Of a DNA stretch of 64,000 bases, positions 1 through 64,000 are shown piece after piece. Every line of letters begins with the position of its first letter. The first letter of the stretch is position 1. The stretch covers positions 6,358 through 70,357 of the forward strand of contig JAPLLR010000016.1 of NCBI GenBank assembly GCA_026387455.1, written 5' to 3'. This stretch comes from Candidatus Omnitrophota bacterium (GTDB lineage Bacteria > Omnitrophota > Gorgyraeia > Gygaellales > Profunditerraquicolaceae). The position numbers were made by a program, and so were the translations under genes. Under the pieces are notes generated by a model. It made no database searches. It saw only the letters and a list, made by a program, of their open reading frames with translations, and was not told the origin of the DNA.

Positions 1-1
1 C

Positions 2-529
2 GCTTTGTGTGTAGTGCAAATCGAAGTGATGCCAAGGCCTGATGAATGCAGGACCAGCGCCTATCCATGGCCAAAATATCCCCTGCTTCTTAAGACATCC
101 TCCAGCCACGAAGAAGGGGGAGAGCGACACTGGGCGGTATTGACAAAGAGCTTTATCGGGGAAAAGGGATGTGTAAAGAAGCTTTCTTGCGTAAGGGTGG
201 AGTTTACTCAAGAAAAGGCTTTAACCTGCGCTATTATGAAAGAGGTTAGGGGAAGCGAATTTGAGATCGAGGCGGATCTGGTGATACTGGCTATGGGTTT
301 TCTGCACCCTGAGCATCCGGGCCTGCTTACTGACTTGAAAGTCAAATTTGACGAGCGGGGCAATGTGTCAACTGATTCAAATTATGTGACCTCAGTGGAA
401 AAAGTTTTTTCCGCGGGAGATATGCGGCGCGGGCAATCGCTGGTGGTCTGGGCGATTTCAGAAGGAAGACGCGCAGCTTATTCTATAGACAAATACCTGA
501 TGGGTGAAAGCAATCTGGCGATTATATAG
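2..529 (+). CDS. gltD: Glutamate synthase small subunit-like NAD(P)H oxidoreductase, C-terminal part. The gene starts upstream of the window.
   Basis: The open frame runs off the 5' edge. The C-terminal motifs EADLVILAMGF and FSAGDMRRGQSLVVWAISEGRRAA are typical of GltD and pyridine-nucleotide-disulfide oxidoreductase C-termini. Confidence 0.55.
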   Translation, partial: ALCVVQIEVMPRPDECRTSAYPWPKYPLLLKTSSSHEEGGERHWAVLTKSFIGEKGCVKKLSCVRVEFTQEKALTCAIMKEVRGSEFEIEADLVILAMGFLHPEHPGLLTDLKVKFDERGNVSTDSNYVTSVEKVFSAGDMRRGQSLVVWAISEGRRAAYSIDKYLMGESNLAII

Positions 530-582
530 CACCCAACCTTATAGGACAGGTTGGTGTTCAGCTTTCTGCTGAAGGGGGTAAT

Positions 583-3150
583 ATGATAAGCACAGGGATA
601 AAAGGTTTAGACAATGTGATTACCGGACTTCGGGCCGGAGATAATGTAGTCTGGCAGATAGATGATATAGAAGACTATATCGACCTGGTGAAGCCGTTTG
701 TGCGCCAGGCCCTGGAGGAGAAAAAGAAAGTCATTTACATCAGGTTCGCTTCGCATAAAGAGCTGCTTAAACCTTCAAAAGAGATAAGGCGATATGAGCT
801 GAACGCTTATGCCGGTTTTGAGCCATTTACCACAAAGGTGAATAATATCATCACCCAGGAAGGTGTTGGCGCGTACTATGTTTTCGATTGTCTGTCGGAA
901 CTTCTTTTGGCTTGGGCTACTGACCTGATGATTGGTAACTTTTTTATGGTGACCTGCCCGTATCTTTATGAGCTTAAGACCCTGACTTATTTTTCGATAA
1001 TGCGTAATAACCATTCCTTTAAATCCATAGCCCGTATCCGCGAGACTACACAGCTATTAATGGATGTGTATCACTGTGAGGGCAATCGTTTTATTCATCC
1101 CTTAAAGGTCTGGAACCGTTATTCCCCTACGATGTTTCTGCCCCACCAAAAAGAAGGCGATAAGTTTATCCCTATAACTGACAGTGTGAATGTCACGAAC
1201 ATCCTAACCTATATCCGGGAAAAAGGTGCGGAGAGCGCAAAGAGGAATCTGGACTATTGGGACAGGCTGTTTCTTGAGGCAGAGGAGCTGATCAAGGGTA
1301 AGGCCTCAGAGGAGCGTAAGAAAGAGATGGTCAAGAGGCTTTGTAGCATCATGATCGCAAAGAATAAAAAGATACTATCTTTGGCAATAAGTAATTTTTC
1401 GCTTGAGGAGATCATCGATATAAAGTCCAGGCTGATAGGCACCGGGTTTATCGGCGGCAAAGCCGTGGGGATGCTTTTGGCCAGGAAAATACTTTTTAAA
1501 GCCAAACAGCTTGACTGGCAGAAGCTTTCTGAGCCGCATGATTCATTTTACATAGGTTCAGATATATTCTATTCATATGTCGTTGAGAACCGCTGGTGGA
1601 AATTGCATATGCAGCAGAAGACCGACGAGGGATATTTTAATATCGCTAAAGTCATGAAAGAAAAGATGCTCTACGGGGTTTTTCCGGAAGAGATCATGGA
1701 GCATTTCCAGCAGATCATAGAATACTTTGGTTCTTCTCCCATTATCGTGCGCTCAAGCTCGTTATTAGAGGATGATTTCGGAAACGCGTTTGCCGGAAAA
1801 TACGAAAGCATATTTTTGGCGAATCAGGGCACCCCCGAGCAAAGGTATATCCAGTTCGCAGAGGCGGTAAGAAATGTCTATACCAGCACTATGAATGAAG
1901 ACGCGCTTACTTACAGGAAGCAAAGGGGCCTGGATAAGTCGGATGAGCAAATGGCGCTTTTGGTGCAGCGGGTTTCTGGGGATTACCACAAACAGTATTT
2001 TTTTCCCGACCTTGCCGGAGTGGGAGTTTCCTACAATACTTATGTATGGAATAAAGAGATCAATCCTGAGGCGGGGATGCTCAGGCTGGTATTCGGCCTG
2101 GGCACCAGGGCAGTCAATCGCGTGGAAGGAGATTATCCCAGGATGGTGGCGCTGGATGATCCTTTACGCAGGCCCTATGCGGAAAAAGATGACCTGAGGA
2201 AATATTCGCAGCATGAGGTCGATCTCATAGACATCAAGGCCAATGAACTCAGGACTGTTCCTTTTGAAAAAGTTGTAAGCGAAAAATCCTATACCGATAT
2301 AAGTCGCGTAGCGGTAAAAGATTATGAGTCGATGAAGATGATGGCTGAAAGGGCGGGAAAAGACAAAGAGTATTGGATTCTAACGCTGGATAACTTGTTT
2401 AAGGATGATGCTTTGGCAGGTTCCCTGAAAAATATTCTGAAATCTCTTGAGAAAAGCTATTATTATCCTGTGGAGATAGAATTCACCGTAAACTTTATTA
2501 AGGACGGTACTTTTAAGATTAATCTTTTGCAATGTCGGCCGTTGCAGACGCGCGGTATCGGCAATAAAGTTACTATTCCCGAACAGGTGAAGAAAGAGAA
2601 TATCTTTTTTGAATCGCGTGGATATTTCTTGGGCGGGAATATTTCGCAGAAGATTTCCTGGATTATTTATGTGGATCCCGGAAAGTACACCAAGCTTGTG
2701 TTATCGGATAAGTATGAGGTCGCCCGCATAGTGGGTAAGTTAAACCGGATCATAAAAGATAAGGAGGAGCTCCCTACTCTTTTGATGGGCCCGGGCAGAT
2801 GGGGTACAACCACTCCTTCGTTGGGTGTATCAGTGAAATTCGCAGAGATCAATAATATAGCTGTCCTGGCAGAGGTTGCTTTTTCAGAAGGAAATCTTAT
2901 GCCGGAGCTTTCTTACGGAACGCACTTTTTCCAGGACTTGGTCGAGACAAATATATTCTACGTTGCGCTTTTTCCGGAGAAAAAAGAAGTGATTTTTAAT
3001 AAGGGGTTGTTTACGCAGTCAAAAAGTCTTTTTGGGGAACTTATACCCGAATCCACCAAGTTTGAGGATGTCGTCGGCGTCTACGATGTAAGTAGTAAGG
3101 GCTTAAAAATAATGTCAGATGTGGTGTCTCAGAGAGTGATATGTTTCTAA
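583..3150 (+). CDS. Large PEP/pyruvate-binding (PPDK_N, ATP-grasp) domain protein. It has an N-terminal degenerate KaiC/RecA-like domain and a C-terminal domain of unknown function.
   Basis: The N-terminus (TGIKGLDNVITGL...YVFDCLSELL) resembles a KaiC/RadA fold but has no Walker A motif. The middle matches PEP-synthase N-domain motifs (GGKAVGMLLARK; IVRSSSLLEDDFGNAFAGKYESIF; LQCRPLQT). No phospho-His swivel motif is seen. ATG follows a GAAGGGGG RBS. Confidence 0.6.
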   Translation: MISTGIKGLDNVITGLRAGDNVVWQIDDIEDYIDLVKPFVRQALEEKKKVIYIRFASHKELLKPSKEIRRYELNAYAGFEPFTTKVNNIITQEGVGAYYVFDCLSELLLAWATDLMIGNFFMVTCPYLYELKTLTYFSIMRNNHSFKSIARIRETTQLLMDVYHCEGNRFIHPLKVWNRYSPTMFLPHQKEGDKFIPITDSVNVTNILTYIREKGAESAKRNLDYWDRLFLEAEELIKGKASEERKKEMVKRLCSIMIAKNKKILSLAISNFSLEEIIDIKSRLIGTGFIGGKAVGMLLARKILFKAKQLDWQKLSEPHDSFYIGSDIFYSYVVENRWWKLHMQQKTDEGYFNIAKVMKEKMLYGVFPEEIMEHFQQIIEYFGSSPIIVRSSSLLEDDFGNAFAGKYESIFLANQGTPEQRYIQFAEAVRNVYTSTMNEDALTYRKQRGLDKSDEQMALLVQRVSGDYHKQYFFPDLAGVGVSYNTYVWNKEINPEAGMLRLVFGLGTRAVNRVEGDYPRMVALDDPLRRPYAEKDDLRKYSQHEVDLIDIKANELRTVPFEKVVSEKSYTDISRVAVKDYESMKMMAERAGKDKEYWILTLDNLFKDDALAGSLKNILKSLEKSYYYPVEIEFTVNFIKDGTFKINLLQCRPLQTRGIGNKVTIPEQVKKENIFFESRGYFLGGNISQKISWIIYVDPGKYTKLVLSDKYEVARIVGKLNRIIKDKEELPTLLMGPGRWGTTTPSLGVSVKFAEINNIAVLAEVAFSEGNLMPELSYGTHFFQDLVETNIFYVALFPEKKEVIFNKGLFTQSKSLFGELIPESTKFEDVVGVYDVSSKGLKIMSDVVSQRVICF

Positions 3151-3161
3151 CTTTTAAGAAC

Positions 3162-4127
3162 TTACCATTTGAATCCTATCCCCGCTTTGACGGTTACGTC
3201 TTTGCCATCTTTTAGTGCCTGTAAAAAGATATCGCCGCAGCCGTTAAGGATAGATTTGTTAAGTTTCAGGTTTATTCCCAGTTCTTTGTGTAGGTTGTTT
3301 CTTAATTTTAATTCAAGATTTGTCCTGTTTGCAATCCTGCACTCTGCCCCAAAGACGATGCTGCGGATCTTTCCTTCTTCGTAAGGCATCTCAAATAAGA
3401 GTCCGAGTTTTTCGAATATTCTCCACGAGCCAAAGAGCAGAAGTTTTTTCTTCTCTGGCTTTAAACCTATTCCTAGTTCGTATTCCAGACCACGCTTTGC
3501 CGGCTTACCCAGACTCACCTGAAAATTGAATCCGGAGTCTAACTCTTTATTCAGGACATAGGATACGCGGTTTTTCTCGGTTATATCCCAGTAGCCTTTA
3601 AAGGTGATGCTGTGGGCAATTTTTTCCTTTCGCTTTAAGCCGGTCTTGGTATAGGTATAAATGATTTGATTTTGTTTGTTCACTTCCCAGGCGCCGACAA
3701 GGATAAGGGTGTCGTATAAGTCATTTTCTTTTGCTATTAGGAAGCTGAGCCGATTATAAGCATCAACCTGCCATTTTCCGCTAAGTTTTAGTATGCTCAG
3801 GTGTGTCCTGCCTGTGGAATCTTTGCTGGTTATACTGAAGGCTAGCTCATCAGCTCTTGCGTCGATGATCTCGCCGGCTAGGGTCAACTTGTCTGCGGAC
3901 GGATTATTTTCTCTATCCAGCGTAAGTGCTAGATTGTGCCCATTATCCAAAGACCACTTTCCTGAAAGTCTTAGCTGTTGTGGTACGCCTGAGGGCAGGG
4001 GCTGTTTGACGCGGTAGGTAAGGGCGTTAGTTCTATCGATATCAAACTCTCCATCCAGCGCTACGCGCATGATTTTGAGCCTGCCGGAGGGGTCGATACC
4101 GTATTCTACTGTTTCATTCTTTCGCAT
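3162..4127 (-). CDS. Hypothetical protein, beta-rich and repetitive, with no signal peptide.
   Basis: A 321-aa ORF convergent with the upstream gene. It has a repetitive K/G/L-rich beta-strand-like composition and no recognisable motif. Confidence 0.4.
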   Translation of the reverse strand: MRKNETVEYGIDPSGRLKIMRVALDGEFDIDRTNALTYRVKQPLPSGVPQQLRLSGKWSLDNGHNLALTLDRENNPSADKLTLAGEIIDARADELAFSITSKDSTGRTHLSILKLSGKWQVDAYNRLSFLIAKENDLYDTLILVGAWEVNKQNQIIYTYTKTGLKRKEKIAHSITFKGYWDITEKNRVSYVLNKELDSGFNFQVSLGKPAKRGLEYELGIGLKPEKKKLLLFGSWRIFEKLGLLFEMPYEEGKIRSIVFGAECRIANRTNLELKLRNNLHKELGINLKLNKSILNGCGDIFLQALKDGKDVTVKAGIGFKW

Positions 4128-4281
4128 TTATTAATAATAGCACAGCCGGTAGGCAAATCCTATTGTAAAGGTATATTTTTCGCGGTAGAATATTGATTCG
4201 CACGAGAGAAAGTTTAGAGCTCATTTTACCCCCAATTTTATGGGATAAATTGGGGTTGAGCTTGTGCTCAAGGAGGAAAAG

Positions 4282-5235
4282 ATGTTTAGAGAAAAAATTA
4301 AAGTTTTAGACTGCACTATCAGGGACGGTGGTTTGATCAACGATCATGATTTTGACCTGCGCTTTGTGCGCGCGGTGTATAAGGCGTTGGCTGAGGCAGG
4401 CGTCGATTATATGGAGATCGGGTATAAGAACTCCAAGAAGCTTTTTGACCCTAAAAAGTTCGGGAAATGGAAATTTTGCGATGATGATGATATCAGAAAA
4501 GTCATAGAGGGCATAGAATCCAAGACCAAGATCTCGGTGATGGTGGATGTGGATAGGGTAGATATGGACGATATCTGCCTTAAAAAAGACAGTCCCGTGG
4601 ATATGGTTAGGGTTGCTACTTACATTAAAGACGTGGATAAAGCCATACATCTTGAGAACAACTTTGCTGTCAAGGGGTATGAGACTGCGGTGAATATCAT
4701 GGCCATATCTAAGACCCTGGATAATGAGCTTACTGAATGCCTGTATCAGCTGGAACAGGAGAGCAAGGCAAAAATAATTTACATCGTGGACAGTTTCGGA
4801 TCTCTTTATCAGGAGACCACCGAGTTCCTGATCAAGAAAGCAAAGCATATCCTCAAGACCAAAGAGGTAGGAATTCATGCCCATAATAACCAGCAGCTGG
4901 CTTTTGCCAACAGCATTGAGGCGATTATTCACGATGCCAATTATGTGGATTCTACTATCTACGGCATGGGCCGAGCCGCAGGAAATTGTCCTACGGAATT
5001 ATTATTGGGATTCTTAAAGAATCCCAAATATGATATCCGGCCGGTCCTGGATGTGATCTCTAAAGAGTTCATTCCTTTGAGGGAGAAGATGGAGTGGGGT
5101 TATATTATCCCTCATGCTATTACGGGAATTCTTGATGAGCATCCGCGTACGGCAATAGCTTTGCGCGAGAGCGACAAGAAGGAAGATTATCGTGAGTTTT
5201 GGGAGAGCTTGGTAGGAGAGGATGACGGGGAGTAA
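4282..5235 (+). CDS. HMGL-like aldolase (4-hydroxy-2-oxovalerate aldolase / pyruvate carboxyltransferase family).
   Basis: The N-terminal motif VLDCTIRDGG and the HAHNN motif are typical of DmpG/LeuA-like TIM-barrel aldolases. The start is taken at the ATG after the GCTCAAGGAGG RBS; the ORF track begins at an upstream GTG. Confidence 0.6.
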   Translation: MFREKIKVLDCTIRDGGLINDHDFDLRFVRAVYKALAEAGVDYMEIGYKNSKKLFDPKKFGKWKFCDDDDIRKVIEGIESKTKISVMVDVDRVDMDDICLKKDSPVDMVRVATYIKDVDKAIHLENNFAVKGYETAVNIMAISKTLDNELTECLYQLEQESKAKIIYIVDSFGSLYQETTEFLIKKAKHILKTKEVGIHAHNNQQLAFANSIEAIIHDANYVDSTIYGMGRAAGNCPTELLLGFLKNPKYDIRPVLDVISKEFIPLREKMEWGYIIPHAITGILDEHPRTAIALRESDKKEDYREFWESLVGEDDGE

Positions 5236-5868
5236 ATGGACGTAGCAATTTTCAAGAAAAAGCCGCTTTTGGGAATTTTGCGTGGAGTAAGTGCTGAATG
5301 TATCGAGCCGCTGGTTGAAACAATGGTAGCCTCAGGCTTAGAGACCATAGAGATCACCATGAATACAGCGAATGCCCCGGAATTGATCAAGAAGGCAAAG
5401 CAACTCGCGAGGGGGCGTTTGGTGATTGGCGCTGGGACTGTGCTTACCCTGGATAGTCTCAAAAACGCTTTGGATAGCGGAGCTACCTTTATAGTGACTC
5501 CGGTGTTAGTGGAGGATGTAGTCGGGTATTGCGTCAAGAATAAAATTCCGGTTTTTCCCGGAGCGCTGACCCCGACAGAGATTTATCATACTTGGCAGGC
5601 GGGGGCTACAATGGTAAAAGTCTTCCCGGCAAAATTATTCGGTCCGGGATATTTTCGCGAGATCCGCGGGCCGTTTGATGATATTCAGCTTTTAGCCTGT
5701 GCCGGAGTGACGCCGGAGAATATGTCAGAGTATTTTGCTTGCGGAGCTAACGCGGTTTCTTTCGGGGCAAGCGTTTTTAGAAGAGAGTGGCTGGAGGCAG
5801 GAGATTTTAAGGCAATCGGTGAGGCAGTAGAAAGGTATATCGACGCCGCGAAAAAGAATATTATTTAA
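5236..5868 (+). CDS. eda: 2-dehydro-3-deoxyphosphogluconate / 4-hydroxy-2-oxoglutarate aldolase (KDPG aldolase family).
   Basis: Matches the Eda family pattern (LGILRGVSAE...ETIEITMNT...GAGTVLT...FIVTP). The start overlaps the stop of the upstream gene. Confidence 0.7.
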   Translation: MDVAIFKKKPLLGILRGVSAECIEPLVETMVASGLETIEITMNTANAPELIKKAKQLARGRLVIGAGTVLTLDSLKNALDSGATFIVTPVLVEDVVGYCVKNKIPVFPGALTPTEIYHTWQAGATMVKVFPAKLFGPGYFREIRGPFDDIQLLACAGVTPENMSEYFACGANAVSFGASVFRREWLEAGDFKAIGEAVERYIDAAKKNII

Positions 5869-5870
5869 GG

Positions 5871-5898
5871 TTGACAATTTTAGGAAATGTGCTATACT
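5871..5898 (+). promoter_or_regulatory. Sigma70-like promoter (TTGACA, 16-nt spacer, TATACT) with a leader of about 120 nt for the cold-shock gene.
   Basis: Near-consensus -35 and -10 hexamers with correct spacing. Long 5' UTRs are typical of cspA-type genes. Confidence 0.5.
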
Positions 5899-6018
5899 CC
5901 TTTCAGTAGTAAATAAGATTAGGAGTCTAGAGGCCGCGAGGTTTTTGATAACTAACCTGGCGGTTTTTTTATATCTGCTGTTATTTACTATAAATTGAAG
6001 GGAAGGAGGTAGTAAATA

Positions 6019-6219
6019 ATGGCAAAAGGAAAAGTGAAGTGGTTTTCAGATCAGAAGGGTTATGGGTTTATCACACCTGAGTCGGGTAGCGATGTGTTTG
6101 TGCATCATAGCGCGATCCAGGGTGAGGGCTATAAGTCTTTAGCCGAAGGACAGGATGTCGAGTTTGATATCGAAAAAGGTCCTAAGGGTGAGCAGGCTAC
6201 TAAAGTTGTAAAACTTTAA
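6019..6219 (+). CDS. cspA: Cold-shock protein (CspA family).
   Basis: [34 protein letters not shown]... is a canonical cold-shock domain with RNP1/RNP2 motifs. A strong AGGAGG RBS is present. Confidence 0.9.
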
Positions 6220-6228
6220 CCTGATTCA

Positions 6229-6266
6229 AACAAAGCCCGGCTTCATAAAGAGGCCGGGCTTTTTAT
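6229..6266 (+). terminator. Rho-independent terminator after the first csp gene.
   Basis: AAGCCCGGC-ttcataaagag-GCCGGGCTTTTTATTT: a perfect GC-rich stem followed by a T-tract. Confidence 0.8.
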
Positions 6267-6315
6267 TTGCCCCTGTGGGGTATTTTACTTACCCCTAATA
6301 GAGGGCTTATATTAA

Positions 6316-6374
6316 CCCCTCGCCTAAACATCCCGAAAATCTCTTCGATATTTTCGGGATAGGCTTCGGGGTAG
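6316..6374 (+). repeat. Structured intergenic element, copy A: CCTCGCCTAAAC - hairpin - AGGCTTCGGG. The stems differ between copies but stay base-paired.
   Basis: Shares its flanks with copies at 33103-33168 (+) and 59164-59230 (-). The central 11-bp stem has a different sequence in each copy but remains self-complementary. Confidence 0.6.
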
Positions 6375-6458
6375 GCCCCTTCCTTAATAGGATAGGAAGG
6401 GCCACCCCCGTGGGGTAGTTTACCTACCCGTAATAGCGGGTAAATTAAGGAGGTTCTT

Positions 6459-6659
6459 ATGCATACAGGAACAATCAAGAAATTGGTCCGCGAAAGAGGT
6501 TTTGGTTTTGTCAGTGATACAGACGGCAGAGAGTTGTTCTTTCACCAGTCTGGGCTGATTGACGCTAAGTTTGATACTTTAAATGAGGGGCAGGCGGTAA
6601 CTTTTGAGGTTGAGAAATCAGATAAGGGGCCGCGGGCGATCGATGTGCGCATTGCCTAA
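6459..6659 (+). CDS. Cold-shock domain protein (second copy).
   Basis: GTIKKLVRERGFGFVSDTDGRELFFHQSGL is a cold-shock domain. An AAGGAGG RBS lies 7 nt upstream. Confidence 0.85.
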   Translation: MHTGTIKKLVRERGFGFVSDTDGRELFFHQSGLIDAKFDTLNEGQAVTFEVEKSDKGPRAIDVRIA

Positions 6660-6699
6660 GCTTAGGAGCGCTTTCGCAGGGAAAATTTATTGAAAAAAT

Positions 6700-8388
<1,689 letters not shown>

Positions 8389-8389
<1 letters not shown>

Positions 8390-9492
8390 TGAAAGAAGCG
8401 ATTTTAGCCCTAGAAGACGGAAAGATTTTTAAAGGGAAATCTTTTGGCGCCCAAGGTGAGCGGACCGGCGAGGTGGTTTTTAACACCAGCATGTCCGGAT
8501 ACCAGGAGATCATTACTGATCCTTCCTATAAGGGCCAGATTGTGACTATGACCTATCCTTTAATGGGTAATTATGGTGTAAACACCGAAGACGTGGAGTC
8601 GCGTAAGCCGTATCTCGAAGGTTTTGCGGTACATGTTTACAGCAAGATTGCAAGCAACTGGCGCAAGGATCAAGCGCTGGGAGACTATCTTAAGGAGAAT
8701 AATATTCTAGGTATTGAAGGTATTGATACCCGTGCTCTTACCTTGCATATTCGTTTAGCTGGTGCGATGAAAGCGGTTTTATCTACCGTAGACCTGAATG
8801 AGAAAAGATTAATAGAGAAAGCTAGAAAATCCAAAGGCCTGGTGGGAGTAGATCTGGTCAAAGAGGTTACTTGCACTAAGAAATATATTTGGGGTAAGAT
8901 AAAGAAGGCAAAATACAGGGTGGTGGTTCTGGATTGCGGAGTTAAATATAATATCCTGCGTGAGTTGTTTAAGCGCGGATGCGAAGTGATGGTAATGCCG
9001 GCAACTGTTAATAGCGGTGAGATCCTTAAACTTAAGCCTCATGGCTTGCTGCTTTCAAATGGGCCCGGTGACCCCGCGGCAGTGAGATATGTGGTTACGA
9101 CTGTAGTCCAGCTTATCGGAAAATTGCCGATTTTCGGGATATGTCTTGGTCAGCAGATGTTGGGTTTGGGCTTGGGGGCAGATACCTATAAATTAAAGTT
9201 CGGACACCACGGAGCCAATCAGCCGGTGATGGATCTGAAGACGAAAAAAGTTTTGATTACTAGTCAGAATCACGGATTTTGCGTTAATATTGATTCATTA
9301 CTAAGGAAGAATATCGAGATCACTCATGTTAATTTAAACGACAATACTCTGGAAGGGTTTAAGCATAAGAAATTTCCGGTGTTCTGCGTGCAGTTTCATC
9401 CTGAGGCTTCTCCCGGTCCGCACGATGCCGAATATTTATTTGATAATTTTATCCAGCTGATGAAAAAACATGCCAAAAAGAACAGATATTAA
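8389..9492 (+). CDS. carA: Carbamoyl-phosphate synthase small (glutaminase) subunit.
   Basis: Matches the CarA N-domain and its type-I glutamine amidotransferase domain (GICLGQQ...HGAN). Its start overlaps the pyrG stop. Confidence 0.9.
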
Positions 9493-11128
9493 GAAGATTT
9501 TAATAATCGGCTCGGGCCCGATAGTAATCGGCCAAGGCTGTGAATTTGATTATTCCGGCACCCAGGCCTGCAAGGTTTTGAAGCAGGAGGGGTTTGAGGT
9601 GGTGCTGGTGAATTCTAATCCAGCGACTATTATGACTGATCCCCAGCTGGCGGACCGGACTTATGTGGAGCCGATCACCCCGGAAATGGTGGCTAAGATA
9701 ATCAAGAAAGAGCGTCCGGATGCGTTGTTGCCCACTTTAGGCGGGCAAACCGCGTTGAATACCGCGGTGGCCCTGGCTGAAATGGGGGTCTTAAAGAAAT
9801 TTAAAGTTGAGACAATCGGGGCAAATATTAAAGCCATCAAAAAAGGCGAAGACAGAAGGCTTTTTAAGGAGGCGATGCTCAAAATCGGCTTAGATCTTCC
9901 CAAAAGTGATAAGGCCTATAAATTGGACGAGGCCTGCAAAGTCGCTGAAAAAATCGGTTTTCCGGTTATCATCCGGCCGAGTTTTACTCTAGGTGGCACT
10001 GGAGGAAGCGTGGCTTATAATGCAGAGGAATTCAGAGTCCTTGCCAAGCACGGTTTAGAATCCAGCATGATCAGCGAGATCCTGGTCGAGGAATCTGTGG
10101 CGGGATGGAAAGAATTTGAGCTGGAGGTTATGCGCGACCTGAAAGATAATGTAGTGATCATCTGTTCTATTGAGAACCTTGATCCCATGGGCGTACATAC
10201 CGGAGACAGCATTACTGTGGCACCCATTCAGACTCTGACCGATAAGGAATATCAGAAGATGCGCGATGCGGCTATTGCCTGTATTCGGGAAATCGGGGTT
10301 GAGACGGGTGGATCGAATATTCAGTTTGCCCTAAACCCTGATAATGGTCGCATGGTAGTGATTGAGATGAACCCCAGGGTCTCCAGAAGTTCTGCTTTGG
10401 CTTCCAAGGCTACAGGTTTTCCTATCGCGAAAATCGCGGCAAAGTTAGCTGTTGGGTATACTCTGGATGAGATTCCCAATGATATTACCCGCGTGACCCC
10501 CGCCTGTTTTGAGCCTTCTATAGATTACTGCGTGGTGAAGATCCCGCGCTTTACTTTTGAGAAATTCCCTTCCGCGGATTCTACCCTTACGGTTTCCATG
10601 AAGAGCGTGGGAGAAGCGATGTCCATAGGCAGGACTTTTAAGGAGTCTTTGCAAAAAGGCCTGCGTTCCCTTGAAATCAAGAAGTTTGGTTTAGAGAGCA
10701 TGCTTTTTACGGATATCAGAAATATTAAGATGGCTTGTGACACCCTGGAAATTATCTATCAAAAACTTGTGGTTCCCAATGCAGAGAGGATCTTTTATCT
10801 GGGGGATGCTTTTCGTGCCGGAGTGGGCATAGAGAAGATCTTTGAGCTGACTAAAATCGATCGCTGGTTCCTTTATAATATTAAAGAGATAATTGATTTG
10901 GAAAAGGAGATCGTAAAGGCCGCAAGCGTTAGTAAAGAATTATTGAAACAGGCCAAGGATTGCGGGTTTTCTGACCGACAACTGGCCAAACTTTTAGGCA
11001 AAAAAGAAGAAGATATCTATAAGCTGCGTAAGTTCTTTGGTATTACACCAGCCTTTAAATTAGTGGATACCTGTGCTGCGGAATTTCAGGCGCACACGCC
11101 GTATTTTTACTCTACCTACGATAAATAA
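9470..11128 (+). CDS. carB: Carbamoyl-phosphate synthase large subunit, N-terminal half only (split carB).
   Basis: The N-terminus [24 protein letters not shown] is followed by the first ATP-grasp and oligomerisation domains. The protein ends at ...YFYSTYDK, which is the mid-protein domain boundary (552 aa versus about 1070 aa for a full CarB). Confidence 0.8.
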
Positions 11129-11138
11129 GGTTGTAAAT

Positions 11139-11564
11139 ATGTGCTTTAGAATAATTCTATTCTGTTTATTGATTACTTCTATTTCTTATTTAGCGCAGGC
11201 GAAAGAGAAGGGTAAATTGGTTTGTTTTAAGAATGCTTGTGTGAGCGCGGAAACGGCGAGCACTCCGGAAGAAAAGCATCGGGGATTAATGTTCAGGAAA
11301 ACTCTAGGAGGGCTCTCGGGAATGCTTTTTGTCAATCAGCACGAGGGTCTATACCCATTTTGGATGAAAAATACGCTGATTTCCCTCGATATTATCTGGA
11401 TAAGTAAAGACAAAAAAGTTGTCTATATCGCAAAGAACGTTCAGCCTTGCCTTGAAACGTGTGAGGCTATTAAACCGGCTTGTCCGGCCCAGTATATATT
11501 AGAGGTTAATGCTGGATTTATTGAGAAATATCAGATTAAGGTTGGGCAAAGATTAGATTTCTAA
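11139..11564 (+). CDS. DUF192 family protein with a signal peptide.
   Basis: A hydrophobic N-terminus is followed by GLMFRKTLGGLSGMLF...PFWMKNTLISLDIIWI...YILEVNAGF, typical of DUF192/COG1430. Confidence 0.55.
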   Translation: MCFRIILFCLLITSISYLAQAKEKGKLVCFKNACVSAETASTPEEKHRGLMFRKTLGGLSGMLFVNQHEGLYPFWMKNTLISLDIIWISKDKKVVYIAKNVQPCLETCEAIKPACPAQYILEVNAGFIEKYQIKVGQRLDF

Positions 11565-11635
11565 TCAAAGCCTAAAAAATAGTCTTGATTCCCGATGTAT
11601 TTAGGCTACAATGGCTAAAGAGGAGAAAACGTATA

Positions 11636-11863
11636 ATGAAAATGATCATCGGTTTGACCTTCCCGGGTGAGCTTAAAGATGAGTCGATCATCTGCACCCT
11701 TTGCAAGAATTTCGATATCAAGCTGAATATTTTCGAGGCATCATTCTCTATGTATTCGGGATGGGCGATACTAGGTATTGAAGGCGAAGAGGAAGTGCTC
11801 AAAAAATCTTTCGATTTTTTGAGGACCAAGAACATCAACATCGAGAAAATTGAGACAAAATAA
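11636..11863 (+). CDS. Standalone NIL-domain protein (MetN C-terminal-like regulatory domain).
   Basis: MIIGLTFPGELKDESIICTLCKNFDIKLNIFEASF...WAILGIEGEEEV...NINIEKIE matches the NIL domain. The start is taken at the ATG after an AGAGGAG RBS. Confidence 0.55.
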   Translation: MKMIIGLTFPGELKDESIICTLCKNFDIKLNIFEASFSMYSGWAILGIEGEEEVLKKSFDFLRTKNINIEKIETK

Positions 11864-11902
11864 CCTCTTTCTCTGGGCGCTCCAAGGCGCCGAAAGTTTC
11901 CC

Positions 11903-13831
11903 ATGGATAAAGAAGAGGTAATAGTAGAATTTTTAAAAGGCCTACGTATCTGCCTTAATAACGCCTCGGTTTATTTCAAAGAGCATCCCTACTATATCAA
12001 ATCCGTAAACGAGTTTAAGGTTAAGATAGATTCCTTCCTTAAGTTTATCAACCCCATCAAAGTCAATATTGCGCCGGATTCGCTTTTTATTGCTGGCACC
12101 CCTTACGCCAAGTCCCAGCTTTTTACAGAGCTAGCCGCTTTTTTTCATATCCGTAAGATCAAAAGTATAGAGCTGCGTGAAGGGTTGACTATCGATGAGC
12201 TGCTTAATTTTTTAAGCGTCATCGCTCTTGCGCCCAAAGAGATTTTAAAGCGCGGCGGGGCGCAGAACATCATTAATATTGAGCATAACGCGCACTGCTT
12301 TGTGGAGCAGCTTGATTATTCTCAGTTATTGGGAAGTGTGGGGGAAGAGGCCAAAGACGTCTGGCTGTATTTGTTCGGAGAAGCGGCTCAGACTAATGAT
12401 GCGCAAAAGATCCAGCAGTGCGTGAATAATTTCGGTTCTGTGGCCGACTCGTTAAATGTGCGCGACCTTACCGAGGATGAAGAGCTTAAAGAAAATATCT
12501 GCAGTTTTTTAAGTTGCCTCAAGGACAGCCAGAAGGAAGATTATGAGAAGTGCAGCAAAGAGATGTTTAAAGCGGTGTTTAAGTATAAAGATGCTATTAC
12601 TCCTGAGCAGGCACAGAAGATCAAGGCCATATTTAAAGGCCTGAGTCAGGATCAGTTCGCGGATATACTGTTGGACGGTATTGTCAAAGACGATAATTTT
12701 GATGTTTTGAGCATGCAGCTTTTTTCCCGGCTTGCCGGAGAGGAGAGCGCGCAGGGGATCTCCTCTTCTATCTTAGCTAATGCAGGCGCTAAATCAGTGG
12801 TCAAGGAAAATCCGCATATCGCTAAAAGGGTGCACAGTCTTTTATCCGGACCGGACACCCAGTCTATTTCTGAAGGCTACCGTCACATACTATCAAGCTT
12901 GCTTAAGGATATCTCTTTTGATAAAGGGGTGTTTTTTGACCGCTCCCAGCTACATGTCAATTACCGTTATATCCTTCTGGCTCTTATTGATGATGAGCAT
13001 AAGTATGACAGTCTCAGTCTTGTGGTGAATAAGTTGGTTGAAGAATGGGAGAAGATTGTAAACGACAAGGACACCGTCTTTTTGCGTTGCGTATACGATA
13101 TTATCCGTAGGAAGAAAAAGGATAATATCGCAATCGACGCGGTATTCGTTGAGCTGGATAAACGCATGGTTGAGTTTATCGAGCATATACTTTGGGAAGG
13201 GCAGTCTTTGCCGGATTTGGAATATCTGGCTGACAGGCTAAAGAAGAGTTCTTTGGAAATTGATTTCTTTCTGGGCAAAATTTTTGAACAGGGGTGTATC
13301 AGCCCCTCAATATTGAAATTGTTTTTTAGGTCTTTCCCCGCAGAGAAAGGTAAATTCTATAAAAAGCTTGAAGCTCGTCGTGCAGATATGGATTTCCTTA
13401 GCCGGATAATCCATAGTTTAAAGAACCTTGATTCGAAGTTAGCTCTTGATGCGTTGATAAAAGTCTATGGCTTGACCAATGAGCTTGTGGGGGCAGAGAT
13501 TTTAAGAATAATGCAGGGCCTGCCTGAAATAAACGCGAATTTTACGCTTTCGATCCTTAAAAAATCCGGTGCACGCTTGAAGAAAGAGGCGCTGGGAATC
13601 TTGATGAGGGACGCGCAGTTAAGGAGGCGGGCAGCAACTACGCTACTTGGCATTTTAAGCTTGTTCGGTATGAACAATGGCCTGCTTATTGAGAATATGG
13701 ATTTATGTTCTCAGGCAGGGCTTAAAGAGGCCGGAGATTATCTTGAGTTACTAAAAAACAGGCGGTTCTTCTGGAATCGCGGAGTTAGGGAAAAGGCGAA
13801 AGTTACCTTGGAGAAGCTGAATGCTGGATAA
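11903..13831 (+). CDS. Hypothetical 642-aa helical protein. Its N-terminal domain is paralogous to the N-domain (DUF3391-like) of the downstream HD-GYP protein, and it has no HD domain.
   Basis: The N-terminal roughly 130 aa align with the next ORF (YFKEHPYYIKSVNEF versus YSTEHPMFKKSAEKAF; ELREGLTIDELLNFLSVIA versus IERIAFYKGVQAEEFNKFIIFLA). Confidence 0.5.
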   Translation: MDKEEVIVEFLKGLRICLNNASVYFKEHPYYIKSVNEFKVKIDSFLKFINPIKVNIAPDSLFIAGTPYAKSQLFTELAAFFHIRKIKSIELREGLTIDELLNFLSVIALAPKEILKRGGAQNIINIEHNAHCFVEQLDYSQLLGSVGEEAKDVWLYLFGEAAQTNDAQKIQQCVNNFGSVADSLNVRDLTEDEELKENICSFLSCLKDSQKEDYEKCSKEMFKAVFKYKDAITPEQAQKIKAIFKGLSQDQFADILLDGIVKDDNFDVLSMQLFSRLAGEESAQGISSSILANAGAKSVVKENPHIAKRVHSLLSGPDTQSISEGYRHILSSLLKDISFDKGVFFDRSQLHVNYRYILLALIDDEHKYDSLSLVVNKLVEEWEKIVNDKDTVFLRCVYDIIRRKKKDNIAIDAVFVELDKRMVEFIEHILWEGQSLPDLEYLADRLKKSSLEIDFFLGKIFEQGCISPSILKLFFRSFPAEKGKFYKKLEARRADMDFLSRIIHSLKNLDSKLALDALIKVYGLTNELVGAEILRIMQGLPEINANFTLSILKKSGARLKKEALGILMRDAQLRRRAATTLLGILSLFGMNNGLLIENMDLCSQAGLKEAGDYLELLKNRRFFWNRGVREKAKVTLEKLNAG

Positions 13832-15158
13832 AATTGAGTCTAATTTCAGGGACCTTTTGTCGGCGCTGCAGACGGCGAAGCTCTATAGCACAGAGCATCC
13901 GATGTTTAAGAAATCCGCGGAGAAAGCGTTTATTAGCCTTCAGGAAGTGCTGCGCGACAGGGACGATCTGGTTCTGGGTTTTGTTGGCGATGAGATCGCT
14001 TTTGAGAAAGAGATATTTTTTGATTTAAGCAAGATGGTCAGGCCGGCGATAATATATCTCAAGGATCGTGGTATTGAGCGCATTGCTTTTTATAAAGGAG
14101 TACAGGCCGAGGAGTTCAACAAGTTTATCATATTTCTGGCGGGGCCCAAAGACGAGTCCAAGCGCGAAGCGCAAGAACATCTGACGTTTTTAGGGATAGA
14201 GAATATTGTGGTTGGAAAGATCAAGGTAGGCGGTAAGTCGGGAGAAGCTCAAGGAAAAGGTGTAGCCGTAAACATGTACGACAGTTCTTTGGATAAAGTT
14301 TCTCAGTCTTTGGCCAGCGTGCTTGATTCCGAGACAATAGACCACCTGGTGCTTAAGTTTTCCATCAACAATATACTAGAAAGCCTGAGCACCCAGCATC
14401 AGGAGTTTATGAAATTTACTACGCTTAAGCGTTACGACGTGGGCACGTATGTTCATTTATTGAACGTGTGTATATTAAGCATGTATTTTGCTTCGAAGCT
14501 CGGGTTTGCCCGGGATGATGCCCTCGATGTCGGCATCGGCGGATTATTCCATGATATCGGGAAGCTTTATATTTCCCGTAAGATCATTAGCAAAAGCGAT
14601 AAGCTTACCGATGAAGAGCTGAATATGATGGAGAGCCATCCCATGCTTGGCGCTCAGATCCTTTTAGGCTATGCGGATAATCTGGGGATATTGCCTGTGG
14701 TGATCTGTTTTGAGCACCATCTGAAATACAATATGCAGGGTTATCCGAAGAAGCCGTTCACCCGCAAGCCCCATATCGCTACGAGAATAGTTTCTATTTG
14801 CGACGTGTACGACGCTCTTTCCCAGAGGCGCGGATACAAGGCAGATTATGCTCCGGACTTGATCTATAATATTATTTCCAAGGAAAAAGGTACTTCCTTT
14901 GACCCGGAGATGGTGGATAAATTTTTTAGGATCATGGGAGTTTGGCCAATTGGCTCTATAGTGGGCTTAAATGACGGCAGGGTGGCGGTGGTTACCGATG
15001 AGCACGAGGATGATATTTTCTCGCCCTCTGTAAGGGTGATCGGGCCGCAGCCAGAGCTTGAGGCTTTAGATTTGCGGCAAAGCTCGGGAAGTCTGCGTAT
15101 TGAGCGTTATCTTAACCCCTGGACAGAAGGAAAAGAGTATTTGCGCTTGGTGCAATAG
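13821..15158 (+). CDS. HD-GYP domain phosphodiesterase with an N-terminal DUF3391-like domain.
   Basis: Carries the HD motif (GGLFHDIGK) and the HD-GYP signature region (HHLKYNMQGYPK). Its start overlaps the upstream gene. Confidence 0.75.
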   Translation: MLDKIESNFRDLLSALQTAKLYSTEHPMFKKSAEKAFISLQEVLRDRDDLVLGFVGDEIAFEKEIFFDLSKMVRPAIIYLKDRGIERIAFYKGVQAEEFNKFIIFLAGPKDESKREAQEHLTFLGIENIVVGKIKVGGKSGEAQGKGVAVNMYDSSLDKVSQSLASVLDSETIDHLVLKFSINNILESLSTQHQEFMKFTTLKRYDVGTYVHLLNVCILSMYFASKLGFARDDALDVGIGGLFHDIGKLYISRKIISKSDKLTDEELNMMESHPMLGAQILLGYADNLGILPVVICFEHHLKYNMQGYPKKPFTRKPHIATRIVSICDVYDALSQRRGYKADYAPDLIYNIISKEKGTSFDPEMVDKFFRIMGVWPIGSIVGLNDGRVAVVTDEHEDDIFSPSVRVIGPQPELEALDLRQSSGSLRIERYLNPWTEGKEYLRLVQ

Positions 15159-15188
15159 GCTTGTGTGATATAATAGGCAAAAATTATA

Positions 15189-15286
15189 CACCTGGCCTAA
15201 TAGGAATGGCCAGTATTTCATCCTAGAAAGGATGCACCCAGCATACCTTTTAGCTGGGGTGCAACTTTCTATGAAAGGAAGTGAGT
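15189..15286 (+). repeat. Modular hairpin repeat (CACCTGGCC-TAATAGGAA-TGGCCAG; TCATCCTAGAAAGGATG; GCACCCAGC...GCTGGGGTGC) forming the 5' leader of the downstream gene.
   Basis: The same module order recurs at 20191-20288 and 34392-34662, and partial versions occur at 530-582 and 60156-60209. Confidence 0.6.
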
Positions 15287-16813
15287 ATGTTAAAGAAAAA
15301 CGGATTCGATAACGATAAGTACTTGAAAGAGCAGACCGTGGCGATCACAGACCGGGTGAAGAAGTTCGATAACAAGCTTTACTTAGAGTTCGGGGGTAAG
15401 CTTTGTTTTGACTATCACGCTGCTCGCGTTCTTCCGGGCTATGACCCTAATGTCAAGATCAGGCTGTTGCAGGAGCTAAAAAACAAGATAGATATAGTGC
15501 TTTGTATCTATGCCGGGGATATCGAGCGGGGCAGGGTGCGCGGAGATTTCGGGATCACATATGATTCTGCTACCTTGAAACTCATCGATGACCTGCGTAA
15601 GTGGGGCCTAGATATCCTTTCTGTTGTGATCACTCGCTTTGCCAATCAGCCCTCGGCGATTATCTTTAAGAATAAGCTTGAGCGCCGCGGGGTAAAAGTC
15701 AACCTGCATTACCCTATCGACGGCTATCCTGCGGATGTGAATAAGATCGCCAGCGAGAATGGATTCGGCAAGAACGAATACATTCAGACCAAGAATCCTA
15801 TTGTAGTGATCACCGCGCCCGGGCCTAATAGCGGAAAGCTTTCCACCTGCCTTTCTCAGCTTTACCATGACCATAAGAGGGGCGTTAATTCCGGCTACGC
15901 TAAGTTCGAGACATTTCCTATCTGGAATTTAGCGCTTAAGCATCCCGTAAACGTGGCTTATGAAGCGGCTACCGCGGATATCCAGGATTTTAATCTGGTC
16001 GACCCTTTTCATTTAAATAAATACAATAAAACCGCCATAAATTATAACCGCGATGTAGAAAGTTTCCCGATATTGAGACTGATCTTAAACCGGATCTTTG
16101 ATAAGAATGCTAACTTACCGATGTATAACTCACCTACGGATATGGGGGTCAACCGTGCGTGGTTTGGTATCGTTGACGATAAGGCGGTGCAGGACGCGGC
16201 AAAGCAGGAGCTTATCCGTAGGTATTTCCGCTATAATACCGAGTATATCCTGGGTATAGAGAAAAAAGAGACGGTGGATAGGGTAATGATGTTGATGGAG
16301 GAGATGGGGGTCAAGCCCACGGATCGGACCGTACTGGAAGTGGCGCGTAAATCAGCTGATGAGGCAGAGGTAAATGGTAAGGGTAATGAGGGGATCTACT
16401 GCGGCGCAGCCCTGCAGCTGAATGACGGACGCATTATTACCGGAAAAAATTCTAAATTTATGCATGCGGCTTCCGCGCTGATCCTGAATGCGGTAAAGCA
16501 GCTGGCCAATATTCCCGATGAGATACTTCTATTATCCCCGCATATCATCAGTCAGATCGCCAAGCTTAAAGAAGGAATCCTGGATGCCGACTCCGAGAGT
16601 CTTGATCTTGAGGAGTCCCTGATAGCTTTATCTATAAGCGCAACCACCAATCACACCGCGGAGCTGGCGATGAATAAACTGGTGGAACTCAGTGGCTGTG
16701 AGGTGCAAATGACCCAAATCCACACTCCCGGAGACGAGGTGGGGCTTAAGCGGCTGGGGGTGAACCTTACTACAGACGGAAAGTTCTCTTCACGCAATCT
16801 TTTTGTCGCCTGA
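15287..16813 (+). CDS. DUF1846 / UPF0371 family protein.
   Basis: The N-terminus (FDNDKYLKEQTVAITDRVKKFDNKLYLEFGGKLCFDYHAARVLPGYDPN) and the 510-aa length match UPF0371. Confidence 0.6.
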   Translation: MLKKNGFDNDKYLKEQTVAITDRVKKFDNKLYLEFGGKLCFDYHAARVLPGYDPNVKIRLLQELKNKIDIVLCIYAGDIERGRVRGDFGITYDSATLKLIDDLRKWGLDILSVVITRFANQPSAIIFKNKLERRGVKVNLHYPIDGYPADVNKIASENGFGKNEYIQTKNPIVVITAPGPNSGKLSTCLSQLYHDHKRGVNSGYAKFETFPIWNLALKHPVNVAYEAATADIQDFNLVDPFHLNKYNKTAINYNRDVESFPILRLILNRIFDKNANLPMYNSPTDMGVNRAWFGIVDDKAVQDAAKQELIRRYFRYNTEYILGIEKKETVDRVMMLMEEMGVKPTDRTVLEVARKSADEAEVNGKGNEGIYCGAALQLNDGRIITGKNSKFMHAASALILNAVKQLANIPDEILLLSPHIISQIAKLKEGILDADSESLDLEESLIALSISATTNHTAELAMNKLVELSGCEVQMTQIHTPGDEVGLKRLGVNLTTDGKFSSRNLFVA

Positions 16814-17499
16814 TGGATCTGAAGAAGTATAAGTCCGGAATTGGATTTATTTTATTGGTTCTTGGTATATTTCTTCTTTGGTATCTGGGCAGATTCTTAC
16901 ACCTGGATATCCAGGCAATCCGCAAGCCGCTTGAAAGTTTTCCGCTATTTGTCAGCAGTTTTGTCTTTGTGATCCTTTATGTAGTGGTCACGTTCTTTGT
17001 TTTTTTCTCTAAGGACATATTTTATTTGGCCGGAGCCTTAATCTTCGGGCCGTATTTGAGTGCGGTTTTGATCTTTATTTCTGAAGCGCTGAACGCCTGC
17101 ATACTTTTTTATTGTTCTAGATACCTTGGGCGGGCGTATGTCCGGGATTCTCTATCTGGGAAATATCAGCGCTTGGATGAGCAGCTAGGCGGCATAAGCT
17201 TATTCTGGCTTTTTATTTTTCGGGCGGCACCCCTGATACCTTACCGTTTTCTGGATATGGCCGCGGGTCTGACCCGCATGAGGTTCAGTAAATATTTTGC
17301 GGCAGTTCTACTCGGCTCTTTTCTAAAGATATTCTGGATACAGTTTATTTTGTACGGCGTAGGAGAGAGCGTGATCAGCAATCCGAATGCACTTTTTGAT
17401 TACTTTCTTAATAATCAGCCGGTATTTTTATTCAGTCTTTTGTATTTGGTGTTAGTGGGCATGGTTATTTATAAAATCAGAAAGAAATTTAAGACATGA
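16813..17499 (+). CDS. TVP38/TMEM64 (DedA-related) family membrane protein.
   Basis: Multi-pass hydrophobic profile with the LIPYRFLDMAAGLTRM motif, typical of the YdjX/TVP38 family. Confidence 0.6.
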   Translation: MDLKKYKSGIGFILLVLGIFLLWYLGRFLHLDIQAIRKPLESFPLFVSSFVFVILYVVVTFFVFFSKDIFYLAGALIFGPYLSAVLIFISEALNACILFYCSRYLGRAYVRDSLSGKYQRLDEQLGGISLFWLFIFRAAPLIPYRFLDMAAGLTRMRFSKYFAAVLLGSFLKIFWIQFILYGVGESVISNPNALFDYFLNNQPVFLFSLLYLVLVGMVIYKIRKKFKT

Positions 17500-18890
17500 G
17501 CGTAAATTTAAAATTCTTAGGGGGTGTACGCACAGTCACCGGATCAAGCCATTTAGTGACTACTGATAAGTCTGAGATTTTGCTTGATGCCGGGATGTTT
17601 CAGGGCCACCGCGATGAGTCTTATATGATCAACGCTACCCTTCATTACAATCCGCGTAAGATCAAAGCCATGGTTTTGTCGCACGCGCATATCGACCACT
17701 GCGGGAATATTCCGATCCTGATCAAAAAGGGTTTACGTTGTAAGATCTATGCCACCTCAGCCACTAAGGATCTCACGGCGCTGATGCTTGAGGATTCCGG
17801 CAAGATACAGGAAGAGGATGTGCGCTATGTGAATAAGATTAATAAGCGCCTGGGTCTGCCGCCCAGAGAGCCGCTTTACACCAAGAAAGAGGCGATGCGC
17901 GCGACAAAAATATTTCGCTCCATATCTTACGAGCAGCGCTTCTGTATTGCCAAGGAGTGCTTTGCCACTCTCCATGACGCAGGGCATATCCTGGGCTCAA
18001 GCATTATAGTGCTCGATGTAAAAGACGGAGTGAAAAATATCCGTATCGGCTATGCCGTTGACCTAGGTAGGAAGAATCTTCCGCTTTTGAATGATCCGGT
18101 GATTCCGCACAGATTAGATTATTTGATCATTGAAAGCACTTATGGTGGCAGGTTCCACGCGCCGATAGAAGAGGCCCAGTCGCGCCTGCGCGAGGCGATC
18201 AACCGTGCGGTACAGCGCGGGGGCAAGATTTTAATCCCCTCATTTGCCCTTGAGCGCACGCAAGAGGTGCTGTATTTCTTAAATGAGTTGATCAAGCAAC
18301 AACTGGTCCCATCAATTCCTATATATGTGGACAGTCCGCTTGCAACAGGCATTACCGATTTATTCACCCACCACATGGATTTTCTGGACTCTAAGACCCG
18401 CCAGGCAATAGCCCGCGGGGAGAGTCCTTTTGAGCTCTTGAATCTACGCTTCGTGCGCGACCAGACAGAGTCAAAGGCCCTGAATATTGACAAGCGGCCG
18501 ATGATCATCATTGCCGGAAGCGGAATGTGCGAATCCGGAAGGATGCTACATCATCTTAAGAACAATATAGAAGATTCCCGTAATATGGTACTTGTGGTAG
18601 GGTACATGGCAAAGAATACTTTAGGCAGGAAAATTGTCGAAAGGGAGAAATTAGTGCGTATTTTCGGCGTGGAATACGAGCTTAACGCAGAAGTGGTGAT
18701 CATCAACGCGTTTTCCGGACACGCGGATAAAACAGAGCTGGTGGATTTTGTCCGGCAGTGCCTGCCGCTTAAGCGGATATTCCTGGTGCATGGCGATGAA
18801 GAGCAGACTCTGCACTTGTATGACGCGCTGGTAGCCATGGGTCAGAATGTGCTTATCCCGTTTAAGGGTGAAGAAGTGTTGCTTAGTTGA
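17496..18890 (+). CDS. MBL-fold metallo-hydrolase of the beta-CASP family (RNA-metabolising nuclease, RNase J/CPSF-like).
   Basis: Carries the HAHIDHCG motif II and the downstream beta-CASP motifs (ESTYGG, HADKTEL). Confidence 0.7.
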   Translation: MSVNLKFLGGVRTVTGSSHLVTTDKSEILLDAGMFQGHRDESYMINATLHYNPRKIKAMVLSHAHIDHCGNIPILIKKGLRCKIYATSATKDLTALMLEDSGKIQEEDVRYVNKINKRLGLPPREPLYTKKEAMRATKIFRSISYEQRFCIAKECFATLHDAGHILGSSIIVLDVKDGVKNIRIGYAVDLGRKNLPLLNDPVIPHRLDYLIIESTYGGRFHAPIEEAQSRLREAINRAVQRGGKILIPSFALERTQEVLYFLNELIKQQLVPSIPIYVDSPLATGITDLFTHHMDFLDSKTRQAIARGESPFELLNLRFVRDQTESKALNIDKRPMIIIAGSGMCESGRMLHHLKNNIEDSRNMVLVVGYMAKNTLGRKIVEREKLVRIFGVEYELNAEVVIINAFSGHADKTELVDFVRQCLPLKRIFLVHGDEEQTLHLYDALVAMGQNVLIPFKGEEVLLS

Positions 18891-18953
18891 AGGATTCGTG
18901 GTAGTATTATTTTCGCTATAAAATAAAGAGTTTAATCTATGGAGGGTTTTACA

Positions 18954-19202
18954 ATGGCTGGCGGAAAATCTACACCAAAGAAAGATCAAGCGTTAAAAGT
19001 CGCAAGTGGCGAGTTAGTCAAGACCGGGCAGATCATGGTCCGCGGTATCCCTGTATATAAGGCCGGGGTGAACGTTGCTGGGCTAGGTACGCTTTACGCC
19101 CTTTGCAGTGGGAAAGTCTTTTTCCGGCATAAGAAAACAAGCCATGGCAAGGTGCGCACTTTTATCGGCGTCACTCCAATAAAGGAAAAAGCCGCTAAAT
19201 AA
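18954..19202 (+). CDS. rpmA: 50S ribosomal protein bL27 (divergent).
   Basis: The core ALKVASGELVKTGQIMVRGIPVYKAGVNVAGLGTLYALCSGKVFF matches the L27 pattern (G-x-I-I-V-R...NVG-G-D-TLFA-DG-V-F). A GGAGGG RBS is present. There is no adjacent rplU. Confidence 0.6.
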   Translation: MAGGKSTPKKDQALKVASGELVKTGQIMVRGIPVYKAGVNVAGLGTLYALCSGKVFFRHKKTSHGKVRTFIGVTPIKEKAAK

Positions 19203-19204
19203 GC

Positions 19205-20205
19205 ATGCCCCAAGAAGCAGGTATCCAGGAAAGAGCTAGGAAGTATTCGCTAAAGAAATATTCTCTGGCTCTGTTGGATACCGTAGTTACGCTTGCCCTG
19301 CTTCTGATTTTTTTGGCTACAGGTTTATCCCGGGCTCTTACTGAGGGCCTGGGATTTATTTTTTCAAGCAGCTATTTCACTGTTCCTGTTTACCTGCTCG
19401 TTGTAATTCTTGCCTACTATTTGATCACTTTTCCACTTACTTTTTACCAATCCTATACTCTTGAGCACGAATTTTCTCTGTCCCGGCAAAGCGTAAAATC
19501 GGGGTATTCTGGATATTTTTCTCTATTGTCATGGCTAATCTTTTGCCTGTATTAATCATACCTTTATTTTTTAAATATAAGAAACTTGAGGATGAAACAC
19601 TGCGCCAGAGGATAATTGTTTTAGCGGGCAAGATGAAAGTAAGGGTTCTGGATGTTTTTGAGATAGACTTAAGCAAAAAGTCTTTAAAAGGCAATGCCGC
19701 TTTCGTGGGGGCGGGGAACACGCGAAGAGTGCTTTTGGCAGACACCTTAAAAGATAAATACACCTATGAGGAGATAGAGGTGATTCTGGCGCATGAGTTC
19801 GCGCACTACCGCTTGAAGCATTTATTGAAGCTAATATTGGTCAATTCCGCGGTGACTCTGGTAACTTTTTTTGTAATTTATGCCACCAGCAGTTCGGCGC
19901 TGTGGTTGTTTGGGTTGTCTTCGTATCTAGAGCTTGCGGCTTTACCATTACTCTTTTTTTATTTTGCGGTTTTTGGTGTAATTTTGCAGCCGTTTGGGGC
20001 TTTTATCAGCCGCTGTTTCGAGCGTAGTGCTGATAGGATGGCCATACAGGTGACCGGCCTGAAAGACGCCTTTATCTCGACCATGGATAAGTTGGGTGAT
20101 CAGAATCTTTCGGATCGTAATCCGCACCCGCTTATTAAATTTTACTTTTTCGACCATCCGCCCATAGATGAGCGGATCAAGATGGCAAAACACCTGGCCT
20201 TATAG
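19205..20205 (+). pseudogene. M48-family (Ste24/HtpX-like) zinc metalloprotease, disrupted by a frameshift near 19531-19555 and an apparent internal deletion of about 40 codons.
   Basis: ORF 19205-19555 carries the N-terminal LEHEFSLSRQ region. ORF 19531-20205, in another frame, carries PLFFKYKKLEDETLRQRI...ILAHEFAHYRLKH (HEXXH). The two transmembrane helices normally between them are missing. Confidence 0.55.
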
Positions 20206-20288
20206 GAAAGGCCAGTGTTCCGTCCTAAAAAGGACGCACCCAGCCTACTTATTAGCTGGGGTGTAGCTTTCTGCGTAAGGAGGTTAAG
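20191..20288 (+). repeat. Modular hairpin repeat (TTATAGGA-loop family) overlapping the stop codon of the M48 gene and forming the leader of the next gene.
   Basis: CACCTGGCC-TTATAGGAA-AGGCCAGTG, then TCCGTCCTAAAAAGGACG, then GCACCCAGC..GCTGGGGTG, then AGCTTTCTGCGTAAGGAGG. The TAG stop of the M48 CDS lies inside the TTATAGGA loop. Confidence 0.6.
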
Positions 20289-20696
20289 ATGAAAAGAATA
20301 GCTGGGTTTTTGTTTGTATTATTTTTTGTTGTGTCTTCTGGTTCATCAGTTTTCGCACAAGGGTTCAGGGGCATGAGTGATGTTGTCCCACCGCCATTTG
20401 TGATTTATCCTAGTGAGCGTGCTGACATAAGCGGCAAAGACGTGCTCACCCTTAAGTGGAAGACCCCGGGAAGTTTTGATATTGACCACGTGGAGTTTAA
20501 GCTGTATAAAGGATATATCACCGCGGATTCCAACTTGGTCTATAAAGAGGATGTTGATCCGGTTGAGTCTGAGGTGGATGTGAAGGCCGATCTTTTGCAA
20601 GATGGCCAGACTTACACCATGTATTTACGTTCGATATCACGCGAGGGCTACAAAAGTGACCGGGTGTTTAATTCTTTTCAGGTAATTAAGAAATAA
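20289..20696 (+). CDS. Small secreted hypothetical protein (signal peptide).
   Basis: The N-terminal hydrophobic stretch ends in AQG. A strong AAGGAGG RBS is present. No known motif. Confidence 0.5.
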   Translation: MKRIAGFLFVLFFVVSSGSSVFAQGFRGMSDVVPPPFVIYPSERADISGKDVLTLKWKTPGSFDIDHVEFKLYKGYITADSNLVYKEDVDPVESEVDVKADLLQDGQTYTMYLRSISREGYKSDRVFNSFQVIKK

Positions 20697-21816
20697 ATTC
20701 AAGGATTATTCTTGCTGCACGGGAGGCGGCACCGGGTTCGCCGAGGGAGGATTTGACGAGGGCGAGATTCGAAGTGATTTCTTGAAGTTTCGCTGGATTG
20801 CGCATGATCTGTAACACTTCATGCGCAATTTTTTTAGGGATAGCGCCAAGCTGAATAAATTCCGGAATAATTTTTTTACCTGCTACAATATTCACCATTC
20901 CAATATAGGGCAATTTCACTTGTGGTCGGTATAGAAGGTAATTCAACAGGTTCATCTTATAGACCACGCAGAAAGGTTTTTGCATAATCGCGGTTTCCAG
21001 GGTGGCTGTGCCTGAGCAGACCAGCGCAAAATCCGCGATATTCAGGCAGTCATAAGTTTTCCCTTCCGCGATTTTCACTTCTACTTTAAAGCGATCGATG
21101 ATCCGGTTGTAAGTTTTCCAGTCAACCGAAGGTGATTTGACGATCACGAATTGCGCATTCATTTGTTCACTTATCAGTTTGACTGACTCTAACATGATGG
21201 GGAGGATATTGTTGATTTCTTGTTTGCGCGAGCCGGGAAGTAGGGCGATGGTCGGAGTATCTTTGGAGAGTTTTAGGTGGTTTAGAAATTCATCCTTCTG
21301 TACGGTAGGCTTTACTATGTCCAGTAGCGGGTGCCCCACAAAATCTACATTCATCCCGTATTTTTTGTAGAATTCCTTTTCGAATTTAAAGAGCACAATC
21401 ATTTTTCGGATATATTTCTTAATCGTCTGCACCCTGCCCGGCCTTGAGGCCCAGACTTGGGGGCTCACGTAATAGATGGTTGGTATAGTGTTATTGAGCT
21501 CTTTGGCCAGGCGCAGGTTAAAGCCGGAGAAATCAACGAATATTACCGCATCGAATTTTTCTTGATTGATAGTATAGAGAAGGAATTTTTTTAATTCGAA
21601 GAACTTGGGGAGTTTCTTAAAGACATCAAAAATCCCGAATACCGATAACCCTTTTATATCGTAAAGGATCTCAGCACCCGCCTGGCGCAGAAGTTCACTG
21701 CCCACGCCGAAGACTTTAAGCTCTGGGTTGATTTTCTTTAGGGCGCTGGTGAGATTTGCCGCGTGAAGAACTCCTGAGGCCTCTCCGCAGATGATCAGAA
21801 TCTTTTTTTCTGCCAT
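20686..21816 (-). CDS. lpxB: Lipid-A-disaccharide synthase.
   Basis: The N-terminus KILIICGEASGVLHAANLTSAL and the overall GT-B glycosyltransferase pattern are typical of LpxB. Confidence 0.8.
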   Translation of the reverse strand: MAEKKILIICGEASGVLHAANLTSALKKINPELKVFGVGSELLRQAGAEILYDIKGLSVFGIFDVFKKLPKFFELKKFLLYTINQEKFDAVIFVDFSGFNLRLAKELNNTIPTIYYVSPQVWASRPGRVQTIKKYIRKMIVLFKFEKEFYKKYGMNVDFVGHPLLDIVKPTVQKDEFLNHLKLSKDTPTIALLPGSRKQEINNILPIMLESVKLISEQMNAQFVIVKSPSVDWKTYNRIIDRFKVEVKIAEGKTYDCLNIADFALVCSGTATLETAIMQKPFCVVYKMNLLNYLLYRPQVKLPYIGMVNIVAGKKIIPEFIQLGAIPKKIAHEVLQIMRNPAKLQEITSNLALVKSSLGEPGAASRAARIILEFIS

Positions 21817-22718
21817 ATCTGTTTTTGGATTTCTAAGGCGACTTTGAGGGCTTCGCGGGCAACCGGACCAGAGACAAGGGGCTCTGTATGTGAGGTGACA
21901 CAGTCAATAAACGACTGGAGTTCTTTTTGTAGGGGTTGTTCTTTTTCTATTGGCAGGTCCTGTTTAGTGATCTGCGCCCCATCTTTTCTGTAAACACAGG
22001 CCTTAGCCTCTTTATAATCCAGCGATATATAGGTATCTTTCTGGAAAATGCGGATTTTGCGCAGCCACTCATCAGAGATGCGGCTTGCGGTAAGATTGGC
22101 GATGCAGCCGTTTTTAAAGGTCAGCCGGGTGTTAGCGATGTCTTCAAAGTGGGTGAGGACCGGTACGCCCACGGATTCGATTTTCTTAATCGGCGAGTTA
22201 ACAAGTCCTAAAACGATGTCAATATCATGGATCATCACATCCAAGACCGCTCCGATATCAAGGGAGCGGTTGGGGAATGGGCTAAGCCGGTGGCATTCAA
22301 TGAATTTTGGTTCTTTGATTAGCTTAAGGGTAGCGGCAAAAGCAGAGTTGAAGCGCTCGATGTGGCCGACCTGTAAAATCAGCTTATTTTTGCGGGCAAT
22401 TTGAATCAGCTGGTCAGCCTCTTTAAGCGTAGGGGTGAATGGTTTCTCAACCAGAGCGTGAATATTGTGCTTCAGGCAGTCAGCGGCGATTGAGAAATGC
22501 AGCTTGGTGGGTGTAGCGACGCTGACCGCGTCGACTTTGCCAAAAAGCTCCCGGTAATCAATGTAGCCCGGGACATTCAAAGTGTGGGATATTTCTTCCA
22601 GTCGCTTAGGGTCACTATCACATACCGCGCTCAAGAAGCAATTCGGTATTTCCTTATAAATCTTTGCGTGTATGCTGCCCAGATGCCCGACGCCGATCAC
22701 CGCAATCTTTATATCCAT
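21795..22718 (-). CDS. Gfo/Idh/MocA-family NAD(P)-dependent oxidoreductase.
   Basis: Rossmann N-terminus IAVIGVGHLGSIHAKIY and the EKP motif (ALVEKPF). It overlaps the lpxB start by 22 nt. Confidence 0.75.
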   Translation of the reverse strand: MDIKIAVIGVGHLGSIHAKIYKEIPNCFLSAVCDSDPKRLEEISHTLNVPGYIDYRELFGKVDAVSVATPTKLHFSIAADCLKHNIHALVEKPFTPTLKEADQLIQIARKNKLILQVGHIERFNSAFAATLKLIKEPKFIECHRLSPFPNRSLDIGAVLDVMIHDIDIVLGLVNSPIKKIESVGVPVLTHFEDIANTRLTFKNGCIANLTASRISDEWLRKIRIFQKDTYISLDYKEAKACVYRKDGAQITKQDLPIEKEQPLQKELQSFIDCVTSHTEPLVSGPVAREALKVALEIQKQIWQKKRF

Positions 22719-22807
22719 AGGGGAATCATAGCAGACTCGTTGCCTTGTTTCAACTAATATTTAACCGTGGGTGCCGAGGCTTGCTTTTCGCTAAATAATT
22801 ATATATG

Positions 22808-23160
22808 TTATTGTTTAGCGGGTCCTGCCTTGGCTTGTCCTGCGCGCGGCTTTTTGCCGTGCTCGGATCAAGCCAAGTCACCCGCTAAACCTACCATTTA
22901 TCAGCAAGCTTGTTGTTAGCGGCTGACTTGGACTGCACCTTGCTTTATCGGATAAGCAAGTGTGCTCTTCTGGGCTGATTTCGAGTGGTTCCTCGGACGC
23001 CCCGCTCAAAGCGACCCTCGTCACCCTTGACTGAAAGTTTCAGTTGGCGGGAGGCTTGGCTTGGTTTCGAGCAGGGCTAGAAATGAGCGCAGGTGCGGCA
23101 CAACGCTGGGCCGCACCAAGCGTCCCTGCGAGAAACAAGACAAGCCGACCAGCCATGAGT
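22808..23160. repeat. GC-rich highly structured element of about 350 bp, copy 1 (second copy at 52048-52455).
   Basis: Long nested inverted repeats (GTTTAGCGGGTCCTGCCTTGGCTTG ... CAAGCCAAGTCACCCGCTAAAC; GGTGCGGCACAACGCTGGGCCGCACC) and terminal inverted-repeat-like ends. Its GC content is far above the flanking DNA. Confidence 0.7.
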
Positions 23161-23223
23161 GATTGTAGTTTTGAATCAAAGATATCTCGACAAAGAGGAG
23201 CGAATGTGGTATAGTGCAACCTT

Positions 23224-25017
23224 ATGAAAAACTACAATAAGCTATTTATTTTCGCCCGTCCCTATACCGGACAGCTGATTATTTCCGGCATCTTCATGGG
23301 CATTGTGACTTTCTTCGATATCTTCCGTCTGAGCGCTATCGTGCCGGTTATCGACAGGATCTTCACTAATCGACAGATTACCTTCAATAACGGCAAGTTT
23401 CCGGCATTTGTCCAGAATATACTTAATTACCTGAATAATCTTGAGCCGATCAAGGTGCTGTATCTTATCCTTATTATCATGCCTATCGCTCTGATTATCC
23501 GGTCGGTTTTCGAATATCTGCAGTCCTATATAATGTCTGATGTGGGTCAGAAAGTCATCCGCGACGTCCGGAATATTGTTTACGAGAAGTTGCAGGTATT
23601 ATCTTTGGAATATTTCAGCCAAAGGAGGAGTGGCGAGCTGGTCTCCCGCATCACCAATGACGTAAAGCTGATCGAAAACGCCGTTTCTTACGCTCTTACG
23701 GATTTAGTTTATCAGGGCTTTACGGTTATCTGCTTCGCTATCACTATATTTTTCATAAACTGGAAACTGGCGCTTTTGGCTTTTGTGGTGTTGCCGGTTG
23801 TCGCGGTGCCCATGGTCACCGTCGGCAAGATGCTGCGCAAGCTAAGCAAGAGCTCGCAGGAAAAGATGGCGGATATCAACTCGCTACTAGTCGAAACATT
23901 CATTGGAGTGCGTATTGTGCGTGCTTTCTGCGCCGAGGCAAAAGAAGTGGCTAAGTTCCGCGGCCAGAATCATGATTATTACAAGCTGGCTATGAAATCC
24001 ATAAAGCGCATGCTTATTTTAGGTAACGCTACGGAGCTGGTAGGCGTGGCAATGGCTATCTTGATCATTTATATCAGCGGCAGACAGGTTATTTCGGGTG
24101 AATTGTCTTTCGGCGCGTTTGCCCTGTTCATGGCAGCTTTATTATCGCTGATCAAACCCTTTAAGAAATTAAGTCAGGTAAATTCCATTCTGCAGCAGGC
24201 TATGGCGGCTAGTACCCGTATTTATGAAGTGCTGGATGCGCCGGTGAGCGTCAGGCAGAGCCCACAGGCAAAAGAAATCAATGATTTTTCCTCTGGTATC
24301 CGTTACGAAGGAGTTTATTCCACCTATGGCGAGCACGATATACTTAAGAATATTAATCTGGAAGTCAAAAAGGGTTTTATGTTGGCGATTGTGGGTCCCA
24401 GCGGCTCGGGAAAGAGCACCATGGTGGATCTGATTCCGCGTTTTTATGACCCCAAAAAGGGAAAGATTTATATTGATGGAGTGGATATCAAGGATTTGAC
24501 TTTAAAATCACTTCGCCTGAAGATCGGAATGGTCACCCAGGAGACCATTCTTTTTAACGAGACTATAAAAGGAAATATACTCTACGGCAAGCCGGATGCA
24601 ACTGATAAAGAGATTGAATCAGCGGCTATCCAGGCACATGCCCATGAATTTATTAAGAATCTGCCCAATGGGTATAATACAGTGATCGGAGACAGGGGGA
24701 TGAAGCTTTCCGGCGGAGAGCGCCAGAGAATAGCCATTGCCCGCGCGCTTTTGAAGAATCCGCCGATTTTACTCCTTGATGAGGCGACTTCGCAGTTGGA
24801 TACCGAGTCGGAGCGTATCGTGCAGGAAGCTTTAGACCGGCTAATTCAGGGAAGAACGGTATTTGTTATTGCGCATAGGCTTTCGACTGTGCGCAATGCT
24901 CATAGAATTGTGGTTTTAGACCGCGGAATGATCGCGGAAGAGGGAACCCACCAGGAGTTGATCCAGAAGGACGGCCTCTATAAGCGGCTTTATTCCATGC
25001 AGGAACTCCAGAAGTAA
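23224..25017 (+). CDS. msbA: ABC transporter ATP-binding/permease protein, lipid A export flippase family.
   Basis: An N-terminal six-TM domain is followed by an ABC ATPase with Walker A (GPSGSGKST), signature (LSGGERQRIAIARAL) and Walker B (LLLDEATS) motifs. Confidence 0.75.
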   Translation: MKNYNKLFIFARPYTGQLIISGIFMGIVTFFDIFRLSAIVPVIDRIFTNRQITFNNGKFPAFVQNILNYLNNLEPIKVLYLILIIMPIALIIRSVFEYLQSYIMSDVGQKVIRDVRNIVYEKLQVLSLEYFSQRRSGELVSRITNDVKLIENAVSYALTDLVYQGFTVICFAITIFFINWKLALLAFVVLPVVAVPMVTVGKMLRKLSKSSQEKMADINSLLVETFIGVRIVRAFCAEAKEVAKFRGQNHDYYKLAMKSIKRMLILGNATELVGVAMAILIIYISGRQVISGELSFGAFALFMAALLSLIKPFKKLSQVNSILQQAMAASTRIYEVLDAPVSVRQSPQAKEINDFSSGIRYEGVYSTYGEHDILKNINLEVKKGFMLAIVGPSGSGKSTMVDLIPRFYDPKKGKIYIDGVDIKDLTLKSLRLKIGMVTQETILFNETIKGNILYGKPDATDKEIESAAIQAHAHEFIKNLPNGYNTVIGDRGMKLSGGERQRIAIARALLKNPPILLLDEATSQLDTESERIVQEALDRLIQGRTVFVIAHRLSTVRNAHRIVVLDRGMIAEEGTHQELIQKDGLYKRLYSMQELQK

Positions 25018-25153
25018 GGAAATAAACCTCAAAATTATTAAATAATATTTGCATAATAACAAGAATATGTTAATATAAGCGTCTATTCTTATGCCAAATG
25101 GTAGGTGTAAGGCGCAAAATCAATAAATAACAGGAAAAAGGGGGAACTACAAC

Positions 25154-26053
25154 GTGCCATCAGAATTAATCAAGCAATTACTGGAAGCAGGAGTGCATTT
25201 TGGGCATCAGACTAAGCGCTGGAACCCGAAAATGAAAAAATTCATCTTTGGTTCGCGTAGCGGTATTTACATTATCGATTTGGAGAAAACCGAGGAATGC
25301 ATTAACAAGGCTCGGGATTTCCTGATGGATATAACCGCAAAAGGCGAATTTGTGCTTTTTGTAGGCACAAAAAAGCAGGCTCAGGAAGTGGTTTTTCAGG
25401 AGGCTAACCGTTGCGGGATGTACTATGTCACCGAGCGCTGGCCCGGTGGAATGCTTACTAATTTCGCCACCATTAAAAAGAGTATCAGCCGCCTGAAAGA
25501 GATTGAGAAAATGAAGGTGGATGGCACTTACGAAAAGATTACCAAGAAAGAGATCTCCGGCCTGGAGAAGGAGTTGGCCAAGCTTAAAAAGAACTTCATG
25601 GGTATTGTGCCTATGGAACGCATGCCCAAGGCGATTTTTATCGTGGATACCAAGAAGGAAGAGACCGCGGTAAGCGAAGCCCGCAGGCTGGGTATTCCTA
25701 TCGTGGCGTTGATCGACACCAATTCCAACCCGGACCTGATAGATTATCCTGTTCCCGGTAATGACGACGCGACAAAATCCGTCAAGCTGGTGACTTCGCT
25801 TATGGCGGATACGGTTTTGGAGGGAAGAAAGAAATTTCTGTCGTATTTGGCCCAGGAAGGCGTTAAGGTAGAAGCTAAGAAGGATGAGGAAGACCAGGAA
25901 ATAGGACTTCTTCCTGAGGAAGAAGCGGGGATAAAAGAAATCGAGGAGATCGTTGAGGCTACCCAGCCGCTGGACGCTGAGGGAAAGCCGGTGAAAAAGG
26001 TCCGCGTAAAGACGGCTGTTGATGATAAATCAAGAACAAGAAGAAAGGTGTAA
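25154..26053 (+). CDS. rpsB: 30S ribosomal protein S2, with a charged C-terminal extension.
   Basis: [25 protein letters not shown] matches S2. GTG start after a GGGGGA RBS. Confidence 0.9.
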
Positions 26054-26058
26054 GTAAG

Positions 26059-26586
26059 ATGGCTGCTAATGTTGATCTGATCAAAGAGTTAAGGCATATG
26101 ACCATGGCAAGCGTGGCCCACTGCAAAAAAGCTCTTGAGGAGTCAAACGGAGACATCAAGAAAGCGGCGGAATACCTGCGTAAGAAAGGCCTGGAAATTG
26201 CTGCTAATAAGCAGGACCGCGCGGTGAAAGAAGGTCGCATTGAAGCCTATATCCACCATGGAAGCAAGATTGGCGTGCTTTTGGAGGTGAACTGCGAGTC
26301 GGATTTCGTGGCTCGCAACGAGGATTTCACCAGCTTCACCAAGGATGTGGCCATGCAGATAGCCGCATGCAGTCCCATTTATATTAAAAGAGAAGATATT
26401 CCGGCAGAGGTGTTGGAGCAGGAGAAGAACAAGGAAGATTTCTGCAAGAATCACTGTCTTCTGGAACAGGCGTTTATTAAAGATGCAAGTTTGAGTATTA
26501 AGGATTATCTGGGCACAATCATCGGAAAACTCGGCGAGAATATCGTAGTTCGCAGATTTATAAGGTATAAAGTCGGGGAGTTATGA
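26059..26586 (+). CDS. tsf: Elongation factor Ts (short form).
   Basis: [38 protein letters not shown] matches the UBA-like N-domain of EF-Ts. It sits in the rpsB-tsf-pyrH-frr order. Confidence 0.85.
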
Positions 26587-27305
26587 GCAAGGCGGTTTAC
26601 AAAAGGATCGTTCTGAAGCTTAGCGGCGAAGCGCTTCAGGGGACAAAATCCCACGGAATAGACCATTCGGTTTTAGTATCTATCTCCCGTCAGATAAAAG
26701 AGGTTAGGGATTTAGGCGTGGATGTGGCGGTGGTGCTGGGTGCGGGAAATATCTTCCGTGGCCAGGAGAATACCGCCTCTCGCGGCCTGGATATGGATAG
26801 GTCTGTCGCAGACTATATGGGGATGCTTGCGACTATTATCAACGGTCTGGCTTTACAGGATGTTTTGGAGAAGACCGGAGTCCCTACCAGGGTAATGACC
26901 GCCATTGATATGGAGCGTATTGCCGAGCCGTATATCAGGCGTAGGGCCGTGCGACATCTGGAAAAAGGCAGGGTAGTTATATTTGTCGCTGGAACCGGCA
27001 ATCCGTATTTTACAACCGATACCGCGGCTTCCCTTCGCGCCAAGGAAATCAATGCCGACGTGATTTTGAAAGCTACGAAAGTGGATGGGGTTTATACCGC
27101 CGATCCGGTTAAGGTTAAAAGTGCTAGAAAGTTTGAGAAACTAAAATATATCGATGTGTTGAAAAAGGGCTTAAAGGTGATGGACGCCACCGCCATCAGC
27201 CTGTGTATGGATAATAACCTACCGATAGTGGTTTTCAATCTGACTAAGATCGGAAATATCAAGCGCGTAGTCATGGGCGAAAGAATCGGGACGGTAGTTT
27301 CATAA
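26583..27305 (+). CDS. pyrH: UMP kinase.
   Basis: [14 protein letters not shown] and GAGNIFRG motifs. Confidence 0.9.
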
Positions 27306-27375
27306 ATGTGTAGCTTTCTGCTCACCCCAAACTTAATGGATAGTTTGGGGTGAGCTGGTGCTCAAGGAGGTAGCT

Positions 27376-27936
27376 ATGACCACAAAAGAGATTCTGCATA
27401 GTACCGAAGAGAAGATGAAAAAATGTTTTGAGTCGGTGACTCGCGAGTTTGCGGAAGTGCGCACTGGCAGGGCCAGCCCGATTATCGTGGAAGGTCTGCA
27501 TATAGATTATTACGGAACACCTACGTTATTAAAGCAGCTGGCGTCTATTTCCGTGCCTGATCCCCATCTGATTGTGATCCAGCCGTGGGACGTTACGGCG
27601 ATTGTAGAGATCGAGAAGGCTATTCTTAAGTCAAATTTAGGGATTACTCCTTCTAACGACGGCAAGGTGGTACGTTTATCCGTACCGCAGTTATCCAAAG
27701 AGAGGCGTGAAGAGCTGGCCAAGGTAATCCACAAGATGGCTGAGGACGGAAGAGTGTCACTACGCACCATAAGACGGGATTCCAAGGAGCATGTAGAGAA
27801 GCTGGAAAAAGACAAGGTGATTTCTGAGGATGATAGATTTCGCGGGATCGAGGATATGCAGAAGATCGTGGATAAATATATTGCTAAGGTTGACGAGCTT
27901 CTGAAGAGTAAAGAGAAGGAAGTTTTGCAAGTTTAG
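27376..27936 (+). CDS. frr: Ribosome recycling factor.
   Basis: Matches the RRF family. ATG follows the GCTCAAGGAGG RBS, which is preceded by the CTCACCCCAAAC-TTAATGGATA-GTTTGGGGTGAG hairpin. Confidence 0.9.
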   Translation: MTTKEILHSTEEKMKKCFESVTREFAEVRTGRASPIIVEGLHIDYYGTPTLLKQLASISVPDPHLIVIQPWDVTAIVEIEKAILKSNLGITPSNDGKVVRLSVPQLSKERREELAKVIHKMAEDGRVSLRTIRRDSKEHVEKLEKDKVISEDDRFRGIEDMQKIVDKYIAKVDELLKSKEKEVLQV

Positions 27937-27950
27937 GGCAAGTTTAATTT

Positions 27951-28023
27951 GGGCCTCTAGCTCATCCGGTAGAGCAGCGGCTTTTTAAGCCGCGTGTGCC
28001 GAGTTCGAGTCTCGGGAGGCTCA
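27951..28023 (+). tRNA. tRNA-Lys (anticodon TTT).
   Basis: Cloverleaf with a 7-bp acceptor stem GGGCCTC/GAGGCTC, anticodon loop TTTTTAA and T-loop TTCGAGT. CCA is not encoded. Confidence 0.85.
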
Positions 28024-28026
28024 TAA

Positions 28027-28062
28027 AATTTCTTGCTTTGCTTTCGCAAAGCAAGAAATTCA
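28027..28062 (+). terminator. Perfect hairpin (TTTCTTGCTTTGC-tttc-GCAAAGCAAGAAA) after tRNA-Lys.
   Basis: A 13-bp perfect inverted repeat; the flanks are only moderately U-rich. Confidence 0.5.
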
Positions 28063-28193
28063 TGCCGCAGTCAATTCAAAAAATACGAAGTTCCCGAAGG
28101 GTATCGAAGTCCCCTCTGGGGCGGAGAGATTTTTGGAGCGAATAGGCAAGGGATACAAGTAAAGGCGTCAGAGGAAACTATCCGGGCGGATGG

Positions 28194-28275
28194 CGGAACT
28201 GGCATACGCGATAGCCTTAGGAGCTATTGGGGCAACCCTTGGAGGTTCAAATCCTCTTCCGCCCACTTTAAATTT
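28194..28275 (+). tRNA. tRNA-Leu (anticodon TAG), class II with a long variable arm.
   Basis: Acceptor stem GGGCGGA/TCCGCCC. The D-arm TGGCGGAACTGGCATACGC closely matches Leu tRNAs. Anticodon loop CTTAGGA, variable arm GGGGCAACCC, T-arm GGAGGTTCAAATCCTCT. Confidence 0.85.
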
Positions 28276-28276
28276 T

Positions 28277-28311
28277 CCGACAAGGAAAATTTAAAGTGTA
28301 CTCAAGCGAGC
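28277..28311 (+). terminator. Perfect 14-bp hairpin (CACTTTAAATTTTCC-gacaa-GGAAAATTTAAAGTG) after tRNA-Leu.
   Basis: Perfect inverted repeat directly 3' of the tRNA. Confidence 0.5.
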
Positions 28312-28406
28312 GTAGCACAGATACATACAAATAATCATATCGTGCATCTGGCGCAATAGGAGGCGCCAGTGCGCATTAGGTATTGCGCCAGTGCGCATTA
28401 GGTAAT

Positions 28407-28479
28407 GCGGGAGTAGCTCAGCTGGTAGAGCGCAACCTTGCCAAGGTTGATGTCACGGGTTCGAATCCCGCCTCCCGCT
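28407..28479 (+). tRNA. tRNA-Gly (anticodon GCC).
   Basis: GCGGGAGTAGCTCAGCTGGTAGAGCGCAACCTTGCCAAGGTTG...GGTTCGAATCCCGCCTCCCGCT forms a canonical cloverleaf. Confidence 0.85.
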
Positions 28480-28603
28480 TTAATTTGTAAGGGGCAAGGT
28501 CCTGTGAGCCCGAAGGGCGAAACAGGGCAAGTCTTGCAAGCCCGGAGGGCGAAGCAGGGCGCCTCCCGCTTAAATATTATTTACTCGAAAGGAGCAAGTT
28601 CTT

Positions 28604-29074
28604 ATGCAGATAATGGACTTTCTTTCAAAAAAAGCTATTCTTACTGATCTGAAGTCTTCGAAAAAAGAGGACGTGATTAAGGAGATGGTGGATGCGCTGA
28701 TCAATTCCGGAGATATCGAGAAGCGCAATCGTACTAAGCTTATTGATGGCCTCATGGCTCGCGAATCTCTCGGGTCAACTGCAATCGGCCAGGGCATCGC
28801 TATCCCGCACGCCAAATCGGATTGCGTTGACAAGCTCATTGCAGGATTTGCCCTTTCCAAGAAGGGAGTTGATTTTGATTCTCTCGACGGAGAGTTGGCT
28901 TACATATTTTTCTTGCTGATCGCACCGCAGGACTCCGCTGGGCCGCACTTAAAAGCGCTTGCTCGCATTTCGCGGCTTTTAAAGGATAAGTATTTTCGTG
29001 ACACGCTGCGTAGCGCTGCCGACGAAAAAGCCGTCATCAAGGCCATCAGCCTTGAGGATGAGAAAAAGTTCTAA
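28604..29074 (+). CDS. ptsN: PTS EIIA, fructose/nitrogen-type (PtsN-like).
   Basis: Matches the EIIA-Ntr family including the active-site His region (GIAIPHAKSD). Confidence 0.75.
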   Translation: MQIMDFLSKKAILTDLKSSKKEDVIKEMVDALINSGDIEKRNRTKLIDGLMARESLGSTAIGQGIAIPHAKSDCVDKLIAGFALSKKGVDFDSLDGELAYIFFLLIAPQDSAGPHLKALARISRLLKDKYFRDTLRSAADEKAVIKAISLEDEKKF

Positions 29075-29119
29075 AACCTTGGTTGGTTATAAAACCGACC
29101 GCAGTTTTTCTTTTATTAA

Positions 29120-30361
29120 ATGAAATCAAGTCTGAGCATTATAGCTAAGTGGTTATATCCGGGGATCGGGGTCAAGCGTTGGGTGGGTTTAAGCGCTTTC
29201 GGCATCTTTCTTTTGGTTTTTGGGGCGCGTTATTTGCGTTCCGAAGAGTTTTGGGTTATTCAGATACTGGACACGGTCATTGTCATATCCGGAATCATCA
29301 TCCTTATCTTAGGCATCAAGATGTTGATGCGTTCTTTTATCGCAGCCTATGTCCCCTCCTCAAAGGATTCCGAACTGGTAGATATTTTGTACCAGAGGAA
29401 GCAACTGGGGCGCGGCCCTAAAATAGTCACTATAGGCGGGGGTACGGGATTAGCGGTTCTTTTGTCGGGGCTTAAGGAGCATACTTCTAATATTACCGCG
29501 GTGGTTACTGTCGCCGATGACGGAGGGTCTTCCGGCCGCCTGCGCCAGGAATTTGACATACTGCCTCCCGGAGATATTCGTAATTGCTTGGTGGCTTTGG
29601 CTGATGCTCCGGCTTTAATGCGTGATCTTTTTCAGTTCAGATTCGATACCAATTCAGAACTTTCCGGGCACAGCTTTGGGAATCTTTTTATTACGGTAAT
29701 GACTAGGCTTACTGGAGATTTTGAAAAGGCGATTAAGGAAACGAGTAAGGTTTTGGCTTTGCGCGGGCAGGTTATTCCATCGACTCTTAATAATGTGGTG
29801 CTGGTAGCCGAGCATAAAGATGGCACTACTACGGTGGGGGAGGACAAGATTCCGCGTTCGCGTCGGCCGATCAAGCGGGTAAGCCTCGATCCGGCTGAGC
29901 CGCAGGCGACACCCGACGCCATTAAGGCGATTGAAGAAGCTCAAATCATCGTTCTTGGTCCAGGATCACTTTATACTAGTATCATCCCGAATCTTTTGAT
30001 AAAAGAGATTGCTCAGGCAGTAGCGAATTCAGGAGCGATTAAAGTGTATGTTTGCAATGTGATGACGCAGCCCGGCGAGACTGACGGCTTGAGCGTCAGC
30101 GATCAAATCAAAGAGCTGGTGGGGCACAGCCAGTCGCGAATACTGGATTACTGTATTATTAACACCGGAGAGATCCCGGTGGAGGTACTAAATCGTTACG
30201 CCAAGGAAAGCTCATATTTAGTTATTAACGATCGCAAGAAGATCGAGAGTATGGGCTACCGGACGATCGAAGATGATTTCGCGGTTATCGAAGAAGACGT
30301 AATTAGGCATGACGCTGAGCGTCTTGCGAATATTATCTTAGGTTTAGGGGAAGAGATTTAA
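29120..30361 (+). CDS. YvcK/CofD-like (UPF0052, gluconeogenesis factor family) protein with an extra N-terminal membrane anchor.
   Basis: IVTIGGGTGLAVLLSGLK...VADDGGSSGRLR is the YvcK signature. The first roughly 90 aa contain two hydrophobic helices not present in typical YvcK. Confidence 0.7.
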   Translation: MKSSLSIIAKWLYPGIGVKRWVGLSAFGIFLLVFGARYLRSEEFWVIQILDTVIVISGIIILILGIKMLMRSFIAAYVPSSKDSELVDILYQRKQLGRGPKIVTIGGGTGLAVLLSGLKEHTSNITAVVTVADDGGSSGRLRQEFDILPPGDIRNCLVALADAPALMRDLFQFRFDTNSELSGHSFGNLFITVMTRLTGDFEKAIKETSKVLALRGQVIPSTLNNVVLVAEHKDGTTTVGEDKIPRSRRPIKRVSLDPAEPQATPDAIKAIEEAQIIVLGPGSLYTSIIPNLLIKEIAQAVANSGAIKVYVCNVMTQPGETDGLSVSDQIKELVGHSQSRILDYCIINTGEIPVEVLNRYAKESSYLVINDRKKIESMGYRTIEDDFAVIEEDVIRHDAERLANIILGLGEEI

Positions 30362-30362
30362 G

Positions 30363-30632
30363 ATGCCGGTTATCAAGAAAAAACTAATAGTAAAGAATAA
30401 GCAGGGTCTGCATGCTCGCCCAGCGGCGCTATTCGTGCAGGTGGCCAATAAATTCGATTCCCGTATCACTATCAAGCGCGATGAAGAAGAGGTCAACGGA
30501 AAATCAATCATGGGTATACTTATGCTGGGCGCGGAGAAGGGCAGCGAGATTGTGATCGAGGCGGATGGCGAGGACGCAGAGACGGCCATGATCGAATTAG
30601 AGAAACTTATCGTTAACGAAGAAGATAAATGA
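30363..30632 (+). CDS. ptsH: Phosphocarrier protein HPr.
   Basis: GLHARPAALFVQ with the active-site His15 context. The regulatory Ser46 region is GKSIMGIL. Confidence 0.85.
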   Translation: MPVIKKKLIVKNKQGLHARPAALFVQVANKFDSRITIKRDEEEVNGKSIMGILMLGAEKGSEIVIEADGEDAETAMIELEKLIVNEEDK

Positions 30633-32359
30633 TCAAACTTAAAGGTATAGCAGCGGCGTCAGGTATCAGTATCGCCCCGGCTTATAAGGTTGGCAAGGAT
30701 GATTTTCTTGTCCCCAAAGAAGTCATCCGGCAGGAAGATATCCCGCAACAGATACGGCAGTTTGAGGAAGCCCTGATCAAGACCCGCCGCGAGATTATTG
30801 AGCTGCAGAAACGTATCGGCCATGAGATGGGGCAGGAAGAGGCCCAGATATTTGATGCGCATCTATTGGTCCTTGAGGACCGTATGCTCATTGAAGAGGT
30901 TATATCACGCCTCAAGAAAGAGCAGCTCAACGTTGCGTTTATTTTCCAGGAAGTTTTAAAGAAATACGTTGAAGTTTTTTCCAAGATTGAAGATGAGTAT
31001 TTAAAAGAGCGCATCTCTGATATTAATGATGTTGGTAAAAGGATACTGCGCAATCTGCTCGGTAAGACCCGTAGCGGCCTTTCTGATCTTAAGGAGCGGG
31101 TAATCGTCATCGCGCATGACCTTTCGCCATCTGACACCGCCGCGATGCATAAGCAAAGGGTGTGTGGTTTTGTCACTGATATCGGCGGCAAGACGTCGCA
31201 CACAGCGATTATGGCCAAGTCTCTTGAGATCCCGGCAGTAGTAGGCCTTGAAGAGGCGACATATAAGATCAGGGCCGGGGATATGCTGATTGTCGATGGC
31301 AGTTCCGGCTTGGTCATCGTCAATCCTGATGAGGAGACACTCAATGCTTATCGCCAGGAAGAGCTGAAACTTAAGGGGGTGACCGAGCGCTTCCTGTTGG
31401 CTAAGGATATGCCCGCGGTCACTCTTGATGGCAAGACCATAGAGATAAGCGGGAATATTGAGTTTCCCGATGAGGTGCCTGCGGTAAAACTACATGGAGG
31501 AGAAGGCATAGGTTTATATAGGACGGAGTTCTTTTATATGAACCGCAAGGGTCTGCCGACCGAGGAAGAGCATTATCAGGCGTACAGATATGTCGCCGAA
31601 GCGATGAAGCCCCAGCCGGTGATCATCCGCACCCTGGATTTGGGCGGAGATAAATTTCTTTCCCAGTTTGAGATCCCCCATGAGATGAAGTCGTTTCTGG
31701 GCTGGCGGGCCATAAGGTTCTGTCTTGCCCGTCCCGATATCTTTAAATTGCAGTTAAGAGCGATATTGCGGGCTTCGGTGCACGGAAAGCTTAAGATGAT
31801 GTATCCGATGATCTCCGGCGTGGAGGAGCTGAGACAGGCTAACGCCATACTTGAAGAGGCAAAAAAAGAGCTTGAATCTGAGGGCAAGCCCTTTGATAAA
31901 GATATTGAGGTAGGCGCAATGATCGAGGTGCCTTCGGCAGCCATGACCGCGGATATCCTGGCGAAGGAAGCGGATTTTTTCAGCATCGGGACCAATGACC
32001 TGATCCAGTATTCGCTGGCAGCCGACCGCACTAATGAGAAGGTGGCTTATTTATACGAGCCGTCGCATCCGGCGGTCTTAAGGCTCATCCAGAATACTAT
32101 TCAGGCAGCGCACGCGGCAAATATCCGCGTTGGTATGTGCGGTGAGATGGCGGGCGAGCCTGCCCTGGCGGTGCTGCTCCTGGGGCTCGGGTTGGATGAG
32201 TTCAGTATGCCGCCGCAGATGATCCCGGAAATAAAATATATTATCCGTTCGGTAAAAATTAAAGACGCGCAGGAAATGGCGCTTAATGCGCTGAAGCTTT
32301 CTACCGCCAAAGAGGTGGAGGAATACACCCAGGCGCGGCTGCAGGATATACTGAAGTAA
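30629..32359 (+). CDS. ptsI: Phosphoenolpyruvate-protein phosphotransferase (Enzyme I).
   Basis: Matches the PEP-utilising enzyme family: swivel His motif GGKTSHTAIMAKSLEIPAVVG and the C-terminal PEP-binding TIM barrel (RTLDLGGDK). Confidence 0.9.
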   Translation: MIKLKGIAAASGISIAPAYKVGKDDFLVPKEVIRQEDIPQQIRQFEEALIKTRREIIELQKRIGHEMGQEEAQIFDAHLLVLEDRMLIEEVISRLKKEQLNVAFIFQEVLKKYVEVFSKIEDEYLKERISDINDVGKRILRNLLGKTRSGLSDLKERVIVIAHDLSPSDTAAMHKQRVCGFVTDIGGKTSHTAIMAKSLEIPAVVGLEEATYKIRAGDMLIVDGSSGLVIVNPDEETLNAYRQEELKLKGVTERFLLAKDMPAVTLDGKTIEISGNIEFPDEVPAVKLHGGEGIGLYRTEFFYMNRKGLPTEEEHYQAYRYVAEAMKPQPVIIRTLDLGGDKFLSQFEIPHEMKSFLGWRAIRFCLARPDIFKLQLRAILRASVHGKLKMMYPMISGVEELRQANAILEEAKKELESEGKPFDKDIEVGAMIEVPSAAMTADILAKEADFFSIGTNDLIQYSLAADRTNEKVAYLYEPSHPAVLRLIQNTIQAAHAANIRVGMCGEMAGEPALAVLLLGLGLDEFSMPPQMIPEIKYIIRSVKIKDAQEMALNALKLSTAKEVEEYTQARLQDILK

Positions 32360-32364
32360 AGACG

Positions 32365-33102
32365 ATGAAAGCGCTGATATTAGCGGCAGGGTACGCCACA
32401 AGGCTTTATCCGTTGACCAGGGAATATCCCAAGTCGCTTCTTCCGGTTAATGGCAGCCCGATAATCGATTATATAATTGACAAGCTTGCGCGGGTAGATG
32501 AGATCGAAGAGTTTATCGTTATCACCAACAACAAGTTTTTTAGACAATTTAAGGCTTGGCAAGGCAAACACCGCCTAAAGAAGAAGATCAGCATCGTAAA
32601 TGATCTTACCCGTGATAATGCTACGCGGCTTGGCGCCATCGGGGATATGAATTTTGTGCTAGACAAGAAGCGCATTAAGGAAGACCTGCTGGTTATCGGA
32701 GGGGACAACCTTTTTAGCGGCTGCGTAAACAGATTCTTAGGTTTTGCCAGGAAGTTTTCCGATTGCCCTGTTATCGGGGTTTACGATATAAAGAAAAGAT
32801 CGGAAGCCAGTAAGTACGGCGTCATCAAGTTGGATAAGTCAAAGAGGGTGATTGATTTTCAGGAAAAGCCCGAAGATCCAAAATCAACACTTGTTGCGAT
32901 GTGTCTCTATTATTTTCCAAAAAGAAGGCTGGGGCTTATCCAGGAGTATCTGCATATTAGGGCAAAGAAAGATGACGCGATGGGTTTTTATATAGATTGG
33001 TTGTGTAATCGTGTGCCGGTGTATGGTTACGCGTTCAGCGGTAAATGGTTTGATATAGGGGATCATAAGTTTTATAACGCGGCGAAAAAAAGCTTTAAGT
33101 AA
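32365..33102 (+). CDS. Sugar-phosphate nucleotidyltransferase (NTP_transferase family, RmlA/MurU-like short form).
   Basis: MKALILAAGYATRLYPLTREYPKSLLPV is the canonical nucleotidyltransferase N-terminus. Confidence 0.65.
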   Translation: MKALILAAGYATRLYPLTREYPKSLLPVNGSPIIDYIIDKLARVDEIEEFIVITNNKFFRQFKAWQGKHRLKKKISIVNDLTRDNATRLGAIGDMNFVLDKKRIKEDLLVIGGDNLFSGCVNRFLGFARKFSDCPVIGVYDIKKRSEASKYGVIKLDKSKRVIDFQEKPEDPKSTLVAMCLYYFPKRRLGLIQEYLHIRAKKDDAMGFYIDWLCNRVPVYGYAFSGKWFDIGDHKFYNAAKKSFK

Positions 33103-33168
33103 TCCCTTGCCTAATCGCGCCAAAAATCTTTTCAATATTTTTGGCGCAGGCTTCGGGATTATTTGCCG
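33103..33168 (+). repeat. Structured intergenic element, copy B (same flanks as 6316-6374, different but complementary stem).
   Basis: TCCCTTGCCTAATC-GCGCCAAAAAT-cttttcaat-ATTTTTGGCGC-AGGCTTCGGGATT. It is followed by an AATAGCGGGCAAATAAGGAGG module also seen upstream of the second csp gene. Confidence 0.6.
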
Positions 33169-33203
33169 AACCGCAATAGCGGGCAAATAAGGAGGGTTTC
33201 AAA

Positions 33204-34382
33204 ATGGCCGTAAAGAAGCATTTCTTCACATCAGAATCGGTAGGAGAAGGTCATCCGGATAAGGTCTGCGACCAGATATCGGATGCGGTACTGGACAAGA
33301 TCTTAAAAGACGATCCAGATCGCGAGCATGCCAGGGTTGCCTGCGAGACTTATGTTACTATGGGGCTTTTGGTCGTGGGTGGTGAAATCACTACTAACGC
33401 CTATGTTGATATACAGAAACTTTGCCGCGAAGTCATCGCGGGTATAGGATACACGCATCCTAAATACGGTTTTGATTCCCAGACCTGCGCTATCATCAAT
33501 ACTATTAACCGCCAGTCTCAGGATATTGCTCAGGGTGTCAATGTCGGCGGAGCAGGAGACCAGGGCATTATGTTTGGTTACGCTTGCAATGAGACTAAGG
33601 AGTATATGCCGCTTCCTATCACTTTAGCCCATAAGTTGGTCAAGCGCATGGCTGATGTGCGTAGAGACGGCACGCTGGATTATTTAGGTCCTGATTGCAA
33701 ATCGCAGGTTACTGTTCAGTACGAGAACGGCGAGCCTAAGCGCGTGGATACCGTTGTGCTTGCTTGTCAGCATACTGAAGATATTTTAGATAAGACCGGA
33801 AAGCATATCACTGATAAGGCAAGGCAGGAGATGATCAATGAGGTGGTAAAGCCGGTGTTAAAGGGCATGATCGACAAAGATACCAAGTATTATGTCAACC
33901 AGACTGGTAAGTTTGTAGTTGGTGGCCCGCAGTCCGATACTGGCATGACCGGAAGAAAGATCATCGTCGATACTTACGGCGGCACGGTTCCCCACGGTGG
34001 TGGAGCTTTCTCTGGTAAGGACCCCACTAAGGTGGATCGTTCCGCGGCTTATATGTGCCGCTATGTCGCCAAGAACATGGTGGCTGCGGGACTCGCGGAT
34101 AAGCTGGTCATCCAGCTTTCCTATGTTATCGGCCATGCGGATCCTCTGTCGATCTGGGTAGATACTTACGGAACCGGCAATTTGTCTGACGAGAAACTGG
34201 TCAGGCTCATTCGCGATAATTTTAAGCTCACCCCTAGAGGGATCATCGAGTCGCTTGATTTATTGCGCCCGTTTTATCGTAAGACCGCTTGCTACGGACA
34301 CTTCGGTAGGAACGAAGCGGATTTTAAGTGGGAGTCTACGGATAAGATAGCGGAATTGAAAAAACAGGCGTCACGTTTATAA
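33204..34382 (+). CDS. metK: S-adenosylmethionine synthetase.
   Basis: [24 protein letters not shown] and the rest of the MetK pattern. Confidence 0.95.
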
Positions 34383-34391
34383 CATACAATA

Positions 34392-34662
34392 CACCTGGCC
34401 TTATAGCACCTTGGCATATAGGATTGTCAAGGTGCGTCCCTTCTGGGACGGATAAGCCAGCTGCACAAACAGTGCGCGTTCGCCCAACCTATTGGGCGAG
34501 GCGTGTTCCGTCCTAAAAAGGACGCACCCAGCATACCTTTTAGCTGGGGTGCAGCCTTCTGTTACACCCAACTTTAGCCCCTTCCTTAAAAGGTACAGGA
34601 AGAGCTACCCCTCTGGGGTTATAGGAAAAGTTGGTGTTGTGCTTACTGCACAAGGAGAGAAA
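34392..34662 (+). repeat. Roughly 270-bp compound array of hairpin repeat modules forming the entire metK-ahcY intergenic region and the ahcY leader.
   Basis: Contains at least eight stem-loops, including the CACCTGGCC-TTATAG, TCCGTCCTAAAAAGGACG, GCACCCAGC..GCTGGGGTGC and CCTTCCTTAAAAGGTACAGGAAG modules shared with other intergenic regions. Confidence 0.6.
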
Positions 34663-35919
34663 ATGAAATACGACATCAAAAATATCAAGTTAGCTAAGAA
34701 GGGTGCGTTACGCATCGAGTGGGCAAGCAATAATATGCCGGTGCTGCGCATGATTGAGGAAAGATTCAAGAAAGAATTGCCCCTGAAGGGCTTAAGGGTC
34801 GCCGCTTGTCTGCACGTGACTACCGAGACTGGTGTTTTGATGGAGGTGTTAAAGTCCGGCGGTGCCGAGATATATCTATGTGCCTCGAATCCGCTGTCAA
34901 CTCAGGATGATGTAGCGGCATCATTAGCGGCAAATTTAAAGATCTCGGTATTCTCTATTAAAGGAGAGAATACTAAGACCTACTACAAACACATGCAGTC
35001 CGCATTGGCTGCCAAGCCGCATATCACTATGGATGACGGCGCGGATCTAGTGAGTACTATCCACCAGCGGCCGGAGTCTATGCACAGCAATATAATCGGT
35101 GGTACGGAAGAGACCACTACCGGAGTGATCAGGCTGCGTGCCTTGGCTGAACAGGGAAAGTTGCGCTATCCTATCATCGCGGTCAATGACGCGTTGACTA
35201 AGCATTTGTTCGATAACCGTTACGGGACCGGGCAGTCTACTTTAGACGGTATTATTCGTGCTACCAACGATCTGGTCGCAGGCTCTAATTTCGTGGTCTG
35301 TGGCTACGGCTGGTGCGGTAAGGGCGTGGCTATGCGCGCTAAAGGATTAGGAGCGCGGGTTATAGTTACGGAAATCGATCCTTTGCGCGGCCTTGAGGCT
35401 ACCCTTGACGGTTTTGATGTGATGCCCATTAAGGATGCGGCTAAGGTCGGTGATATCTTTGTCACAGTCACCGGAGATATCAATGTCATCCGGGCAGAGC
35501 ATTTCAAGACCATGAAAGACGGTGCCATAGTGTCAAATTCCGGGCACTTTAACGTGGAGCTGGACCTTCCGGGATTAGCTAAGTTAAGCAAGAAGAGAAG
35601 GTATATCCGCGAATTCGTGGAGGAGTTTACTTTAAGAAACGGCCGCAAGGTAAACATTCTAGGTGAGGGGCGTTTGATCAACCTGGCTGCAGCAGAAGGC
35701 CATCCGGCACAGGTCATGGATATGTCATTTGCGAATCAGGCGCTTTCCGCAGAATATATGGCTAAGAATTACAGGAAATTAAAGAAAACTGTATTTAAGG
35801 TTCCGGATGATATCGATAAGAACATCGCAAAGCTGAAATTGAAATCTATGGGTATTTCTATTGATATATTGACTCCGGAGCAGAAGAAATATTTGGCTAG
35901 TTGGGAGATGGGCACCTGA
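34663..35919 (+). CDS. ahcY: Adenosylhomocysteinase.
   Basis: Matches the AhcY family (NAD-binding GYGWCGKG). The start is taken at the ATG after a GGAGAG RBS; the ORF track's upstream extension lies inside the repeat array. Confidence 0.9.
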
Positions 35920-36878
35920 TGAAGAAAATTGCTGTACTGACCACCGGTGGAGATGCGCCGGGGATGAACGCGGCTATCCGCGGGGTAGTGCGCTCGGCTG
36001 TTTACAATAAGCTTGAGGTAATTGGCGTTTTTCGTGGTTGGTGGGGCCTGATCAATGAGGAACTTAAGCCCATGGATCATCGTTCTGTCTCAGGGATCAT
36101 CAGCCAGGGTGGAACCATACTTAAGACTTCCCGATGCCGTGAGTTTTATACCGAGGAAGGCCAGAACCGCGCCTATGAGACAATTAAAAAGTACGGCATT
36201 GATGGTCTGGTGGTCATCGGCGGTAACGGCAGTTTTACCGCCGCGCAGAAGTTTACTGCCATTTATAAAGTTCCTTGTATCGGCATTGCTGCTTCTATCG
36301 ATAACGACGTAAACGGTATCAGCATGACCATTGGCTGGGATACTGCTATTAATACAGCGCTTAATGCCATTGATAATATCCGCGATACCGCGACTTCCAT
36401 GGAACGGATCTACGTAATCGAGGTGATGGGCAGGGAGTGCGGTTCGATTGCTCTGGCAGTGGCTCTTGCCGGAGGATGCGAAGATGTGATTATTCCGGAA
36501 AGACAGTATAACTGGGAAGATGTATGTCACAGTATCGTAAATGGAAATATCCGGGGCAAGATCAGTTGGATTGTGGTAGTAGCTGAGGGCGCGGGAACTG
36601 CGCCTGAGATCGCTAAGAAGATTACTGATATGACTACGCTGGAAACTCGGGCGTTGGTTTTGGGGCATATTCAAAGAGGCGGCAGGCCTACAGCGATATC
36701 TCGCGATATTGCTTTGAATCTGGGTAAGATGGCGGTGGATCTTCTGATAAAAGGAGAGAGCAACAAAGCTGTAGGCATTCAGGGGAATAAAGCTGTGGCA
36801 GTTGATTTTGAAACGGCGATTAAGAAAAAAGAGACTAACGTGGAAGAAATATACAATTTGATTAAGATAATGAGCTAA
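35919..36878 (+). CDS. pfkA: ATP-dependent 6-phosphofructokinase.
   Basis: [25 protein letters not shown]. The ATG overlaps the ahcY stop (ATGA). Confidence 0.9.
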   Translation: MKKIAVLTTGGDAPGMNAAIRGVVRSAVYNKLEVIGVFRGWWGLINEELKPMDHRSVSGIISQGGTILKTSRCREFYTEEGQNRAYETIKKYGIDGLVVIGGNGSFTAAQKFTAIYKVPCIGIAASIDNDVNGISMTIGWDTAINTALNAIDNIRDTATSMERIYVIEVMGRECGSIALAVALAGGCEDVIIPERQYNWEDVCHSIVNGNIRGKISWIVVVAEGAGTAPEIAKKITDMTTLETRALVLGHIQRGGRPTAISRDIALNLGKMAVDLLIKGESNKAVGIQGNKAVAVDFETAIKKKETNVEEIYNLIKIMS

Positions 36879-36921
36879 TTTTCCTGAAGTAAGATTATCG
36901 AAAATTAAGGAGGATTGACTA

Positions 36922-38244
36922 ATGGGAAGACGGCCGATTGATATTGATAAGTTAGTAATGGATCTGATTAATAGCGATGACTCAGGAGCAAAGAAAGAGA
37001 TCGCCAAGAAAATCCAGGATATTGCCTATAAAAAAGGGATTTATCCTTCAAGTATTCATGAGTTATATATTGCGCGCGGCCGCGGTGAATTCAGTGGTTT
37101 TACCGTTCCAGCGTTTAATTTAAGAAGCATGACTTATGATTTGGCCAGGGGGATGTTCAGGGTTGCCAAAAGAAACAATTCCGGTGCTTTTATTTTTGAG
37201 ATCGCTAAATCTGAGATGGGCTACACTGCCCAGCCTCCGGTTGAATACACCAGTGTTATTCTGGGAGCTGCTATTAAAGAAGGCTGGACCGGCCCGGTAT
37301 TTATTCAGGGCGACCATTTTCAGGCCAATGCCAAAAAGTTCCAGGAAGATCCGGAAAAAGAGTTAAAAGTCCTGCAGGATCTGATAGTTGATGCTGTCGG
37401 CGGCGGTTTTTACAATATCGATATCGATTCATCCACGCTTGTGGATTTATCTAAGAAAGATATCAAGAAACAGCAGAAGCATAATTATGAAGTATGCGCA
37501 AAGCTTGCCCAGTTTATCCGCCGTATCGAGCCTAAGGGCATTACGGTTTCTGTGGGCGGTGAAATTGGCGAGGTTGGGCATCAGAATTCTACTCCTGAAG
37601 ACCTGCGCGCGTTTATGGAAGGATTTAAGGAGAGGCTGCGTAAGGGGCTGACTGGGATCAGTAAGATTTCCATTCAGACCGGGACTTCCCATGGTGGGAT
37701 AGTATTACCTGACGGAACTATAGCTCAGGTAAAGCTGGATTTTGATACCTTAAGGAATCTTTCGGAAATCGCTAAGAAGGAATTCGGCTTGGGAGGTGCG
37801 GTTCAACATGGAGCTTCAACTTTACCGTCTGAAGCTTTTCATAAGTTCCCTGAAAATGACTGTTGTGAAGTACACCTGGCGACAGAGTTTCAGAATATGA
37901 TTTATGACTCTAAACATTTCCCAATGGATCTAAAGAAGAAGATGTATGATTGGCTTAAGGTAAATGCTGCCAATGAGGCAAAAGCCGGGGAAACCGAAGA
38001 GCAGTTCTTCTATAAGACCCGCAAAAAAGCCTTAGGCCAGTTTAAGAAGGATATTATGGGCTTGCCCCAGGCTACGCGCGACGCCATTGCCGCTGAGATC
38101 GAGGCCAGGTTTGAGTTCTTGTTTAAACAGTTAAACGCTTTGAATAACAAGCAGCTGGTGGATAAATACGTCATCTTAAAGCGTGTGATCATCCGTAAGC
38201 GCACCGAAACGAATGTGGTGCATGACGGCGAAGGCGCGGATTAA
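36922..38244 (+). CDS. fba: Class II fructose-bisphosphate aldolase family protein (long form).
   Basis: Blocks TVPAFNL, VFIQGDHF, YNIDIDSS, VSVGGEIGEVG, IQTGTSHGG and QHGASTL align with class II FBA motifs. It lies next to pfkA. Confidence 0.65.
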   Translation: MGRRPIDIDKLVMDLINSDDSGAKKEIAKKIQDIAYKKGIYPSSIHELYIARGRGEFSGFTVPAFNLRSMTYDLARGMFRVAKRNNSGAFIFEIAKSEMGYTAQPPVEYTSVILGAAIKEGWTGPVFIQGDHFQANAKKFQEDPEKELKVLQDLIVDAVGGGFYNIDIDSSTLVDLSKKDIKKQQKHNYEVCAKLAQFIRRIEPKGITVSVGGEIGEVGHQNSTPEDLRAFMEGFKERLRKGLTGISKISIQTGTSHGGIVLPDGTIAQVKLDFDTLRNLSEIAKKEFGLGGAVQHGASTLPSEAFHKFPENDCCEVHLATEFQNMIYDSKHFPMDLKKKMYDWLKVNAANEAKAGETEEQFFYKTRKKALGQFKKDIMGLPQATRDAIAAEIEARFEFLFKQLNALNNKQLVDKYVILKRVIIRKRTETNVVHDGEGAD

Positions 38245-38384
38245 ATGAGGACATGACTTATGGAGCCGCCGCAACGCGGCAGGCGATCATAAGGCCCTTC
38301 CTTTATCGGATGGGAAGGCCTACCCCTGTGGGGTAAGTCATATGTCCGAATTTATCCCGTCCCTGGCCAATCTGAAAGATTGTC

Positions 38385-38456
38385 CAGGACTAGTCCTGAG
38401 AAATTTTACAAATTTCTCAGGGCGAATGTGTGAAAATTTTTTAAAAATTTTCACAC
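38385..38456 (+). promoter_or_regulatory. Three consecutive perfect palindromes upstream of ilvD (CAGGACTAGTCCTG; CTGAGAAATTT-tac-AAATTTCTCAG; GTGTGAAAATTTT-tt-AAAAATTTTCACAC).
   Basis: Perfect dyad symmetries with 10- and 13-bp arms, 50-120 nt upstream of the ilvD ATG. They are AT-rich and resemble operator sites for a dimeric regulator. Confidence 0.5.
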
Positions 38457-38506
38457 GGCATATGAGACGGGATTAATGAAATTATTAGTAGAGATCGGGG
38501 GTATTT

Positions 38507-40159
38507 ATGCGATCAGACATAATCAAGAAGGGTTTGGAACGCGTTCCACATCGGGCTTTATTACATGCTACGGGGTTATCTCGTAAGGATCTGGATCGGC
38601 CGTTTATCGGCGTAGCCACATCTTTTACTGATCTTATCCCCGGTCATATCGGCATGCGTGATCTGGAGCGTTTTATTGAGCGTGGGATCTGCTATGGCCA
38701 GGGCGTGCCATTTCTTTTTGGCGTTCCAGGTATTTGCGACGGAATCGCTATGGGCCATTTGGGAATGTGTTATCCTTTGGCGCTTCGTGAGATCGTGGCT
38801 GACACCATTGAGACTGTTTGTAACGCCCATCAGCTTGACGGAATCGTGTGTCTGACTAACTGTGATAAAATCACTCCCGGTATGCTTATGGGGGTGGCGC
38901 GATTGAATATTCCGGCGATCGTGGTCACTGCCGGCCCGATGTTATCCGGAAGGTATAACAAAAGAAAACTGGCTTTTGTGCACGATACATTTGAAGCAGT
39001 GGGGTTAGCTAGAAAAGGCGCGATTTCCCAAAAAGAGCTTACTTGTTTAGAAATGGAAGCTTGTCCGGGCGCTGGTTCTTGCCAGGGCCTCTACACTGCA
39101 AACACTATGGCTTGTCTTACCGAGACAATGGGTATGTCTTTGCCGGGCTGCGGTACAGCTTTGGCGGTTTCCGCCAAGAAGCGTCGCATTGCTCAGGAAA
39201 GCGGCGAGCGTATTGTGGAGCTGGTGAAGAAAAATATCAAGCCGCGTGACATTATCACCAGGCAGTCTTTGGAAAACGCCATTGTGGTGGATATGGCTTT
39301 GGGCGGCTCAAGCAATACAGTCTTGCATCTCATGTCTATTGCTCATGAAGCGGGCATTAATTTGGATCTTAAAACTTTTGATAAGATCAGCAAAACAACC
39401 CCGCATATCGCAAGCATTGAGCCTGCGGGTGATCATTATATGGAAGATGTGGAGTATGCCGGCGGGATTCCCGCGGTGTTAAAGCGCTTAAAATCAAAGT
39501 TAAATAATACTTTGAATGTCAGCGGCAAAAAGACATTTCAGATCGCCGAGGAAGCTCGGATTTATGATGAAGATGTGCTTCGCCCAGTTAATAAAGCGTA
39601 TCATAAACAAGGCGGTATTGCCGTGCTTTACGGAAATCTTGCTCCGGATGGAGCGGTAGTGAAGCAGTCGGCGGTTAACGAAAAGATGATGCGTTTCTGC
39701 GGAAGGGCGCGCGTGTTTAACCGCGAAGAAGAGGCGATGAGCGCGATCATGAGTAAAAGGATAAAGTCAGGGGATGTGGTGGTTATTCGTTATGAAGGTC
39801 CTGCGGGCGGTCCGGGTATGCGTGAGATGCTTGCCCCAACTTCGGCGATCGTGGGTTTAGGATTAGCGGATTCCGTGGCTTTGATCACTGACGGCAGGTT
39901 CTCCGGAGGCACCAAAGGCCCGTGCATCGGACATGTTTCTCCTGAGGCCTCCAGCGGTGGTCCGATAGGATTGTTAAAAGACGGCGATATCATCTCTATT
40001 GATATTCCGAACAGAAAGATAGATGTGAGGTTGTCCAAATCAGAGATGGAAAAGAGGCGTAAGAACTGGAAGGTGGTCCCGCCGAAAATCAAGACCGGGT
40101 ATCTTTCCAGATATTTAAGGTTAGTGAGCTCTGCGGATAAGGGAGCGATATTGAAGTAA
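38507..40159 (+). CDS. ilvD: Dihydroxy-acid dehydratase.
   Basis: Matches the IlvD/Edd family, including the CDGIAMG and cysteine cluster motifs. Confidence 0.9.
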
Positions 40160-40350
40160 ATCTGCCCCGCCTCATAAACGCCGCAAAGTTTCTCGGCGCT
40201 TCGCGCCAGTAAACCTTGCTGGCATTCGGCGGGATTAAGCCCCTTCCTTATAGGAGAGGAAGGGCTACCCATTTTGGGTAATTCGCGTTTTGACTTACTC
40301 ACACCGCCTGCCTGCGGCAGGCAGGTGTTCGTAAGTCAAGCGTTCATTAA

Positions 40351-42015
40351 ATGACTGGCGCAGAAATATTATTAGAGAGTTTAAAGCGCGAAGGGGTAGA
40401 GGTGATGTTCGGCTACCCCGGAGGCCAGGTGCTGCCTATTTTTGATAAACTTTATGATTCGGATATTAAGTTTATTCTTACCCGTCATGAGCAGGGAGCA
40501 GCTCATGCTGCCGACGGTTACGCCCGCGCCACCGGCAAGCCCGGGGTGTGTCTGGCTACTTCCGGCCCGGGTGCTACGAATCTGGTGACCGGAATCGCCA
40601 ACGCCTGCATGGATTCTATTCCTATGATAGCTATCACCGGCCAGGTGAAGACTTTTCTTATAGGTAACGACGCTTTTCAGGAAGCGGATGTGACCGGGAT
40701 CACCCGCCCTATCACCAAGCATAATTATCTGGTTAAAGATGTGAAAGAGCTGGCTTCTACTATACGTGAGGCTTTTTATATCGCAACCAGCGGAAGGCCG
40801 GGGCCGGTGCTTATCGATATCCCTTCTGATGTGCAGCTTGCGGATACGGAATTTATCTGGCCTGAGGTTCCCGAGATACGTAGCTACAAACCGACTTACT
40901 TCGGTCATCCCGGACAAATCAAAAAAGCCGCTAAATTAATCTCTGACTCAAAAAGGCCTATCCTATATATAGGGGGAGGAGTGATTTCTTCAGGCGCGCA
41001 TAAGGAATTGCGCATTTTGGCGGAAAGCCTTAAGGCTCCCTTGACCTGGACCCTGATGGGTATAGGTGCTTTTCCTGGTGATCATGAATTGTCTTTGGGG
41101 ATGCTGGGTATGCATGGCACAGCTTACGCTAACCACGCTATTATGGAGTCAGACCTGATTATCGCTATAGGCGCCCGTTTTGACGATAGGGTGACCGGAA
41201 GAATAGATGCTTTTGCACCGCACGCCAAGGTGATCCATATTGATATTGATCCTTCTTCTATAAGCAAGAACGTAAGAGTGGATATACCGATTGGGGGAGA
41301 CGCCAAGAATATAATTGGCGAGCTGCTTGAGCAGATCAAGAAAGCTCCAGATACTACAGAGTGGCTTAAGACTGTGGAGTTGTGGAAAAAGAAATATCCC
41401 ATGAAATATAAGGATGAGGGCAAGCTTAAGCCGCAGTATGTGGTGGAAGAGATTTATAATCTGACCAAAGGAGATGCCATTATTACCACCGAGGTGGGGC
41501 AGAATCAGATGTGGGCTGCCCAGTGGTATAAGTATAATCATCCGCGTACTTTTATTTCTAGCGGTGGATTAGGCACTATGGGTTTTGGATTTCCGGCGGC
41601 AATGGGCGCTAAAGTTGCTTACCCGGAAAAACTTGTGTTTGATATCGCCGGAGACGGCTCAATACAGATGAATATTCAGGAATTGGCTACTTGTGTTGCG
41701 AATAAGATACATGTGAAGGTAGCGATCCTTAATAACGGATATTTAGGCATGGTGCGCCAGTGGCAGGAGCTTTTTTATAAGCGCCGTTATTCGCATGTGG
41801 CTATCACGGCTCCGGATTTTGTTAAGCTTGCGGAAAGTTTTGGTGCGGTAGGTATTCGCGTGACTAAGAAAGAAGAAGTGCGGGGTGCACTTGAGAAAGC
41901 AGCCAAAATTGACAATACCGTGTTCATTGATTTTGTGGTGGAGGGAGAGGAGAATGTGTATCCCATGGTTCCAGCGGGAAAGGCCATCAACGAAATCATC
42001 GGAGGTCTAGCTTAA
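40351..42015 (+). CDS. ilvB: Acetolactate synthase large subunit (biosynthetic type).
   Basis: Matches the ThDP-dependent enzyme family ([12 protein letters not shown]...[14 protein letters not shown]...[12 protein letters not shown]). Confidence 0.9.
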
Positions 42016-42488
42016 TGCGTCATACGATCTCAGTATTGGTAGAAAATAAATTCGGAGTGCTTGCCCGCGTGGCTGGTTTATTCAGCGCTCGTGGTTACAA
42101 TATCGCGTCATTAGCGGTTTCTGAAACGCTGGATCCGTCTATTTCTTATATGACTATTGTAGTCGAGGCTCAGGATGAAAAGATCCTGGAGCAGATCAAT
42201 AAGCAGCTGAATAAGCTAATTGACGTCATCACCGTGACGGATTTTACCAAAAAAGCGCACATTGACCGCGAGATGGTTATGGCCAAGGTGGAATATTCTC
42301 CTAAAGATAAAGCTAAGCTGGAGAGTATATTTGATAAGTATGTAGGTAAGATCATCAAGGCTAAGGCTGGGATCGCGATCATCGAGGCGGTGGGTGATCA
42401 GGCTCAGATCAAAGGGCTTTTAGAGCAGTTGGATAAGTTTGGGGTGAAAGAGCTAGTTCGGACAGGTAGATTGGCGATAGCTGAATAA
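42015..42488 (+). CDS. ilvN: Acetolactate synthase small (regulatory) subunit.
   Basis: The ACT domain HTISVLVENKFGVLARVAGLFSARGYNI is followed by the C-terminal domain. Confidence 0.9.
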   Translation: MRHTISVLVENKFGVLARVAGLFSARGYNIASLAVSETLDPSISYMTIVVEAQDEKILEQINKQLNKLIDVITVTDFTKKAHIDREMVMAKVEYSPKDKAKLESIFDKYVGKIIKAKAGIAIIEAVGDQAQIKGLLEQLDKFGVKELVRTGRLAIAE

Positions 42489-42507
42489 CTAAACAACGGA
42501 GGAAGAG

Positions 42508-43503
42508 ATGGCTAAAATTTATTACGATAAAGATGCCGATTTGAATTTACTTAAAGATAAGACTATTGCTATTATTGGTTATGGAATTCAGGGTCGCGGG
42601 CAGTCATTGTGCCTACGTGATTCCGGCTGTCGGGTAGTAGTTTCTGAGATGGAAGGCACTACGAATTACGAGCAGGCAAAAATTGACGGATTTACTCCGG
42701 TAACTGCTGCTGAAGCTGCCAAAGCCGCGGATATTATCCAGATCCTGACTCAAGATCATGTGCAGGCCAAAGTTTATATTGAGTCCATTAAGCCAAGCCT
42801 AAAAAAAGGTAAGGCATTATGTTTTTCCCACGGATTTAATATTAGGTTCAAGCAGATCAAGCCGCCGAAAAACGTGGACGTGTTTATGGTGGCACCCAAG
42901 GGTCCCGGCGCATTAGTGCGCAAGATGTATGAAGAGGGTAAAGGCGTTCCCGGATTGATCGCAGTTTATCAGGATGCCACAGGTGAAGCAAGGCAGCTGG
43001 CACTTGCTTATGCCAAGGCGATCAAGGCTACTACTGCAGGAGTAATTGAGACTACTTTTGACGAAGAAACAGAGACCGATCTTTTCGGCGAGCAGGCAGT
43101 TCTTTGCGGTGGAGTATCTGAGCTAATAAAAGCTGGATTTGACACCCTGATCGAAGCAGGGTATCAGCCTGAGATTGCATATTTTGAAGTTCTGCATGAG
43201 TTAAAACTTATCACCGATTTGATCCAGGAAAGAGGGATCTCCGGGATGCGTCGCGGAGTCTCCAATACCGCTTGCTATGGTGATTTGTCTCGCGGTCCGC
43301 GCGTGATAACCGCAAAGACTCGTAAAGAAATGAAGAAGATGCTTAAAGAAATAAAGAGCGGAAAGTTTGCTAAAGAGTGGATCAAAGAGAACGAAGACGG
43401 CAGGCCGAATTTTAATAGATTGTTAAAAGAAGGAGATGATCATCTGATTGAGAAGGTGGGACGAGAGCTACGTGAGATGATGCCTTGGATGAAGAAGGGT
43501 TAA
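42508..43503 (+). CDS. ilvC: Ketol-acid reductoisomerase.
   Basis: [21 protein letters not shown] and the rest of the class I KARI pattern. Confidence 0.9.
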
Positions 43504-43525
43504 ATTCTCCTAAAAGACAAAAATC

Positions 43526-45034
43526 ATGCCAGAGAAAATAATTATATTCGACACAACATTACGCGACGGAGAGCAGGCTCCGGGAGCATCGCTCACCTCC
43601 CAGCAGAAGTTGGAGATTGCTTTTCAGTTGGAGAAGCTTGGCGTGGATGTCATTGAGGCAGGTTTTCCTATTGCCTCGCCTGATGACTCCAGGGCTGTTT
43701 CCATGGTGGCTAAGAATATTAAAAACAGCGTTATTTGCGGACTGGCCCGTTGTCTTAAGCAGGATATTGACGCAGCACACGCTGCTTTAAAAAACGCAAA
43801 ACATCCGCGTATCCATTTGTTTCTGGCTACTTCTAAGATCCATCTGCAGTATAAATTCAAGAAAGCTGAAGATGAGATACTGGAAATCGCCAAATACGCC
43901 ACTAAGATGGCGCGTAAACTTTGCGCGGATATTGAATTTTCTCCTGAGGATGCCACCCGCTCCGAGCGCGATTTTCTTTTTCGGGTGATTGAAGCGGTGA
44001 TCAATGAGGGCGCACGCACTATCAATATCCCGGATACTACTGGTTACAGCTATCCGCAGGAAGCCTTCTCGCTGATTACGGATATCAGAAATAACGTTCC
44101 GAATATACATAAGGCAGTGATCGCTACCCATTGCCATGATGACCTGGGCATGGCGGTTGCAAATTCTCTTTCTGCGGTATTGGCCGGGGCTCGGCAGGTT
44201 CACTGCACCATCAATGGTATTGGCGAGCGCGCAGGCAATGCTGCGCTTGAAGAAATCGTGATGGCTATTAAGACCCGTAAAGACGCTTTCAACGGATTGT
44301 TTACCCAGATAAATACAAAAGAACTTTTTCGCACCTCGCGTTTGGTGAGTAATCTTACTGATTTTATTGTCCCCTGGAATAAAGCTATCGTCGGTAAAAA
44401 CGCTTTTCGTCATGAATCAGGAATTCATCAAGATGCCGTGCTTAAGAAGCGCATCACCTATGAGATCATGGATCCTAAGGACGTAGGCATTGCCGAAAGC
44501 CAGCTGGTTCTGGGAAAACATTCCGGCAGGCACGCGTTTAAAGACAGGCTAAAGACTCTCGGGTTTCATTTAAGCGATGAGCAGTTGGAAAAAGCTTTTA
44601 TACGTTTTAAAGAAGTCGCGGACAAGAAAAAAGATATCTTTGATGATGATTTGCGTACAATAGTGCAAGATGAGATCAGCGTAATCAAGCCTATTTGGCA
44701 GCTTAGCAGTTTTGAAGTAAATTCCGGCACTAAAGTCAAGCCTCAGGCCACAGTTTGCCTGCTTAAGAAAGGGAAAGATTGTTGTGGAACATCTTCGGGT
44801 GACGGCCCGGTAGATGCCTGTTTTAAAGCTATTGATAAAGTCACCGCCTATAAAGCAAGGCTTGAAGATTTCCGTCTGGAAGCAGTCACTTCCGGAAAAG
44901 ACGCGCTGGGACAGGTTAGCCTTAAGCTTAGAATCAAAGATAAGATCATCGGCGGTCGCGGCTCAAGCACTGATATCATCGAAGCAGCTATCCGCGCTTA
45001 TCTTGACGCCGTAAATAAATTAGAGAGCAAATGA
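43526..45034 (+). CDS. leuA: 2-isopropylmalate synthase / citramalate synthase family.
   Basis: IFDTTLRDGEQAPGASL, the HCHDDLGMAVANS motif and the C-terminal LeuA-dimer domain. Confidence 0.8.
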   Translation: MPEKIIIFDTTLRDGEQAPGASLTSQQKLEIAFQLEKLGVDVIEAGFPIASPDDSRAVSMVAKNIKNSVICGLARCLKQDIDAAHAALKNAKHPRIHLFLATSKIHLQYKFKKAEDEILEIAKYATKMARKLCADIEFSPEDATRSERDFLFRVIEAVINEGARTINIPDTTGYSYPQEAFSLITDIRNNVPNIHKAVIATHCHDDLGMAVANSLSAVLAGARQVHCTINGIGERAGNAALEEIVMAIKTRKDAFNGLFTQINTKELFRTSRLVSNLTDFIVPWNKAIVGKNAFRHESGIHQDAVLKKRITYEIMDPKDVGIAESQLVLGKHSGRHAFKDRLKTLGFHLSDEQLEKAFIRFKEVADKKKDIFDDDLRTIVQDEISVIKPIWQLSSFEVNSGTKVKPQATVCLLKKGKDCCGTSSGDGPVDACFKAIDKVTAYKARLEDFRLEAVTSGKDALGQVSLKLRIKDKIIGGRGSSTDIIEAAIRAYLDAVNKLESK

Positions 45035-45873
45035 CCCATCAGAAGATTTTTGGCTTGATCGGCTATCCGGTCAAACATAGTCTTTCCCCCTTGATGCACA
45101 ATGCCGCATTCTCCCGCTTTAAAATAAAAGCAAAATATAAACTTTTTCCCCTAGAAGAACGCCAGCTTAAGGATTTTCTTTCCGGCTTAAAGAAAAAAGG
45201 TATTTGCGGCTTGAATGTCACTATTCCCTATAAAGAGAAGGTGCTTGATTATATCAAGTCCACTTCTGAGGGGGTGCGGATAATTAGAGCGGCAAATACT
45301 CTAGTTATCGATAAAGCCGGTAAAATAAGAGCGCATAATACTGACTGTTTGGGCTTTGCCCGGCATGTCAAAGAATTAAAAGTTAAGCCTAAAAAAGTTG
45401 CGATTATTGGGGCAGGGGGAGCGGCTAAAGCTGTAATCTTTGCTCTTATTAAACTTAAAGCGCAGGAGATTTGTATTTACGATATTGATAAATTCCGCGT
45501 CCTGGCTTTGGTGAAAAGATTTAATCAGTTGTTTTCCGGCGGTCGGGTGAGGGCAGTGGCGTGCATAGATGAGCTTTCACTTTCGGACAAAGATCTATTG
45601 GTCAATACTACACCTATCGGCATGAGGGAAACTGATCCTTTGCTGATCGAGCCGCGCAATTTACATAAAGATCTTTTTGTCTATGATCTTATTTACAATC
45701 CGGCTGAGACTAAGCTGTTGAGTACGGCCAAAGTTGCCGGGTGCAGGTATTCAAATGGGTTAGGAATGCTTTTATATCAGGGGGTGGAGGCGTTGGAGAT
45801 TTGGTTAAAACCAAAGAAAGCGCCGGTGGAAGTGATGCGTGCGGCGCTTCTAAAAGGAGTCAGTAAACTATGA
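45031..45873 (+). CDS. aroE: Shikimate dehydrogenase.
   Basis: FGLIGYPVKHSLSPLMHNAAF and NVTIPYKE motifs. Confidence 0.85.
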   Translation: MTHQKIFGLIGYPVKHSLSPLMHNAAFSRFKIKAKYKLFPLEERQLKDFLSGLKKKGICGLNVTIPYKEKVLDYIKSTSEGVRIIRAANTLVIDKAGKIRAHNTDCLGFARHVKELKVKPKKVAIIGAGGAAKAVIFALIKLKAQEICIYDIDKFRVLALVKRFNQLFSGGRVRAVACIDELSLSDKDLLVNTTPIGMRETDPLLIEPRNLHKDLFVYDLIYNPAETKLLSTAKVAGCRYSNGLGMLLYQGVEALEIWLKPKKAPVEVMRAALLKGVSKL

Positions 45874-46679
45874 TTGGGAGCATTATTGCGTTTTTATTCG
45901 GTTCGATTATCGGAAGTTTTTTGAATGTCTGTATCCATCGTATGCCTACGGGTGAATCAGTAGTCTGGCCAAGTTCTCACTGTCCGCACTGTAAGAAGCG
46001 TATCCCGGCTTATGATAATATTCCCTTTATAAGCTTCTTAATGCTTGGCGGTAAATGCCGGTTCTGTAAAATTGGTATATCCTTACGTTATCCGTTGGTA
46101 GAATTACTTACCGCGGTTATGTTCGTGATACTTTTTCGGCGCTATGGCTTAAGCTACGATTTTTTCTGCTACGTGGTATTTACCTGCGGTCTGATCATCG
46201 CCACTTTTATCGATATTCCGCACCGTATCATTCCTGATGAGATCTCAGTCGGCGGCTTGATAATTGGTTTTATCCTTGTTTCGGTCAAAGGTTTTAATTT
46301 TAACCCTTTCAGTTTCAGCTTCAAGCCTATGCTGAATTCTTTACTCGGTATTCTTATAGGTGGAGGGATAATCTATCTTACAGGATATATATTTGACTTG
46401 GTTTACTTTAAGTTGTTAAAGCGGCCTCCTATACAGGGAGAGACGGAGTCCATGGGCGGAGGGGATGTTAAGCTTTTGGCTATGTGCGGAGCGTTCCTTG
46501 GCTGGCAGAAGGCAGTGCTTACCTTTTTTCTTGCTCCGTTCTTTGGGGCAGTAATCGGGATCATTAATTTGGTGACTAAAAAAGACCACACCATTCCATA
46601 CGGCCCGTTTTTATCTTTGGCGGCTTTGATTTCTTTATTCTGGGGCAACGGGCTTATCGAATTCTTTATCGGACGATGA
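45870..46679 (+). CDS. pilD: Prepilin peptidase (A24 family).
   Basis: The N-terminal Cys-rich zinc region (CPHCKKRI...CRFCK) is followed by a polytopic membrane domain with catalytic Asp motifs. Confidence 0.8.
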   Translation: MIGSIIAFLFGSIIGSFLNVCIHRMPTGESVVWPSSHCPHCKKRIPAYDNIPFISFLMLGGKCRFCKIGISLRYPLVELLTAVMFVILFRRYGLSYDFFCYVVFTCGLIIATFIDIPHRIIPDEISVGGLIIGFILVSVKGFNFNPFSFSFKPMLNSLLGILIGGGIIYLTGYIFDLVYFKLLKRPPIQGETESMGGGDVKLLAMCGAFLGWQKAVLTFFLAPFFGAVIGIINLVTKKDHTIPYGPFLSLAALISLFWGNGLIEFFIGR

Positions 46680-48475
46680 GCATTGATTCTCTTGATAAAT
46701 GGAACAGGATTGGCCGTCAAAAGCGTTCTGGTGTACTGGTTCCACTATTTTGCATATATTCAAAGAACAGCATCGGTATTGGAGATTTCTCGGATCTGAA
46801 ACTGTTGGTTGATTGGGCAAAAGAAACTGGAAATTCTATAATCCAGCTTCTTCCCATGAACGAGGTGGGTTCGGTTTTTTGCCCTTATGATGCCCTGAGC
46901 GCTTTTGCGCTTGAACCTTTATATTTATCCTTCAGCGATATTCCCGCCGCTCAGGGTGCGGTATTCTCTACCCTAATCGCTCAACTTAAGAAAAAATATC
47001 CTGCCGGAAAGCCCCACATAAATTACGCCATTAAAAAAGAGAAGATCGCGCTTTTAAGAGAAATATTCTCCGGTGAGTATGGCCGCGAGAGCGCAGATTT
47101 TCAGTGTTTCATGGATAGCCAAGGGTACTGGTTGGATGATTTCGCGCTTTTTAAGGCTTTAAAGAATTTTCATCATGATGCTGCCTGGTTTGACTGGCGC
47201 GATGAGTATAAATACCGCGACCGGCAATCTATTCAGCGTTTTCGCATTGAGCATGACCAGGAGATCGCTTTTCAGAAATGGCTGCAGTGGCAGACGTATC
47301 TGCAGTTTAGGGCTACTAAAGCTTATGCCGCCAAGAAGAATATTCTTTTAAAAGGAGACTTGCCGATTTTGGTCTCCCGTGATTCTGCGGATGTTTGGCA
47401 GCATGCGGAGTTTTTCAGGTTGGAGTTTGCCGCCGGTGCGCCACCGGATATGTACTGCGCCAAAGGCCAGCGCTGGGGCATGCCCACCAACAACTGGGAA
47501 CAGATTCGCGCTGACGGGTTTAGGTATATTTGCGAGAAGCTTAAATACGCAGGAAATTTCTACGACATCCTGCGCATTGATCATGCGGTGGGGTTATTTC
47601 GTATCTGGAGCATCCCTTATGATGATGCACCAGAGAATCATGGTTTAAACGGTTTTTTTGATCCAGGAGATGAAGGCTGTTGGGGAGCTCAGGGAAGAGG
47701 TATCTTAGAGACTATGCTTTCTAATACCGGGATGCTGTTGTGCGCCGAAGATTTAGGGATTATTCCGCGGGTGTGTATTGATACTTTAAGAGATTTAGGT
47801 ATCCCGGGAAATGACGTGCAGCGTTGGGTAAAAGACTGGGATAACCGCCACGATTTTCTTGAGCCTAAAGAATACCGCGAGCTTTCGGTGGCCATGCTTT
47901 CAACGCATGATACTACCAACTGGCCGGCTTGGTGGGAAAATGAGGCGGGTACGGTTGATGAAGCTCTTTTTATGCGTAAGTGCAAGGAGCGGAGCATTGA
48001 CTATGAGTTTGTGCGCAGGCAATTGTTCGATCAAAAGCTTTCCGGCCACGGTAGGCTGCGCTGGAAATCCAACGTTGATTCCGTGGATAAGCTCTGCGGT
48101 GTTCTTGGAAAGCGCAAAGAAGAAGTGAATGATTTTGTGGATCTATATCTTAACACTTATCAGGAGAAAGTTAAGCTTTGGAAGCATCTCGGTTTCTCCG
48201 GCGCAATGCGAGAGAAATGGGATAGCAAGATCACCGAGGCTGCACTTACGGTGTCTTTGCAATCCAAGGCGATATTCTGCATTAATACGGTTTTTGACTG
48301 GCTGTATCTGACGGATTGCTTCTCAGGAGATCCTTACCAATACCGAATCAATACCCCCGGTACCATCAGCAAGTCTAATTGGTCTTTGACCATTCCCGTT
48401 CCCCTCGAGAGATTGATTAAGGATAAGGTAAACAAAAAAATCCTCACCCTGGTCCAGTCTTCGGGCAGAAAATAA
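46676..48475 (+). CDS. malQ: 4-alpha-glucanotransferase (amylomaltase, GH77).
   Basis: GDFSDLKLLVDWAKETG...LLPMNE; IDHAVGLFRIW; the overall GH77 pattern. Confidence 0.8.
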   Translation: MSIDSLDKWNRIGRQKRSGVLVPLFCIYSKNSIGIGDFSDLKLLVDWAKETGNSIIQLLPMNEVGSVFCPYDALSAFALEPLYLSFSDIPAAQGAVFSTLIAQLKKKYPAGKPHINYAIKKEKIALLREIFSGEYGRESADFQCFMDSQGYWLDDFALFKALKNFHHDAAWFDWRDEYKYRDRQSIQRFRIEHDQEIAFQKWLQWQTYLQFRATKAYAAKKNILLKGDLPILVSRDSADVWQHAEFFRLEFAAGAPPDMYCAKGQRWGMPTNNWEQIRADGFRYICEKLKYAGNFYDILRIDHAVGLFRIWSIPYDDAPENHGLNGFFDPGDEGCWGAQGRGILETMLSNTGMLLCAEDLGIIPRVCIDTLRDLGIPGNDVQRWVKDWDNRHDFLEPKEYRELSVAMLSTHDTTNWPAWWENEAGTVDEALFMRKCKERSIDYEFVRRQLFDQKLSGHGRLRWKSNVDSVDKLCGVLGKRKEEVNDFVDLYLNTYQEKVKLWKHLGFSGAMREKWDSKITEAALTVSLQSKAIFCINTVFDWLYLTDCFSGDPYQYRINTPGTISKSNWSLTIPVPLERLIKDKVNKKILTLVQSSGRK

Positions 48476-48484
48476 ATTTTAATC

Positions 48485-49150
48485 ATGACAAAGCGCAAAT
48501 TCAAGCCGGCTGCGGTGATATTCGATATGGACGGCGTGCTGGTAGATTCTATGCCGTATCACTTTATCGCCTGGTACGAGGCGCTGCAGCCTTTGGGTAT
48601 CCGGGTGAGTGCCTTTGAGGTGTATGAGAGGGAAGGAGAGCGCTGGGAAAAGTCTTTGCGTGATTTTATCACGCAGGGCGGGCTTAAACCCACCCCGGAG
48701 CTGATGAGGAAAGTATTCCTGCGCCGTCGCAGGATTTTTCGCAAATATTTTAAACGCACAATATTCTCCGGGGTAGAAGAGTGTTTATGCGCATTGAAGA
48801 AAAAGGGTTTAATTCTCGGGATTGTTACCGGCACACCCATGCCGCAGCTGAAAAAAATACTCCCACGCAAGATACGATCCTATTTCGATACTATTGTTAC
48901 CGGAGATTTGGTGAAAAAAGGCAAGCCGCATCCCGAATCATTTTTAAAGGCAGCAAAGAGTCTTAATTTAAAGCCATTCCAGTGCCTAGTCATTGAGAAT
49001 GCGCCTCTTGGTATCAAATCCGCAAAGGCAGCGGGTATGTATTGCCTGGCCATCACCACAAGCCTCCCGAAAGCCTACCTTATGGAAGCGACTACGGTAG
49101 TAAGCAGTCTTAAAGACGTCGTCGCGGTTTTAGGGCGTTTTCGAAAATAA
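48485..49150 (+). CDS. HAD-IA family hydrolase (beta-phosphoglucomutase/phosphatase-like).
   Basis: AVIFDMDGVLVDS motif I and later HAD motifs (GIVTGT; KGKPHPE). Confidence 0.7.
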   Translation: MTKRKFKPAAVIFDMDGVLVDSMPYHFIAWYEALQPLGIRVSAFEVYEREGERWEKSLRDFITQGGLKPTPELMRKVFLRRRRIFRKYFKRTIFSGVEECLCALKKKGLILGIVTGTPMPQLKKILPRKIRSYFDTIVTGDLVKKGKPHPESFLKAAKSLNLKPFQCLVIENAPLGIKSAKAAGMYCLAITTSLPKAYLMEATTVVSSLKDVVAVLGRFRK

Positions 49151-49228
49151 ATAAAAATCCCTATTGCAAAATTCTGAAATCGTGCTAATATCGAGTTATT
49201 ATTCTACAGCTTTTATTTTTTTGGGCAG

Positions 49229-49591
49229 ATGATGATGAAACGCAAAAGCAAAATAAAAGTTCCGTATTACGAGCATCTGATGGCTGATTTGGAGACCGGC
49301 TGCATCGTCGATGATATTCAGCAAGTCGAGGATATTCTTTACGTGGCCGCAAAGAAAGCCAATAGTACTCCGTTAAAAGTCGCGGTGCATAAATTCTCCC
49401 CTCATGGCATAACCGGCGTGATCCTCCTCGCCGAATCCCACATCGCAATACACTCCTGGCCTGAGTTCAATTACCTTGCCGTAGATATTTTCACCTGCGG
49501 TAGGAATGGCCGGCCGCGCAAAGCTTTGGAGTATATTCAGAAGTGCTTCCAAGCCAAGGAAATAAAAGTCCAGGAAATAAAAGAAGGATAA
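49229..49591 (+). CDS. speH: S-adenosylmethionine decarboxylase proenzyme (SpeH type).
   Basis: GVILLAESHIAIHSWPEFNYLAVDIFTCG is the class 1 AdoMetDC self-processing region. Confidence 0.8.
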   Translation: MMMKRKSKIKVPYYEHLMADLETGCIVDDIQQVEDILYVAAKKANSTPLKVAVHKFSPHGITGVILLAESHIAIHSWPEFNYLAVDIFTCGRNGRPRKALEYIQKCFQAKEIKVQEIKEG

Positions 49592-49596
49592 CCCCC

Positions 49597-50484
49597 ATGC
49601 AAAGAGGCGTGACCTTTAAGACTGATGAGTGGTTTATCGAGAATTCTTTTCCCGGGGTGCGGCGTTGCAAGACCGACGCCTTCCGCATCCAGAAAAAGAT
49701 CCTAAGCGGTAAGACCAAGTATCAGGAATACTTAATTTTTGAGAGTCCGGGATTCGGCAAGATCCTTGCTCTTGACAGGATCATCCAGCTGTCTCAGTCC
49801 GATGAGTTTATCTACCATGAGATGATCGCCCATGTGCCGCTATTGACTCACTCCGATCCAAAGCGATTTCTCGTTGTTGGCGGAGGAGACGGTGGAGTAT
49901 TGCGCGAGAGCGTCAAGCACCCCTTAAAAGAGCTTTATATGGTGGATATCGATAAGGAAGTCGTGGCTATGGCTAGAAAATATTTGCCTTTTATATCAAA
50001 CGGCGCATTTAATGATTCGAGAGTTAATCTTTTGTTTGCAAATGGCAAGACTTTCATAAAGGAGCATAAGAATTATTTTGATTGTATTGTGATAGATTCC
50101 ACTGACCCCGTCGGTCCGGGTAAAGCGTTGTTTGAGGCTTCATTCTATCGCGATGTAGCCAAGAGCCTGACCAAAGATGGTGTGGCGATATTCCAACTAG
50201 GGCCATTCTTAGATTTTAACCTGATAATTAAAGGAACAGCCAAGAAGTTAAAGCGGTTCTTCCGCTATGTGAATCTTGAGCGCTTAGCTATGCCGTCTTA
50301 CAGCTGCGGCTGCGAGTATTGTTTTATTCTTGCCTCTAAGACCGTTGATCCTACGAAGCTAAGCGTGTCCGTCATCAGGGGCAGGGCAAGAAAAAGGCTT
50401 GGGTCTAAGCTTGATGCCCTCAAGTATTATACTCCCGAAGTGCACCATGCCAGCCTGGTCATGCCAAAGCTCTGGCAGCTTTAA
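49597..50484 (+). CDS. speE: Polyamine aminopropyltransferase (spermidine synthase).
   Basis: FLVVGGGDGGVLRE...VDIDKEVV...IVIDSTDPVGPG. The start is taken at the ATG after a GAAGGA RBS, just downstream of the speH stop. Confidence 0.85.
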   Translation: MQRGVTFKTDEWFIENSFPGVRRCKTDAFRIQKKILSGKTKYQEYLIFESPGFGKILALDRIIQLSQSDEFIYHEMIAHVPLLTHSDPKRFLVVGGGDGGVLRESVKHPLKELYMVDIDKEVVAMARKYLPFISNGAFNDSRVNLLFANGKTFIKEHKNYFDCIVIDSTDPVGPGKALFEASFYRDVAKSLTKDGVAIFQLGPFLDFNLIIKGTAKKLKRFFRYVNLERLAMPSYSCGCEYCFILASKTVDPTKLSVSVIRGRARKRLGSKLDALKYYTPEVHHASLVMPKLWQL

Positions 50485-50487
50485 ATA

Positions 50488-51489
50488 ATGAAGCGCAGTT
50501 TTAATATTTTAGTCCTTGGAAACGGCCGGATTGCCCGCGCCGTTTCTTTTTATCTGGGTAAGTCTCGCCTCGTAAAAAGCGTTACTCTTGACTCATCCGG
50601 AAAAAATGCCGCTAAATTCGACCTTTTGTTGGGGGCTTTTCCCGGAGACCTCGGCACAATCCCCCTGAGGCTCGCTTTAAAGCACAGGATTGACCTTATC
50701 GATATTTCCGACGTAGAGCCACAGGTGTATCTTAAGAATAAGCGCCTGATCGAAAGCCGCGGGATCACCGTGATTCCCTGCTGCGGTTTTGGCCCCGGGC
50801 TGATAAACTTTATTTTAGGAAGAGAGCTCGCTGATCGGAAGAATATTGATACTGTCCAGATCAAGGCTGGCTCTTTATCGCCCAAGCCCAATTATTTTCC
50901 ATTTCTTTGGTGTTTTGAGGATTTGGTGCTTGAACACAGAATTCCCTCCTGGCAGGTTATTAACGGTAAGACTTGTAAGTTTGGGCCGTTTGCTCGTTGT
51001 CAGAGAGAGAGTTTTTTTGGTATTGAGTCGGAAAGCTATTTTGCCCAGAGCGGTTTTGAGAATATGATGCAGGGTGTCCGGGTGAAGAATTTCTCTTTCC
51101 GGGTAGTGCGGCCGAGAGGCTTTAGAGAGTTTTTTTATTATCTTGAGAGCGAAGGGTTTCTAACAAGCGCGAATATGCTGATCACCAAGAATATTGTCGA
51201 GAAAGATGTACGGGATAACATCACTCTGGCTACCATTAGCCTGACAAAAAAGCGTAAGAAAATCATTTGGCTGATGAAGTCGCAGTCAAGGCGCAAAGAG
51301 CGCCTTAATTCCATGCAAAAGATTACCGCAGTCACTCCCGCTGCCATGGCGCAAGCGCTTATGTCAGGAAGCATCAAAGAGAAGGGCCTGCTTTTCATGG
51401 AAGAGCTGGGAAAAGACGCGCGTTTATTTGATTATTTGCTTAAGGCAAATAGAATTGAAGGTATTATTATTTCCAGAAAGGGTATTTAA
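50488..51489 (+). CDS. Saccharopine dehydrogenase-like NAD(P)-binding protein; possibly related to carboxy(nor)spermidine dehydrogenase or homospermidine synthase.
   Basis: Rossmann N-terminus ILVLGNGRIARAV and a CCGFGPGLINF motif resembling the saccharopine dehydrogenase family. It lies directly after speE. Confidence 0.45.
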   Translation: MKRSFNILVLGNGRIARAVSFYLGKSRLVKSVTLDSSGKNAAKFDLLLGAFPGDLGTIPLRLALKHRIDLIDISDVEPQVYLKNKRLIESRGITVIPCCGFGPGLINFILGRELADRKNIDTVQIKAGSLSPKPNYFPFLWCFEDLVLEHRIPSWQVINGKTCKFGPFARCQRESFFGIESESYFAQSGFENMMQGVRVKNFSFRVVRPRGFREFFYYLESEGFLTSANMLITKNIVEKDVRDNITLATISLTKKRKKIIWLMKSQSRRKERLNSMQKITAVTPAAMAQALMSGSIKEKGLLFMEELGKDARLFDYLLKANRIEGIIISRKGI

Positions 51490-51492
51490 TCT

Positions 51493-52026
51493 ATGATCAT
51501 GCATTCATATATCAGCGATAAAGTCAAAGTCGTGACTTCTTCAGTTGACCGCCGAGGAGTGTTCGCTCTTAAGCTTATCAAAAAAGGAGAAGTTATTTCC
51601 GTCTACGGGGGCCATATCATCACCCAGAAGGAATACAATAATTTGGCAAAAAGCTGCTTTCGCCACATCCATGATTATGCGATCAAGGTCGCCGACGGAT
51701 TTTATCTGGTTTCTTCCAAAGGCGGACGACTTGAGGATGATGATTTTTTTAATCATAGCTGCGATCCCAACGTCGGCATCAAAGGTCACTTGTTGATGGT
51801 GGCGATACGGGATATTTTGCCCAAAGAAGAGCTTACTTATGATTATGCTATGACTGATGCTGCCATGGATTACGCCTTCAAATGCAACTGTCAGGCTTCT
51901 AACTGTCGTAAGGTGGTCAGTGGCAGCGATTGGAAGAAGCCTGCTATTCAGCGTAAGTACAAAGGATTTTTCTCCTGGTTCGTGCAGGACAAGATCGACC
52001 GCTCCAAATCTTCCCGCAGAAAGTAA
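51493..52026 (+). CDS. SET-domain protein (putative protein-lysine N-methyltransferase).
   Basis: NHSCDPN and ELTYDY motifs plus a post-SET cysteine cluster (CNCQASNC). Confidence 0.75.
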   Translation: MIMHSYISDKVKVVTSSVDRRGVFALKLIKKGEVISVYGGHIITQKEYNNLAKSCFRHIHDYAIKVADGFYLVSSKGGRLEDDDFFNHSCDPNVGIKGHLLMVAIRDILPKEELTYDYAMTDAAMDYAFKCNCQASNCRKVVSGSDWKKPAIQRKYKGFFSWFVQDKIDRSKSSRRK

Positions 52027-52047
52027 TCCGTCCACTATTTTACTTAT

Positions 52048-52455
52048 ATTATTGTTTAGCGGGTCCTGCCTTGGCTTGTCCTGCGCGCGGCTTATTGCCG
52101 TGCTCGGATCAAGCCAAGTCACCCGTTAAACCTATCAGCCATTATAAATTAGCAAGCTAATTTCTTCAGCTGGCGGGAGGCTTGGATTGATTTCGAGCGG
52201 GGTATTGGACGCCTCGCTCAAAGCGACCCTCGTCACCCTTGACTGAAAGCTTCAGTTGGCGGAAGGCTTGGCTTGGTTTCGAGCAGGGCATGGAAGCCCC
52301 GAGCGGGCAAGGTTGCCCCTCATTTCACATATAGGGCAGAGCGAGGGGCTGGAAATGAGCGCAGGTGCGGCACGCTGGGCCGCACCAAGCGTCCCTGCGA
52401 GAAACAAGACAAGACTACCGCCATGAGTCCGCGAGAAACAGGACAAGGCAGACGC
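52048..52455. repeat. GC-rich structured element of about 400 bp, copy 2 (copy 1 at 22808-23160). It carries an extra 55-bp insertion and a tandemly duplicated 3' end.
   Basis: The 5' 90 bp are near-identical to copy 1, with the same nested inverted repeats. The small ORFs predicted on it have no support. Confidence 0.7.
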
Positions 52456-52508
52456 TAAGTTTGCATGGCTTAGGGTGATATTTTAGCTAAATAAAAGTTG
52501 ATTTAGGC

Positions 52509-53465
52509 TTGATTTATGCTAAAATCAATCTTCCCATGATCAATATAAATAAGGTCAAAACATACTCGCTTAAGACGCGCCTGAGCAAGGTAAATTTTAA
52601 GGATTTTGCCAAGTCTCCGGCTAAGAAGAAGAGCTTTGTTTCTTTTTACGGCTCTTTGCCGAATATCTTAAAAGCCAAAGACTTACGTTGCGTTGTTGAG
52701 GCAATTGTCAGGGCCCATAAGTCCAAGAAAGCTGTGATTTATATGGCCGGCGCGCATGTGATCAAATGCGGCCTGAACCCGGTTTTAATAGAGCTCTTAA
52801 AGAAGAAAATTATCACCTGTATTTGCTTAAACGGCGCCGGTATAATTCATGATTTTGAGTTGGCTTTTCAGGGTAAGACTTCCGAGGATGTTGCGGAAAA
52901 TCTTAAAGACGGCAAATTCGGCATGGGTAAAGAGACCGCGGATTTTCTAAATGAAGCGGTGAGCGTTGGTGTTGTTCAAGGGTTTGGCCTTGGCCAGGCA
53001 GTGGGCAAAAAAATCAGCGATTCTAGGCTTCCTCACAAGAATTTAAGTTTGCTTTACAACGCTTATAGGTATAACGTCCCGGTCTGCGTGTTTGTGGCTA
53101 TTGGCACGGATATTATCCATCAGCATCCTTCTTTTGATGCTTCGATGACTGCCGAGGGGTCATTACGCGATTTTCATGTACTGGTTGAAAATATCTCAGG
53201 ACTGAATAACGGCGGCGTAGTTCTGAATTTCGGTTCGGCGGTGATTATGCCGGAAGTTTTTTTAAAGGCGCTTAATCTGGCGCGTAATCTGGGTAAATCC
53301 GTTAAGAATTTTACTACCGCAAATTTTGATATGATCTATCAATATCGCCCGGCGCAGAATGTGTGTCTGAGGCCGGTGCTTTCCGGGGGCATTAGTTATT
53401 ACATTATTGGCCATCACGAGATAAATTTACCGTTACTGGCGCAGGCTGTAATAGAAAAGATATGA
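52509..53465 (+). CDS. Deoxyhypusine synthase-like protein.
   Basis: Blocks HVIKCGLNPVLIELLKKKIITCICLNGAGIIHDFE and VPVCVFVAIGTDIIHQH parallel the DHS motifs SSGIRETIRYLV...VLVTTAGGVEEDL and IPVFSPALTDGSLGDMI. Confidence 0.55.
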   Translation: MIYAKINLPMININKVKTYSLKTRLSKVNFKDFAKSPAKKKSFVSFYGSLPNILKAKDLRCVVEAIVRAHKSKKAVIYMAGAHVIKCGLNPVLIELLKKKIITCICLNGAGIIHDFELAFQGKTSEDVAENLKDGKFGMGKETADFLNEAVSVGVVQGFGLGQAVGKKISDSRLPHKNLSLLYNAYRYNVPVCVFVAIGTDIIHQHPSFDASMTAEGSLRDFHVLVENISGLNNGGVVLNFGSAVIMPEVFLKALNLARNLGKSVKNFTTANFDMIYQYRPAQNVCLRPVLSGGISYYIIGHHEINLPLLAQAVIEKI

Positions 53466-54369
53466 AGAATCTGAAAAGCATAATCCAGAAATTCAATAAA
53501 GCCCGGGTTTTAGTAATCGGAGACCTAATTCTTGATGAATATATCTGGGGTTCGGTAGATCGCATCTCTCCTGAAGCTCCCGTACCGGTAGTCTGGGCAA
53601 ATAAGCGTACTAATGCCCCGGGAGGGGCGGCAAACGTGGTACAAAAGGTATTTTAGTCGAGCCTAATAGGCTTACAACGGTAAAGACGCGTATTCTCGCC
53701 GGTCATCAGCAAGTAGTGCGGGTTGATTGGGAGCATAGGCACTCACTCAGCAATGAACTGAATAAAAGAATCACCCGGTTTGTGCGTAAGCACATTAAAG
53801 ATTTTGACGCGGTGATAATCGAGGATTATGGCAAGGGGGTGATCAATAAAGAATTGCTGGAAGAGCTCACGCCCTTGGCGCGTAAATATAAAAAGATCAT
53901 TAATGTCGACCCCAAGGAAGAGCATTTTCAGTATTATTCTAATGTCACTTCGATTACCCCTAATCGCAAAGAGCTGGAAAATGCGGTTAGGAATTTAAAG
54001 ATCAAAGATATGACCAATACCTTTAAGGTCAACACTGACAAGCTGTTTACGAATAAAGATATCGATCTGGCGGCAGGCCAAGTCTTAAAATATTTAGGTT
54101 TGGATTCTATATTGGTCACGCTGGGAGAGCAGGGGATGAAGTTATTTGAGAAGGGCGGACGCGTAGAACATATTCCGACGGTAGCTCAGGAAGTGTTTGA
54201 TGTTTCCGGTGCCGGGGATACGGTAATAAGTACTTTTACTTTGGGGCTATGTGCGGGAGCCAGCAGATCTGAAGCAGCACACATCGCTAATTATGCTGCC
54301 GGCATCGTTGTGGGCAAAGTCGGTACCGCTGCCACTGATAGAATTGAACTTTTAGAGAGGCTGGGTTAA
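53462..54369 (+). pseudogene. hldE: D-glycero-beta-D-manno-heptose-7-phosphate kinase (HldE domain I / RfaE, PfkB family), disrupted by a frameshift plus an internal deletion of about 40-45 codons around 53640-53680.
   Basis: Frame 2 gives KARVLVIGDLILDEYIWGSVDRISPEAPVPVV...GGAANVVQKVF and then a stop. Frame 1 continues TTVKTRILAGHQQVVRVDWE...DVSGAGDTV. The segment normally between these is absent, and a small AGCCTAATAGGCT hairpin sits at the junction. Confidence 0.55.
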
Positions 54370-54370
54370 T

Positions 54371-55111
54371 ATGGAAGTGATCGGAGTAATTCCGGCGAGG
54401 TATTCCTCGACGCGTTTTGAGGGCAAAGTTTTGGCGGATATCCTGGGTAAACCCATGCTCCAGCACGTATGGGAGCGGGCAAAGCAAGCGCTGGTCCTGG
54501 ATGACCTGATTATTGCCTGCGATAACGAGCTGGTGGCTTCAGTTGCTAAGGGCTTCGGTGCAAAAGTCGTGCTTACCTCCAAGGACCATATCTGTGGTTC
54601 GGACCGTATCATTGAGGTAGTGAACCCGCTGGATGTGAAGATTATCATCAATATTCAGGGCGATGAGCCGCTGGTGCATCCCATGATGATCGACAGCGTT
54701 GCCCAGACGCTTCTAAACGACAAAAAGATAAATATGGCTACACTGATGAAGAAAATCGAGGACCCTAAGGACATTTTGGACCCTAATGTGGTCAAGGTGG
54801 TGGTGGACAAGTTTCACTTTGCAATGTATTTTTCCCGCTCACCTATACCGCATCTAGCCAAGAGTTCTGATTGTCAGGACCCGGTGTATTATAAGCATAT
54901 CGGGCTTTACGGTTACACCAAGGATTTTCTGTTTACTTTTAAGAACCTCCCGGTGTCGAATCTTGAGAGGATAGAGAAGCTTGAGCAGTTGAGAGTTTTG
55001 GAAGAAGGATTCCGTATCAAGGTCATCGAGACTAAGCACGATACTATCGGAGTTGACACTCCGGATGATCTGGAGAAACTTAAGAATTATCTGGGAACGC
55101 ACAGGATATGA
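54371..55111 (+). CDS. kdsB: 3-deoxy-manno-octulosonate cytidylyltransferase (CMP-KDO synthetase).
   Basis: IGVIPARYSSTRFEGKVLADILGKPMLQHV. Confidence 0.9.
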   Translation: MEVIGVIPARYSSTRFEGKVLADILGKPMLQHVWERAKQALVLDDLIIACDNELVASVAKGFGAKVVLTSKDHICGSDRIIEVVNPLDVKIIINIQGDEPLVHPMMIDSVAQTLLNDKKINMATLMKKIEDPKDILDPNVVKVVVDKFHFAMYFSRSPIPHLAKSSDCQDPVYYKHIGLYGYTKDFLFTFKNLPVSNLERIEKLEQLRVLEEGFRIKVIETKHDTIGVDTPDDLEKLKNYLGTHRI

Positions 55112-55923
55112 TGAAGACCGTTACAGTAGGAAACGTTAAGATTGGCGAAAGAAATCCTCTGGTGCTGATCGCCGGGCCGTGCGCTATCGAATCCGAAAGC
55201 CACAGCCTCCAGATCGGTAGGGCGATTAAAGAGATCGCGGCAAAGTTACACATTCCTTATATTTTTAAATCTAGCTTTGATAAGGCTAACCGGATGTCCA
55301 TTGAATCTTACCGCGGCCCGGGGATAAAAAAGGGCTTAGAGGTTTTAAAGAAAGTAAAACAGAAATTAAAAGTCCCTATACTTACCGATATCCACTGTTC
55401 TAAAGAAATAAACGAGGTAGCCAAGGTAGCGGATATTATCCAGATACCGGCGTTTCTGTGCCGCCAGACAGATATTGTAGTGGCAGCAGCGCGCACGGGA
55501 AAAGTGGTGAATATCAAGAAAGGTCAGTTCTTGGCGCCGTGGGATATTTTGCCAATTATCAAAAAAATTGAATCTACGGGAAACCGGCGGATTCTTTTGA
55601 CTGAGCGGGGCGCAAGCTTTGGCTACAATAATTTAGTAACTGATTTTCGGGCGCTTAAAATAATGCGTGATTTCGGGTATCCGGTGATTTATGATGCCAC
55701 ACATAGCATTCAGACTCCGGGAGGTAAGGGCGGCAGTTCTGGAGGAGAGCGTCAATTCGTCGAGGGGCTTTCCCGGGCAGCAGTGGCTTTTGGCTGCGAC
55801 GGGTTGTTCCTTGAAGTGCATCAGGATCCGGATAAGGCTCCCTGTGACGGGCCTAATATGATTGATCTTATGCAGCTTGATGAGCTTTTGCAGCAGGTGA
55901 AGAAAATCGAGGCAGCGTTATGA
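55108..55923 (+). CDS. kdsA: 3-deoxy-8-phosphooctulonate synthase.
   Basis: LIAGPCAIESE...KSSFDKANR. Confidence 0.9.
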   Translation: MMKTVTVGNVKIGERNPLVLIAGPCAIESESHSLQIGRAIKEIAAKLHIPYIFKSSFDKANRMSIESYRGPGIKKGLEVLKKVKQKLKVPILTDIHCSKEINEVAKVADIIQIPAFLCRQTDIVVAAARTGKVVNIKKGQFLAPWDILPIIKKIESTGNRRILLTERGASFGYNNLVTDFRALKIMRDFGYPVIYDATHSIQTPGGKGGSSGGERQFVEGLSRAAVAFGCDGLFLEVHQDPDKAPCDGPNMIDLMQLDELLQQVKKIEAAL

Positions 55924-56888
55924 AGACTGATGTTATAAAGCGGGCCAAAGAAGTTTTTGATATCGAGGCGGATGCTATCCGGGCCTTAAAGCCGCGTTTA
56001 GGGAAAGGGTTCCGCAGGGCAATAGATATTTGCTTAAAGACAAAAGGCCGAGTGGTGGTCAGCGGTATGGGTAAGACCGGAATCATTGCCCAAAAGCTTT
56101 CCGCGACCTTAGCTTCAACCGGAACTCCGAGCTTATTTTTGCATACCGCGGAAGCTATTCACGGAGATTTGGGCAAAGTTACGGCTGATGATGCGGTGAT
56201 CGTGATCTCAAACAGCGGCTCTACCGAAGAGATGCGTCAGCTTCTGCCGTTATTAAAGAAGATCGGCTCAAAAGTGATCGCCATGACCGGGAATCTTAAA
56301 TCGGTGCTGGCTAAATATAGCGATGTGGTTTTGGATGTTTCGGTTAAGAAAGAGGCCTGCCCGTTGGGTCTGGCGCCAACGGCGTCGACCACCGCCACTT
56401 TAGCCATGGCTGATGCGTTGGCGGTGTGCTTGCTGGAATGCAAGGGTTTTAAAGAAAAAGATTTTGCTTTTTTTCATCCCGGAGGCACTTTAGGCAGGCG
56501 CTTGCTCTTAAAGGTGGAAGATATTATGCGCCGCGGCACAGCTAATCCAATAGTTAGCGAAAATAAGTTAGTTTCAGACGTTCTTTTAAAGATCACTCAG
56601 GCCCGTGCCGGATCAGCTACGGTGGTGGATGGACATGGTAAATTAACGGGTATATTCACTGACGGAGACTTGCGCCGGCATCTGGAAACCTTTGTTGATT
56701 TGCCAAGGAGAAAAGTTAAAGAAGTGATGACTAAGAATCCTACGGTAGTGGATAAAGAGATGCTGGCTGTGGAGGCTCTTAGGATTTTACGCGAAAAGAA
56801 AATTGACGAGCTACCTGTAGTGGATAAATCCAGGCGGCCGGTGGGGCTTCTGGATGTGCAGGATCTTTTGAAGGCGGGATTGGTATAA
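55920..56888 (+). CDS. kdsD: Arabinose-5-phosphate isomerase (SIS plus tandem CBS domains).
   Basis: A SIS domain (VVSGMGKTG) is followed by two CBS domains. Matches the KdsD/KpsF family. Confidence 0.85.
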   Translation: MKTDVIKRAKEVFDIEADAIRALKPRLGKGFRRAIDICLKTKGRVVVSGMGKTGIIAQKLSATLASTGTPSLFLHTAEAIHGDLGKVTADDAVIVISNSGSTEEMRQLLPLLKKIGSKVIAMTGNLKSVLAKYSDVVLDVSVKKEACPLGLAPTASTTATLAMADALAVCLLECKGFKEKDFAFFHPGGTLGRRLLLKVEDIMRRGTANPIVSENKLVSDVLLKITQARAGSATVVDGHGKLTGIFTDGDLRRHLETFVDLPRRKVKEVMTKNPTVVDKEMLAVEALRILREKKIDELPVVDKSRRPVGLLDVQDLLKAGLV

Positions 56889-57431
56889 GTGTTTGAGAAC
56901 GAGATAAAATCAAATCTTAGGGATAAAGCCAGAAAAGTAAAGCTGCTTTTGCTGGATGTGGATGGCGTCCTGACTGACGGTCGGATCATTTATGATTCCC
57001 GCGGCCGCGACTCGAAGTTTTTTGACGTGCATGACGGGCTGGGCGTGTATCTCTTAAAGAAAGCCGGGATACCCACTATTCTGATTACTGCTAAGGGCTC
57101 GCGCGCCATAAAGCCTCGCGCCCGGGATATGCGGGTGGCGGAAGTTTTTTCCGATGTATCTCCTAAATCAGCAGTTTTGGATAAGATTTTAAAGAAATAT
57201 AACGTTATCATCGATGATATCTGTTTTGTGGGTGATGATCTGGTGGATCTATGCATGATGAAAAGGGTTGGGTTTCCTATCGCGGTTTTTAACGCTGCTC
57301 CTGAGATTAAGCAGTCAGCTGCCTATATTACCATAAAAACCGGTGGGCGTGGCGCAGTGCGCGAAGTGGCGGAACTTATTTTAAAGTCGCAGGGCAAGTG
57401 GGAAGAGGTTTTGAAGGGTTATGATATTTAA
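56889..57431 (+). CDS. kdsC: 3-deoxy-D-manno-octulosonate 8-phosphate phosphatase (HAD-IIIA).
   Basis: LLLDVDGVLTDGRIIYDS motif. GTG start overlapping the kdsD stop. Confidence 0.8.
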   Translation: MFENEIKSNLRDKARKVKLLLLDVDGVLTDGRIIYDSRGRDSKFFDVHDGLGVYLLKKAGIPTILITAKGSRAIKPRARDMRVAEVFSDVSPKSAVLDKILKKYNVIIDDICFVGDDLVDLCMMKRVGFPIAVFNAAPEIKQSAAYITIKTGGRGAVREVAELILKSQGKWEEVLKGYDI

Positions 57432-58407
57432 GCGTTTTATCCTGATTGTAAGTTTTATTTTAAGTGTTTCTTTTGTTTACGCTGCTGATGAGCCTTCCGT
57501 AGTTTCCAGCGTGGATGAGGATGAACCGCCGGCTGCAGCTGCAACTGGTTCCTCTGATGCTCCCTCTGACCAAACTATCAGTGATTTCTCCCTTGCTGGA
57601 TACGGCGAAAAGGGCAAGAAGACCTGGGACCTTGCCGGCAAGACCGCGGATATCTTTGTCGATACTGTAAAACTATCTGACGTGGTGGGGAATCTCTACG
57701 GAAAAGAAGAGGATATCCGGCTTACCGCAGACGAGGGTGATTTTAACAAAGTAAGCGGTAAGGTGCATCTGGAAGATAATGTGGTGATCACCACATCCAG
57801 TGGCACGCGTATGTTTACTAAGTCTCTTGATTGGGACCGCAAGAACCAGCAAGTGACTACTGATGACGTGGTATGTATTAAGCGCGATACCATGGTGGCA
57901 ACTGCTAAGGGCGCCTGGGGAAATCCAACGCTCAAGTCCGTGTCTTTGAAAAAGAATGTGCGCCTGGATATTATGCTGGTCGCAAAAGGGGCACCCGCCA
58001 GCGATAAAGAAAAGATCGTTATTACCTGCGATGGACCGCTGGAAATAGATTACGCGCAAAATGTGGCTAAATTCAGAGATAATGTCAGGGTTGACCGCGA
58101 AGATTCGCAGATATACAGTGATACTTTAGATTTGTATTTTTTGACCGGCGACACTGCTAAGGCCGATTCTCCCGCGGCAAAAGAGGTAACGGGTGCTGCG
58201 GGGATGATGGGTATGGGCAGTAAGATCGATAAGATCGTCTGCCGCGGTCATGTTAAAGTCATCCGCGGCGAGAATGTTTCAAATAGCGAAGAAGCGGTAT
58301 ATTCTGCGGTGGATAATAAGTTAGTGTTAACCGGCCAGCCAAAGCTGCTCATCTACTCGACAAAGGATTTTTCTAATGCACCTGCTGGAAACAAAGGGCC
58401 TTTCTAA
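57421..58407 (+). CDS. LPS-transport periplasmic protein of the LptC/LptA (OstA-like) family with a signal peptide.
   Basis: An N-terminal signal/anchor is followed by two OstA-like beta-jellyroll repeat units. Located between kdsC and lptB, as in canonical kdsD-kdsC-lptC-lptA-lptB operons. Confidence 0.6.
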   Translation: MIFKRFILIVSFILSVSFVYAADEPSVVSSVDEDEPPAAAATGSSDAPSDQTISDFSLAGYGEKGKKTWDLAGKTADIFVDTVKLSDVVGNLYGKEEDIRLTADEGDFNKVSGKVHLEDNVVITTSSGTRMFTKSLDWDRKNQQVTTDDVVCIKRDTMVATAKGAWGNPTLKSVSLKKNVRLDIMLVAKGAPASDKEKIVITCDGPLEIDYAQNVAKFRDNVRVDREDSQIYSDTLDLYFLTGDTAKADSPAAKEVTGAAGMMGMGSKIDKIVCRGHVKVIRGENVSNSEEAVYSAVDNKLVLTGQPKLLIYSTKDFSNAPAGNKGPF

Positions 58408-59098
58408 ATCGTACGACTCTAAAGAAGTCGTCAAGGGCGTAGACATTTTGGTCAAGCGCGGCGAGATCGTCGGACTTTTGGGGCCAAACGGCGCCGGTAA
58501 GACTACCACGTTCTACATGATCGTCGGGATCGTTCCGCCGAATAGCGGAAGGATCATCTTTGATAACCACGATATTACTAACCTGCCTATACATGAGCGT
58601 AGCCGCTACGGCATCGGGTATTTGGCTCAAGAGGCTTCTATTTTCAGGAAGCTTACCGTGCAGGAAAACATTATGGCTATCTTAGAGACTTTGCCTATTA
58701 ATAGGGTGGAGCGCAAGCGCCGGCTGGAAAGTCTGCTTGAGGAGTTGCACATTGCGCATTTGGCAAAACACAAGGCTTTTACTTTGTCCGGGGGCGAGCG
58801 TCGCAGGCTTGAAATCACTCGCGCGCTGGTGACAAATCCATCGTTTATACTTCTGGATGAGCCTTTTTCCGGGATAGACCCGATCGTAGTCAATGAGGCC
58901 CAGCAGATCATCAGAGAATTAAAAGAAAAGGGGTTAGGTATACTCTTGACCGATCACAATGTGCGTGAAACGCTTTCCATCACCGATAGAGCTTATCTGA
59001 TCGCGCACGGAAAGATTTTGATTTCAGGCTCAGCAGATGAACTGATCAATGACCCGCAGGCTCGCCAGTTATATTTAGGTGAGAACTTTAGAATGTAA
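58376..59098 (+). CDS. lptB: LPS export ABC transporter ATP-binding protein.
   Basis: Walker A (GPNGAGKTT), signature (LSGGERRRLEITRAL), Walker B (ILLDEPFSGID); typical LptB length. Confidence 0.85.
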   Translation: MHLLETKGLSKSYDSKEVVKGVDILVKRGEIVGLLGPNGAGKTTTFYMIVGIVPPNSGRIIFDNHDITNLPIHERSRYGIGYLAQEASIFRKLTVQENIMAILETLPINRVERKRRLESLLEELHIAHLAKHKAFTLSGGERRRLEITRALVTNPSFILLDEPFSGIDPIVVNEAQQIIRELKEKGLGILLTDHNVRETLSITDRAYLIAHGKILISGSADELINDPQARQLYLGENFRM

Positions 59099-59102
59099 AT
59101 GA

Positions 59103-59156
59103 GGCCACAACTTACGCGACTTGCCCCGCAAAGCGGGGCAGGGAGCGTAAGTTGTT
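59103..59156 (+). terminator. Compound nested hairpin after lptB (GGCCACAACTTACGC...TTGCCCCGC-aaa-GCGGGGCAG...GCGTAAGTTGTTTGGCC).
   Basis: A 15-bp outer stem encloses a GC-rich inner hairpin. A similarly built element follows ilvD at about 40285-40330. Confidence 0.5.
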
Positions 59157-59163
59157 TGGCCGA

Positions 59164-59230
59164 ATTTATCCCGAAGCCTGCCTATAAACTTTCAAAGAAA
59201 GTTTTTAGGCGTTTAGGCGAGGGATAAATG
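59164..59230 (-). repeat. Structured intergenic element, copy C, in reverse orientation relative to copies A and B.
   Basis: The reverse complement reads CCCTCGCCTAAAC-GCCTAAAAACTTTC-tttg-AAAGTTTATAGGC-AGGCTTCGGGATAAAT. Confidence 0.55.
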
Positions 59231-59259
59231 AGCGAGAAGATGAAAGGAAGCAAGCAACA

Positions 59260-60138
59260 ATGAAAACAGAAGTCAAGAAGTTGGATGATTCAAAAAGAGA
59301 GTTGAATATTGAGGTAAGCGGAGAGATGGTCTCTAAGAAATTCGAGGACGCTTTCGCCCAGATCAGTAAAGAGGCAAAGGTTCCCGGATTTCGCTCGGGA
59401 CATGCCCCGCGGGACATGATCGAGAAGCAGTACGGCCCGCACGCCCATGAGCAGGTGCTTAAGGAGTTGGTTCCGGATATCTATAACAAGGCTATCGAAC
59501 AGGAAAAGCTGGATGTCATAGAGATGCCCGAGATCACCGATGTAAAGCTTGATCGCACCACGTTGTCTTTTAAAGCCAAGGTCGAGGTCTCTCCGGAGAT
59601 CAAGCTAGGAAGTTACAAAGGCATCGCCATAAATTATAAAAGAGTGAGCGTCAGCTCCGATGACGTCAAGCGCAGCATTGATTCCATAAAAGAATCCCGC
59701 AAGGCCGAGACTCTTGACGACAGTTTTGCCAAAAGTCTTGGGTATCCCAGCCTAAAAGAGTTTGAGGGCGCTATCGAGAGACAGATTTTCATCAATAAGG
59801 AAAATCAGGAGCACCAGAGGATCGAGTTCGATCTTATTGAGACGCTTTTGAAGAATCTGGATTTTAAGGCTCCCCAGGTATTGATCGGTCGGCAGCTGCA
59901 GGATTTGACCCGACAGGCTAAGGTGGATCTAGCGATGAAAGGCATGCCGCGCGAAAAAATTGAGAGCCAGAACGATACCTTAACCAAAGAGCTTACGCCG
60001 CAGGCAGAAAAGCAGGTGAGGGTATATTTGGTGTTGGCTGAGGTCGCTAAGAAAGAGAATATTTCCTTAGACGATCATATGCCGCGTAAGGTAATCGAGT
60101 TTTTGATGCGCGAAGCGGTGTGGAAAGAAAACGCTTAA
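59260..60138 (+). CDS. tig: Trigger factor, short form lacking the PPIase domain.
   Basis: The N-terminal ribosome-binding domain with the GFRSGHAP signature and a C-terminal arm domain are present. At 292 aa it is well short of a typical trigger factor (about 430 aa). A GAAAGGAAG RBS is present. Confidence 0.7.
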   Translation: MKTEVKKLDDSKRELNIEVSGEMVSKKFEDAFAQISKEAKVPGFRSGHAPRDMIEKQYGPHAHEQVLKELVPDIYNKAIEQEKLDVIEMPEITDVKLDRTTLSFKAKVEVSPEIKLGSYKGIAINYKRVSVSSDDVKRSIDSIKESRKAETLDDSFAKSLGYPSLKEFEGAIERQIFINKENQEHQRIEFDLIETLLKNLDFKAPQVLIGRQLQDLTRQAKVDLAMKGMPREKIESQNDTLTKELTPQAEKQVRVYLVLAEVAKKENISLDDHMPRKVIEFLMREAVWKENA

Positions 60139-60209
60139 AAAGAATTTTATCAAAGCACCTGGCCTTATAGGATAGGCCAGTGTTCCGCATTCTGCGGAAG
60201 GAGGGTATA

Positions 60210-60809
60210 GTGACTATCAAAAATCAGTTGTTAGTGCCAATGGTCATCGAGCAGACCAGCCGTGGTTATGAGCGGGCTTATGATATCTATTCCCGGCTGT
60301 TGAAGGACCGCATCGTTTTCATTGGCACCGCCATAGATGATTATGTGGCTAATCTGATCATCGCCCAGATGCTGTTTTTGCAGATGGAAGACGCGGCTAA
60401 GGATATCAACGTTTATATTAATTCTCCGGGCGGCTCAGTTACTGCGGGCCTTGCGATTTATGACACCATGCAGTTTGTCAAATGCGACGTGGCTACCTAT
60501 TGCGTGGGGCAGGCTTCTAGCATGGGCGCGTTGTTGTTGTGCGCCGGAACCAAAGGTAAGCGCCAGAGTTTGCCCAACTCTCGGATCATGATCCACCAGC
60601 CGTGGGGCGGGGTGCAGGGCGCGGCAGAAGATATCTCCCGTCATGCCAAAGAGATCCTTAAGATGCGCGATAGACTCAATGAGATCCTTGCTAAGCATAG
60701 CAGTCAGCCTCTTGAGAAGGTGCAAAAAGATACAGATAGGGATTATTTTATGTCTGCTGTTGAGGCAAAGGAATACGGATTGGTCGATATAGTGATCGCT
60801 GGAAAATAA
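60210..60809 (+). CDS. clpP: ATP-dependent Clp protease proteolytic subunit.
   Basis: [32 protein letters not shown] with the catalytic Ser/His/Asp context ([17 protein letters not shown]). The GTG start after a GGAGGG RBS is chosen over the upstream GTG inside the hairpin repeat. Confidence 0.85.
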
Positions 60810-60838
60810 CTTTAATTCAACTTTTGGGAGGTGCACTT

Positions 60839-61975
60839 ATGAGAAAGAATTATTTACTGACACCAGGGCCCACGCCTTTACCGCCGCAGGTATGCGAAGC
60901 TATGAGCCGGCCTATTATTCATCATCGCACGCCGCAGTTTCAGGCGATATTAAAGGAAGCAAACGAAGGGTTAAAGTATGCTTTTCAGACCCAGAATGAC
61001 GTTTTCATTTTAGCTTCATCAGGAACCGGGGCAATGGAAGCGGCAGTGGCCAATCTTTTGTCAGCGGGTGACACGGCTTTAGTGGTCCAGGCGGGAAAAT
61101 TTGGCGAGCGCTGGACAGAGCTATGCAAGGCTTATGGTGTAACTGCTGAGGTGATCAGCGTGGAATGGGGCAAGGCAGTTGATCCGGCCCAGATCCAGAA
61201 GAGCCTTAAGGCCAATCCTAAGATCAAAGCGGTATTTACTACACTTTGCGAAACCTCGACTGGTGTCGCTACCGATATCGAGGCGATCGGTAAGATTGTC
61301 AAAGATGGTGAAGCAGCCTTAGTGGTGGATGCTATTAGCGGGCTCGGAGCAATTGATCTAAAGTCAGATGCCTGGGGCGTGGATATGGTGGTGTCAGGTT
61401 CGCAAAAAGGGCTGATGCTTCCTCCGGGCTTAGGGTTTATTTCGCTAAGTTCAAAAGCCATGAAGCTGATTGAGGCTTCTAAGTCCCCCAAGTATTATTT
61501 CGATTTGCGTAAAGCCAAAAAAGCCATTGATAAGACCGATACGCCGTTTACTCCGGCGATCACTCTGATTATTGCTTTGGTCGAAGTCTTAAGAATGATG
61601 AAACAGGACGGTTTAGAAAATATTTTCAGCCGTCACAGAAAGATGGCTGATGCCACCCGCGCTGCGGTAAAGGCATTAGGTTTGGTTTTGTTTGCTCCTG
61701 ACGCCGCATCTGACGCGGTCACCGCGGCAGTGGTCCCGCAAGGGCTGGACGGTGAAAAGCTGGTCAAGACCATGCGCGATACCTACGGCGTGACCATTGC
61801 CGGCGGACAGGATGAGATGAAGGGTAAACTCATCCGCATTGCCCATATGGGTTTTATCGAAGAACTGGATATTATTGCCGGAATTTCTTGTTTGGAAAAA
61901 GTCCTTACTCAGATGGGATATAAGTTTCAGCTGGGTGCAGGTGTAAAGGCTGCCGAGGAAGTATTTTTAAAATAA
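60839..61975 (+). CDS. Class V aminotransferase (serine-pyruvate / alanine-glyoxylate / phosphoserine aminotransferase family).
   Basis: YLLTPGPTPLPPQVCEAM...SGSQKGLMLPPG (PLP-lysine region). It lies directly upstream of serA. ATG follows a GGGAGGTG RBS. Confidence 0.7.
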   Translation: MRKNYLLTPGPTPLPPQVCEAMSRPIIHHRTPQFQAILKEANEGLKYAFQTQNDVFILASSGTGAMEAAVANLLSAGDTALVVQAGKFGERWTELCKAYGVTAEVISVEWGKAVDPAQIQKSLKANPKIKAVFTTLCETSTGVATDIEAIGKIVKDGEAALVVDAISGLGAIDLKSDAWGVDMVVSGSQKGLMLPPGLGFISLSSKAMKLIEASKSPKYYFDLRKAKKAIDKTDTPFTPAITLIIALVEVLRMMKQDGLENIFSRHRKMADATRAAVKALGLVLFAPDAASDAVTAAVVPQGLDGEKLVKTMRDTYGVTIAGGQDEMKGKLIRIAHMGFIEELDIIAGISCLEKVLTQMGYKFQLGAGVKAAEEVFLK

Positions 61976-62008
61976 TTTAATCTGATGTTTTGGTGCTAGG
62001 AGGAAAGT

Positions 62009-63595
62009 ATGATTAAAATATTAGTCAGCGATGCTTTATCTGAAGAAGGGTTGAAAGTCCTGCGTGAAATCAAAGAGTTCCAGGTGGACGTTAAGACCGA
62101 TCTTAAGCCCGATGAATTAAAAGCTGTGATCAAGGATTACGATGCCCTTGTGGTAAGGAGTGCTACAAAAGTCACGAAAGAGGTGATCAATGCCGCGGAT
62201 AAGTTGCGTGCCATAGGCCGCGCGGGAGTAGGCTTGGACAATGTGGATTTGGATGCCGCTACTGCCAAAGGCGTGATCGTGATGAATACTCCGGCGGGAA
62301 ATACCATTTCTACGGCAGAACACACCTTTAGTATGATTTTAGCGCTTTCCCGGAATATCCCGCAGGCAAACGCCTCCATGAAAAAAGGGGAATGGAAACG
62401 TTCTAAGTTCATGGGTGTTGAGCTTTATAATAAGGTATTAGGTATTGCCGGTTTCGGCCGCATCGGTTCAGAGGTAGCCAAACGCGCCTTGTCATTCGGG
62501 ATGAAGGTGTTGGCGTATGATCCGTTCTTATCTAAGGAAGTCGCGGAAACCCTGGGCGTAGAAGTCGTAGAATTAAAAGATATCTTTGAGAAAGCGGATT
62601 ACATTACCGTGCACACTCCACTTACAGACGAAACAAGGCATATGATCTCTACCAAGGAATTTGCGATGATGAAGAAAGGCGTGCGCCTGGTCAATTGCGC
62701 GCGCGGAGGGATTATTGATGAGGCAGCCTTGATCGTTGCGGTAAAAGAGGGCAAGGTCGCAGGGGCGGCAATCGATGTCTTTGAGCAGGAGCCGTTGCCC
62801 GCGGATAGCGCATTCGCGACAACGGAAAACATTATTACCACTCCGCATCTGGGGGCTTCTACCGAGGAAGCTCAGGTGAATGTGGCGATTGAGGTGGCGG
62901 AGATCATCCGGGACGCGCTTTTAGGAAGAGGCATACGCAATGCCGCCAATTATCCCTGTCTTAAACCTGAAGAGTGTAAGATCATTGAGCCTTATATAAA
63001 TCTCGCCGAAAAGCTGGGGTCATTTTCCAGCCAGCTGATTGAGGGAAGAATTCAGGAGCTGAATATTAGCTACTTTGGTGAGATAGCCCAGCATGACCTG
63101 TCCCCCGTTACTTTAGCCATCGCCAAAGGGGTATTGAGCCCTATTTTGCAGGAGACAGTGAATTTCATCAATGCGGTGACCCTTGCCAAGGAAAGAGGTA
63201 TAAAGATCAACGAAGTCAAATCCAGCAAGGAAGCGGAGTTTGTTACCCTGATACAGCTTGAAATTAAGACGGATAAGGAGACTAAGAAAGTCTGTGGCAC
63301 GCTTTCAGCAAACAAGCAGCCGCGTATCGTCAAGATCGACGAGTATTACGTGGAATTTTATCCTATCGGTCAGATGCTTTTTGTGCGTAATTGGGATAGG
63401 CCGGGTTTAATCGGAAATCTAGGGAGCCTCATGGGTAAGCACAGTATCAATATCGCTGCCATGACCTTTGGCCGTGATGAGCCGGGGGGAAAAGCCATCA
63501 GCGTTTTGAATATTGATAGCCCCGCAACCGCGGAAGTTATCGAGAAGATCAAAAAGACAGAGAATATCTTAGCCGTAAAAGTGATTAAGACGTAA
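62009..63595 (+). CDS. serA: D-3-phosphoglycerate dehydrogenase with a C-terminal ACT domain.
   Basis: A 2-hydroxyacid dehydrogenase core (GIAGFGRIGSEVAKRA; catalytic RGG...E...H) is followed by ASB and ACT domains. Confidence 0.85.
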   Translation: MIKILVSDALSEEGLKVLREIKEFQVDVKTDLKPDELKAVIKDYDALVVRSATKVTKEVINAADKLRAIGRAGVGLDNVDLDAATAKGVIVMNTPAGNTISTAEHTFSMILALSRNIPQANASMKKGEWKRSKFMGVELYNKVLGIAGFGRIGSEVAKRALSFGMKVLAYDPFLSKEVAETLGVEVVELKDIFEKADYITVHTPLTDETRHMISTKEFAMMKKGVRLVNCARGGIIDEAALIVAVKEGKVAGAAIDVFEQEPLPADSAFATTENIITTPHLGASTEEAQVNVAIEVAEIIRDALLGRGIRNAANYPCLKPEECKIIEPYINLAEKLGSFSSQLIEGRIQELNISYFGEIAQHDLSPVTLAIAKGVLSPILQETVNFINAVTLAKERGIKINEVKSSKEAEFVTLIQLEIKTDKETKKVCGTLSANKQPRIVKIDEYYVEFYPIGQMLFVRNWDRPGLIGNLGSLMGKHSINIAAMTFGRDEPGGKAISVLNIDSPATAEVIEKIKKTENILAVKVIKT

Positions 63596-63613
63596 AAGAA
63601 AAGGAAAGTCTAC

Positions 63614-64000
63614 CATGTCGATACGTTATTGCGCGATTGCGCCTATCCTAGTTCTTTTTTCGTGTATCCTGGGCTTGGCATTTAATGTTAATGCAAAGGA
63701 GATTACTATTCTTCTTAGCGGTGAAACGCATGCCATGCTTTATCCCTGTAGTTGCCCTAGAGAGCCGGACGGCGGGATTGCCCGCAGGGTGACGTTGCTT
63801 AAACAGCTTAAAAAGAAATATCCTGATTCTCTTATAGTGGATTCCGGAGCTTATTTTGCCGGAGGCATTGCTGATGAATATTCGCAGAACACTGACTTGG
63901 ATATGGAGCGCACACGCCTTAACCTTAAGGCTATGGAATTGGCAGGGTATGATGTCGTAGGCATAGGAGATGATGAGCTTAATTTCGGGGAGAAGTTCTT
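63614..64000 (+). CDS. Secreted metallophosphoesterase / 5'-nucleotidase-like protein, N-terminal part. The gene continues past the window edge.
   Basis: An AGGAAAG RBS is followed by a signal peptide and then ITILLSGETHAMLYP...GDDELNFG, resembling calcineurin-like phosphoesterase N-termini. The frame is open to the end of the window. Confidence 0.45.

Follow-up and report, generated by a model that had tools for sequence, protein, structure and literature searches.

What is the function of a protein in which a predicted KaiC-like domain without a P-loop is followed by the ATP-grasp domain of the PEP synthases and by a C-terminal domain of no recognised kind? Such a protein, of 855 aa, is encoded by a gene, here called X, that lies in the window, by which we mean the whole 64,000-nucleotide stretch of Candidatus Omnitrophota DNA that was analysed. 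Its product matches, with 100% identity, a protein from an Omnitrophica MAG at NCBI that carries the name 'phosphoenolpyruvate synthase'. We are highly confident that the architecture is as described below and that X is not a PEP synthase, and what the protein may do instead is argued here from its domains, its relatives and its neighbouring genes.

The X locus in the window

Gene X occupies 583..3150 of the forward strand (stop codon included) and converges, across a gap of 11 nt, with an ORF of 321 aa on the reverse strand (3162..4127). Upstream of X, on the same strand and after a spacer of 53 nt, is the 3' end of gltD, coding for the small subunit of glutamate synthase (5..529, forward strand); it is cut by the edge of the window, gives a C-terminal Pyr_redox_2 match, and groups with the GltD genes found ahead of the X orthologue at loci L001, L003 and L005-L009. 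At those loci gltB was called beside gltD and encodes a protein of 1510 aa with GATase_2, Glu_syn_central, Glu_synthase and GXGXG domains. The gltD-X spacer contains a perfect 9-bp inverted repeat (CACCAACCT..AGGTTGGTG; 530..555, forward strand), read from the sequence, that has no T-tract and is followed by a ribosome-binding site, GAAGGGGG. A terminator scan of this interval found none, and because of this gltD and X are likely to be co-transcribed. Neither an NrpR-type operator nor a sigma-54 promoter was found upstream of X.

Further downstream on the forward strand are pyrG (6746..8389) and carA (8389..9492), both assigned from their translations and from neighbour-gene clusters. In other Omnitrophota and in Elusimicrobia (L001, L003) pyrG or carA directly follows X, and the genes inserted in the window are absent there. 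Ordinary EI, HPr and EIIA-2 proteins are encoded elsewhere in the window. No PADLOC model for anti-phage defence matched either the 855-aa or the 321-aa protein.

A first-pass annotation of this DNA had suggested the product of the convergent gene, a repetitive beta-rich hypothetical protein, as a possible partner of X. It had no match in Pfam or NCBIfam, and belongs to a family of 194 members, in which nearly all named members come from Omnitrophota. The gene is missing at the orthologous position in L001 and L003, and in three other genomes (L084-L086) no PPDK_N gene lies within 5 kb of its homologues. Since it is absent from orthologous loci and its homologues lie elsewhere, we rejected this candidate, and the gene has no part in the X system.

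The N-terminal domain is predicted to be a KaiC-like fold lacking Walker A

AlphaFold2 was run on separate pieces of X, namely residues 1-285 and the C-terminal domain. The model of residues 1-285 (pLDDT 93.0, pTM 0.88), together with Foldseek and the invariant columns, delimits a KaiC/FlaH-like RecA-fold domain of residues 1-200 (583..1182, forward strand). It is followed by a five-helix linker, residues 201-285 (1183..1437, forward strand), recognised from the secondary structure of the model and the identity by domain; this is the least conserved part of the protein, with 27% mean identity. When the N-terminal model was compared with the PDB, Foldseek returned 593 matches at E <= 1e-3, among them KaiC (7s65_B, E 2.1e-11) and FlaH (4yds, E 1.3e-10, target-normalised TM 0.70), both at probability 1.00, and Sso2452 (2w0m); the three share the fold at E 2e-11 to 1e-8.

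The significance of the likeness to KaiC is thus upheld by the structure search; on sequence alone it is not, as only sub-threshold matches were obtained. The sole matches at that level were to MEDS (PF14417; E 0.03-0.07, 13.4-14.5 bits against a gathering threshold of 29.8, residues 23-63 only) and to PAXNEB/Elp4 (PF05625; E 0.04-0.12), and with scores of 13-14 bits against thresholds of 29.8 and 28 the domain is far below what membership of either family requires. MEDS and Elp4/PAXNEB are themselves P-loop-less RecA-like modules, and MEDS is a predicted sensor. The Pfam KaiC/ATPase family gave no match at E <= 10 with the isolated domain, nor any in 35 family members.

X keeps the N-terminal 'TGI-GLD' motif of the KaiC/FlaH/Sso2452 group, and the residues retained are G5, D10, G19-D20-N21, F79-E80, F101-D102 (with D102 at the Walker-B position), S105, H144 and R179. 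However, Walker A is missing from every member examined: G/AxxxxGK[ST] was found in 0/35, and in the model only two residues separate strand 21-26 from helix 29-45, at the place where KaiC/RecA ATPases have the P-loop GxxxxGK[ST], between strand 1 and helix 1. The residues after strand 2 that we take to correspond to the catalytic glutamates of KaiC are also replaced across the family (consensus FRFAxH), and whereas KaiC has a double domain, that of X is single and fused to an ATP-grasp.

We conclude from the model that the N-terminal domain is a KaiC/FlaH-type RecA fold without a P-loop, as had been read from the sequence at first pass. The accompanying proposal of a non-catalytic scaffold is plausible. 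Nevertheless, the conservation of the domain (44% mean identity) is close to that of the ATP-grasp (47%) and a receiver stands at the same position in a sister family described below, and these two observations speak rather for a role in regulation or input.

X retains the ATP-grasp of the PEP synthases and none of their other domains

Residues 290-672 (1450..2598, forward strand) form a PPDK_N-type ATP-grasp, the nucleotide-binding domain of PEP synthase and PPDK, as seen by Pfam, hhalign, PDB alignment and invariant columns. The PF01326 match covers profile positions 4-327 of 328 (E 4.8e-48), in agreement with the earlier reading of a full domain. The region aligned with E. coli PpsA in hhalign (Prob 97.5%, E 8.5e-12) and could be aligned to the PEP synthases 2ols and 9goj of the PDB. 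The motifs GGK293, R390-SSS-x2-E396-D397, FAGK406, E633 and Q650-C-R652 are unchanging. Across 35 diverse members K293, R390, S391-393, E396, D397, K406, E633, Q650 and R652 do not vary, and in alignments they fall on the PEP synthase motifs VRSSATAED, FAGQ and DIEW..LLQxRP. The domain thus looks catalytically competent, and its use of ATP is likely to be the same as in PEP synthase, PPDK and rifampicin phosphotransferase.

Might X then be a PEP synthase that has diverged, or a classical dikinase of another sort, for example a rifampicin/xenobiotic phosphotransferase or an alpha-glucan water dikinase? PPDK_N is present, the best NCBIfam matches are PEP synthase models, and at one Geobacter locus the gene is flanked by pgi and a gene of the alpha-amylase family. 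These matches fall far short of the cut-offs, however (NF004881, 58.4 bits against 883; TIGR01418, 37.6 against 739.75; rifamycin phosphotransferase NF041857, 27.7 against 999, residues 352-464 only), and all are confined to the ATP-grasp. The glycogen context is missing at two other loci of the same tandem type, and no carbohydrate-binding module was detected. Furthermore, both the mobile His domain and the PEP/pyruvate TIM barrel are absent: PEP-utilizers (swivel, PF00391) gave no match at E <= 1 in X or in 35/35 diverse members, and PEP-utilizers_C (PF02896) none in X or the 35 members, X ending 183 residues past the ATP-grasp. X also has no PEP/pyruvate- or rifampicin-binding domain, adds the N-terminal pseudo-KaiC domain, and sits in a context of nitrogen assimilation, not of gluconeogenesis or resistance. 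We regard a classical dikinase as very improbable.

The C-terminal domain carries an invariant histidine

The remaining 183 residues (673-855; 2599..3147, forward strand) form a new alpha/beta domain with the signature GPGRWG ... E ... SxG(T/S)HFF (AlphaFold2 pLDDT 92.9, pTM 0.90). The first-pass annotation had not recognised it, and nor did our searches: there was no match in Pfam, none in a profile search of PDB sequences, where only the ATP-grasp regions of X were matched, and none among PDB folds by Foldseek (best E 0.24, TM <= 0.31). In classical dikinases the catalytic histidine lies in the GGxTSHAA motif of the swivel domain. When the C-terminal profile was compared with an 18-sequence swivel alignment by hhalign the result was again negative (Prob < 1%, E 0.08), so that Pfam, Foldseek and hhalign all agree with the initial view that X has no phospho-His swivel domain.

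Eight residues of the C-terminal domain, P737, G738, R739, G748, E764, S777, G779 and H781, are identical in 53/53 sequences drawn from the X family and its sister family, and all eight are present in the window protein. R739 (codon 2797..2799, forward strand) lies in GPGRWG, and H781 (codon 2923..2925, forward strand) is the first residue, at the N-terminal end, of helix 781-788 (residues 128-135 of the domain model). Like the dikinases, X therefore has a conserved histidine downstream of its ATP-grasp, here in a domain unrelated in sequence and with no fold match detected, and H781 is a candidate phospho-acceptor or catalytic histidine. As the domain has no detectable kinship to the swivel domain, it is the conservation and position of H781 that would argue for a histidine relay.

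An alternative is that there is no such relay, and that the ATP-grasp is a direct kinase or ligase, or an ATP/AMP sensor, with the C-terminal and pseudo-KaiC domains serving structure or oligomerisation and the nitrogen context reflecting energy-charge sensing for assimilation. This would agree with the failure of the C-terminal domain to resemble a swivel by any test, with the established ability of KaiC-family folds to form rings, and with the paired or tandem PPDK_N+C modules described below, which suggest obligate oligomers. However, the presence of H781, R739, E764 and S777 in 53/53 sequences of two families is hard to explain structurally, and the full retention of catalytic ATP-grasp residues argues for turnover rather than binding alone. 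We consider the alternative unlikely.

X belongs to a very widespread family with exchangeable N-termini

The architecture had been described as unusual, which in the sense of rare it is not. The family gave >8000 sequence matches, at least 913 clusters at 50% identity carry the N-terminal domain, and the architecture occurs in at least 599 species from about ten phyla. The closest homologues, mostly from Omnitrophota, are 77-96% identical, and identities between phyla, with one archaeon included, are 45-60%. Common as it is, the architecture is not an annotated one: the names given in databases ('PEP/pyruvate-binding domain-containing protein', 'phosphoenolpyruvate synthase') are generic or wrong, and a full-text literature search found no characterisation of the family by biochemical or genetic data. 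X is thus a member of a very widespread three-domain family in which the KaiC-like domain is dead, the ATP-binding domain is live, and the third domain, which bears the histidine, is new.

Geobacter-type proteins of 1460-1495 aa have the tandem arrangement [PPDK_N+C]-[KaiC-like+PPDK_N+C]. In Acidobacteriota, proteins of ~989 aa, named 'CheY-like chemotaxis protein' or 'PEP/pyruvate-binding domain-containing protein', form a sister family in which an N-terminal Response_reg domain (with a faint DUF5752 match) replaces the pseudo-KaiC domain. The ATP-grasp and C-terminal core is common to both families, which over 436 residues are 29% identical and share the invariant C-terminal residues, and the sister gene often adjoins one of the KaiC-like type. 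The tandem and receiver-type proteins together show that the PPDK_N+C core is separable from the N-terminal domain.

Neighbouring genes link X to nitrogen assimilation

We compared 83 loci from about ten phyla, of which 69 were informative in having at least 4 kb of flank. At least one of gdhA, gltBD, amtB-glnK, glnA and nrpR lay within 5 kb at 44 of the 69, and none of these five core nitrogen genes did so at the other 25. Over all 83 loci the commonest neighbours were GltB/GltD-like (29; a single-linkage cluster that may take in other flavoprotein oxidoreductases outside Omnitrophota), GdhA (27), Amt+PII (12), NrpR (8) and GlnA (7), followed by CarA/CarB, PyrG and PurF, and Pfam confirmed the identities of the recurrent neighbours.

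A gdhA-X operon arrangement is often seen. The gdhA gene lies upstream of X on the same strand in Desulfobacterota, Bacillota, Actinomycetota and Acidobacteriota, and immediately so, with gaps of 42-63 nt from the ORF calls, in Desulfuromonas, Desulfatitalea, Desulfuromonadaceae, Bacillota, Dermatophilaceae and Bryobacterales. In Syntrophia gdhA is downstream of X on the opposite strand, together with nrpR; amtB-glnK adjoins X in Planctomycetota, Syntrophomonas and Treponema, and in Methanoregula the neighbour is glnA. The sister family, too, is linked to gdhA, and its receiver-type gene follows gdhA at L076, L081, L090, L108 and L109. Beside the tandem Geobacter-type genes the neighbours were unrelated. 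Also among the neighbours of X were a nitrite/sulfite reductase and a protein of the glutamate/dicarboxylate symporter family.

Could this neighbourhood be inherited synteny or chance, and so say nothing of function? Many of the loci come from related MAGs, the gltBD-X-pyrG/carAB order of Omnitrophota is a single inherited arrangement, and the 25 loci without a nitrogen signal would fit. Against this, different nitrogen genes recur in varied orders and orientations across about ten phyla, the receiver-type family, which is built independently, is linked to gdhA as well, and chance adjacency of a single-copy gene such as gdhA is estimated at well under 1% of genomes. We judge this explanation most unlikely, and hold with good confidence that the X family is functionally tied to nitrogen assimilation, in which it is probably a previously unrecognised ATP-driven player.

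A possible phosphotransfer mechanism

Our working proposal, which we put at a little under an even chance, is that X is a phosphotransfer enzyme that depends on ATP, is gated by an input and acts at the glutamate-forming node. Its catalytic core would be the PPDK_N-type ATP-grasp joined permanently to the new C-terminal domain with R739, E764, S777 and H781, and its N-terminal domain an exchangeable input module, P-loop-less and KaiC-like here and a response-regulator receiver in the sister family. The ATP-grasp, with all nucleotide and Mg motifs intact, would bind Mg-ATP. A phosphoryl or pyrophosphoryl group would then pass to H781 at the N-terminus of its helix, a step we infer because, to our knowledge, characterised PPDK_N enzymes all act through phospho-histidine; phosphotransfer through H781 is a tentative suggestion from the conservation and position of this residue. 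The phosphate would finally reach an acceptor that belongs to the glutamate-forming node of ammonium assimilation, with glutamate dehydrogenase (or GOGAT) first in line for such a regulatory modification, and the pseudo-KaiC domain may gate activity through ligand response or oligomerisation.

That the target is a protein (GDH or GOGAT) and not a small molecule is doubtful, and the substrates of characterised PPDK_N enzymes, which as far as we know are all small molecules or glucans and not proteins, count against it. X may instead be a missing enzyme and not a regulator, namely a dikinase or ligase in central nitrogen metabolism that acts on a small molecule, for example glutamate, 2-oxoglutarate or ammonia, and has an allosteric N-terminal domain. 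Established PPDK_N substrates (pyruvate, rifampicin, phenol, flavonoids and starch) are in keeping with this, the conservation within and between phyla is very high for a regulator, the conserved polar constellation of the C-terminal domain is typical of an active site, and a gdhA operon fits consecutive reactions. However, beyond the standard assimilation genes no second pathway enzyme recurs consistently, the receiver fusion and the many different nitrogen neighbours look more like signalling, and no known reaction at the node is missing an enzyme of this type. We regard such an enzyme as possible, at rather less than an even chance.

Two known systems invite comparison. PtsP, the Enzyme I-Ntr of the nitrogen PTS, fuses an N-terminal GAF sensor to an enzyme that belongs to the PEP-utilising superfamily and generates phospho-histidine, and it reports nitrogen status; the analogy to X is functional only, as EI-Ntr uses PEP, has the canonical swivel and TIM barrel and lacks an ATP-grasp. 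In Actinobacteria PknG-GarA/OdhI provides kinase-driven control of GDH, GOGAT and 2-oxoglutarate dehydrogenase, a precedent for a kinase-driven switch at the metabolic node proposed for X, although the proteins (a Hanks kinase and an FHA protein) are unrelated to it.

In its fullest form, which we advance as speculative, the proposal is that PPDK_N+C is a new ATP-driven phosphotransfer enzyme with a convergent phospho-histidine domain and swappable inputs (pseudo-KaiC or receiver) that controls GDH/GOGAT and the ammonium-assimilation node post-translationally. If true, this would be an unrecognised and very widespread system of post-translational control, found in anaerobes, in many other bacteria and in some archaea.

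The ATP-grasp of gene X

Gene X (583..3150, + strand) is an 855-aa ORF whose product is 100% identical to a protein named 'phosphoenolpyruvate synthase' in an NCBI Candidatus Omnitrophica MAG. We found that the sole Pfam domain in X was PPDK_N (PF01326), which matched residues 290-672 with an E value of 4.8e-48 over essentially the whole profile. Matches to the NCBIfam models for PEP synthase, PPDK, rifamycin phosphotransferase and PigC/RedH were confined to this ATP-grasp and scored 15-58 bits, against cut-offs of 456-1700. The annotation of X as a PEP synthase is wrong: of the membership tests, only that for the ATP-grasp agrees with it.

In an alignment of 35 family members (35-64% identity), the nucleotide-binding motifs GGK293, R390-S-S-S-x-x-E396-D397, G405-K406, E633 and Q650-C-R652 were invariant. 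They line up with those of solved PEP synthases, and hhalign aligned the same motifs between the family and E. coli PpsA (Prob 97.5%). Because the motifs are invariant and match those of PEP synthases, the ATP-grasp looks, from its conservation, catalytically competent.

An N-terminal KaiC-type fold lacking a P-loop

Sequence searches with residues 1-285 gave sub-threshold matches only, to MEDS (E 0.03-0.07) and PAXNEB/Elp4 (E 0.04-0.12), which we take to be degenerate RecA/KaiC-like families. An AlphaFold2 model of the N-domain built from a 33-sequence alignment (pLDDT 93.0, pTM 0.88) was compared with the PDB using Foldseek and matched KaiC (7s65_B, E 2.1e-11), the KaiC-like FlaH (4yds, E 1.3e-10, target-normalised TM 0.70) and Sso2452 (2w0m), each with probability 1.00; the KaiC call of the first-pass annotation was therefore right. 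The P-loop that it had reported missing is indeed absent, since in the model strand 21-26 is followed after only two residues by helix 29-45, and a Walker A motif was found in 0 of 35 members. Conserved positions include D102, the aspartate at the Walker-B position, and the polar residues D20, N21, S105, H144 and R179. Mean identity to the query was 44% for the N-domain versus 47% for the ATP-grasp, and 27% for the helical linker at 201-285.

A C-terminal domain with an active-site-like signature

Residues 673-855 had been left unrecognised by the first-pass annotation, and so they stayed: there was no Pfam match to this region in X or in the 35 members, the family profile matched no PDB sequence beyond the ATP-grasp, and Foldseek, run with a high-confidence AlphaFold2 model of residues 654-855 (pLDDT 92.9, pTM 0.90), found nothing in the PDB for the C-domain (best E 0.24, TM ≤ 0.31). 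Across Pfam, NCBIfam and the PDB, no entry covered either the N- or the C-domain of this family. The C-domain carries, in order, GPGRWG(T/S), E764 and SxG(T/S)HFF, a signature that is active-site-like, and P737, G738, R739, G748, E764, S777, G779 and H781 were identical in 53 of 53 sequences. The model places H781 (codon 2923-2925) at the N-terminus of a helix.

By eye, the C-domain pattern 'LLMGPGRW...AVLAEV...SYGTHFF...IFYVAL' resembles the swivel pattern 'ILVTDMTDPDW...AIVTN..GGRTCHAA...IPAVVG', and a divergent swivel domain was therefore considered. Comparison by hhalign showed no detectable relationship of the C-domain to the window's own Enzyme I or to E. coli PpsA (Prob < 1%), nor of its profile to an 18-sequence mobile-domain alignment (Prob < 1%, E about 0.08), which combined E. 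coli PpsA and the window's Enzyme I with 16 diverse genes from plasmids (PEP synthase, PPDK, RPH-like and PtsP). As Pfam and Foldseek against the PDB were also negative, we rejected this possibility as unsupported, in agreement with the earlier statement that X has no phospho-His swivel domain. We class X among the dikinase-type ATP-grasp enzymes, set apart by its new partner domain and its pseudo-KaiC input.

Distribution of the family

Full-length X gave more than 8000 database matches, the best 120 of which comprised proteins of 77-96% identity, mostly from Omnitrophota, and Geobacter-type proteins of roughly 50% identity. A search of 1.84 billion representatives with the N-domain only returned 913 clusters with E ≤ 1e-3, of which 530 had E ≤ 1e-10; in the 150 that were listed, the domain was N-terminal in proteins of 845-885 aa or in shorter ones, which are probably fragments, the exception being one Geobacter-type tandem protein. 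In a scan of one genome per species, at least 599 species had a family member, covering Omnitrophota, Planctomycetota, Desulfobacterota/Syntrophia, Bacillota, Actinomycetota, Spirochaetota, Acidobacteriota, Margulisiibacteriota, Elusimicrobia, Gammaproteobacteria (Thiocapsa, Ectothiorhodospira) and the archaeon Methanoregula. What had been taken for an unusual combination is instead a fixed and common architecture that bears generic names only. The suggestion that it is uncharacterised agrees with a full-text literature search, which found no study of it among the journals covered; subscription journals were mostly outside that coverage, so one may have been published.

Tandem and receiver-type proteins

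The Geobacter-type proteins, of 1460-1495 aa, consist of a PPDK_N plus C-domain unit followed by a KaiC-like, PPDK_N and C-domain unit, which suggests that the modules work in pairs. Examples are the gene at 6001-10419 of locus L002 (Geobacter sp. OR-1) and proteins P0009, P0016, P0021 and P0049; the second unit of the tandem proteins has GPGRLGT instead of GPGRWGT. The neighbours of the tandem genes differ between loci. A glycogen or alpha-glucan dikinase role, an idea that came from the Geobacter OR-1 context, was dropped because two other tandem-type loci are without that context.

Bryobacterales and Solibacter have a further gene, placed between gdhA and X. Its product of roughly 989 aa has a Response_reg receiver, a faint DUF5752 match, PPDK_N and the same C-domain, and over 436 residues it shares 29% identity with X, GPGRWG and SQGTHFF included. 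A search with this receiver-type protein gave 2129 matches at E ≤ 1e-3; of the 120 listed, almost all were receiver plus PPDK_N proteins. The row gdhA, receiver-type gene, KaiC-like-type gene is present in loci L076 (5548-12589), L081, L108 and L109, while L090 has gdhA followed by the receiver-type gene only and L089 is without gdhA. Labels given to the Acidobacteriota receiver-type proteins sometimes read 'CheY-like chemotaxis protein' or 'histidine kinase'. Near the three-gene row there is often a Ser/Thr protein kinase that carries TPR or WD40 repeats. Taken together, the tandem and receiver-type proteins indicate that PPDK_N plus the C-domain is a self-standing, predicted catalytic unit, with N-terminal input domains that would be interchangeable. 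The link to gdhA belongs to this core.

Genomic context points to nitrogen assimilation

ORFs were called in 83 loci and clustered by BLASTP, and the identities of neighbours were confirmed with Pfam. The most recurrent neighbours of X were glutamate dehydrogenase (27 loci) and GltB/GltD-like proteins (29 loci with the window counted, a cluster obtained by single linkage that may hold other flavoproteins outside Omnitrophota), then ammonium transporter with PII (12), an NrpR-type regulator (8) and glutamine synthetase (7); CarA/CarB, PyrG and PurF were the next most recurrent. At 44 of the 69 loci with a flank of at least 4 kb, one or more of GdhA, GltBD, Amt/PII, NrpR and GlnA lay within 5 kb of X.

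The arrangements vary. By our own ORF calls, gdhA is just upstream of X on the same strand, at 42-63 nt, in Desulfuromonas, Desulfatitalea, Desulfuromonadaceae, Bacillota, Dermatophilaceae and Bryobacterales, and in Syntrophia nrpR and gdhA are downstream on the opposite strand. In Planctomycetota, Syntrophomonas and Treponema amtB-glnK adjoins X, in Methanoregula glnA is upstream, and in Omnitrophota gltB-gltD is upstream. X is found beside nitrogen genes in purple sulfur bacteria and a methanogen as well as in Spirochaetota, Actinomycetota, Acidobacteriota, Bacillota, Desulfobacterota, Planctomycetota and Omnitrophota. Such variation between lineages argues against simple inherited synteny, and we conclude that the genomic context of X points to nitrogen assimilation.

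At the loci without core nitrogen genes, a nitrite/sulfite reductase and a glutamate/dicarboxylate symporter family protein occur among unrelated neighbours. No enrichment of an NrpR operator (methanogen-type GGAA-N6-TTCC) or a sigma-54 promoter was seen upstream of X. A conserved small partner such as an HPr-like protein was sought by clustering 40-140-aa ORFs within 2 kb, and was rejected since the clusters were only shadow frames of gdhA, gltD and nrpR. Bacterial NrpR homologues (HTH_12 plus NRD1_2) lie beside X and gdhA in Syntrophia and one Margulisiibacteriota MAG; the loci with such homologues are L010, L014, L018, L020, L022, L031 and L050.

Surroundings of X in the window

The 3' end of gltD (glutamate synthase small subunit) lies 53 nt upstream of X on the same strand. 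Directly 3' of its stop codon, at 530-555, is a perfect 9-bp inverted repeat (CACCAACCT-8 nt-AGGTTGGTG), followed by a strong ribosome-binding site of X. No terminator was predicted between the two genes; the repeat is without a T-tract and may thus be a processing or attenuation element.

Convergent with X, after a gap of 11 nt, is a 321-aa ORF (3162..4127, - strand) encoding a beta-rich protein proposed by the first-pass annotation as a possible partner. It has no family match in Pfam, NCBIfam or PADLOC. Its own family comprises 194 proteins, the named ones being nearly all from Omnitrophota. In other Omnitrophota and in Elusimicrobia, pyrG or carA directly follows the X orthologue, and the surroundings of three homologues of the 321-aa protein are unrelated and contain no PPDK_N gene within 5 kb; these contexts rule the partnership out. 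A role in a defence system was rejected, as PADLOC models matched neither protein.

Between X and pyrG the window has an HMGL-like aldolase (4264-5235) and a KDPG/KHG aldolase (5236-5868), an insertion absent from loci L001 and L003; the same pair is found at 8664-10264 of L085, another Omnitrophota contig, about 3 kb from a 321-aa homologue. A strong terminator-like hairpin (6232-6262, 13 pairs) stands between two ORFs of 66 aa that are cold-shock-domain-like (6019-6219 and 6459-6659), and the best two sigma-70-like promoter matches of the region are at 5871-5898 and 6700-6727. At 9464-13831 carB appears split or interrupted: an ORF of about 552 aa (9470-11128) that clusters with CarB is followed, after a gap of about 730 nt, by one of about 655 aa (11864-13831).

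Further along is a regulatory-PTS-like cluster (28604-32359, + strand) of an EIIA-2/PtsN-like gene (28604-29074), a CofD/YvcK-family gene (29120-30361), HPr (30363-30632) and Enzyme I (30629-32359; PEP-utilisers_N, mobile domain and PEP-utilizers_C), with no sugar permease gene seen in the ORFs checked. GC skew is positive in all 2-kb bins of 1-64000 (0.05-0.21) and the long ORFs lie almost exclusively on the + strand, so the whole window seems to lie on one replichore with a strong gene-strand bias.

A possible mechanism and its implications

To our knowledge, all characterised PPDK_N enzymes phosphorylate a histidine. The C-domain, with its invariant Arg, Glu, Ser and His, is always joined to the ATP-grasp, and the P-loop-less KaiC fold occupies the position of the receiver domain in the sister family. 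By analogy with characterised PPDK_N enzymes, X would use ATP to phosphorylate H781 and would then hand the phosphate to an acceptor at the Glu/2-OG/NH4+ node, with the N-domain gating the activity. This could be a small-molecule reaction at the glutamate node, as every PPDK_N enzyme known to us acts on a small molecule or a glucan; because the core also occurs fused to a receiver, and because the nitrogen genes involved are so varied, we rate it slightly below a regulatory action on GDH or GOGAT. The closest functional analogy is Enzyme I-Ntr, in which nitrogen status is reported by a sensor domain joined to an enzyme that generates phospho-His, and the closest precedent for kinase control of the glutamate node is PknG-GarA; X belongs to neither family.

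Whatever the target, a dead KaiC fold joined to a live ATP-grasp would be a further example of pseudo-ATPases reused as input modules. If the nitrogen link holds, the widespread mislabelling as PEP synthase, which inflates the gluconeogenic capacity predicted by MAG-based metabolic models, would be corrected, a new domain with an active-site-like signature would be defined, and glutamate formation would gain a concrete, testable candidate for a regulator or enzyme that has been missing.

Follow-up and report, generated by a model that had tools for sequence, protein, structure and literature searches.

H1 is a 59-nucleotide (nt) hairpin with three canonical copies in the 64-kb stretch of DNA analyzed here (the window), and it apparently represents an undescribed repeat family present in many Omnitrophota genomes. 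We consider it probable (roughly 0.6) that H1 is one building block of a modular family of palindromes dispersed between the genes of Omnitrophota-type genomes, comparable to the REP/BIME/BOX/Correia (MITE-like) elements. It behaves like intergenic palindromes that are gained and lost between close relatives, unlike a gene-specific regulatory RNA, which would make it a new family within an established type of element. Among the options offered by an initial annotation of the window, an orientation-tolerant REP/MITE-like repeat, probably with a role at the DNA level, fits best. Unusual traits of H1 are the occurrence of the same base in ~37 species-level genomes, the preferential placement immediately upstream of gene starts, and gene-end duplications around some insertions. 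The uncultured Omnitrophota are mostly ultra-small bacteria, and their genomes are compact. Many of the intergenic spacers in these genomes are occupied by H1 elements, which often extend right to the start codon.

The following copies were located in the window (bit scores are those of a covariance model built from 68 H1 copies; MFE values are in kcal/mol).

6315 to 6373, plus strand: H1 copy A, between two csp genes (80.0 bits; MFE -27.9, z -6.2).
33102 to 33160, plus strand: H1 copy B, immediately downstream of a sugar-1-phosphate nucleotidyltransferase gene and its TAA stop codon (76.0 bits).
59167 to 59225, minus strand: H1 copy C, antisense to both of its plus-strand neighbors, lptB (58376-59098) and tig (59260-60138) (77.5 bits).
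40166 to 40235, plus strand: diverged copy D (subfamily H1b), between ilvD and ilvB (16.2 bits; MFE -32.7, z -4.1).
28090 to 28154, minus strand: decayed relic E, preceded by a tRNA gene and by a hairpin of the H2ii type at 28025-28062 (10.1 bits).

The three structured copies of the initial annotation, including the inverted orientation of copy C, were all recovered. Their flanks, CCTYGCCTAAWC and AGGCTTCGGG, occur at zero mismatches only in copies A, B, and C of the 64-kb window, and these score 76 to 80 bits versus 17 bits for the next-best match, no other match in the window rising above noise. Copies A to C share the plan (A/G)(U/C)CCC-UY-GCCU-AAWC-(31 nt)-AGGC-UUC-GGG(A/G)U, which forms helix P1 (AUCCC/GGGAU), a 2x3 internal loop (UY/UUC), helix P2 (GCCU/AGGC), a 4-nt bulge (AAWC), and a variable helix P3. 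Copy A, for example, has (A)CCCC/GGGG(U) as P1, the loop UC/UUC, P2 GCCU/AGGC, and the bulge AAAC. The center is exactly 31 nt long in all three copies; its outer 5 to 6 bp differ between them, with complementarity kept. P3 comprises 11 bp in copy A (ATCCCGAAAAT/ATTTTCGGGAT), 11 bp in copy B (GCGCCAAAAAT/ATTTTTGGCGC), and 14 bp with one A.A mismatch in copy C (GCCTAAAAACTTTC/GAAAGTTTATAGGC). Each copy is predicted to fold into a single long hairpin (MFE -25 to -28 kcal/mol, z -5.0 to -6.2), which none of 200 shuffles matched, and the reverse complements fold equally well.

The diverged and the decayed copy were not part of the initial annotation, nor was the finding that H1 is only the first hairpin of a cassette (see below). 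Copy D has the layout CCCGCC-TCATAAAC-(P3 with an apical GGCGC/GCGCC hairpin)-ATTC-GGCGGG, and its flank type was also found at L092:4296-4350 and L095:5750-5804 (L numbers designate loci retrieved with the exact H1 flanks). In relic E the central palindrome is gone and the plus-strand flank remnants CCCGAAGG...GAATAGGCAAGGGAT remain; the syntenic orthologue at L075:7016-7074 is an intact canonical H1.

To determine the size of the family, the GTDB set (one genome per species) was scanned for the exact flank pattern with a gap of 20 to 50 nt. The pattern was found in 97 stretches from 40 species genomes, compared to ~8 expected by chance, an expectation calculated from the pattern length under the assumption of equal base frequencies. 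By label, 25 of these genomes are Candidatus Omnitrophota/Omnitrophica and 9 are TPA bins assigned to Planctomycetales/Planctomycetia; Ratteibacteria, the Patescibacteria group, and Deltaproteobacteria are represented by one genome each. The centers in the remaining three (L016, L089, and L091) are non-palindromic and resemble chance matches, and the H1 base sequence is common to ~37 species-level genomes. As to the labels, MetK of the window is 95% identical to MetK of CAYHBB01, a bin labeled "Planctomycetales". Carrier genomes contain several copies each. The center is mostly 29 to 33 nt long, and about one third of the copies are longer, with an extra hairpin inserted at the apex. When the covariance model was applied to the window and the loci (0.74 Mb), it returned 136 matches, including subfamilies with altered flanks. 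Local density ranges from 3 canonical copies in the 64-kb window to 6 matches in 16 kb of CAYHBB01.

No Rfam family matched the H1 elements: at the gathering score and at E<=1, the window yielded only 3 tRNAs and a sub-threshold match to the cspA leader (5913-6264), none of which overlaps an element. A search for RNA motifs, intergenic repeats, or palindromes of Omnitrophota retrieved no description of H1 from the literature covered.

The initial annotation had claimed that pairing is kept through sequence change, and this is borne out by the larger family. In a sequence-only MAFFT alignment, 88% of the stem cells were paired versus 27 to 54% in slid controls, and each of the 6 outer P3 pairs had changed on both sides. 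When the 136 copies were aligned to the model, pairing was found in 90% of the cells and both-side changes in 18 of 20 pairs, and none of 500 shuffles reached the observed values. Since both sides change while pairing is kept, the H1 structure is maintained. The invariance of P1 and P2 among the 97 stretches is partly by construction, because these loci were fished with exact flanks; in ~30 extra model matches, P1 and P2 vary with compensation (for example, GCUU/AAGC, CUCC/GGAG, and CCGCC/GGCGG).

The stem is almost purely Watson-Crick. G.U pairs make up 2 to 3% of the stem pairs (20 of 1128 in the forward direction, 40 of 1170 in the reverse complement) without preference for the transcribed strand, and copies in sense orientation show no forward-strand preference either (11 versus 22). 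This fits a palindrome that pairs on both strands or in DNA, not an RNA selected on one strand. A functional RNA was among the readings of the covariation offered by the initial annotation; the scarcity of G.U pairs and the lack of strand preference, together with the apparent copy replacement at metK and the gain and loss of sites described below, speak against a dedicated RNA. Because palindromic DNA repeats mimic RNA covariation, H1 is a likely confounder of covariation-based RNA discovery. Two other strand-related candidates were discarded. The reverse complement is ~2.5 kcal/mol more stable, but this was not taken as evidence for a transcribed strand: the variable stem is equal on both strands, and the excess comes from the conserved loops (GAA/GA versus UC/UUC). 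A K-turn on the reverse strand, considered for the GAA/GA loop, was rejected upon inspection, as the bulged strand is without the tandem G.A arrangement.

Nearly every H1 copy opens a larger cassette composed of several hairpins. H1 combines with at least four other modules (H2i, H2ii, M3, and M4), in either orientation. In the window, the following cassette parts accompany the H1 copies.

6374 to 6446, plus strand: remainder of cassette A, consisting of M3 (6374-6403; GGCCCCTTCCTT..AGGAAGGGCC), M4 (6404-6416; ACCCCCGTGGGGT), and H2ii (6418-6446; GTTTACC..CCCGTAATAGCGGGTAAAT).
6270 to 6305, plus strand: partial M4+H2ii duplicate upstream of copy A, in direct repeat with 6405-6440.
33161 to 33196, plus strand: remainder of cassette B, consisting of H2ii (33161-33188; ATTTGCC..CCGCAATAGCGG..GCAAAT) and the Shine-Dalgarno (SD) sequence AAGGAGGG.
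59096 to 59166, minus strand: H2i of cassette C, AAATTCGGCC-AAACAACTTACGC...GCGTAAGTTGT-GGCCTCATTTA.
40239 to 40350, plus strand: remainder of cassette D, consisting of M3 (40239-40265), M4 (40266-40280), and H2i (40280-40350), ending with GTTCATTAA.

Cassette A is followed by the SD AAGGAGG (6447-6453) and the csp2 ATG at 6459, and cassette B by the ATG of metK at 33204 (metK was identified at 560 bits). The downstream module YAATAGCGGGYAAAT plus AAGGAGG, which the initial annotation assigned to copies A and B, is present at both. Cassette D is immediately followed by the ilvB ATG at 40351, without an SD. In cassette C, the complement of the TTA tail of H2i is the TAA stop codon of lptB. This cassette is 78% identical to an H1-H2i cassette in L060, and the alignment is confined to the cassette, the flanks being unalignable.

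H2i lies downstream of H1 in 65 of the 136 copies, with the pattern xAATTY-N4...AACTTAYG...CRTAAGTT...N4-TYATTy. Its closing pairs covary (T-A 28, A-T 24, C-G 4), and its 4-bp helix is perfect in 50 of the 65 copies with at least 11 different sequences. Elsewhere, H1 is followed by an H2ii hairpin of the AAATTTGCC...GGCAAATT type or by an M3-M4-H2ii series. The M3-M4 series recurs before different genes (window copies A and D; L010, L074, and L085), and in the last three loci the complete H1-M3-M4-H2ii series of cassette A was found upstream of other genes with 86 to 89% identity. Inverted doublets of H1 and H1 variants were detected in L012, L059, L026, L014, L080, L094, and L086, and tandem H1 units in L030 and L009.

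With spurious short ORFs discounted, 133 of the 136 model matches are intergenic. In-frame insertion within genes, the mode known from the Rickettsia RPEs, was considered and rejected: the 17 matches flagged as ORF-internal lie in short spurious ORFs or in one ORF of L049, or are chance matches. The L049 ORF, from a GC-rich locus, is a single long one on the strand opposite to H1 and was judged spurious. The neighbors of H1 are dozens of unrelated housekeeping genes and tRNAs, with no consistent gene family or pathway. Genes downstream of cassettes include metK (in three species), csp, tig, and ilvB, and others which, from their N-termini, we take to be acpP, rpsP, rplL, clpP, prs, adk, atpE, yajC, and further genes. 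Apart from copy A, most H1 copies start within a few nt of an upstream stop codon, and the downstream gene start is usually within ~100 nt of H1. The 5' flanks are variable (..TATC, ..TGCC, ..TAATC, and others), with no GTAG and no constant motif seen 5' of H1.

Between co-directional coding sequences, 71 copies are in sense and 18 in antisense orientation (~80:20). Beside tRNA genes, ~16 are antisense and 3 sense. In sense cassettes, the tail of H2 runs directly into AAGGAGG-ATG or an SD-less ATG; in dozens of loci the H2 end lies 0 to 8 nt before AAGGAGG-ATG or directly at the SD-less ATG. Many downstream genes lack an SD (CTCATTWA-ATG). Where a cassette is antisense, its H2 tail either lies directly against the 3' end of a tRNA or itself provides the upstream gene with its TAA stop codon, and in the window upstream stop codons at the H2 foot are those of lptB (59096-59098) and at 38242-38244. 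A promoter as the general role of the element was rejected: a weak 9/12 sigma-70-like match, at 6284-6313 just before copy A, lies in the duplicated module, and most copies begin near an upstream stop codon.

The comparison with close relatives revealed extensive turnover. Synteny at 86 to 90% nucleotide identity links the window region from 32.3 to 48.0 kb to CAYHBB010000022, which contains loci L092 and L095. In this 16-kb stretch CAYHBB01 has 6 model matches, and the window shares only one of the six sites, the one at metK. Over all syntenic comparisons, 9 orthologous sites have H1 and 16 lack it. The metK cassette is present in the window, in L092, and in L077 (70% MetK identity), and absent in L075. 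Between the window and L092 (95% MetK identity), the whole stem at metK, the one orthologous site available for this comparison, is a different variant, and that of L092 is duplicated elsewhere in the same genome. The centers are too different for a protein distance of 5%, which argues for replacement rather than stepwise compensatory change; the stem difference looks like a copy replacement. A clean insertion of 77 nt containing only H1 was found at L092:3172-3248, between a TAA stop codon and a leader hairpin also present in the window. It is flanked by TAA...TAA, and the metK copy of this genome, at a distance of 3.8 kb, has the identical 49-nt center. H1 is a ready marker of genome dynamics, with gain, loss, and replacement visible between genomes ~10% apart. 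As to a recent spread of a near-identical MITE, which the initial annotation had set against a structure under selection, the census gave a mixed answer: copies are many, most differ from one another, and identical ones were found at different loci within single genomes (JAUYCX01, PCWA01, CAYHAE01, and CAZFPS01).

The intergenic-only location, both orientations, doublets and tandems, identical copies, subfamilies, turnover, decay, and Watson-Crick stems together correspond to the behavior of REP/BIME, BOX, and Correia elements. The conserved base of H1 carries a distal stem of almost any sequence, provided that it is a near-perfect palindrome, and a protein that reads structure would require just such an asymmetric base combined with an unconstrained distal stem. 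The base is therefore the probable target of a protein acting in trans to copy or move H1. HUH/Y1 enzymes read REP hairpins and the end hairpins of IS200/IS605 elements via the base together with the structure. By analogy, the putative protein would most likely act on a DNA hairpin extruded from single-stranded DNA, and H1 offers a handle for finding it. If the structure must form in DNA, the palindrome would be expected to be Watson-Crick on both strands, a state that might be aided by arm-to-arm templated repair and by copy-by-copy replacement. Searches for a transposase covered the window and the 97 loci (~0.8 Mb from ~40 genomes): E. coli RayT as a tblastn query had no match below E=2.5, and a scan of the same ~0.8 Mb for the HUH...Y..NP motif found only the positive control.

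H1 copies are probably cotranscribed with their neighbors and would then form very stable RNA hairpins near ribosome-binding sites (RBSs), start codons, or tRNA 3' ends. Selection may tolerate only those insertions and orientations that are harmless or mildly helpful to expression, which would account for the predominance of sense copies (80:20) and for their strict confinement to intergenic DNA. With hairpins of -25 to -33 kcal/mol in transcripts beside RBSs and tRNA ends, side effects at the RNA level, such as insulation or stabilization of transcripts, are plausible. The sense bias and the sites kept over large distances (tig, tRNA-Arg/His, and metK) point to selection acting on the places at which H1 copies are tolerated or put to use and on the way in which this happens. 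Sites kept at tig, at tRNA-Arg/His, and at pfkA (70% MetK identity) stand against the palindrome repeat explanation, as do the negative transposase search in ~0.8 Mb, the missing REP hallmark GTAG, the variable length of the flanking direct repeats (see below), and a base conservation that stems in part from the exact-flank scan. At tig, L093 likewise has an antisense H1 just upstream of the gene, the Tig proteins being only 33% identical, and H1 lies between tRNA-Arg and tRNA-His in two genomes. Such long-kept positions could reflect a local function or insertion hot spots.

We also considered that H1 and H2 act primarily in cis as an RNA leader or insulator, a portable 5'-UTR hairpin cassette that stabilizes mRNA or shields the RBS and whose conserved base would be recognized by a phylum-specific RNA-binding protein. 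This is possible but unlikely. The ~80% of copies in sense between co-directional genes and the tight placement of H2 before the SD or the SD-less ATG at dozens of loci are consistent with it. So are downstream genes that are often highly expressed (csp, acpP, rpsP, rplL-like, atpE-like, clpP, tig, and metK; locus identities read from N-termini) and the retention of the cassette upstream of metK at 70% and of tig at 33% protein identity. However, the 20% antisense copies include copy C of the window and nearly all tRNA-adjacent copies, rplL-like genes have a sense H1 in L027 and an antisense one in L019, and G.U pairs are not enriched on the transcribed strand. In addition, only 1 of 6 sites is common to the window and a relative of 86 to 90% identity, metK of L075 has no cassette, and an H1 without further modules can enter upstream of a leader hairpin that was already in place.

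The surroundings of some copies show duplications of neighboring sequence. Direct repeats scoring above the 99th percentile of mismatched controls flank 10 of 128 copies, including copy A of the window, where H1+M3 is bracketed by a 36-nt imperfect repeat (6270-6305 versus 6405-6440; score 23.5 versus 13 for the 99th percentile). The lengths vary (3, 12, 18, 31, and 36 nt). A fixed target site or target-site duplication was rejected, since the TAA...TAA seen at one clean insertion is not general. At pfkA, the window has an overlapping TGATG stop/start, and L092 contains a 137-nt cassette bracketed by a duplicated GGAGATGGGTAC, so that the end of the upstream gene and the SD of the downstream gene are both preserved. 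The pfkA cassettes of L092 and L077 are both bracketed by GGAGATGGGKAC, and that of L077 is of a different type; this pattern reflects a recurrent hot spot or else an old insertion that the window has since lost through recombination between the repeats. Between ilvC and leuA, cassettes in L095 and L009 are followed by a degenerate second copy of the C-terminal codons of ilvC; the window has a 24-nt spacer. HUH enzymes cause no target duplication and classical DDE MITEs cause one of fixed length. Direct repeats of variable length fit neither, and the variable-length gene-end duplications fit no textbook mechanism. If they reflect the insertion mechanism, they would show how mobile DNA colonizes genomes with almost no intergenic space.

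In a further reading, the H1/H2 cassettes would go beyond selfish repeats: they would be lineage-wide portable "punctuation" read by a conserved host protein, or enter by an unusual copy-in that duplicates a target of 12 to 36 nt. With the gene end, stop codon, and SD duplicated in this way, a cassette could insert even between overlapping genes and leave both intact, as the pfkA site illustrates. We regard this reading as rather improbable; if true, either would be a mechanism not known from REP, MITE, or BOX elements.

A poorer candidate is that the cassettes mark RNA for processing: an endoribonuclease would cut at the hairpin foot, separating cistrons and defining mRNA and tRNA ends, much as RNase III sites separate phage T7 genes. 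The cut would leave protective terminal hairpins and mRNA 5' ends at or near the start codon. The foot of H2 indeed abuts a functional boundary both ways (start codon or SD in sense, tRNA 3' end or stop codon in antisense), and the many SD-less downstream genes (CTCATTWA-ATG) would suit processed, near-leaderless mRNAs. However, tight abutment is expected anyway in compact genomes with spacers of 0 to 50 nt, and the turnover argues that no individual site is required. Furthermore, the loops read UC/UUC or GAA/GA depending on orientation, so a single RNA-recognizing enzyme would miss one of them. We consider this improbable.

Very improbable, finally, is an intrinsic (possibly bidirectional) terminator, a role also suggested in the initial annotation, or an integron attC-like recombination site: H1 is a stable hairpin right after stop codons and occurs in both orientations, and its 5' flank GCCTAAAC resembles the R'' box RYYYAAC of attC sites, which have conserved ends and a variable palindromic center of variable length, but the sequence after H1 is GGGRTWAATT and neither strand shows a T-run there, a terminator scan around copy A flags the csp1 terminator (6232-6262) and a small hairpin (6268-6282) instead, the downstream gene is usually within ~100 nt with no room for a promoter, the 3' flank is without the GTT of an R' box, and the neighbors are core housekeeping genes and tRNAs, not a promoterless cassette array.

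As an intergenic palindrome repeat, H1 most resembles the REP/BIME/REPIN-RAYT systems of Enterobacteria and Pseudomonas. Both are short imperfect extragenic palindromes whose arms change together, with sequence subtypes and an arrangement as singles, inverted doublets, and mosaic clusters; H1, too, probably has many copies per genome. Cotranscription with neighbors, probable for H1, and conserved irregularities at the hairpin foot, the part that a protein would read, are further likenesses. Unlike REPs, H1 has no 5' tetranucleotide of the GTAG/GTGG type and no RAYT gene was found in the 0.8 Mb searched. It is also longer (at least 59 nt, with three helices) and is mostly located immediately upstream of start sites rather than in 3' UTRs. 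REP families are usually genus- or species-specific, whereas the H1 base spans ~37 species-level genomes, and some H1 insertions are bracketed by duplicated gene ends.

Like BOX of Streptococcus pneumoniae and the Correia elements of Neisseria (CREE/NEMIS), H1 is a modular intergenic repeat with stable transcript hairpins, is located beside genes on which an influence is known for those elements, shows presence/absence polymorphism, and encodes no transposase of its own. There is no sequence similarity to either. H1 shows neither the 26-bp terminal inverted repeats nor the TA target duplication of Correia elements, and BOX has the fixed module order A-B(n)-C, whereas H1 combines with at least four hairpin modules in either orientation.

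Integron attC sites share with H1 conserved outer boxes (GCCTAAAC compared to R'' RYYYAAC), a variable palindromic center, extra-helical bases, a position between a stop codon and the next gene, and the importance of the folded single strand. They differ in that H1 is without a GTTRRRY R' box, occurs in both orientations, and is scattered, not arrayed beside an integrase. The subterminal hairpins of IS200/IS605 and their PATE derivatives also have conserved imperfections, are read as single-stranded DNA, and lack terminal inverted repeats, and an orientation bias relative to genes is expected from their lagging-strand targeting. However, H1 has no conserved target tetranucleotide beside it and no TnpA/TnpB was found, H2 as the would-be right end is far too variable, and direct repeats flank some copies. 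A gene-specific cis-regulatory leader differs from H1, which has no single gene family and is antisense in 20% of cases. From DDE-derived MITEs, H1 differs in its cassette ends (ATCCCTCGCC... and ...GCTCATTWA), which do not form inverted repeats, and in flanking direct repeats that range from 3 to 36 nt; presence/absence polymorphism (9 sites present, 16 absent) and near-identical copies within a genome are common to both.

The spacer upstream of ilvD (38245-38506) was found to be an antisense composite built from the module set of the H1 cassettes, that is, the mosaic units that open with the 59-nt palindromic hairpin H1. Two modules, M3 and M4, lie in the loop of a reversed H2i hairpin, which is followed by a large domain resembling the diverged H1 subfamily H1b; this domain holds three inner hairpins.
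38242-38250, antisense: part of the reverse H2i that carries the TAA stop codon of the upstream gene
about 38292-38319, antisense: M3, nested in the loop of reverse H2i
38322-38334, antisense: M4, nested in the same loop
about 38356-38473, reverse: large H1b-like domain, closed by TCCCGTC...GACGGGA

The heavily structured 281-nt spacer between metK and the next gene (34383-34663) also carries the M3-M4 modules, here enclosed by a longer hairpin. This spacer matched neither any Rfam family nor the SAH riboswitch. Judged by eye from its protein start, the gene that follows looks like ahcY.

Tandem repeats occur in loci retrieved from other genomes. Downstream of an H1 copy in L015, an array at 219-400 has a unit of about 60 nt (GGGATAAATTCGCCCTACAGATATAATCATTAAYCCCGATGCATTCTTTCAGAACGCAC), which reuses the 3' end of H1 and the start of H2. 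Units consisting of a gene-end fragment, H1 and H2 are repeated in tandem at L009:2700-3140 and in L079 and L053; because of this repetition, short pseudo-copies of the last codons of the upstream gene (e.g., MPWMKK*) follow each cassette in these three loci.

Many genes lack an SD, their ATG being joined straight to the H2 tail (..GYTCATTWA-ATG); examples are found at 40342-40353 in the window and in many other loci (e.g., L007, L020, L043, L057 and L086). This tail, GCUCAUUWA, may also bear a loose resemblance to the NusB/NusE boxA core GCUCUUUAA. In the window's tRNA cluster, a hairpin of the H2ii type stands immediately 3' of the first gene and another immediately 3' of the second. Neither hairpin is followed by a T-run, and the same arrangement of tRNA and hairpin is present in L006 and L033.
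28025-28062: H2ii-type hairpin, AAATTT...AAATTT closure
28266-28298: H2ii-type hairpin, AAATTT...AAATTT closure

A second family of leader hairpin modules, unrelated to H1, has the order CACCTGGCCTWATAGGAWWGGCCAGTG - TTCCGTCCTAAAAAGGACGCA - CCCAGC..GCTGGG. It recurs upstream of four different genes in the window and terminates in AAGGAGG-ATG.
15188-15297: copy preceded by the extended -10 promoter-like TGATATAAT
20190-20298: copy
34480-34561: copy
60151-60187: copy

The leader and coding region of the first csp gene (5913-6264) matched the Rfam cspA thermoregulator at 31.9 bits (E 1.8e-4), which is below the gathering score of 78.
5871-5898: strong promoter-like site, TTGACA-16-TATACT with TG
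6232-6262: canonical terminator

Finally, an intergenic element of about 360 nt is present in two copies (22804-23160 and 52045-52428) that are 78-92% identical. It may be a small RNA gene, a repeat or a mobile-element remnant. Some segments of the element align at 91-95% identity with positions 630-809 and 3929-4018 of L074, a locus of the close relative CAYHBB01.

Follow-up and report, generated by a model that had tools for sequence, protein, structure and literature searches.

Hairpin repeats resembling REP/BIME elements lie directly upstream of Shine-Dalgarno sequences in an Omnitrophota genome

The DNA considered here, referred to as the window, is a stretch of 64,000 nt from an Omnitrophota MAG. 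Spacers in the window contain short hairpin units that precede unrelated genes, as an earlier note on this DNA had observed; the downstream genes are PPDK_N-like, HMGL-like, DUF1846, a gene for a 135-aa protein (no Pfam match), frr, ahcY and clpP. The window also holds a beta-CASP/RMMBL ribonuclease-like gene at 17496-18890 (Pfam of the orthologue). The basic unit is about 45 nt long and consists of hairpin A followed by a small covarying hairpin, which is D (TT-NNN-C TTTCT G-NNN-AA) in the A-D subfamily and F (TACCCC-N4-GGGGTA) in the E-F subfamily. Long forms additionally contain modules B, C (an inverted A-like hairpin) and d, arranged as a mosaic in the order A-B-C-d-A-D. The copies are given below with their scores against R1, a covariance model of hairpin A, and with the adjoining Shine-Dalgarno sequence (SD) where one is present.

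529-578, + strand: short form (R1 42.4 bits); A 529-557, D 557-573 (TTCAGC-TTTCT-GCTGAA), SD GGGGG 574-578; PPDK_N-like gene start 583.
4228-4276, + strand: short form with variant stem (R1 37.3 bits); A 4228-4256 (loop TTTATGGGATAA), D 4256-4271 (TTGAGC-TTGT-GCTCAA), SD GGAGG 4272-4276; HMGL-like start 4282.
6374-6417, + strand: E-F unit (R1 30.9 bits); GGCCCCTTCC-TTAATAGGATA-GGAAGGGCC plus ACCCCCGTGGGGTA.
6418-6445, + strand: SD-abutting hairpin with a TAATAG loop, after the 6374 E-F unit and before the second csp gene.
15188-15281, + strand: long form; A 15188-15214 (loop TAATAGGAAT, R1 37.5 bits), B 15219-15234, C 15235-15261, D 15265-15277, SD GGAAG; DUF1846 gene start 15287.
20190-20283, + strand: long form (R1 46.6 bits); A 20190-20218, B 20221-20236, C 20237-20263, degenerate d 20264-20278, SD AAGGAGG 20277-20283; 135-aa gene start 20289.
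22935-22963, + strand: A-type hairpin, loop TTTATCGGATAA (R1 41.7 bits).
27322-27370, + strand: variant short form in the pyrH-frr spacer (R1 29.3 bits); A 27322-27353 (no bulge, loop TTAATGGATA), small hairpin GAGC-TGGT-GCTC 27352-27363, SD AAGGAGG; frr start 27376.
28344-28406, + strand: A-type hairpin, loop CAATAGGAGG, then two CGCATTAGGTAWTGCG hairpins (R1 27.8 bits).
34392-34658, + strand: composite leader in the metK-ahcY spacer; ahcY start 34663. Its parts occupy the next five lines.
34392-34405 and 34450-34463, + strand: outer A, split at TATA^GGATAA by a nested unit.
34406-34449, + strand: the nested unit; A 34406-34435 and small hairpin 34436-34449.
34509-34563, + strand: after further hairpins, B 34509-34524, C 34525-34551 and d 34552-34563.
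34564-34576 and 34620-34637, + strand: second A, loop split by an E-F unit at 34577-34619.
34637-34653, + strand: D, followed by SD GGAGAG at the end of the leader.
38293-38335, + strand: E-F unit, loop TTTATCGGATG plus TACCCCTGTGGGGTA (R1 32.1 bits); no SD adjoining.
40239-40280, + strand: E-F unit, loop TTATAGGAGA plus TACCCATTTTGGGTA (R1 39.1 bits); no SD adjoining.
60155-60205, + strand: short form in the tig-clpP spacer (R1 48.6 bits, the top match); A 60155-60183, D 60183-60199 (TTCCGC-ATTCT-GCGGAA), SD GGAGGG 60200-60205; clpP GTG start 60210.

The surroundings of these copies vary. The 529 unit follows directly on the upstream ORF, whose stop is TAG (527-529); the 22935 hairpin is embedded in a repeat of about 350 nt in a divergent lpxB-side/ABC-transporter region, and the 38293 unit is located within a larger spacer of nested hairpins. 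The copy at 28344 lies directly 5' of tRNA-Gly with no SD after it, and this member indicates that the family is not tied to translation. A promoter-like site is present at 4163-4191 upstream of the 4228 unit, an extended -10-like sequence (TGATATAAT) just 5' of the 15188 unit, and a GTAGCTTTCTGC box at 27310-27321 upstream of the 27322 hairpin.

The hairpins previously placed at 530, 4229, 15189, 20191, 27321 and 60156 were confirmed (529-557, 4228-4256, 15188-15214, 20190-20218, 27322-27353 and 60155-60183), and R1 was built from these hairpins, which carry a TWATMGGA loop. Scanning the 64-kb window with R1 yielded 12 matches at E <= 2e-6, with a best E-value of 3e-13. All 12 are intergenic, which has a chance probability of P ~5e-15 given that intergenic DNA makes up 6.4% of the window. 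All are also on the + strand, a bias that is unreadable as a transcription bias because nearly all genes, the GC skew and the elements share one strand; GC skew failed to separate replication orientation from transcription orientation in this window. Two further copies are interrupted by nested insertions. Copy counts, strand and spacing data for the source genome refer to these ~64 kb.

Hairpin A is 27-29 nt long with a stem of 8-9 bp and a single invariant bulged C, and its consensus is R-CAC-[bulged C]-N5 / YTATMGGAWA loop / N5-GTG, with merely W-R in the bases 5' of the stem. The A..GGA of the loop and the bulged C are unchanged in 30/30 copies; the remaining invariant position is one G in the 3' arm of the stem. 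The stem itself covaries, as 7/8 pairs have changes on both sides and 94% of cells pair, compared with 69% in shuffles (0/500 reach the observed value). Similarly, the D stem has 15 cells changed on both sides versus 5.0 in shuffles (0/500). Mismatches on the sense strand are G-U in 7 cases and A-C in 3, a weak excess that is too weak to tell the folding strand. The hairpin repeat family is real and is not a product of chance similarity.

Several details of the earlier description change with closer mapping. The shared loop stands as a set of TWATMGGA-type loops; the 15189 copy, however, reads TAATAGGA rather than TTATAGGA. The segment 34392-34420 had been taken for one hairpin and is actually part of an outer hairpin (34392-34405 with 34450-34463) around the complete unit 34406-34449. 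The fixed module order proposed there (A-B-C-box) is limited to the three long forms, whereas the four short forms (529, 4228, 27322 and 60155) proceed from A to D to SD. Membership was also incomplete, as the family includes the copies at 6374, 22935, 28344, 34564-34637, 38293 and 40239. The genes tig and HD-GYP do not end right at the module; they end 16 and 29 nt before the hairpin. A supposed mini-version in hldE, AGCCTAATAGGCT at 53659, is native coding sequence (EPNRL) that is kept in the intact orthologue, and hldE has lost 106 nt about 25 nt upstream of it, this deletion being the lesion. In contrast, the placement of the M48 protease stop inside a hairpin loop holds: hairpin A of the 20190 unit supplies the final five codons and the TAG stop (20203-20205) of the M48 ORF. 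No other upstream gene has its stop in a loop, and here the native 3' end has been replaced; the L021 relative has about 14 additional native codons and no module.

The units are modular and occur in mosaics. Module C is recognized as an inverted A by R1 (E 9e-4 to 0.017; the 15235-15261 copy matches on the - strand with E 9e-4). The long forms alternate forward A with inverted C, yet most copies are single and in one orientation. Further inverted copies occur at L001 and L015, where they do not adjoin GGA (L numbers denote loci in related genomes), and the L001 leader combines forward and inverted units. Units nested within loops are found at 34392-34463 and 34564-34637 of the window, in L001 and at 17829-17883 of L039, the last of these being an E-F unit in a loop, as at 34564-34637, with a different outer stem. 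The nested junctions differ, with A-type inserts at TATA^GGA or TATAG^GA and E-F inserts at TTA^TAGG. A 39-nt sequence is present as a triple tandem upstream of pgk in L018. Additionally, near-identical A hairpins neighbour D hairpins of many different stems.

The junction between unit and SD is precise. All gene-proximal units examined (18/18) abut GG[AG]G with a gap of 0 nt, a gene-proximal A-D unit always ends in ...AA against GGAGG, and the spacing from SD to start is normal (4-9 nt) in all 18. The distance from the loop GGA to the SD GGA is about 27 nt. It had been suggested that the module delivers the ribosome-binding site. Comparison of empty and filled sites for the rpmA, DUF1846, 135-aa-gene and clpP leaders contradicts this, because GGAGG is already present in the empty ones; the SD is native to the site, and the unit lies directly 5' of it and contributes only two A's. 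Units are found either between cistrons or in 5' UTRs, close behind a -10-like box. In minimum free energy (MFE) predictions A and D fold as separate hairpins and the SD is free, as for the 529 unit with its two hairpins and unpaired SD. Several functional assignments were considered and rejected. An intrinsic terminator is not indicated, as no T-run follows hairpin A on the + strand, and a promoter is not indicated, as there is no consistent -35/-10 inside the unit and the -10-like boxes are upstream. Kissing of an AGGAA A-loop with a UUUCU D-loop was discarded, as units with the D-loop variant UUACU show no matching change in their A loop. Finally, D is not a palindrome templated by the target: at rpmA, where an empty and a filled site were compared, native upstream sequence runs unbroken up to the left end of the unit, so both D arms were inserted.

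Comparison with relatives was used to probe the history of the units. The syntenic relatives compared were L021-24 and L027-33 (DUF1846 90-95% aa identity; L021 ~84-86% nt), together with CAYHBB01 (GCA_964354795.1), a close, A-rich relative with ~89% nt identity and synteny over window positions 50355-64000. There are no R1 matches in L021-24 or L027-33. At four shared junctions the element is absent from L021 (4/4), which has short plain leaders instead. The DUF1846 leader in L021-23 and L028-33 is a 38-40 nt spacer with the module absent, and the HMGL-like orthologue in L024 has a plain 21-nt spacer upstream. About 150 nt of the 6374 region are absent from L021, which retains the SD-abutting hairpin only, and about 410 nt of the 22935 region are without counterpart there. 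Conversely, L025/26 carry a single A-D unit upstream of rpmA, a position that is empty in the window and in L021, and the units of CAYHBB01 and L039 sit at junctions other than those of the window. L039 and L041 each have 45 nt that the window lacks, made up of an inverted E-F unit, and in L039 this insertion has a direct repeat, TTATCCC (7 nt), on both flanks. The clpP leader in relatives whose ClpP is 94-97% identical contains unrelated palindromes before the same GGAGG; more generally, the tig>clpP and RNase-like>rpmA spacers hold quite different palindromic repeats across relatives. These comparisons show that copies were gained or lost recently between the window and its close relatives, and that the family turns over fast, since genomes ~85% identical differ at every compared site. 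Units recur in independent assemblies from several samples (NCBI, ENA, JGI and Logan), and a scan of a viral contig collection for the hairpin found zero copies.

The earlier suggestion of MITE/REP-like mobility gains support from presence and absence at orthologous sites, from nested, tandem and inverted copies and from the patchy distribution in close relatives. A check for a REP-associated Y1 transposase, which had also been proposed, gave a divided result. Omnitrophota commonly carry Y1 transposases of the RAYT type (2052 homologues), and related Omnitrophota contain RAYT genes with HUH and Y motifs that are flanked by hairpins of similar build, with a conserved loop and lineage-specific stems. 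Nevertheless, the hairpin flanking four RAYT genes in relatives (one or two assemblies each) has the loop AAACCCGCATTG, not TTATAGGA; hairpins with this loop were searched for in the window and are absent, so this RAYT clade was rejected as the partner. In the sequences examined no transposase of any kind lies beside a TTATAGGA hairpin, Y1_Tnp is absent from the window and from every element-bearing locus examined, and tblastn with the RAYT of L024 against the window and all loci gave no match.

Taken together, it is proposed that the units are probably lineage-specific, non-autonomous mobile hairpins of REP/BIME-like (MITE-like) character and not a conserved regulatory switch. Insertion would be selective for orientation and for TA^GGA-like sites. 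Because TA^GGA is common to the SD and the element loop, SD abutment, co-orientation with genes and self-nesting would be explained together. The units would be moved by a putative HUH/Y1-type enzyme acting in trans, by analogy with REP/RAYT and other single-stranded-hairpin HUH systems; this is the weakest step of the proposal. An inserted unit is predicted to give the 5' UTR or intercistronic RNA a pair of stable hairpins, with the SD single-stranded and extended to AAGGAGG, and would be tolerated because the SD is left free and extended. As a secondary effect, the unit may stabilise or insulate the downstream cistron, and the protein-binding and RNA-stability roles considered in the earlier note may apply at this level. 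Counting against mobility are the lack of a nearby transposase, the lack of a consistent target-site duplication, the unequal nested junctions and the inverted copies that do not adjoin GGA, as well as the varied D stems beside near-identical A hairpins, which simple copy-and-paste does not explain. Furthermore, SD abutment, the invariant GGA loop and the weak G-U excess would also fit selection at the RNA level.

A more far-reaching version of the mobile reading, which we regard as speculative and on balance doubtful, is that the integration machinery recognises single-stranded TA^GGA, docks onto translation-initiation regions and remodels 5' UTRs genome-wide. Such a hairpin may later have taken on a further role, giving a loop-binding protein its handle or serving as a CUUUCU/SD switch. 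To our knowledge, no mobile element that targets ribosome-binding sites has been described.

The best surviving alternative, in our view an unlikely one, is that the unit is a post-transcriptional control or stability element whose UAUAGGA loop is recognised by a CsrA-like protein or a ribonuclease, its spread being secondary (a domesticated repeat). In this reading A and D together would form a 5' stabiliser or processing site for the downstream cistron, in which CUUUCU may alternatively pair with the SD. Selection on an RNA would account for a loop A..GGA and bulged C that are invariant despite covarying stems, for the covariation of D, for an SD at the foot of D with normal spacing in 18/18 gene-proximal units and for the intercistronic or 5' UTR location of units, the latter behind -10-like boxes. 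In the predicted fold of 20186-20295 CUUUCU pairs with the SD AGGAGG; this pairing and the ribonuclease-like gene in the window are also consistent with this alternative. However, the same housekeeping genes have plain, module-free leaders in relatives that are 84-95% identical, and two element-rich genomes carry units before different genes. Members before a tRNA, in mid-spacer (E-F), inverted, nested and in tandem are likewise difficult to accommodate, and there is no Rfam family match: the whole window at the gathering threshold returned three tRNAs only, and an E-value scan of 34300-34700 returned chance-level matches only (E about 1). No csrA-like gene was seen in the available sequence (tblastn with two approximate CsrA queries, no credible match), which is a weak test as the window and loci are a small part of the genome.

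It is less likely still that host processes produced the units without a dedicated enzyme, through template switching or slippage, microhomology-mediated insertion or gene conversion, with spacers before the SD merely tolerating insertions. The different palindromic repeats that each relative has in the tig>clpP and RNase-like>rpmA spacers suit such processes, as do the tandem triplication in L018 and the L039 inverted E-F insertion, whose 7-nt flanking repeat is microhomology with its own end. Target-site duplication was not consistent at three empty/filled pairs, which together with the missing transposase also fits this explanation. Host processes do not readily explain near-identical 45-nt units at many unlinked sites in different species, and the 0-nt abutment to GGAGG in 18/18 and the recurrence of nesting at one position of the loop suggest site specificity rather than mere tolerance. 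Chance similarity or a MAG assembly artefact is effectively refuted already and hardly credible: the bare octamer TTATAGGA alone is not significantly enriched (6 versus 2.4 expected; 6/100 shuffles reach 6) and MAG contigs can be chimeric at repeats, but R1 E-values down to 3e-13, 12/12 intergenic positions on one strand, clear covariation and repetition of the units in independent NCBI, ENA, JGI and Logan assemblies stand against it.

Read as mobile hairpins, the units point to REP/BIME-like repeats that are active in Omnitrophota, which are uncultured. If the preference for sites 5' of GGA is true, they would be a natural mobile element homing to ribosome-binding sites, which matters for the evolution of leaders and operon junctions. 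There are also practical consequences. The repeats seem to interrupt metagenome assembly, as many related contigs reach only 1-4 kb; they create apparent gene truncations, such as that of the M48 C-terminus; and they could pass for conserved regulatory RNAs in comparative screens.

Comparison with known systems places the family among several types of repeat. Leaders controlled by CsrA/RsmA similarly have a loop GGA upstream and a second GGA in the SD. Those targets are conserved per gene and have unrelated stems, whereas here near-identical units precede unrelated genes and orthologous leaders are empty. BOX (boxA-boxB-boxC) and RUP elements occur in Streptococcus pneumoniae and Correia/NEMIS elements in Neisseria. 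They resemble the present family in their mix-and-match modules, their transcribed intergenic or 5' UTR sites and a stable RNA structure able to alter expression or processing of neighbours. They differ in that the sequence is unrelated, the unit here is smaller and Correia-type terminal inverted repeats with a TA duplication are lacking; we know of no SD abutment described for BOX, RUP or Correia/NEMIS. The MIRUs of Mycobacterium are reportedly intercistronic repeats co-oriented with operons. Like the present units, they are intercistronic, have one orientation to transcription, can overlap the upstream stop and form short tandem arrays. MIRUs are not built of hairpins and carry small ORFs for translational coupling, whereas the units here are hairpin pairs whose loops hold TAA/TAG and which lack an ORF extending to the next start.

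Precedent for nesting at TATA^GGA comes from systems that cleave, or insert into, a hairpin loop. IS1397 and ISKpn1 insert into REP loops, IS1111-type elements insert into attC or REP, and HUH Rep proteins nick a conserved nonanucleotide in a hairpin loop. Those cases involve full insertion sequences or replication origins, whereas here the small hairpin unit itself is inserted. A MITE derived from an insertion sequence would have terminal inverted repeats like those of a parent IS and a target-site duplication of fixed length; here no parent IS was seen, duplication was inconsistent at three empty/filled pairs and a single 7-nt direct repeat flanks an E-F insertion.

The closest comparison is with the REP/BIME/REPIN elements of Enterobacteria and Pseudomonas and their RAYT (TnpA_REP) transposases (PMC3116915, PMC3479197, PMC3337134). 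In both, a short, imperfectly palindromic repeat has a stem with mismatches or a bulge, compensatory stem changes occur and families are lineage-specific. Both are nearly all extragenic and have many copies, and in both the hairpin is presumed to be a substrate in single-stranded form. Mosaics with short motifs and inverted copies are known from those elements and occur here among the long forms. As among REP/BIME elements, related genomes differ here in the sites that carry a copy. In contrast, conservation here is in the loop and bulge, while E. coli REP has a conserved guide tetranucleotide, GTAG, at the 5' foot; the units are mostly singlets in one orientation rather than inverted doublets, and they lie immediately 5' of the SD rather than mainly at gene 3' ends. 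Additionally, units here nest in their own loops, and no cognate RAYT was found in the sequences examined. The literature searched contained no report on intergenic or palindromic repeats in Omnitrophota. REP/BIME-type repeats are a known class, to which this family and its occurrence in Omnitrophota look like a new addition.

The repeat family is real. The module at positions 15188-15286 contains, in order:

ACACCTGGCC-TAATAGGAAT-GGCCAGT
CATCC-TAGAAA-GGATG
CACCCAGC-N10-GCTGGGGTG
CTTTC-TAT-GAAAG
GGAAG
ATG

Reading the sequence at each of the other sites named in the earlier note reveals closely similar modules, and a repeat finder grouped the modules into families D1, D4, D5 and D13. The loop octamer of hairpin A, TTATAGGA, is by itself not enriched in the window (6 observed vs 2.4 expected), whereas the whole hairpin is. 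Alignment of 16 hairpin copies (A1) gives a structure of three pairs, one bulged C, five pairs and a 10-nt loop, with 94% paired cells compared with 69% after column shuffles. Both sides change at 7 of the 8 stem pairs, and pairing is lost when the 3' partner is slid. A covariance model of the hairpin (R1) identifies 12 matches in the window at E <= 2e-6, all on the + strand and all intergenic, with intergenic sequence accounting for 6.4% of the window. In a set of 30 copies, drawn from the window and from other loci, the loop consensus is Y-T-A-T-(A/C)-G-G-A-(T)-(A/G), with no variation at a loop A, the GGA, the bulged C or one stem G. The member list of the earlier note misses copies at 6374, 22935, 28344, 38293 and 40239, together with an insertion-split copy at 34564-34637.

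The minimal recurring unit joins hairpin A to a second, small hairpin, which in the A-D subfamily takes the form TT-NNN-C / TTTCT / G-NNN-AA, with stems that include TTCAGC/GCTGAA, TTCCGC/GCGGAA, TTGAGC/GCTCAA, TTGTGC/GCACAA, TTACAC/GTGTAA and TTGCGC/GCGCAA. The central three pairs vary between copies while complementarity is kept (15 both-side-changed cells vs 5 expected; 0/500 shuffles). Units of the E-F subfamily consist of hairpin E (GCCCCTTCC / loop / GGAAGGGC) and, after it, TACCCC-N4-GGGGTA. Long forms are built as A-B-C-d(-A-D), where B is CGTCC-TAAAAA-GGACG and d is a degenerate D; R1 matches module C on the minus strand only (E 9e-4 to 0.017), and C is therefore an inverted A-like hairpin. 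The fixed module order that had been proposed describes the three long forms of the window and those of loci L014, L016, L018 and L039, and does not extend to the short forms.

Copies also occur in other assemblies. The window DUF1846 protein is 100% identical to one on a 72.5-kb contig of an NCBI 'Candidatus Omnitrophica bacterium' MAG. Exact-pattern scans located the hairpin in an Omnitrophota MAG (L001), in the ENA MAG CAYHBB01, labelled Planctomycetales (L004, L006, L008), and in seven JGI sediment contigs (L014-L020); the remaining single matches of the genome scan have no hairpin context. For 11 of the 12 copies outside the window, a D hairpin, GGAGG and a same-strand start codon follow the unit or the composite that it opens. 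The downstream genes are unrelated, and from N-terminal sequences read by eye we take them to include pilT, argG, rpoZ, parA and an acyl-CoA dehydrogenase, among others. The twelfth copy (L015) is an inverted A-D unit (1676-1710, - strand) between a c-di-GMP-I-GGC-type riboswitch aptamer (1513-1607, + strand; 60.8 bits vs a gathering score of 59) and the Shine-Dalgarno sequence (SD) of a gene on the strand opposite to the unit. The repeat stands where the expression platform would be. No earlier description of the family was found in the literature searched.

Contigs syntenic with window positions 5900-24600 were retrieved via DUF1846 homologues. L021-L023 and L028-L033 share 90-95% protein identity with the window (L021, 84-86% nucleotide identity), and an R1 scan of these contigs gives zero matches. 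At 4 of 4 junctions where the window holds an element, the L021 spacer is short and plain.

Junctions in the window and in L021
HD-GYP > DUF1846: window, long form, 128 nt to ATG; L021, 38 nt
M48 > 135-aa gene: window, long form in place of ~14 native C-terminal codons, supplying the TAG; L021, without the module
Second csp leader: window, ~150 nt of extra repeats; L021, SD-abutting hairpin only
lpxB-side / ABC divergent region: window, ~410 nt of extra repeats; L021, absent

The reverse is seen at rpmA, which in L025/L026 (87%) is preceded by one A-D unit that is missing from both the window and L021. CAYHBB01 is a close relative (ClpP 94% identical; contig ~89% nucleotide identity, colinear with window 50355-64000) in which the family is abundant, but its units lie at junctions other than those of the window. 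The tig>clpP spacer differs in content: the window has an A-D unit there, the relative L039 a CGTTA/TAACG palindrome, and L041-44 a GATCAAAG/CTTTGATA palindrome. Judged from these sequence comparisons, the pattern is that of a mobile, fast-turning-over repeat, unlike a conserved cis-regulator, and presence and absence at orthologous junctions support the MITE/REP-like option raised initially.

A mini-version of the module at the lesion in hldE had been offered as a sign of mobility; this claim fails and the site has no bearing on mobility, as the same sequence, GAGCCTAATAGGCTT, codes for E-P-N-R-L in the intact L039 orthologue (3089-4099, 336 aa). Relative to L039, the broken window gene (53480-54369; PfkB domain) has a 106-nt deletion ending ~25 nt upstream of GAGCCTAATAGGCTT and a substitution creating an in-frame TAG, and is a pseudogene or an assembly error. 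The window M48 protease (19205-20205) is broken into two overlapping ORFs, M48_N (116 aa) and M48 (224 aa), while relatives have a single 362-381 aa gene; the split is a frameshift, either pseudogene or assembly error, and the C-terminus is replaced by hairpin A. The M48-135aa-lpxB segment is partly duplicated in L021. The trigger factor (59260-60138; also L039, L041) has 292 aa with Trigger_N and Trigger_C, the same length as in relatives, and no Pfam PPIase domain was detected in it.

The landing site can be read from leaders available in both states.

Empty and filled leaders (slash, junction; square brackets, insert)
rpmA: empty, window TTTAATCTAT/GGAGGG and L021 TTTAATC/GGAGGG; filled, L025 TTAATATT[44-nt unit]GGAGGG
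DUF1846: empty, L021 AAAAATAGT/GGAGAG; filled, window AAAAATTAT[module...GAAA]GGAAG
135-aa gene: empty, L021 ...GTTT/GGAGGGG; filled, window ...GCGTAA/GGAGG

The SD is already present at the empty sites and is therefore not brought by the module. The module end ...AA lies directly against the SD, turning GGAGG into AAGGAGG; such abutment is observed in 18/18 gene-proximal units examined, with an SD-to-start spacing of 4-9 nt. A nested unit at window 34392-34463 reads CACCTGGCC-TTATA[GCACC...GGGAC]GGATAA-GCCAG, with an equivalent arrangement in L001, and at window 34564-34637 the TTA and TAGG of a loop are separated by an E-F unit, likewise in L039 (17829-17883) with a different outer stem. From this handful of junctions, a common denominator would be a T/A-rich stretch followed by GGA, with insertion immediately before the GGA. 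SDs and the loop of the element itself both carry this motif, and one step would explain SD abutment, gene co-orientation and self-nesting. Counter to this rule, the junctions do not all use one phosphodiester, inverted copies lack GGA abutment, and TTATCCC at an inverted E-F insertion in L039/L041 is a 7-nt stretch homologous to the insert's own end. What sets the family apart, and can be tested, is the apparent docking immediately 5' of GGA, both in SDs and in the family's own loop.

In different relatives, unrelated palindromic repeats lie just upstream of a shared native GGAGG in the tig>clpP spacer (window 60139-60209; L039 9899-10000; L041 1037-1131), and likewise in the RNase-like>rpmA spacer (window 18891-18954; L029 8409-8574; L024 13606-13875). 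Spacer-filling repeats comprise CGTTA/TAACG periodic arms, GATCAAAG/CTTTGATA arms, GT-rich/CA-rich arms and TGACACC repeats. In this lineage, the position immediately before the SD seems to be a general hot spot where hairpin-forming sequences insert.

Three further features were observed. A ~350-nt repeat (window 22799-23150 and 52040-52419, 90-96% identical; L006 4190-4252; L039 1660-2100; absent from L021) holds a long hairpin, TTTAGCGGGT...ACCCGCTAAA, and, in one copy, an A-type hairpin; it has only chance-level Rfam matches and may represent a different mobile element or else a non-coding RNA. A conserved structured spacer (window 38245-38506 and 59099-59259; L039 8820-9010; L041 1-157) opens with ATGAGG directly after a stop codon and has long-range stems (e.g. 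GAATTTATCCC...GGGATAAAT) around variable inner hairpins; an inverted E-F unit is inserted in L039 and L041 and none in the window. Finally, the pair 6305-6370 / 33092-33157 (76% identical) forms a nested hairpin, CCCCTCGCC...GGCTTCGGGG, each copy followed by a hairpin (loop TAATAG or CAATAG) that abuts an SD (6418-6445, 33159-33190); in L021 a hairpin of this SD-abutting type stands alone before csp.

An alternative reading is that the module acts as a leader that binds a protein or stabilises the RNA. The invariant GGA of the loop, ~27 nt before the GGA of the SD, and the covarying D stem would suit this role, as would predicted folds in which A and D form separate hairpins and the SD is left unpaired. 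In the degenerate-D copy (20264-20278), the loop CUUUCU is instead predicted to pair with the SD; this possible pairing would suit the role too, and D-loop/SD pairing could serve as a structural switch. The conserved D loop C/UUUUCU (e.g. 563-567, 20268-20273, 60189-60193) complements the adjacent AGGAGG, G-U pairs included. A beta-CASP/RMMBL ribonuclease-like gene is present. Sense-strand G-U outnumber A-C 7 to 3, an excess too weak to decide an RNA-level role, and strand bias is confounded with replication direction, as the element sense strand has positive GC skew in 12/13 sources. Rfam contains no matching family. Because the module is absent from orthologous leaders of close relatives, members lie at a tRNA gene and mid-spacer, and inverted, nested and tandem copies occur, an RNA role is ranked as a possible secondary one rather than the primary explanation.

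For the mobile reading, the comparison is with REP systems and their Y1 HUH transposases (RAYTs). A 217-aa protein encoded by L024 matches Y1_Tnp (Pfam 30 bits; cut-off, 23 bits) and carries the motifs SHLHLV and RYVHLNP; by its sequence it is a RAYT-type HUH transposase, with 2052 homologues at E <= 1e-10, several named as from Omnitrophota. Four RAYT genes, each present in one or two assemblies, have flanking hairpins with an identical loop, AAACCCGCATTG:

L024, 16498-17310
L034, 1610-2480
L035/36 (L035 7750-8525)
L037/38 (L037 895-1660)

The stems of these hairpins are completely different and lineage-specific, the hairpin abuts an SD in L024 and L037, and within 10 kb either side AAACCCGCATTG hairpins are confined to the immediate flanks of the gene. 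This loop is absent from the window, and neither the window nor any locus carrying the element has a Y1 gene. REP-RAYT membership is not established because the cognate transposase is missing: none of these four RAYT genes is flanked by TTATAGGA hairpins, and it is by analogy with REP/RAYT biology (PMC3116915, PMC3479197) that a RAYT-like enzyme would move the units. RAYT genes with flanking conserved-loop, free-stem hairpins indicate that Omnitrophota have REP/RAYT-like systems whose hairpins share the design of hairpin A, and the family itself is best placed, by how it works, with mobile hairpins of the REP/BIME type.

Follow-up and report, generated by a model that had tools for sequence, protein, structure and literature searches.

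Two GC-rich, palindromic sequences in separate intergenic spacers of a contig from a Candidatus Omnitrophica (Omnitrophota) metagenome-assembled genome raise the question of whether they represent a structured noncoding RNA or a small mobile element. The stretch of DNA that was analysed (64 kb, referred to here as the window) had been given a preliminary description in which the pair appeared as diverged copies of a single structured RNA or element of 350–400 nt, with a MITE, a HEARO/IS200-IS605 remnant and a novel large ncRNA as candidates. Here, we establish the existence of an uncatalogued, modular family of GC-rich, palindromic intergenic repeats in Omnitrophota, to which both copies belong according to alignment and a covariance model (R1), and we consider which explanation best accounts for it.

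The two elements (22764–23162, copy 1; 52050–52459, copy 2) align with one another over their full length, with large indels. The near-identical 5′ sequence, put at about 90 bp beforehand, comprises 98 nt with 94% identity, a 107-nt block shares 90% and two 3′ blocks share 96%. Their GC contents (56.1 and 56.6% for copies 1 and 2, respectively) are the maxima of the window (mean 46.3%, s.d. 3.4%, 350-nt windows), so that the compositional contrast seen earlier is real, if mildly overstated as ‘far higher’. Both fold much better than shuffled sequence, on the plus strand (z = −8.1 and −5.8) as well as on the minus strand (z = −6.7 and −5.3). A degenerate 24-nt motif from the shared part, GGCTTGGMTTGRTTTCGAGCRGGG, occurs three times in the window (0 of 100 shuffles, 0 expected), and a full-sensitivity scan with R1 found no third copy in the 64 kb. 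The neighbours of copy 1 are a Gfo/Idh/MocA gene on the minus strand, which lpxB follows, and, on the plus strand, a gene for an msbA-like ABC transporter; copy 2 is bordered by a SET-domain gene and one resembling deoxyhypusine synthase (DHS-like gene). Both are promoter-containing spacers, as had been proposed; each of the three promoter-like sites assigned to flanking genes falls between its gene and the element, immediately beyond the latter (Table 1). Copy 1 thus sits between two divergent promoters and outside both transcription units. Within the window copies no promoter passed the scan and no terminator-like site was detected.

The open reading frames crossing the units matched no Pfam family and the reading frame is broken between variants by indels that are not multiples of three; therefore, the elements are not protein-coding. 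At other loci a noncoding extension of ~270 nt with hairpins lies 5′ of the core, and an HTH-like small protein considered on its opposite strand was rejected: the frame is shifted and carries stops in L024 (related loci are denoted by L numbers), and the ‘conserved peptide’ arises from the conserved hairpins. In the window, only tRNAs passed the Rfam gathering scores, and 6S RNA, RNase P, tmRNA and SRP RNA were not matched, in agreement with the earlier motif inspection. Permissive searches gave no match at E ≤ 10 for the window copies or at E ≤ 1 for seven other loci; the top sub-threshold match was sok, whose 22 bits fall short of the cut-off of 59 and which is accompanied by no toxin ORF. 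Plasmid and phage collections gave no match in distant blastn searches, viral contigs gave nothing beyond chance matches in phage tail-fibre genes, and genome contigs scanned with GCGACCCTCGTCACCCTTGAC yielded only two chance matches in actinobacterial coding DNA. A search of the literature on repeats, MITEs and structured or noncoding RNAs of Omnitrophota/Omnitrophica returned nothing relevant; the family was thus found neither in Rfam 15 nor in the literature searched.

One metagenome scan with a degenerate arm motif supplied 16 further loci, and 19 units from 17 sources now score 105–200 bits with R1. The copies are neither gene fragments nor the product of a purely local duplication, the two outcomes that would have spoken against the initial proposal. 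The unit is ~176 nt in length, or ~195 nt when the conserved flanks CUUCA…UGAGG, which prolong helix P1 and include a U·G pair, are counted. The arms at its 5′ end (UGGCGGG-AGGCUUGGCUUGRUUUCGAGCRGGGC) and its 3′ end (GYCCCYGCGAGAAACAAGACAAGCC-N-CCCGCCA) pair to form the closing helix, which is long and imperfect, has mismatches that are conserved and contains an invariant tandem G·A/A·G (GAGC/GCGA); the arms are the part of the unit with the highest sequence conservation. The closing helix encloses a three-way junction, an invariant asymmetric internal loop (GAGCGGGCAUGG/AGCGA) and two variable hairpins. Within the arms, a short helix (columns 36–37 with 105–106 of alignment A8) is followed by P2 and then by the invariant loop. 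P3 is a hairpin of variable loop, which is a cUUCGg tetraloop in L008 and L025. P4 carries a mostly conserved loop, ACGCUGG, on five stem versions in alignment A6 (GGUGCGGC/GCCGCACC, GUUUUGCC/GGCAAAAC, GCCCCGCC/GGCGGGGC, GCCCAGCC/GGCUGGGC and UCCGCCA/UGGCGGA). A GAGCG motif recurs five-fold among the invariant unpaired sequences.

The arms, P3 and P4 were predicted by RNAalifold, P2 and the 36–37/105–106 helix were added by inspection, and pairing statistics were computed on A8, a 19-sequence alignment fitted to the model. Standard pairs occupy 95.3% of the pair cells, compared with 32–48% in controls slid by 1–3 columns; both sides have changed in 24 of 47 pairs (slid controls 4–8) and the covariation score is 0.303 (slid controls 0.05–0.09). 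In four of five measures the observed values were reached by none of 500 shuffles, and in the remaining one, further pair types, by two of 500. The fitting of A8 to the model is a caveat on these values; the compensatory changes are, however, also visible in the independent MAFFT alignment A6. They occur in every helix, and the hairpin stems vary by compensatory substitution only. The covariation check proposed at the outset thus demonstrates a conserved fold. As regards the strand, the solid helices contain five G·U against no A·C pairs on the unit's own strand, which is only suggestive, and the overall balance of 18 to 19 is dominated by two doubtful pairs; read by eye, the wobble pairs of the 5′-extension hairpin indicate both strands.

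Table 1. Features of the two window copies, nearby promoter-like sites, copies of a second repeat family and variation of the Gfo/msbA spacer among related loci.
Feature	Position or length	Strand	Details
Remnant 3′ arm of minus-oriented variant unit, TTTAACCGTGGGTGCCGAGGCTTGCTTTTCGC	22764–22795	minus	True left edge of copy 1
Arms-only mini unit, copy 1	22809–22889	minus	R1 36.6 bits, E 4e-07; plus strand 20.7 bits
D1-type hairpin of a different small repeat family, loop TTATCGGAT	22931–22967		In copy 1 spacer; direct-repeat family D1
5′ arm of minus-oriented variant unit, reverse complement of GTCAAGGGTGACGAGG.TCGCTTTGAGCGGGGCGTCCGAGG	22987–23032	minus	
Core unit of copy 1, 62-nt internal deletion	23043–23162	plus	R1 105 bits, E ~1e-22; alignments A6 and A8
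Arms-only mini unit, copy 2	52050–52130	minus	R1 30.6 bits; inverted repeats I1 and I3
Partial unit, copy 2: extra 5′ arm (M1) head-to-head with inverted variant 5′ arm (52207–52244)	52169–52251	plus	R1 24.9 bits, E 2e-04; motif match 52179–52202
Full core of copy 2 (closing helix P1, three-way junction, P2, invariant loop, P3, P4)	52255–52430	plus	R1 195.5 bits, E 1e-44
Extra 3′ arm module, copy 2, CGCGAGAAACAGGACAAGGCAGACGCTAAG	52430–52459	plus	Closes entire composite against 52055–52079
Promoter-like site, Gfo–lpxB operon	22753–22725	minus	
Promoter-like site, msbA	23187–23215		
Promoter-like site, DHS-like gene	52498–52525		
Second repeat family, window copies	525–561, 15184–15289, 20186–20291, 34503–34641, 60151–60187		
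Gfo/msbA spacer, window	505 bp		Element in plus orientation
Gfo/msbA spacer, L008	569 bp		MsbA 98%; element in plus orientation
Gfo/msbA spacer, L003	500 bp		MsbA 98%; element region inverted
Gfo/msbA spacer, L004 and L009	57 bp		MsbA 95%; empty
Gfo/msbA spacer, L005	223 bp		MsbA 91%; hairpin repeats, unrelated
Gfo/msbA spacer, L010–L013	308 bp		MsbA 88%; core only
Gfo/msbA spacer, L015	146 bp		MsbA 87%; none

Seen against this unit, each window copy is a mosaic cluster of units of 80–195 nt in alternating orientation and not a single RNA of 350–400 nt. Copy 1 begins some way to the left of its first assigned boundary (22808), with a remnant 3′ arm that also occurs in L008 and matches the 3′ arm of the L003(+) unit, taken in reverse complement, at 97% identity (L003rc 78–109 aligns with window 22760–22791). 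The corresponding 5′ arm (93% identity to L003rc 204–295) is that of the L003 9742–9915(+) unit in A8, which is the intact counterpart of the arms now separated in copy 1. The 5′ hairpin of 85 nt noted previously is real (arms of 25 nt, 76% complementary); it is an arms-only unit on the opposite strand. The core of copy 1 retains the closing helix and the P4 hairpin and has lost P2, P3 and the invariant internal loop. This domain is present in all 18 other units, the orthologous L008 unit included; therefore, copy 1 carries a deletion, and the ‘55-bp insertion’ previously assigned to copy 2 is the ancestral state. In copy 2 the left arm of the mini unit also pairs with the far 3′ module, and the imperfect inverted repeat described for the ends was recovered (52066–52079 with 52438–52451, 14 nt, 86% complementary). 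The tandem duplication previously seen at the 3′ end is in fact an additional arm module that recurs elsewhere: homologous modules follow the core in L021, L024, L026 and L033.

The hairpin in the spacer of copy 1 belongs to a second, unrelated repeat family of ~100 nt that forms three consecutive hairpins (CACCTGGCCTTATAGGAAAGGCCAGTG, GTCCTAAAAAGGAC and CACCCAGC…GCTGGGGTG), occurs at gene ends in copies of 81–95% identity and has no Rfam match. A single hairpin of this family is present in copy 1, and another constitutes a 45-nt insertion in the comparison of L028 with L018.

Across the loci, the units of the first family occur in full, internally deleted, arms-only and nested forms, with mosaic linkers within clusters, and the composites measure 350–545 nt. 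Neighbouring units alternate in orientation in the window, L003, L008, L021 and L029: mini(−)/core(+) pairs are seen in both window copies, L008, L021 and L029, while L003 is core(−)/core(+), with two full units head-to-head and their 5′ ends 11 nt apart. The unit arms are imperfect inverted repeats of ~30 nt, and the composite of L026 (543 nt) has terminal inverted repeats of 27 nt that are 96% complementary. The outer ends read TTTAGC…GCTAAA; divided as TTTA|GC…GC|TAAA they fit a TA duplication, for which the exact junction is unreadable as the empty sites L004 and L009 differ beyond the element. Units occupy at least ten gene contexts, in both orientations and always in intergenic DNA, beside housekeeping genes that include queA, tgt, an ECF sigma factor, bacA and panE and, by eye, murJ-like and uvrC-like genes. 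A variant with the same 5′ arm and a different interior (L016 1591–1750, L020 6550–6709 and L027 305–470; weak model matches of 16–22 bits) lies immediately 5′ of a DUF5674 start codon, where it occupies a 5′-UTR position.

Comparison of close strains shows that they differ by gain, loss, inversion and variant replacement of the element. MsbA homologues from sources assigned to Candidatus Omnitrophica/Omnitrophota form an identity series of 100, 98, 95, 91, 88, 87 and ~75%, along which the Gfo/msbA spacer changes repeatedly (Table 1); an exact look-up of the window's own MsbA protein gave no record. The element region of L003, once reverse-complemented, runs colinear with the window element, while its flanks are in direct orientation. 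At the SET/DHS-like site, L032 (from the same sample as L004; DHS-like protein 94%) has no recognizable unit and a GC-rich hairpin of ~75 nt, and L035–L038 (DHS-like protein 83%) have no unit. The strain of SRR26784438 lacks a unit at both sites. L033 and L034 encode identical DHS-like proteins and carry different element variants, with unrelated DNA further upstream, and downstream of queA the element has opposite orientations in L018/L019 and L030. Gain, loss and inversion between such close strains suggest, on sequence comparison, that the family behaves like small mobile repeats and not like a housekeeping RNA gene.

Other repeats occupy the same spacers: unrelated GGGACACCC/GGGTGTCCC hairpins are found at the Gfo/msbA site of L005 (9777–10001), and GGGTTGTGGGT repeats, rich in G and T, occur together with a C-rich stretch complementary to them at the SET/DHS-like site of L035–L038 (L035 5790–6001). 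Both spacers seem to be hot spots of repeat insertion. L024 and L031 share the same element and downstream genes and differ in their upstream genes; sigma/anti-sigma genes are present in L030 and not in L018, and the gene order switches exactly at the element. The repeats appear to mark synteny breakpoints in the pairs L024/L031, L033/L034 and L018/L030. Two further observations were made in these comparisons. Fragments of lpxB and of an M48 peptidase gene are duplicated locally beside the intact genes in one strain (L009 5385–7482), and the EF-Ts gene of the window (26059–26586) is short, encoding 175 amino acids, a length kept in all of the relatives fetched.

No gene for a transposase, reverse transcriptase, IscB, TnpB or Y1 transposase adjoins any of the ~22 loci, so the association with a TnpB/IscB or transposase ORF that had been envisaged was not borne out. 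The search spanned ~3.5 kb around the 16 metagenome units and up to 10 kb at the syntenic loci. The sole Y1_Tnp (IS200/RAYT-like) gene seen is inserted after lpxB in L031 (3026–3679, minus strand); it has its own REP hairpin, CCTTCCGCAATGCGGGTTTGCGGAAGG, in two copies just upstream of its start (3697–3813), and a tblastn search of the window with its protein found nothing. As this gene is flanked by its own unrelated REPs, it was rejected as the mobilizer of the family. A duplicated C-terminal fragment of lpxB follows the Y1_Tnp gene and its REPs.

The explanation that we favour, and to which we give an even chance, is a nonautonomous structured repeat with a fold that an unlinked enzyme would recognize and with dispersed inverted arms that would foster inversion and rearrangement. 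Such a repeat, selfish or recombinogenic, would be of the same kind as REP/BIME, ERIC, Correia or MITE elements. The folded single strand, either a transcript or ssDNA, would be recognized by a putative enzyme encoded elsewhere, and any effect on the neighbours (the lpxB operon and msbA, or the DHS-like gene) would be incidental. Polymorphism between strains with 94–98% identity of the flanking proteins, inversion at two loci and the presence in at least ten contexts are typical of such repeats, as are the arms-only, deleted and nested forms, the alternating units, the long inverted repeats and the conserved arms. Against this reading, no transposase, RAYT or other mobilizing gene is linked to the element, there are only two sites in 64 kb and no clean pair of filled and empty sites delimits the termini or a target-site duplication.

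The invariant loop and covarying helices, the UUCG tetraloops and the excess of G·U over A·C pairs in the solid helices are also more typical of a selected RNA than of a simple MITE, and they lend themselves to a different interpretation, in which the unit is a new class of trans-acting structured ncRNA of ~190 nt with a three-way junction, of which each genome would encode several copies. Pseudogenes would then account for the arms-only and deleted forms, and rapid turnover of a dispensable RNA gene for the variability among strains. The strong covariation of every helix, the invariant unpaired sequences (the loop, the five-fold GAGCG and the P4 loop) and the conserved flanks that lengthen P1 agree with this, as do possible extended −10 boxes (TGCTAAAAT, TACAAT) seen by eye ~45–60 nt 5′ of the core at several loci. 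The units, however, occur in both orientations relative to neighbouring genes, the head-to-head arrangement of L003 leaves no space for separate promoters, no terminator-like site was found in the scan and, unusually for an ncRNA, sequence conservation is highest in the closing helix. Copy 1, moreover, lacks the invariant loop despite the closeness of its strain to L008, and one strain has no unit at either site. We regard an ncRNA gene as the main rival, a real possibility if an unlikely one. The ncRNA candidate of the preliminary description, like the MITE, is partly sustained. The three-way junction, the invariant loop and the tandem G·A helix leave room for a further RNA-based reading, in which the ~190-nt unit is a new class of functional RNA within a mobility or recombination system that employs an unlinked enzyme. 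Such a guide-type, bridge-type or retro-mobile RNA might drive insertions, inversions and variant swaps between near-identical Omnitrophota strains, with target sites that would include the divergent lpxB operon/msbA promoter region; we consider this doubtful.

The position of copy 1 between divergent promoters, and the inverted 3′ arms flanking it, would suit an invertible segment acting as a phase-variation switch, with a flip altering expression of the envelope genes. The element region is indeed inverted between the window or L008 and L003 with colinear flanks, a difference between strains and not within one population; both orientations recur at a second locus, downstream of queA, and the outer ends are inverted repeats. 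Yet no internal promoter passes the scan, the flanking genes have their own promoters outside the element, no recombinase gene is nearby and many copies lie in unrelated, nondivergent contexts. Large indels also separate the inverted forms, which are therefore more than simple flips, and a switch appears very unlikely. We give still less weight to an orphan omega-RNA/HEARO or another IS200/IS605-IscB/TnpB-derived (PATE-like) remnant, which the family resembles only in a general way, in being multi-copy, structured, GC-rich and intergenic with ORF-less copies. The permissive Rfam searches gave no HEARO or IS605-orfB match, no IscB, TnpB or TnpA gene was found around the 16 metagenome units or at the syntenic loci, and no variable guide-like end is present. 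The ends of IS200/IS605 elements are without inverted-repeat arms, unlike the family, which has them terminally. This candidate of the earlier account finds no support. Least credible of all is a role in cis, as a leader or riboswitch that regulates the genes downstream (msbA and the DHS-like gene). A unit does lie 60–120 nt 5′ of a co-oriented gene at seven independent sites, and the variant of L016 and L027 abuts the DUF5674 start codon; however, the predicted promoters intervene between element and gene for msbA, the Gfo–lpxB operon and the DHS-like gene, at four sites the unit converges on the next gene or runs antisense inside an operon, the genes downstream have unrelated functions and the element is missing in close relatives.

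Omnitrophota are uncultivated, and the family provides a well supported conserved structure, with 24 covarying pairs, as well as a marker of strain-level genome rearrangement in this phylum. It also offers a test case for whether RNA or ssDNA is the target when intergenic repeats are selected for structure. Should the family have an enzyme partner, the invariant loop and the tandem G·A helix are its likely recognition sites.

Among known systems, HEARO/IscB omega-RNA (RF02033) is likewise GC-rich, multi-copy, structured and a few hundred nucleotides in length, with many ORF-less copies; the present family, in contrast, has no covariance-model match, no IscB gene and no guide segment, and possesses inverted-repeat arms. 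MITEs, for example those of the IS630/Tc1 type with a TA duplication, share the small size, noncoding nature and terminal inverted repeats (as in L026), and like the family they include nested copies, arms-only derivatives produced by deletion and sites that are polymorphic for insertion. However, no autonomous element sharing these ends was seen beside the units, and the target duplication is only a candidate here; simple MITEs also show neither the RNA-like covariation nor the invariant loops that characterize the interior of the unit. ERIC/IRU of enterobacteria and the Correia elements (CREE) of Neisseria are imperfect palindromes of 100–200 bp that are intergenic in both orientations, form size variants by internal indels, show conservation suggesting a folded transcript and owe their mobility to a source that is unclear or acts in trans, all of which is shared. 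They belong to a different phylum and have no sequence similarity to the family. Correia elements carry 26-bp terminal inverted repeats and are bounded by a defined TA duplication; here the duplication is only suggested by TTTAGC…GCTAAA. ERIC elements lie in transcribed regions, whereas copy 1 lies between divergent promoters. The REP/BIME and REPIN systems, which are mobilized by RAYT, a Y1 HUH transposase, have in common with the family extragenic palindromic units, alternating clusters with mosaic linkers, hairpins maintained by compensatory change, presence or absence between strains and a mobilizing enzyme, if there is one, encoded away from most copies. Units of the family were not seen to flank a RAYT gene, the RAYT-like gene of L031 having different REPs, and a REP unit is a single hairpin of 20–40 nt, compared with 80–195 nt, a three-way junction and an invariant internal loop here. 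The family is thus best filed among the structured palindromic intergenic repeats, a kind in which its three-way junction, invariant loop and tandem G·A helix are unusual.
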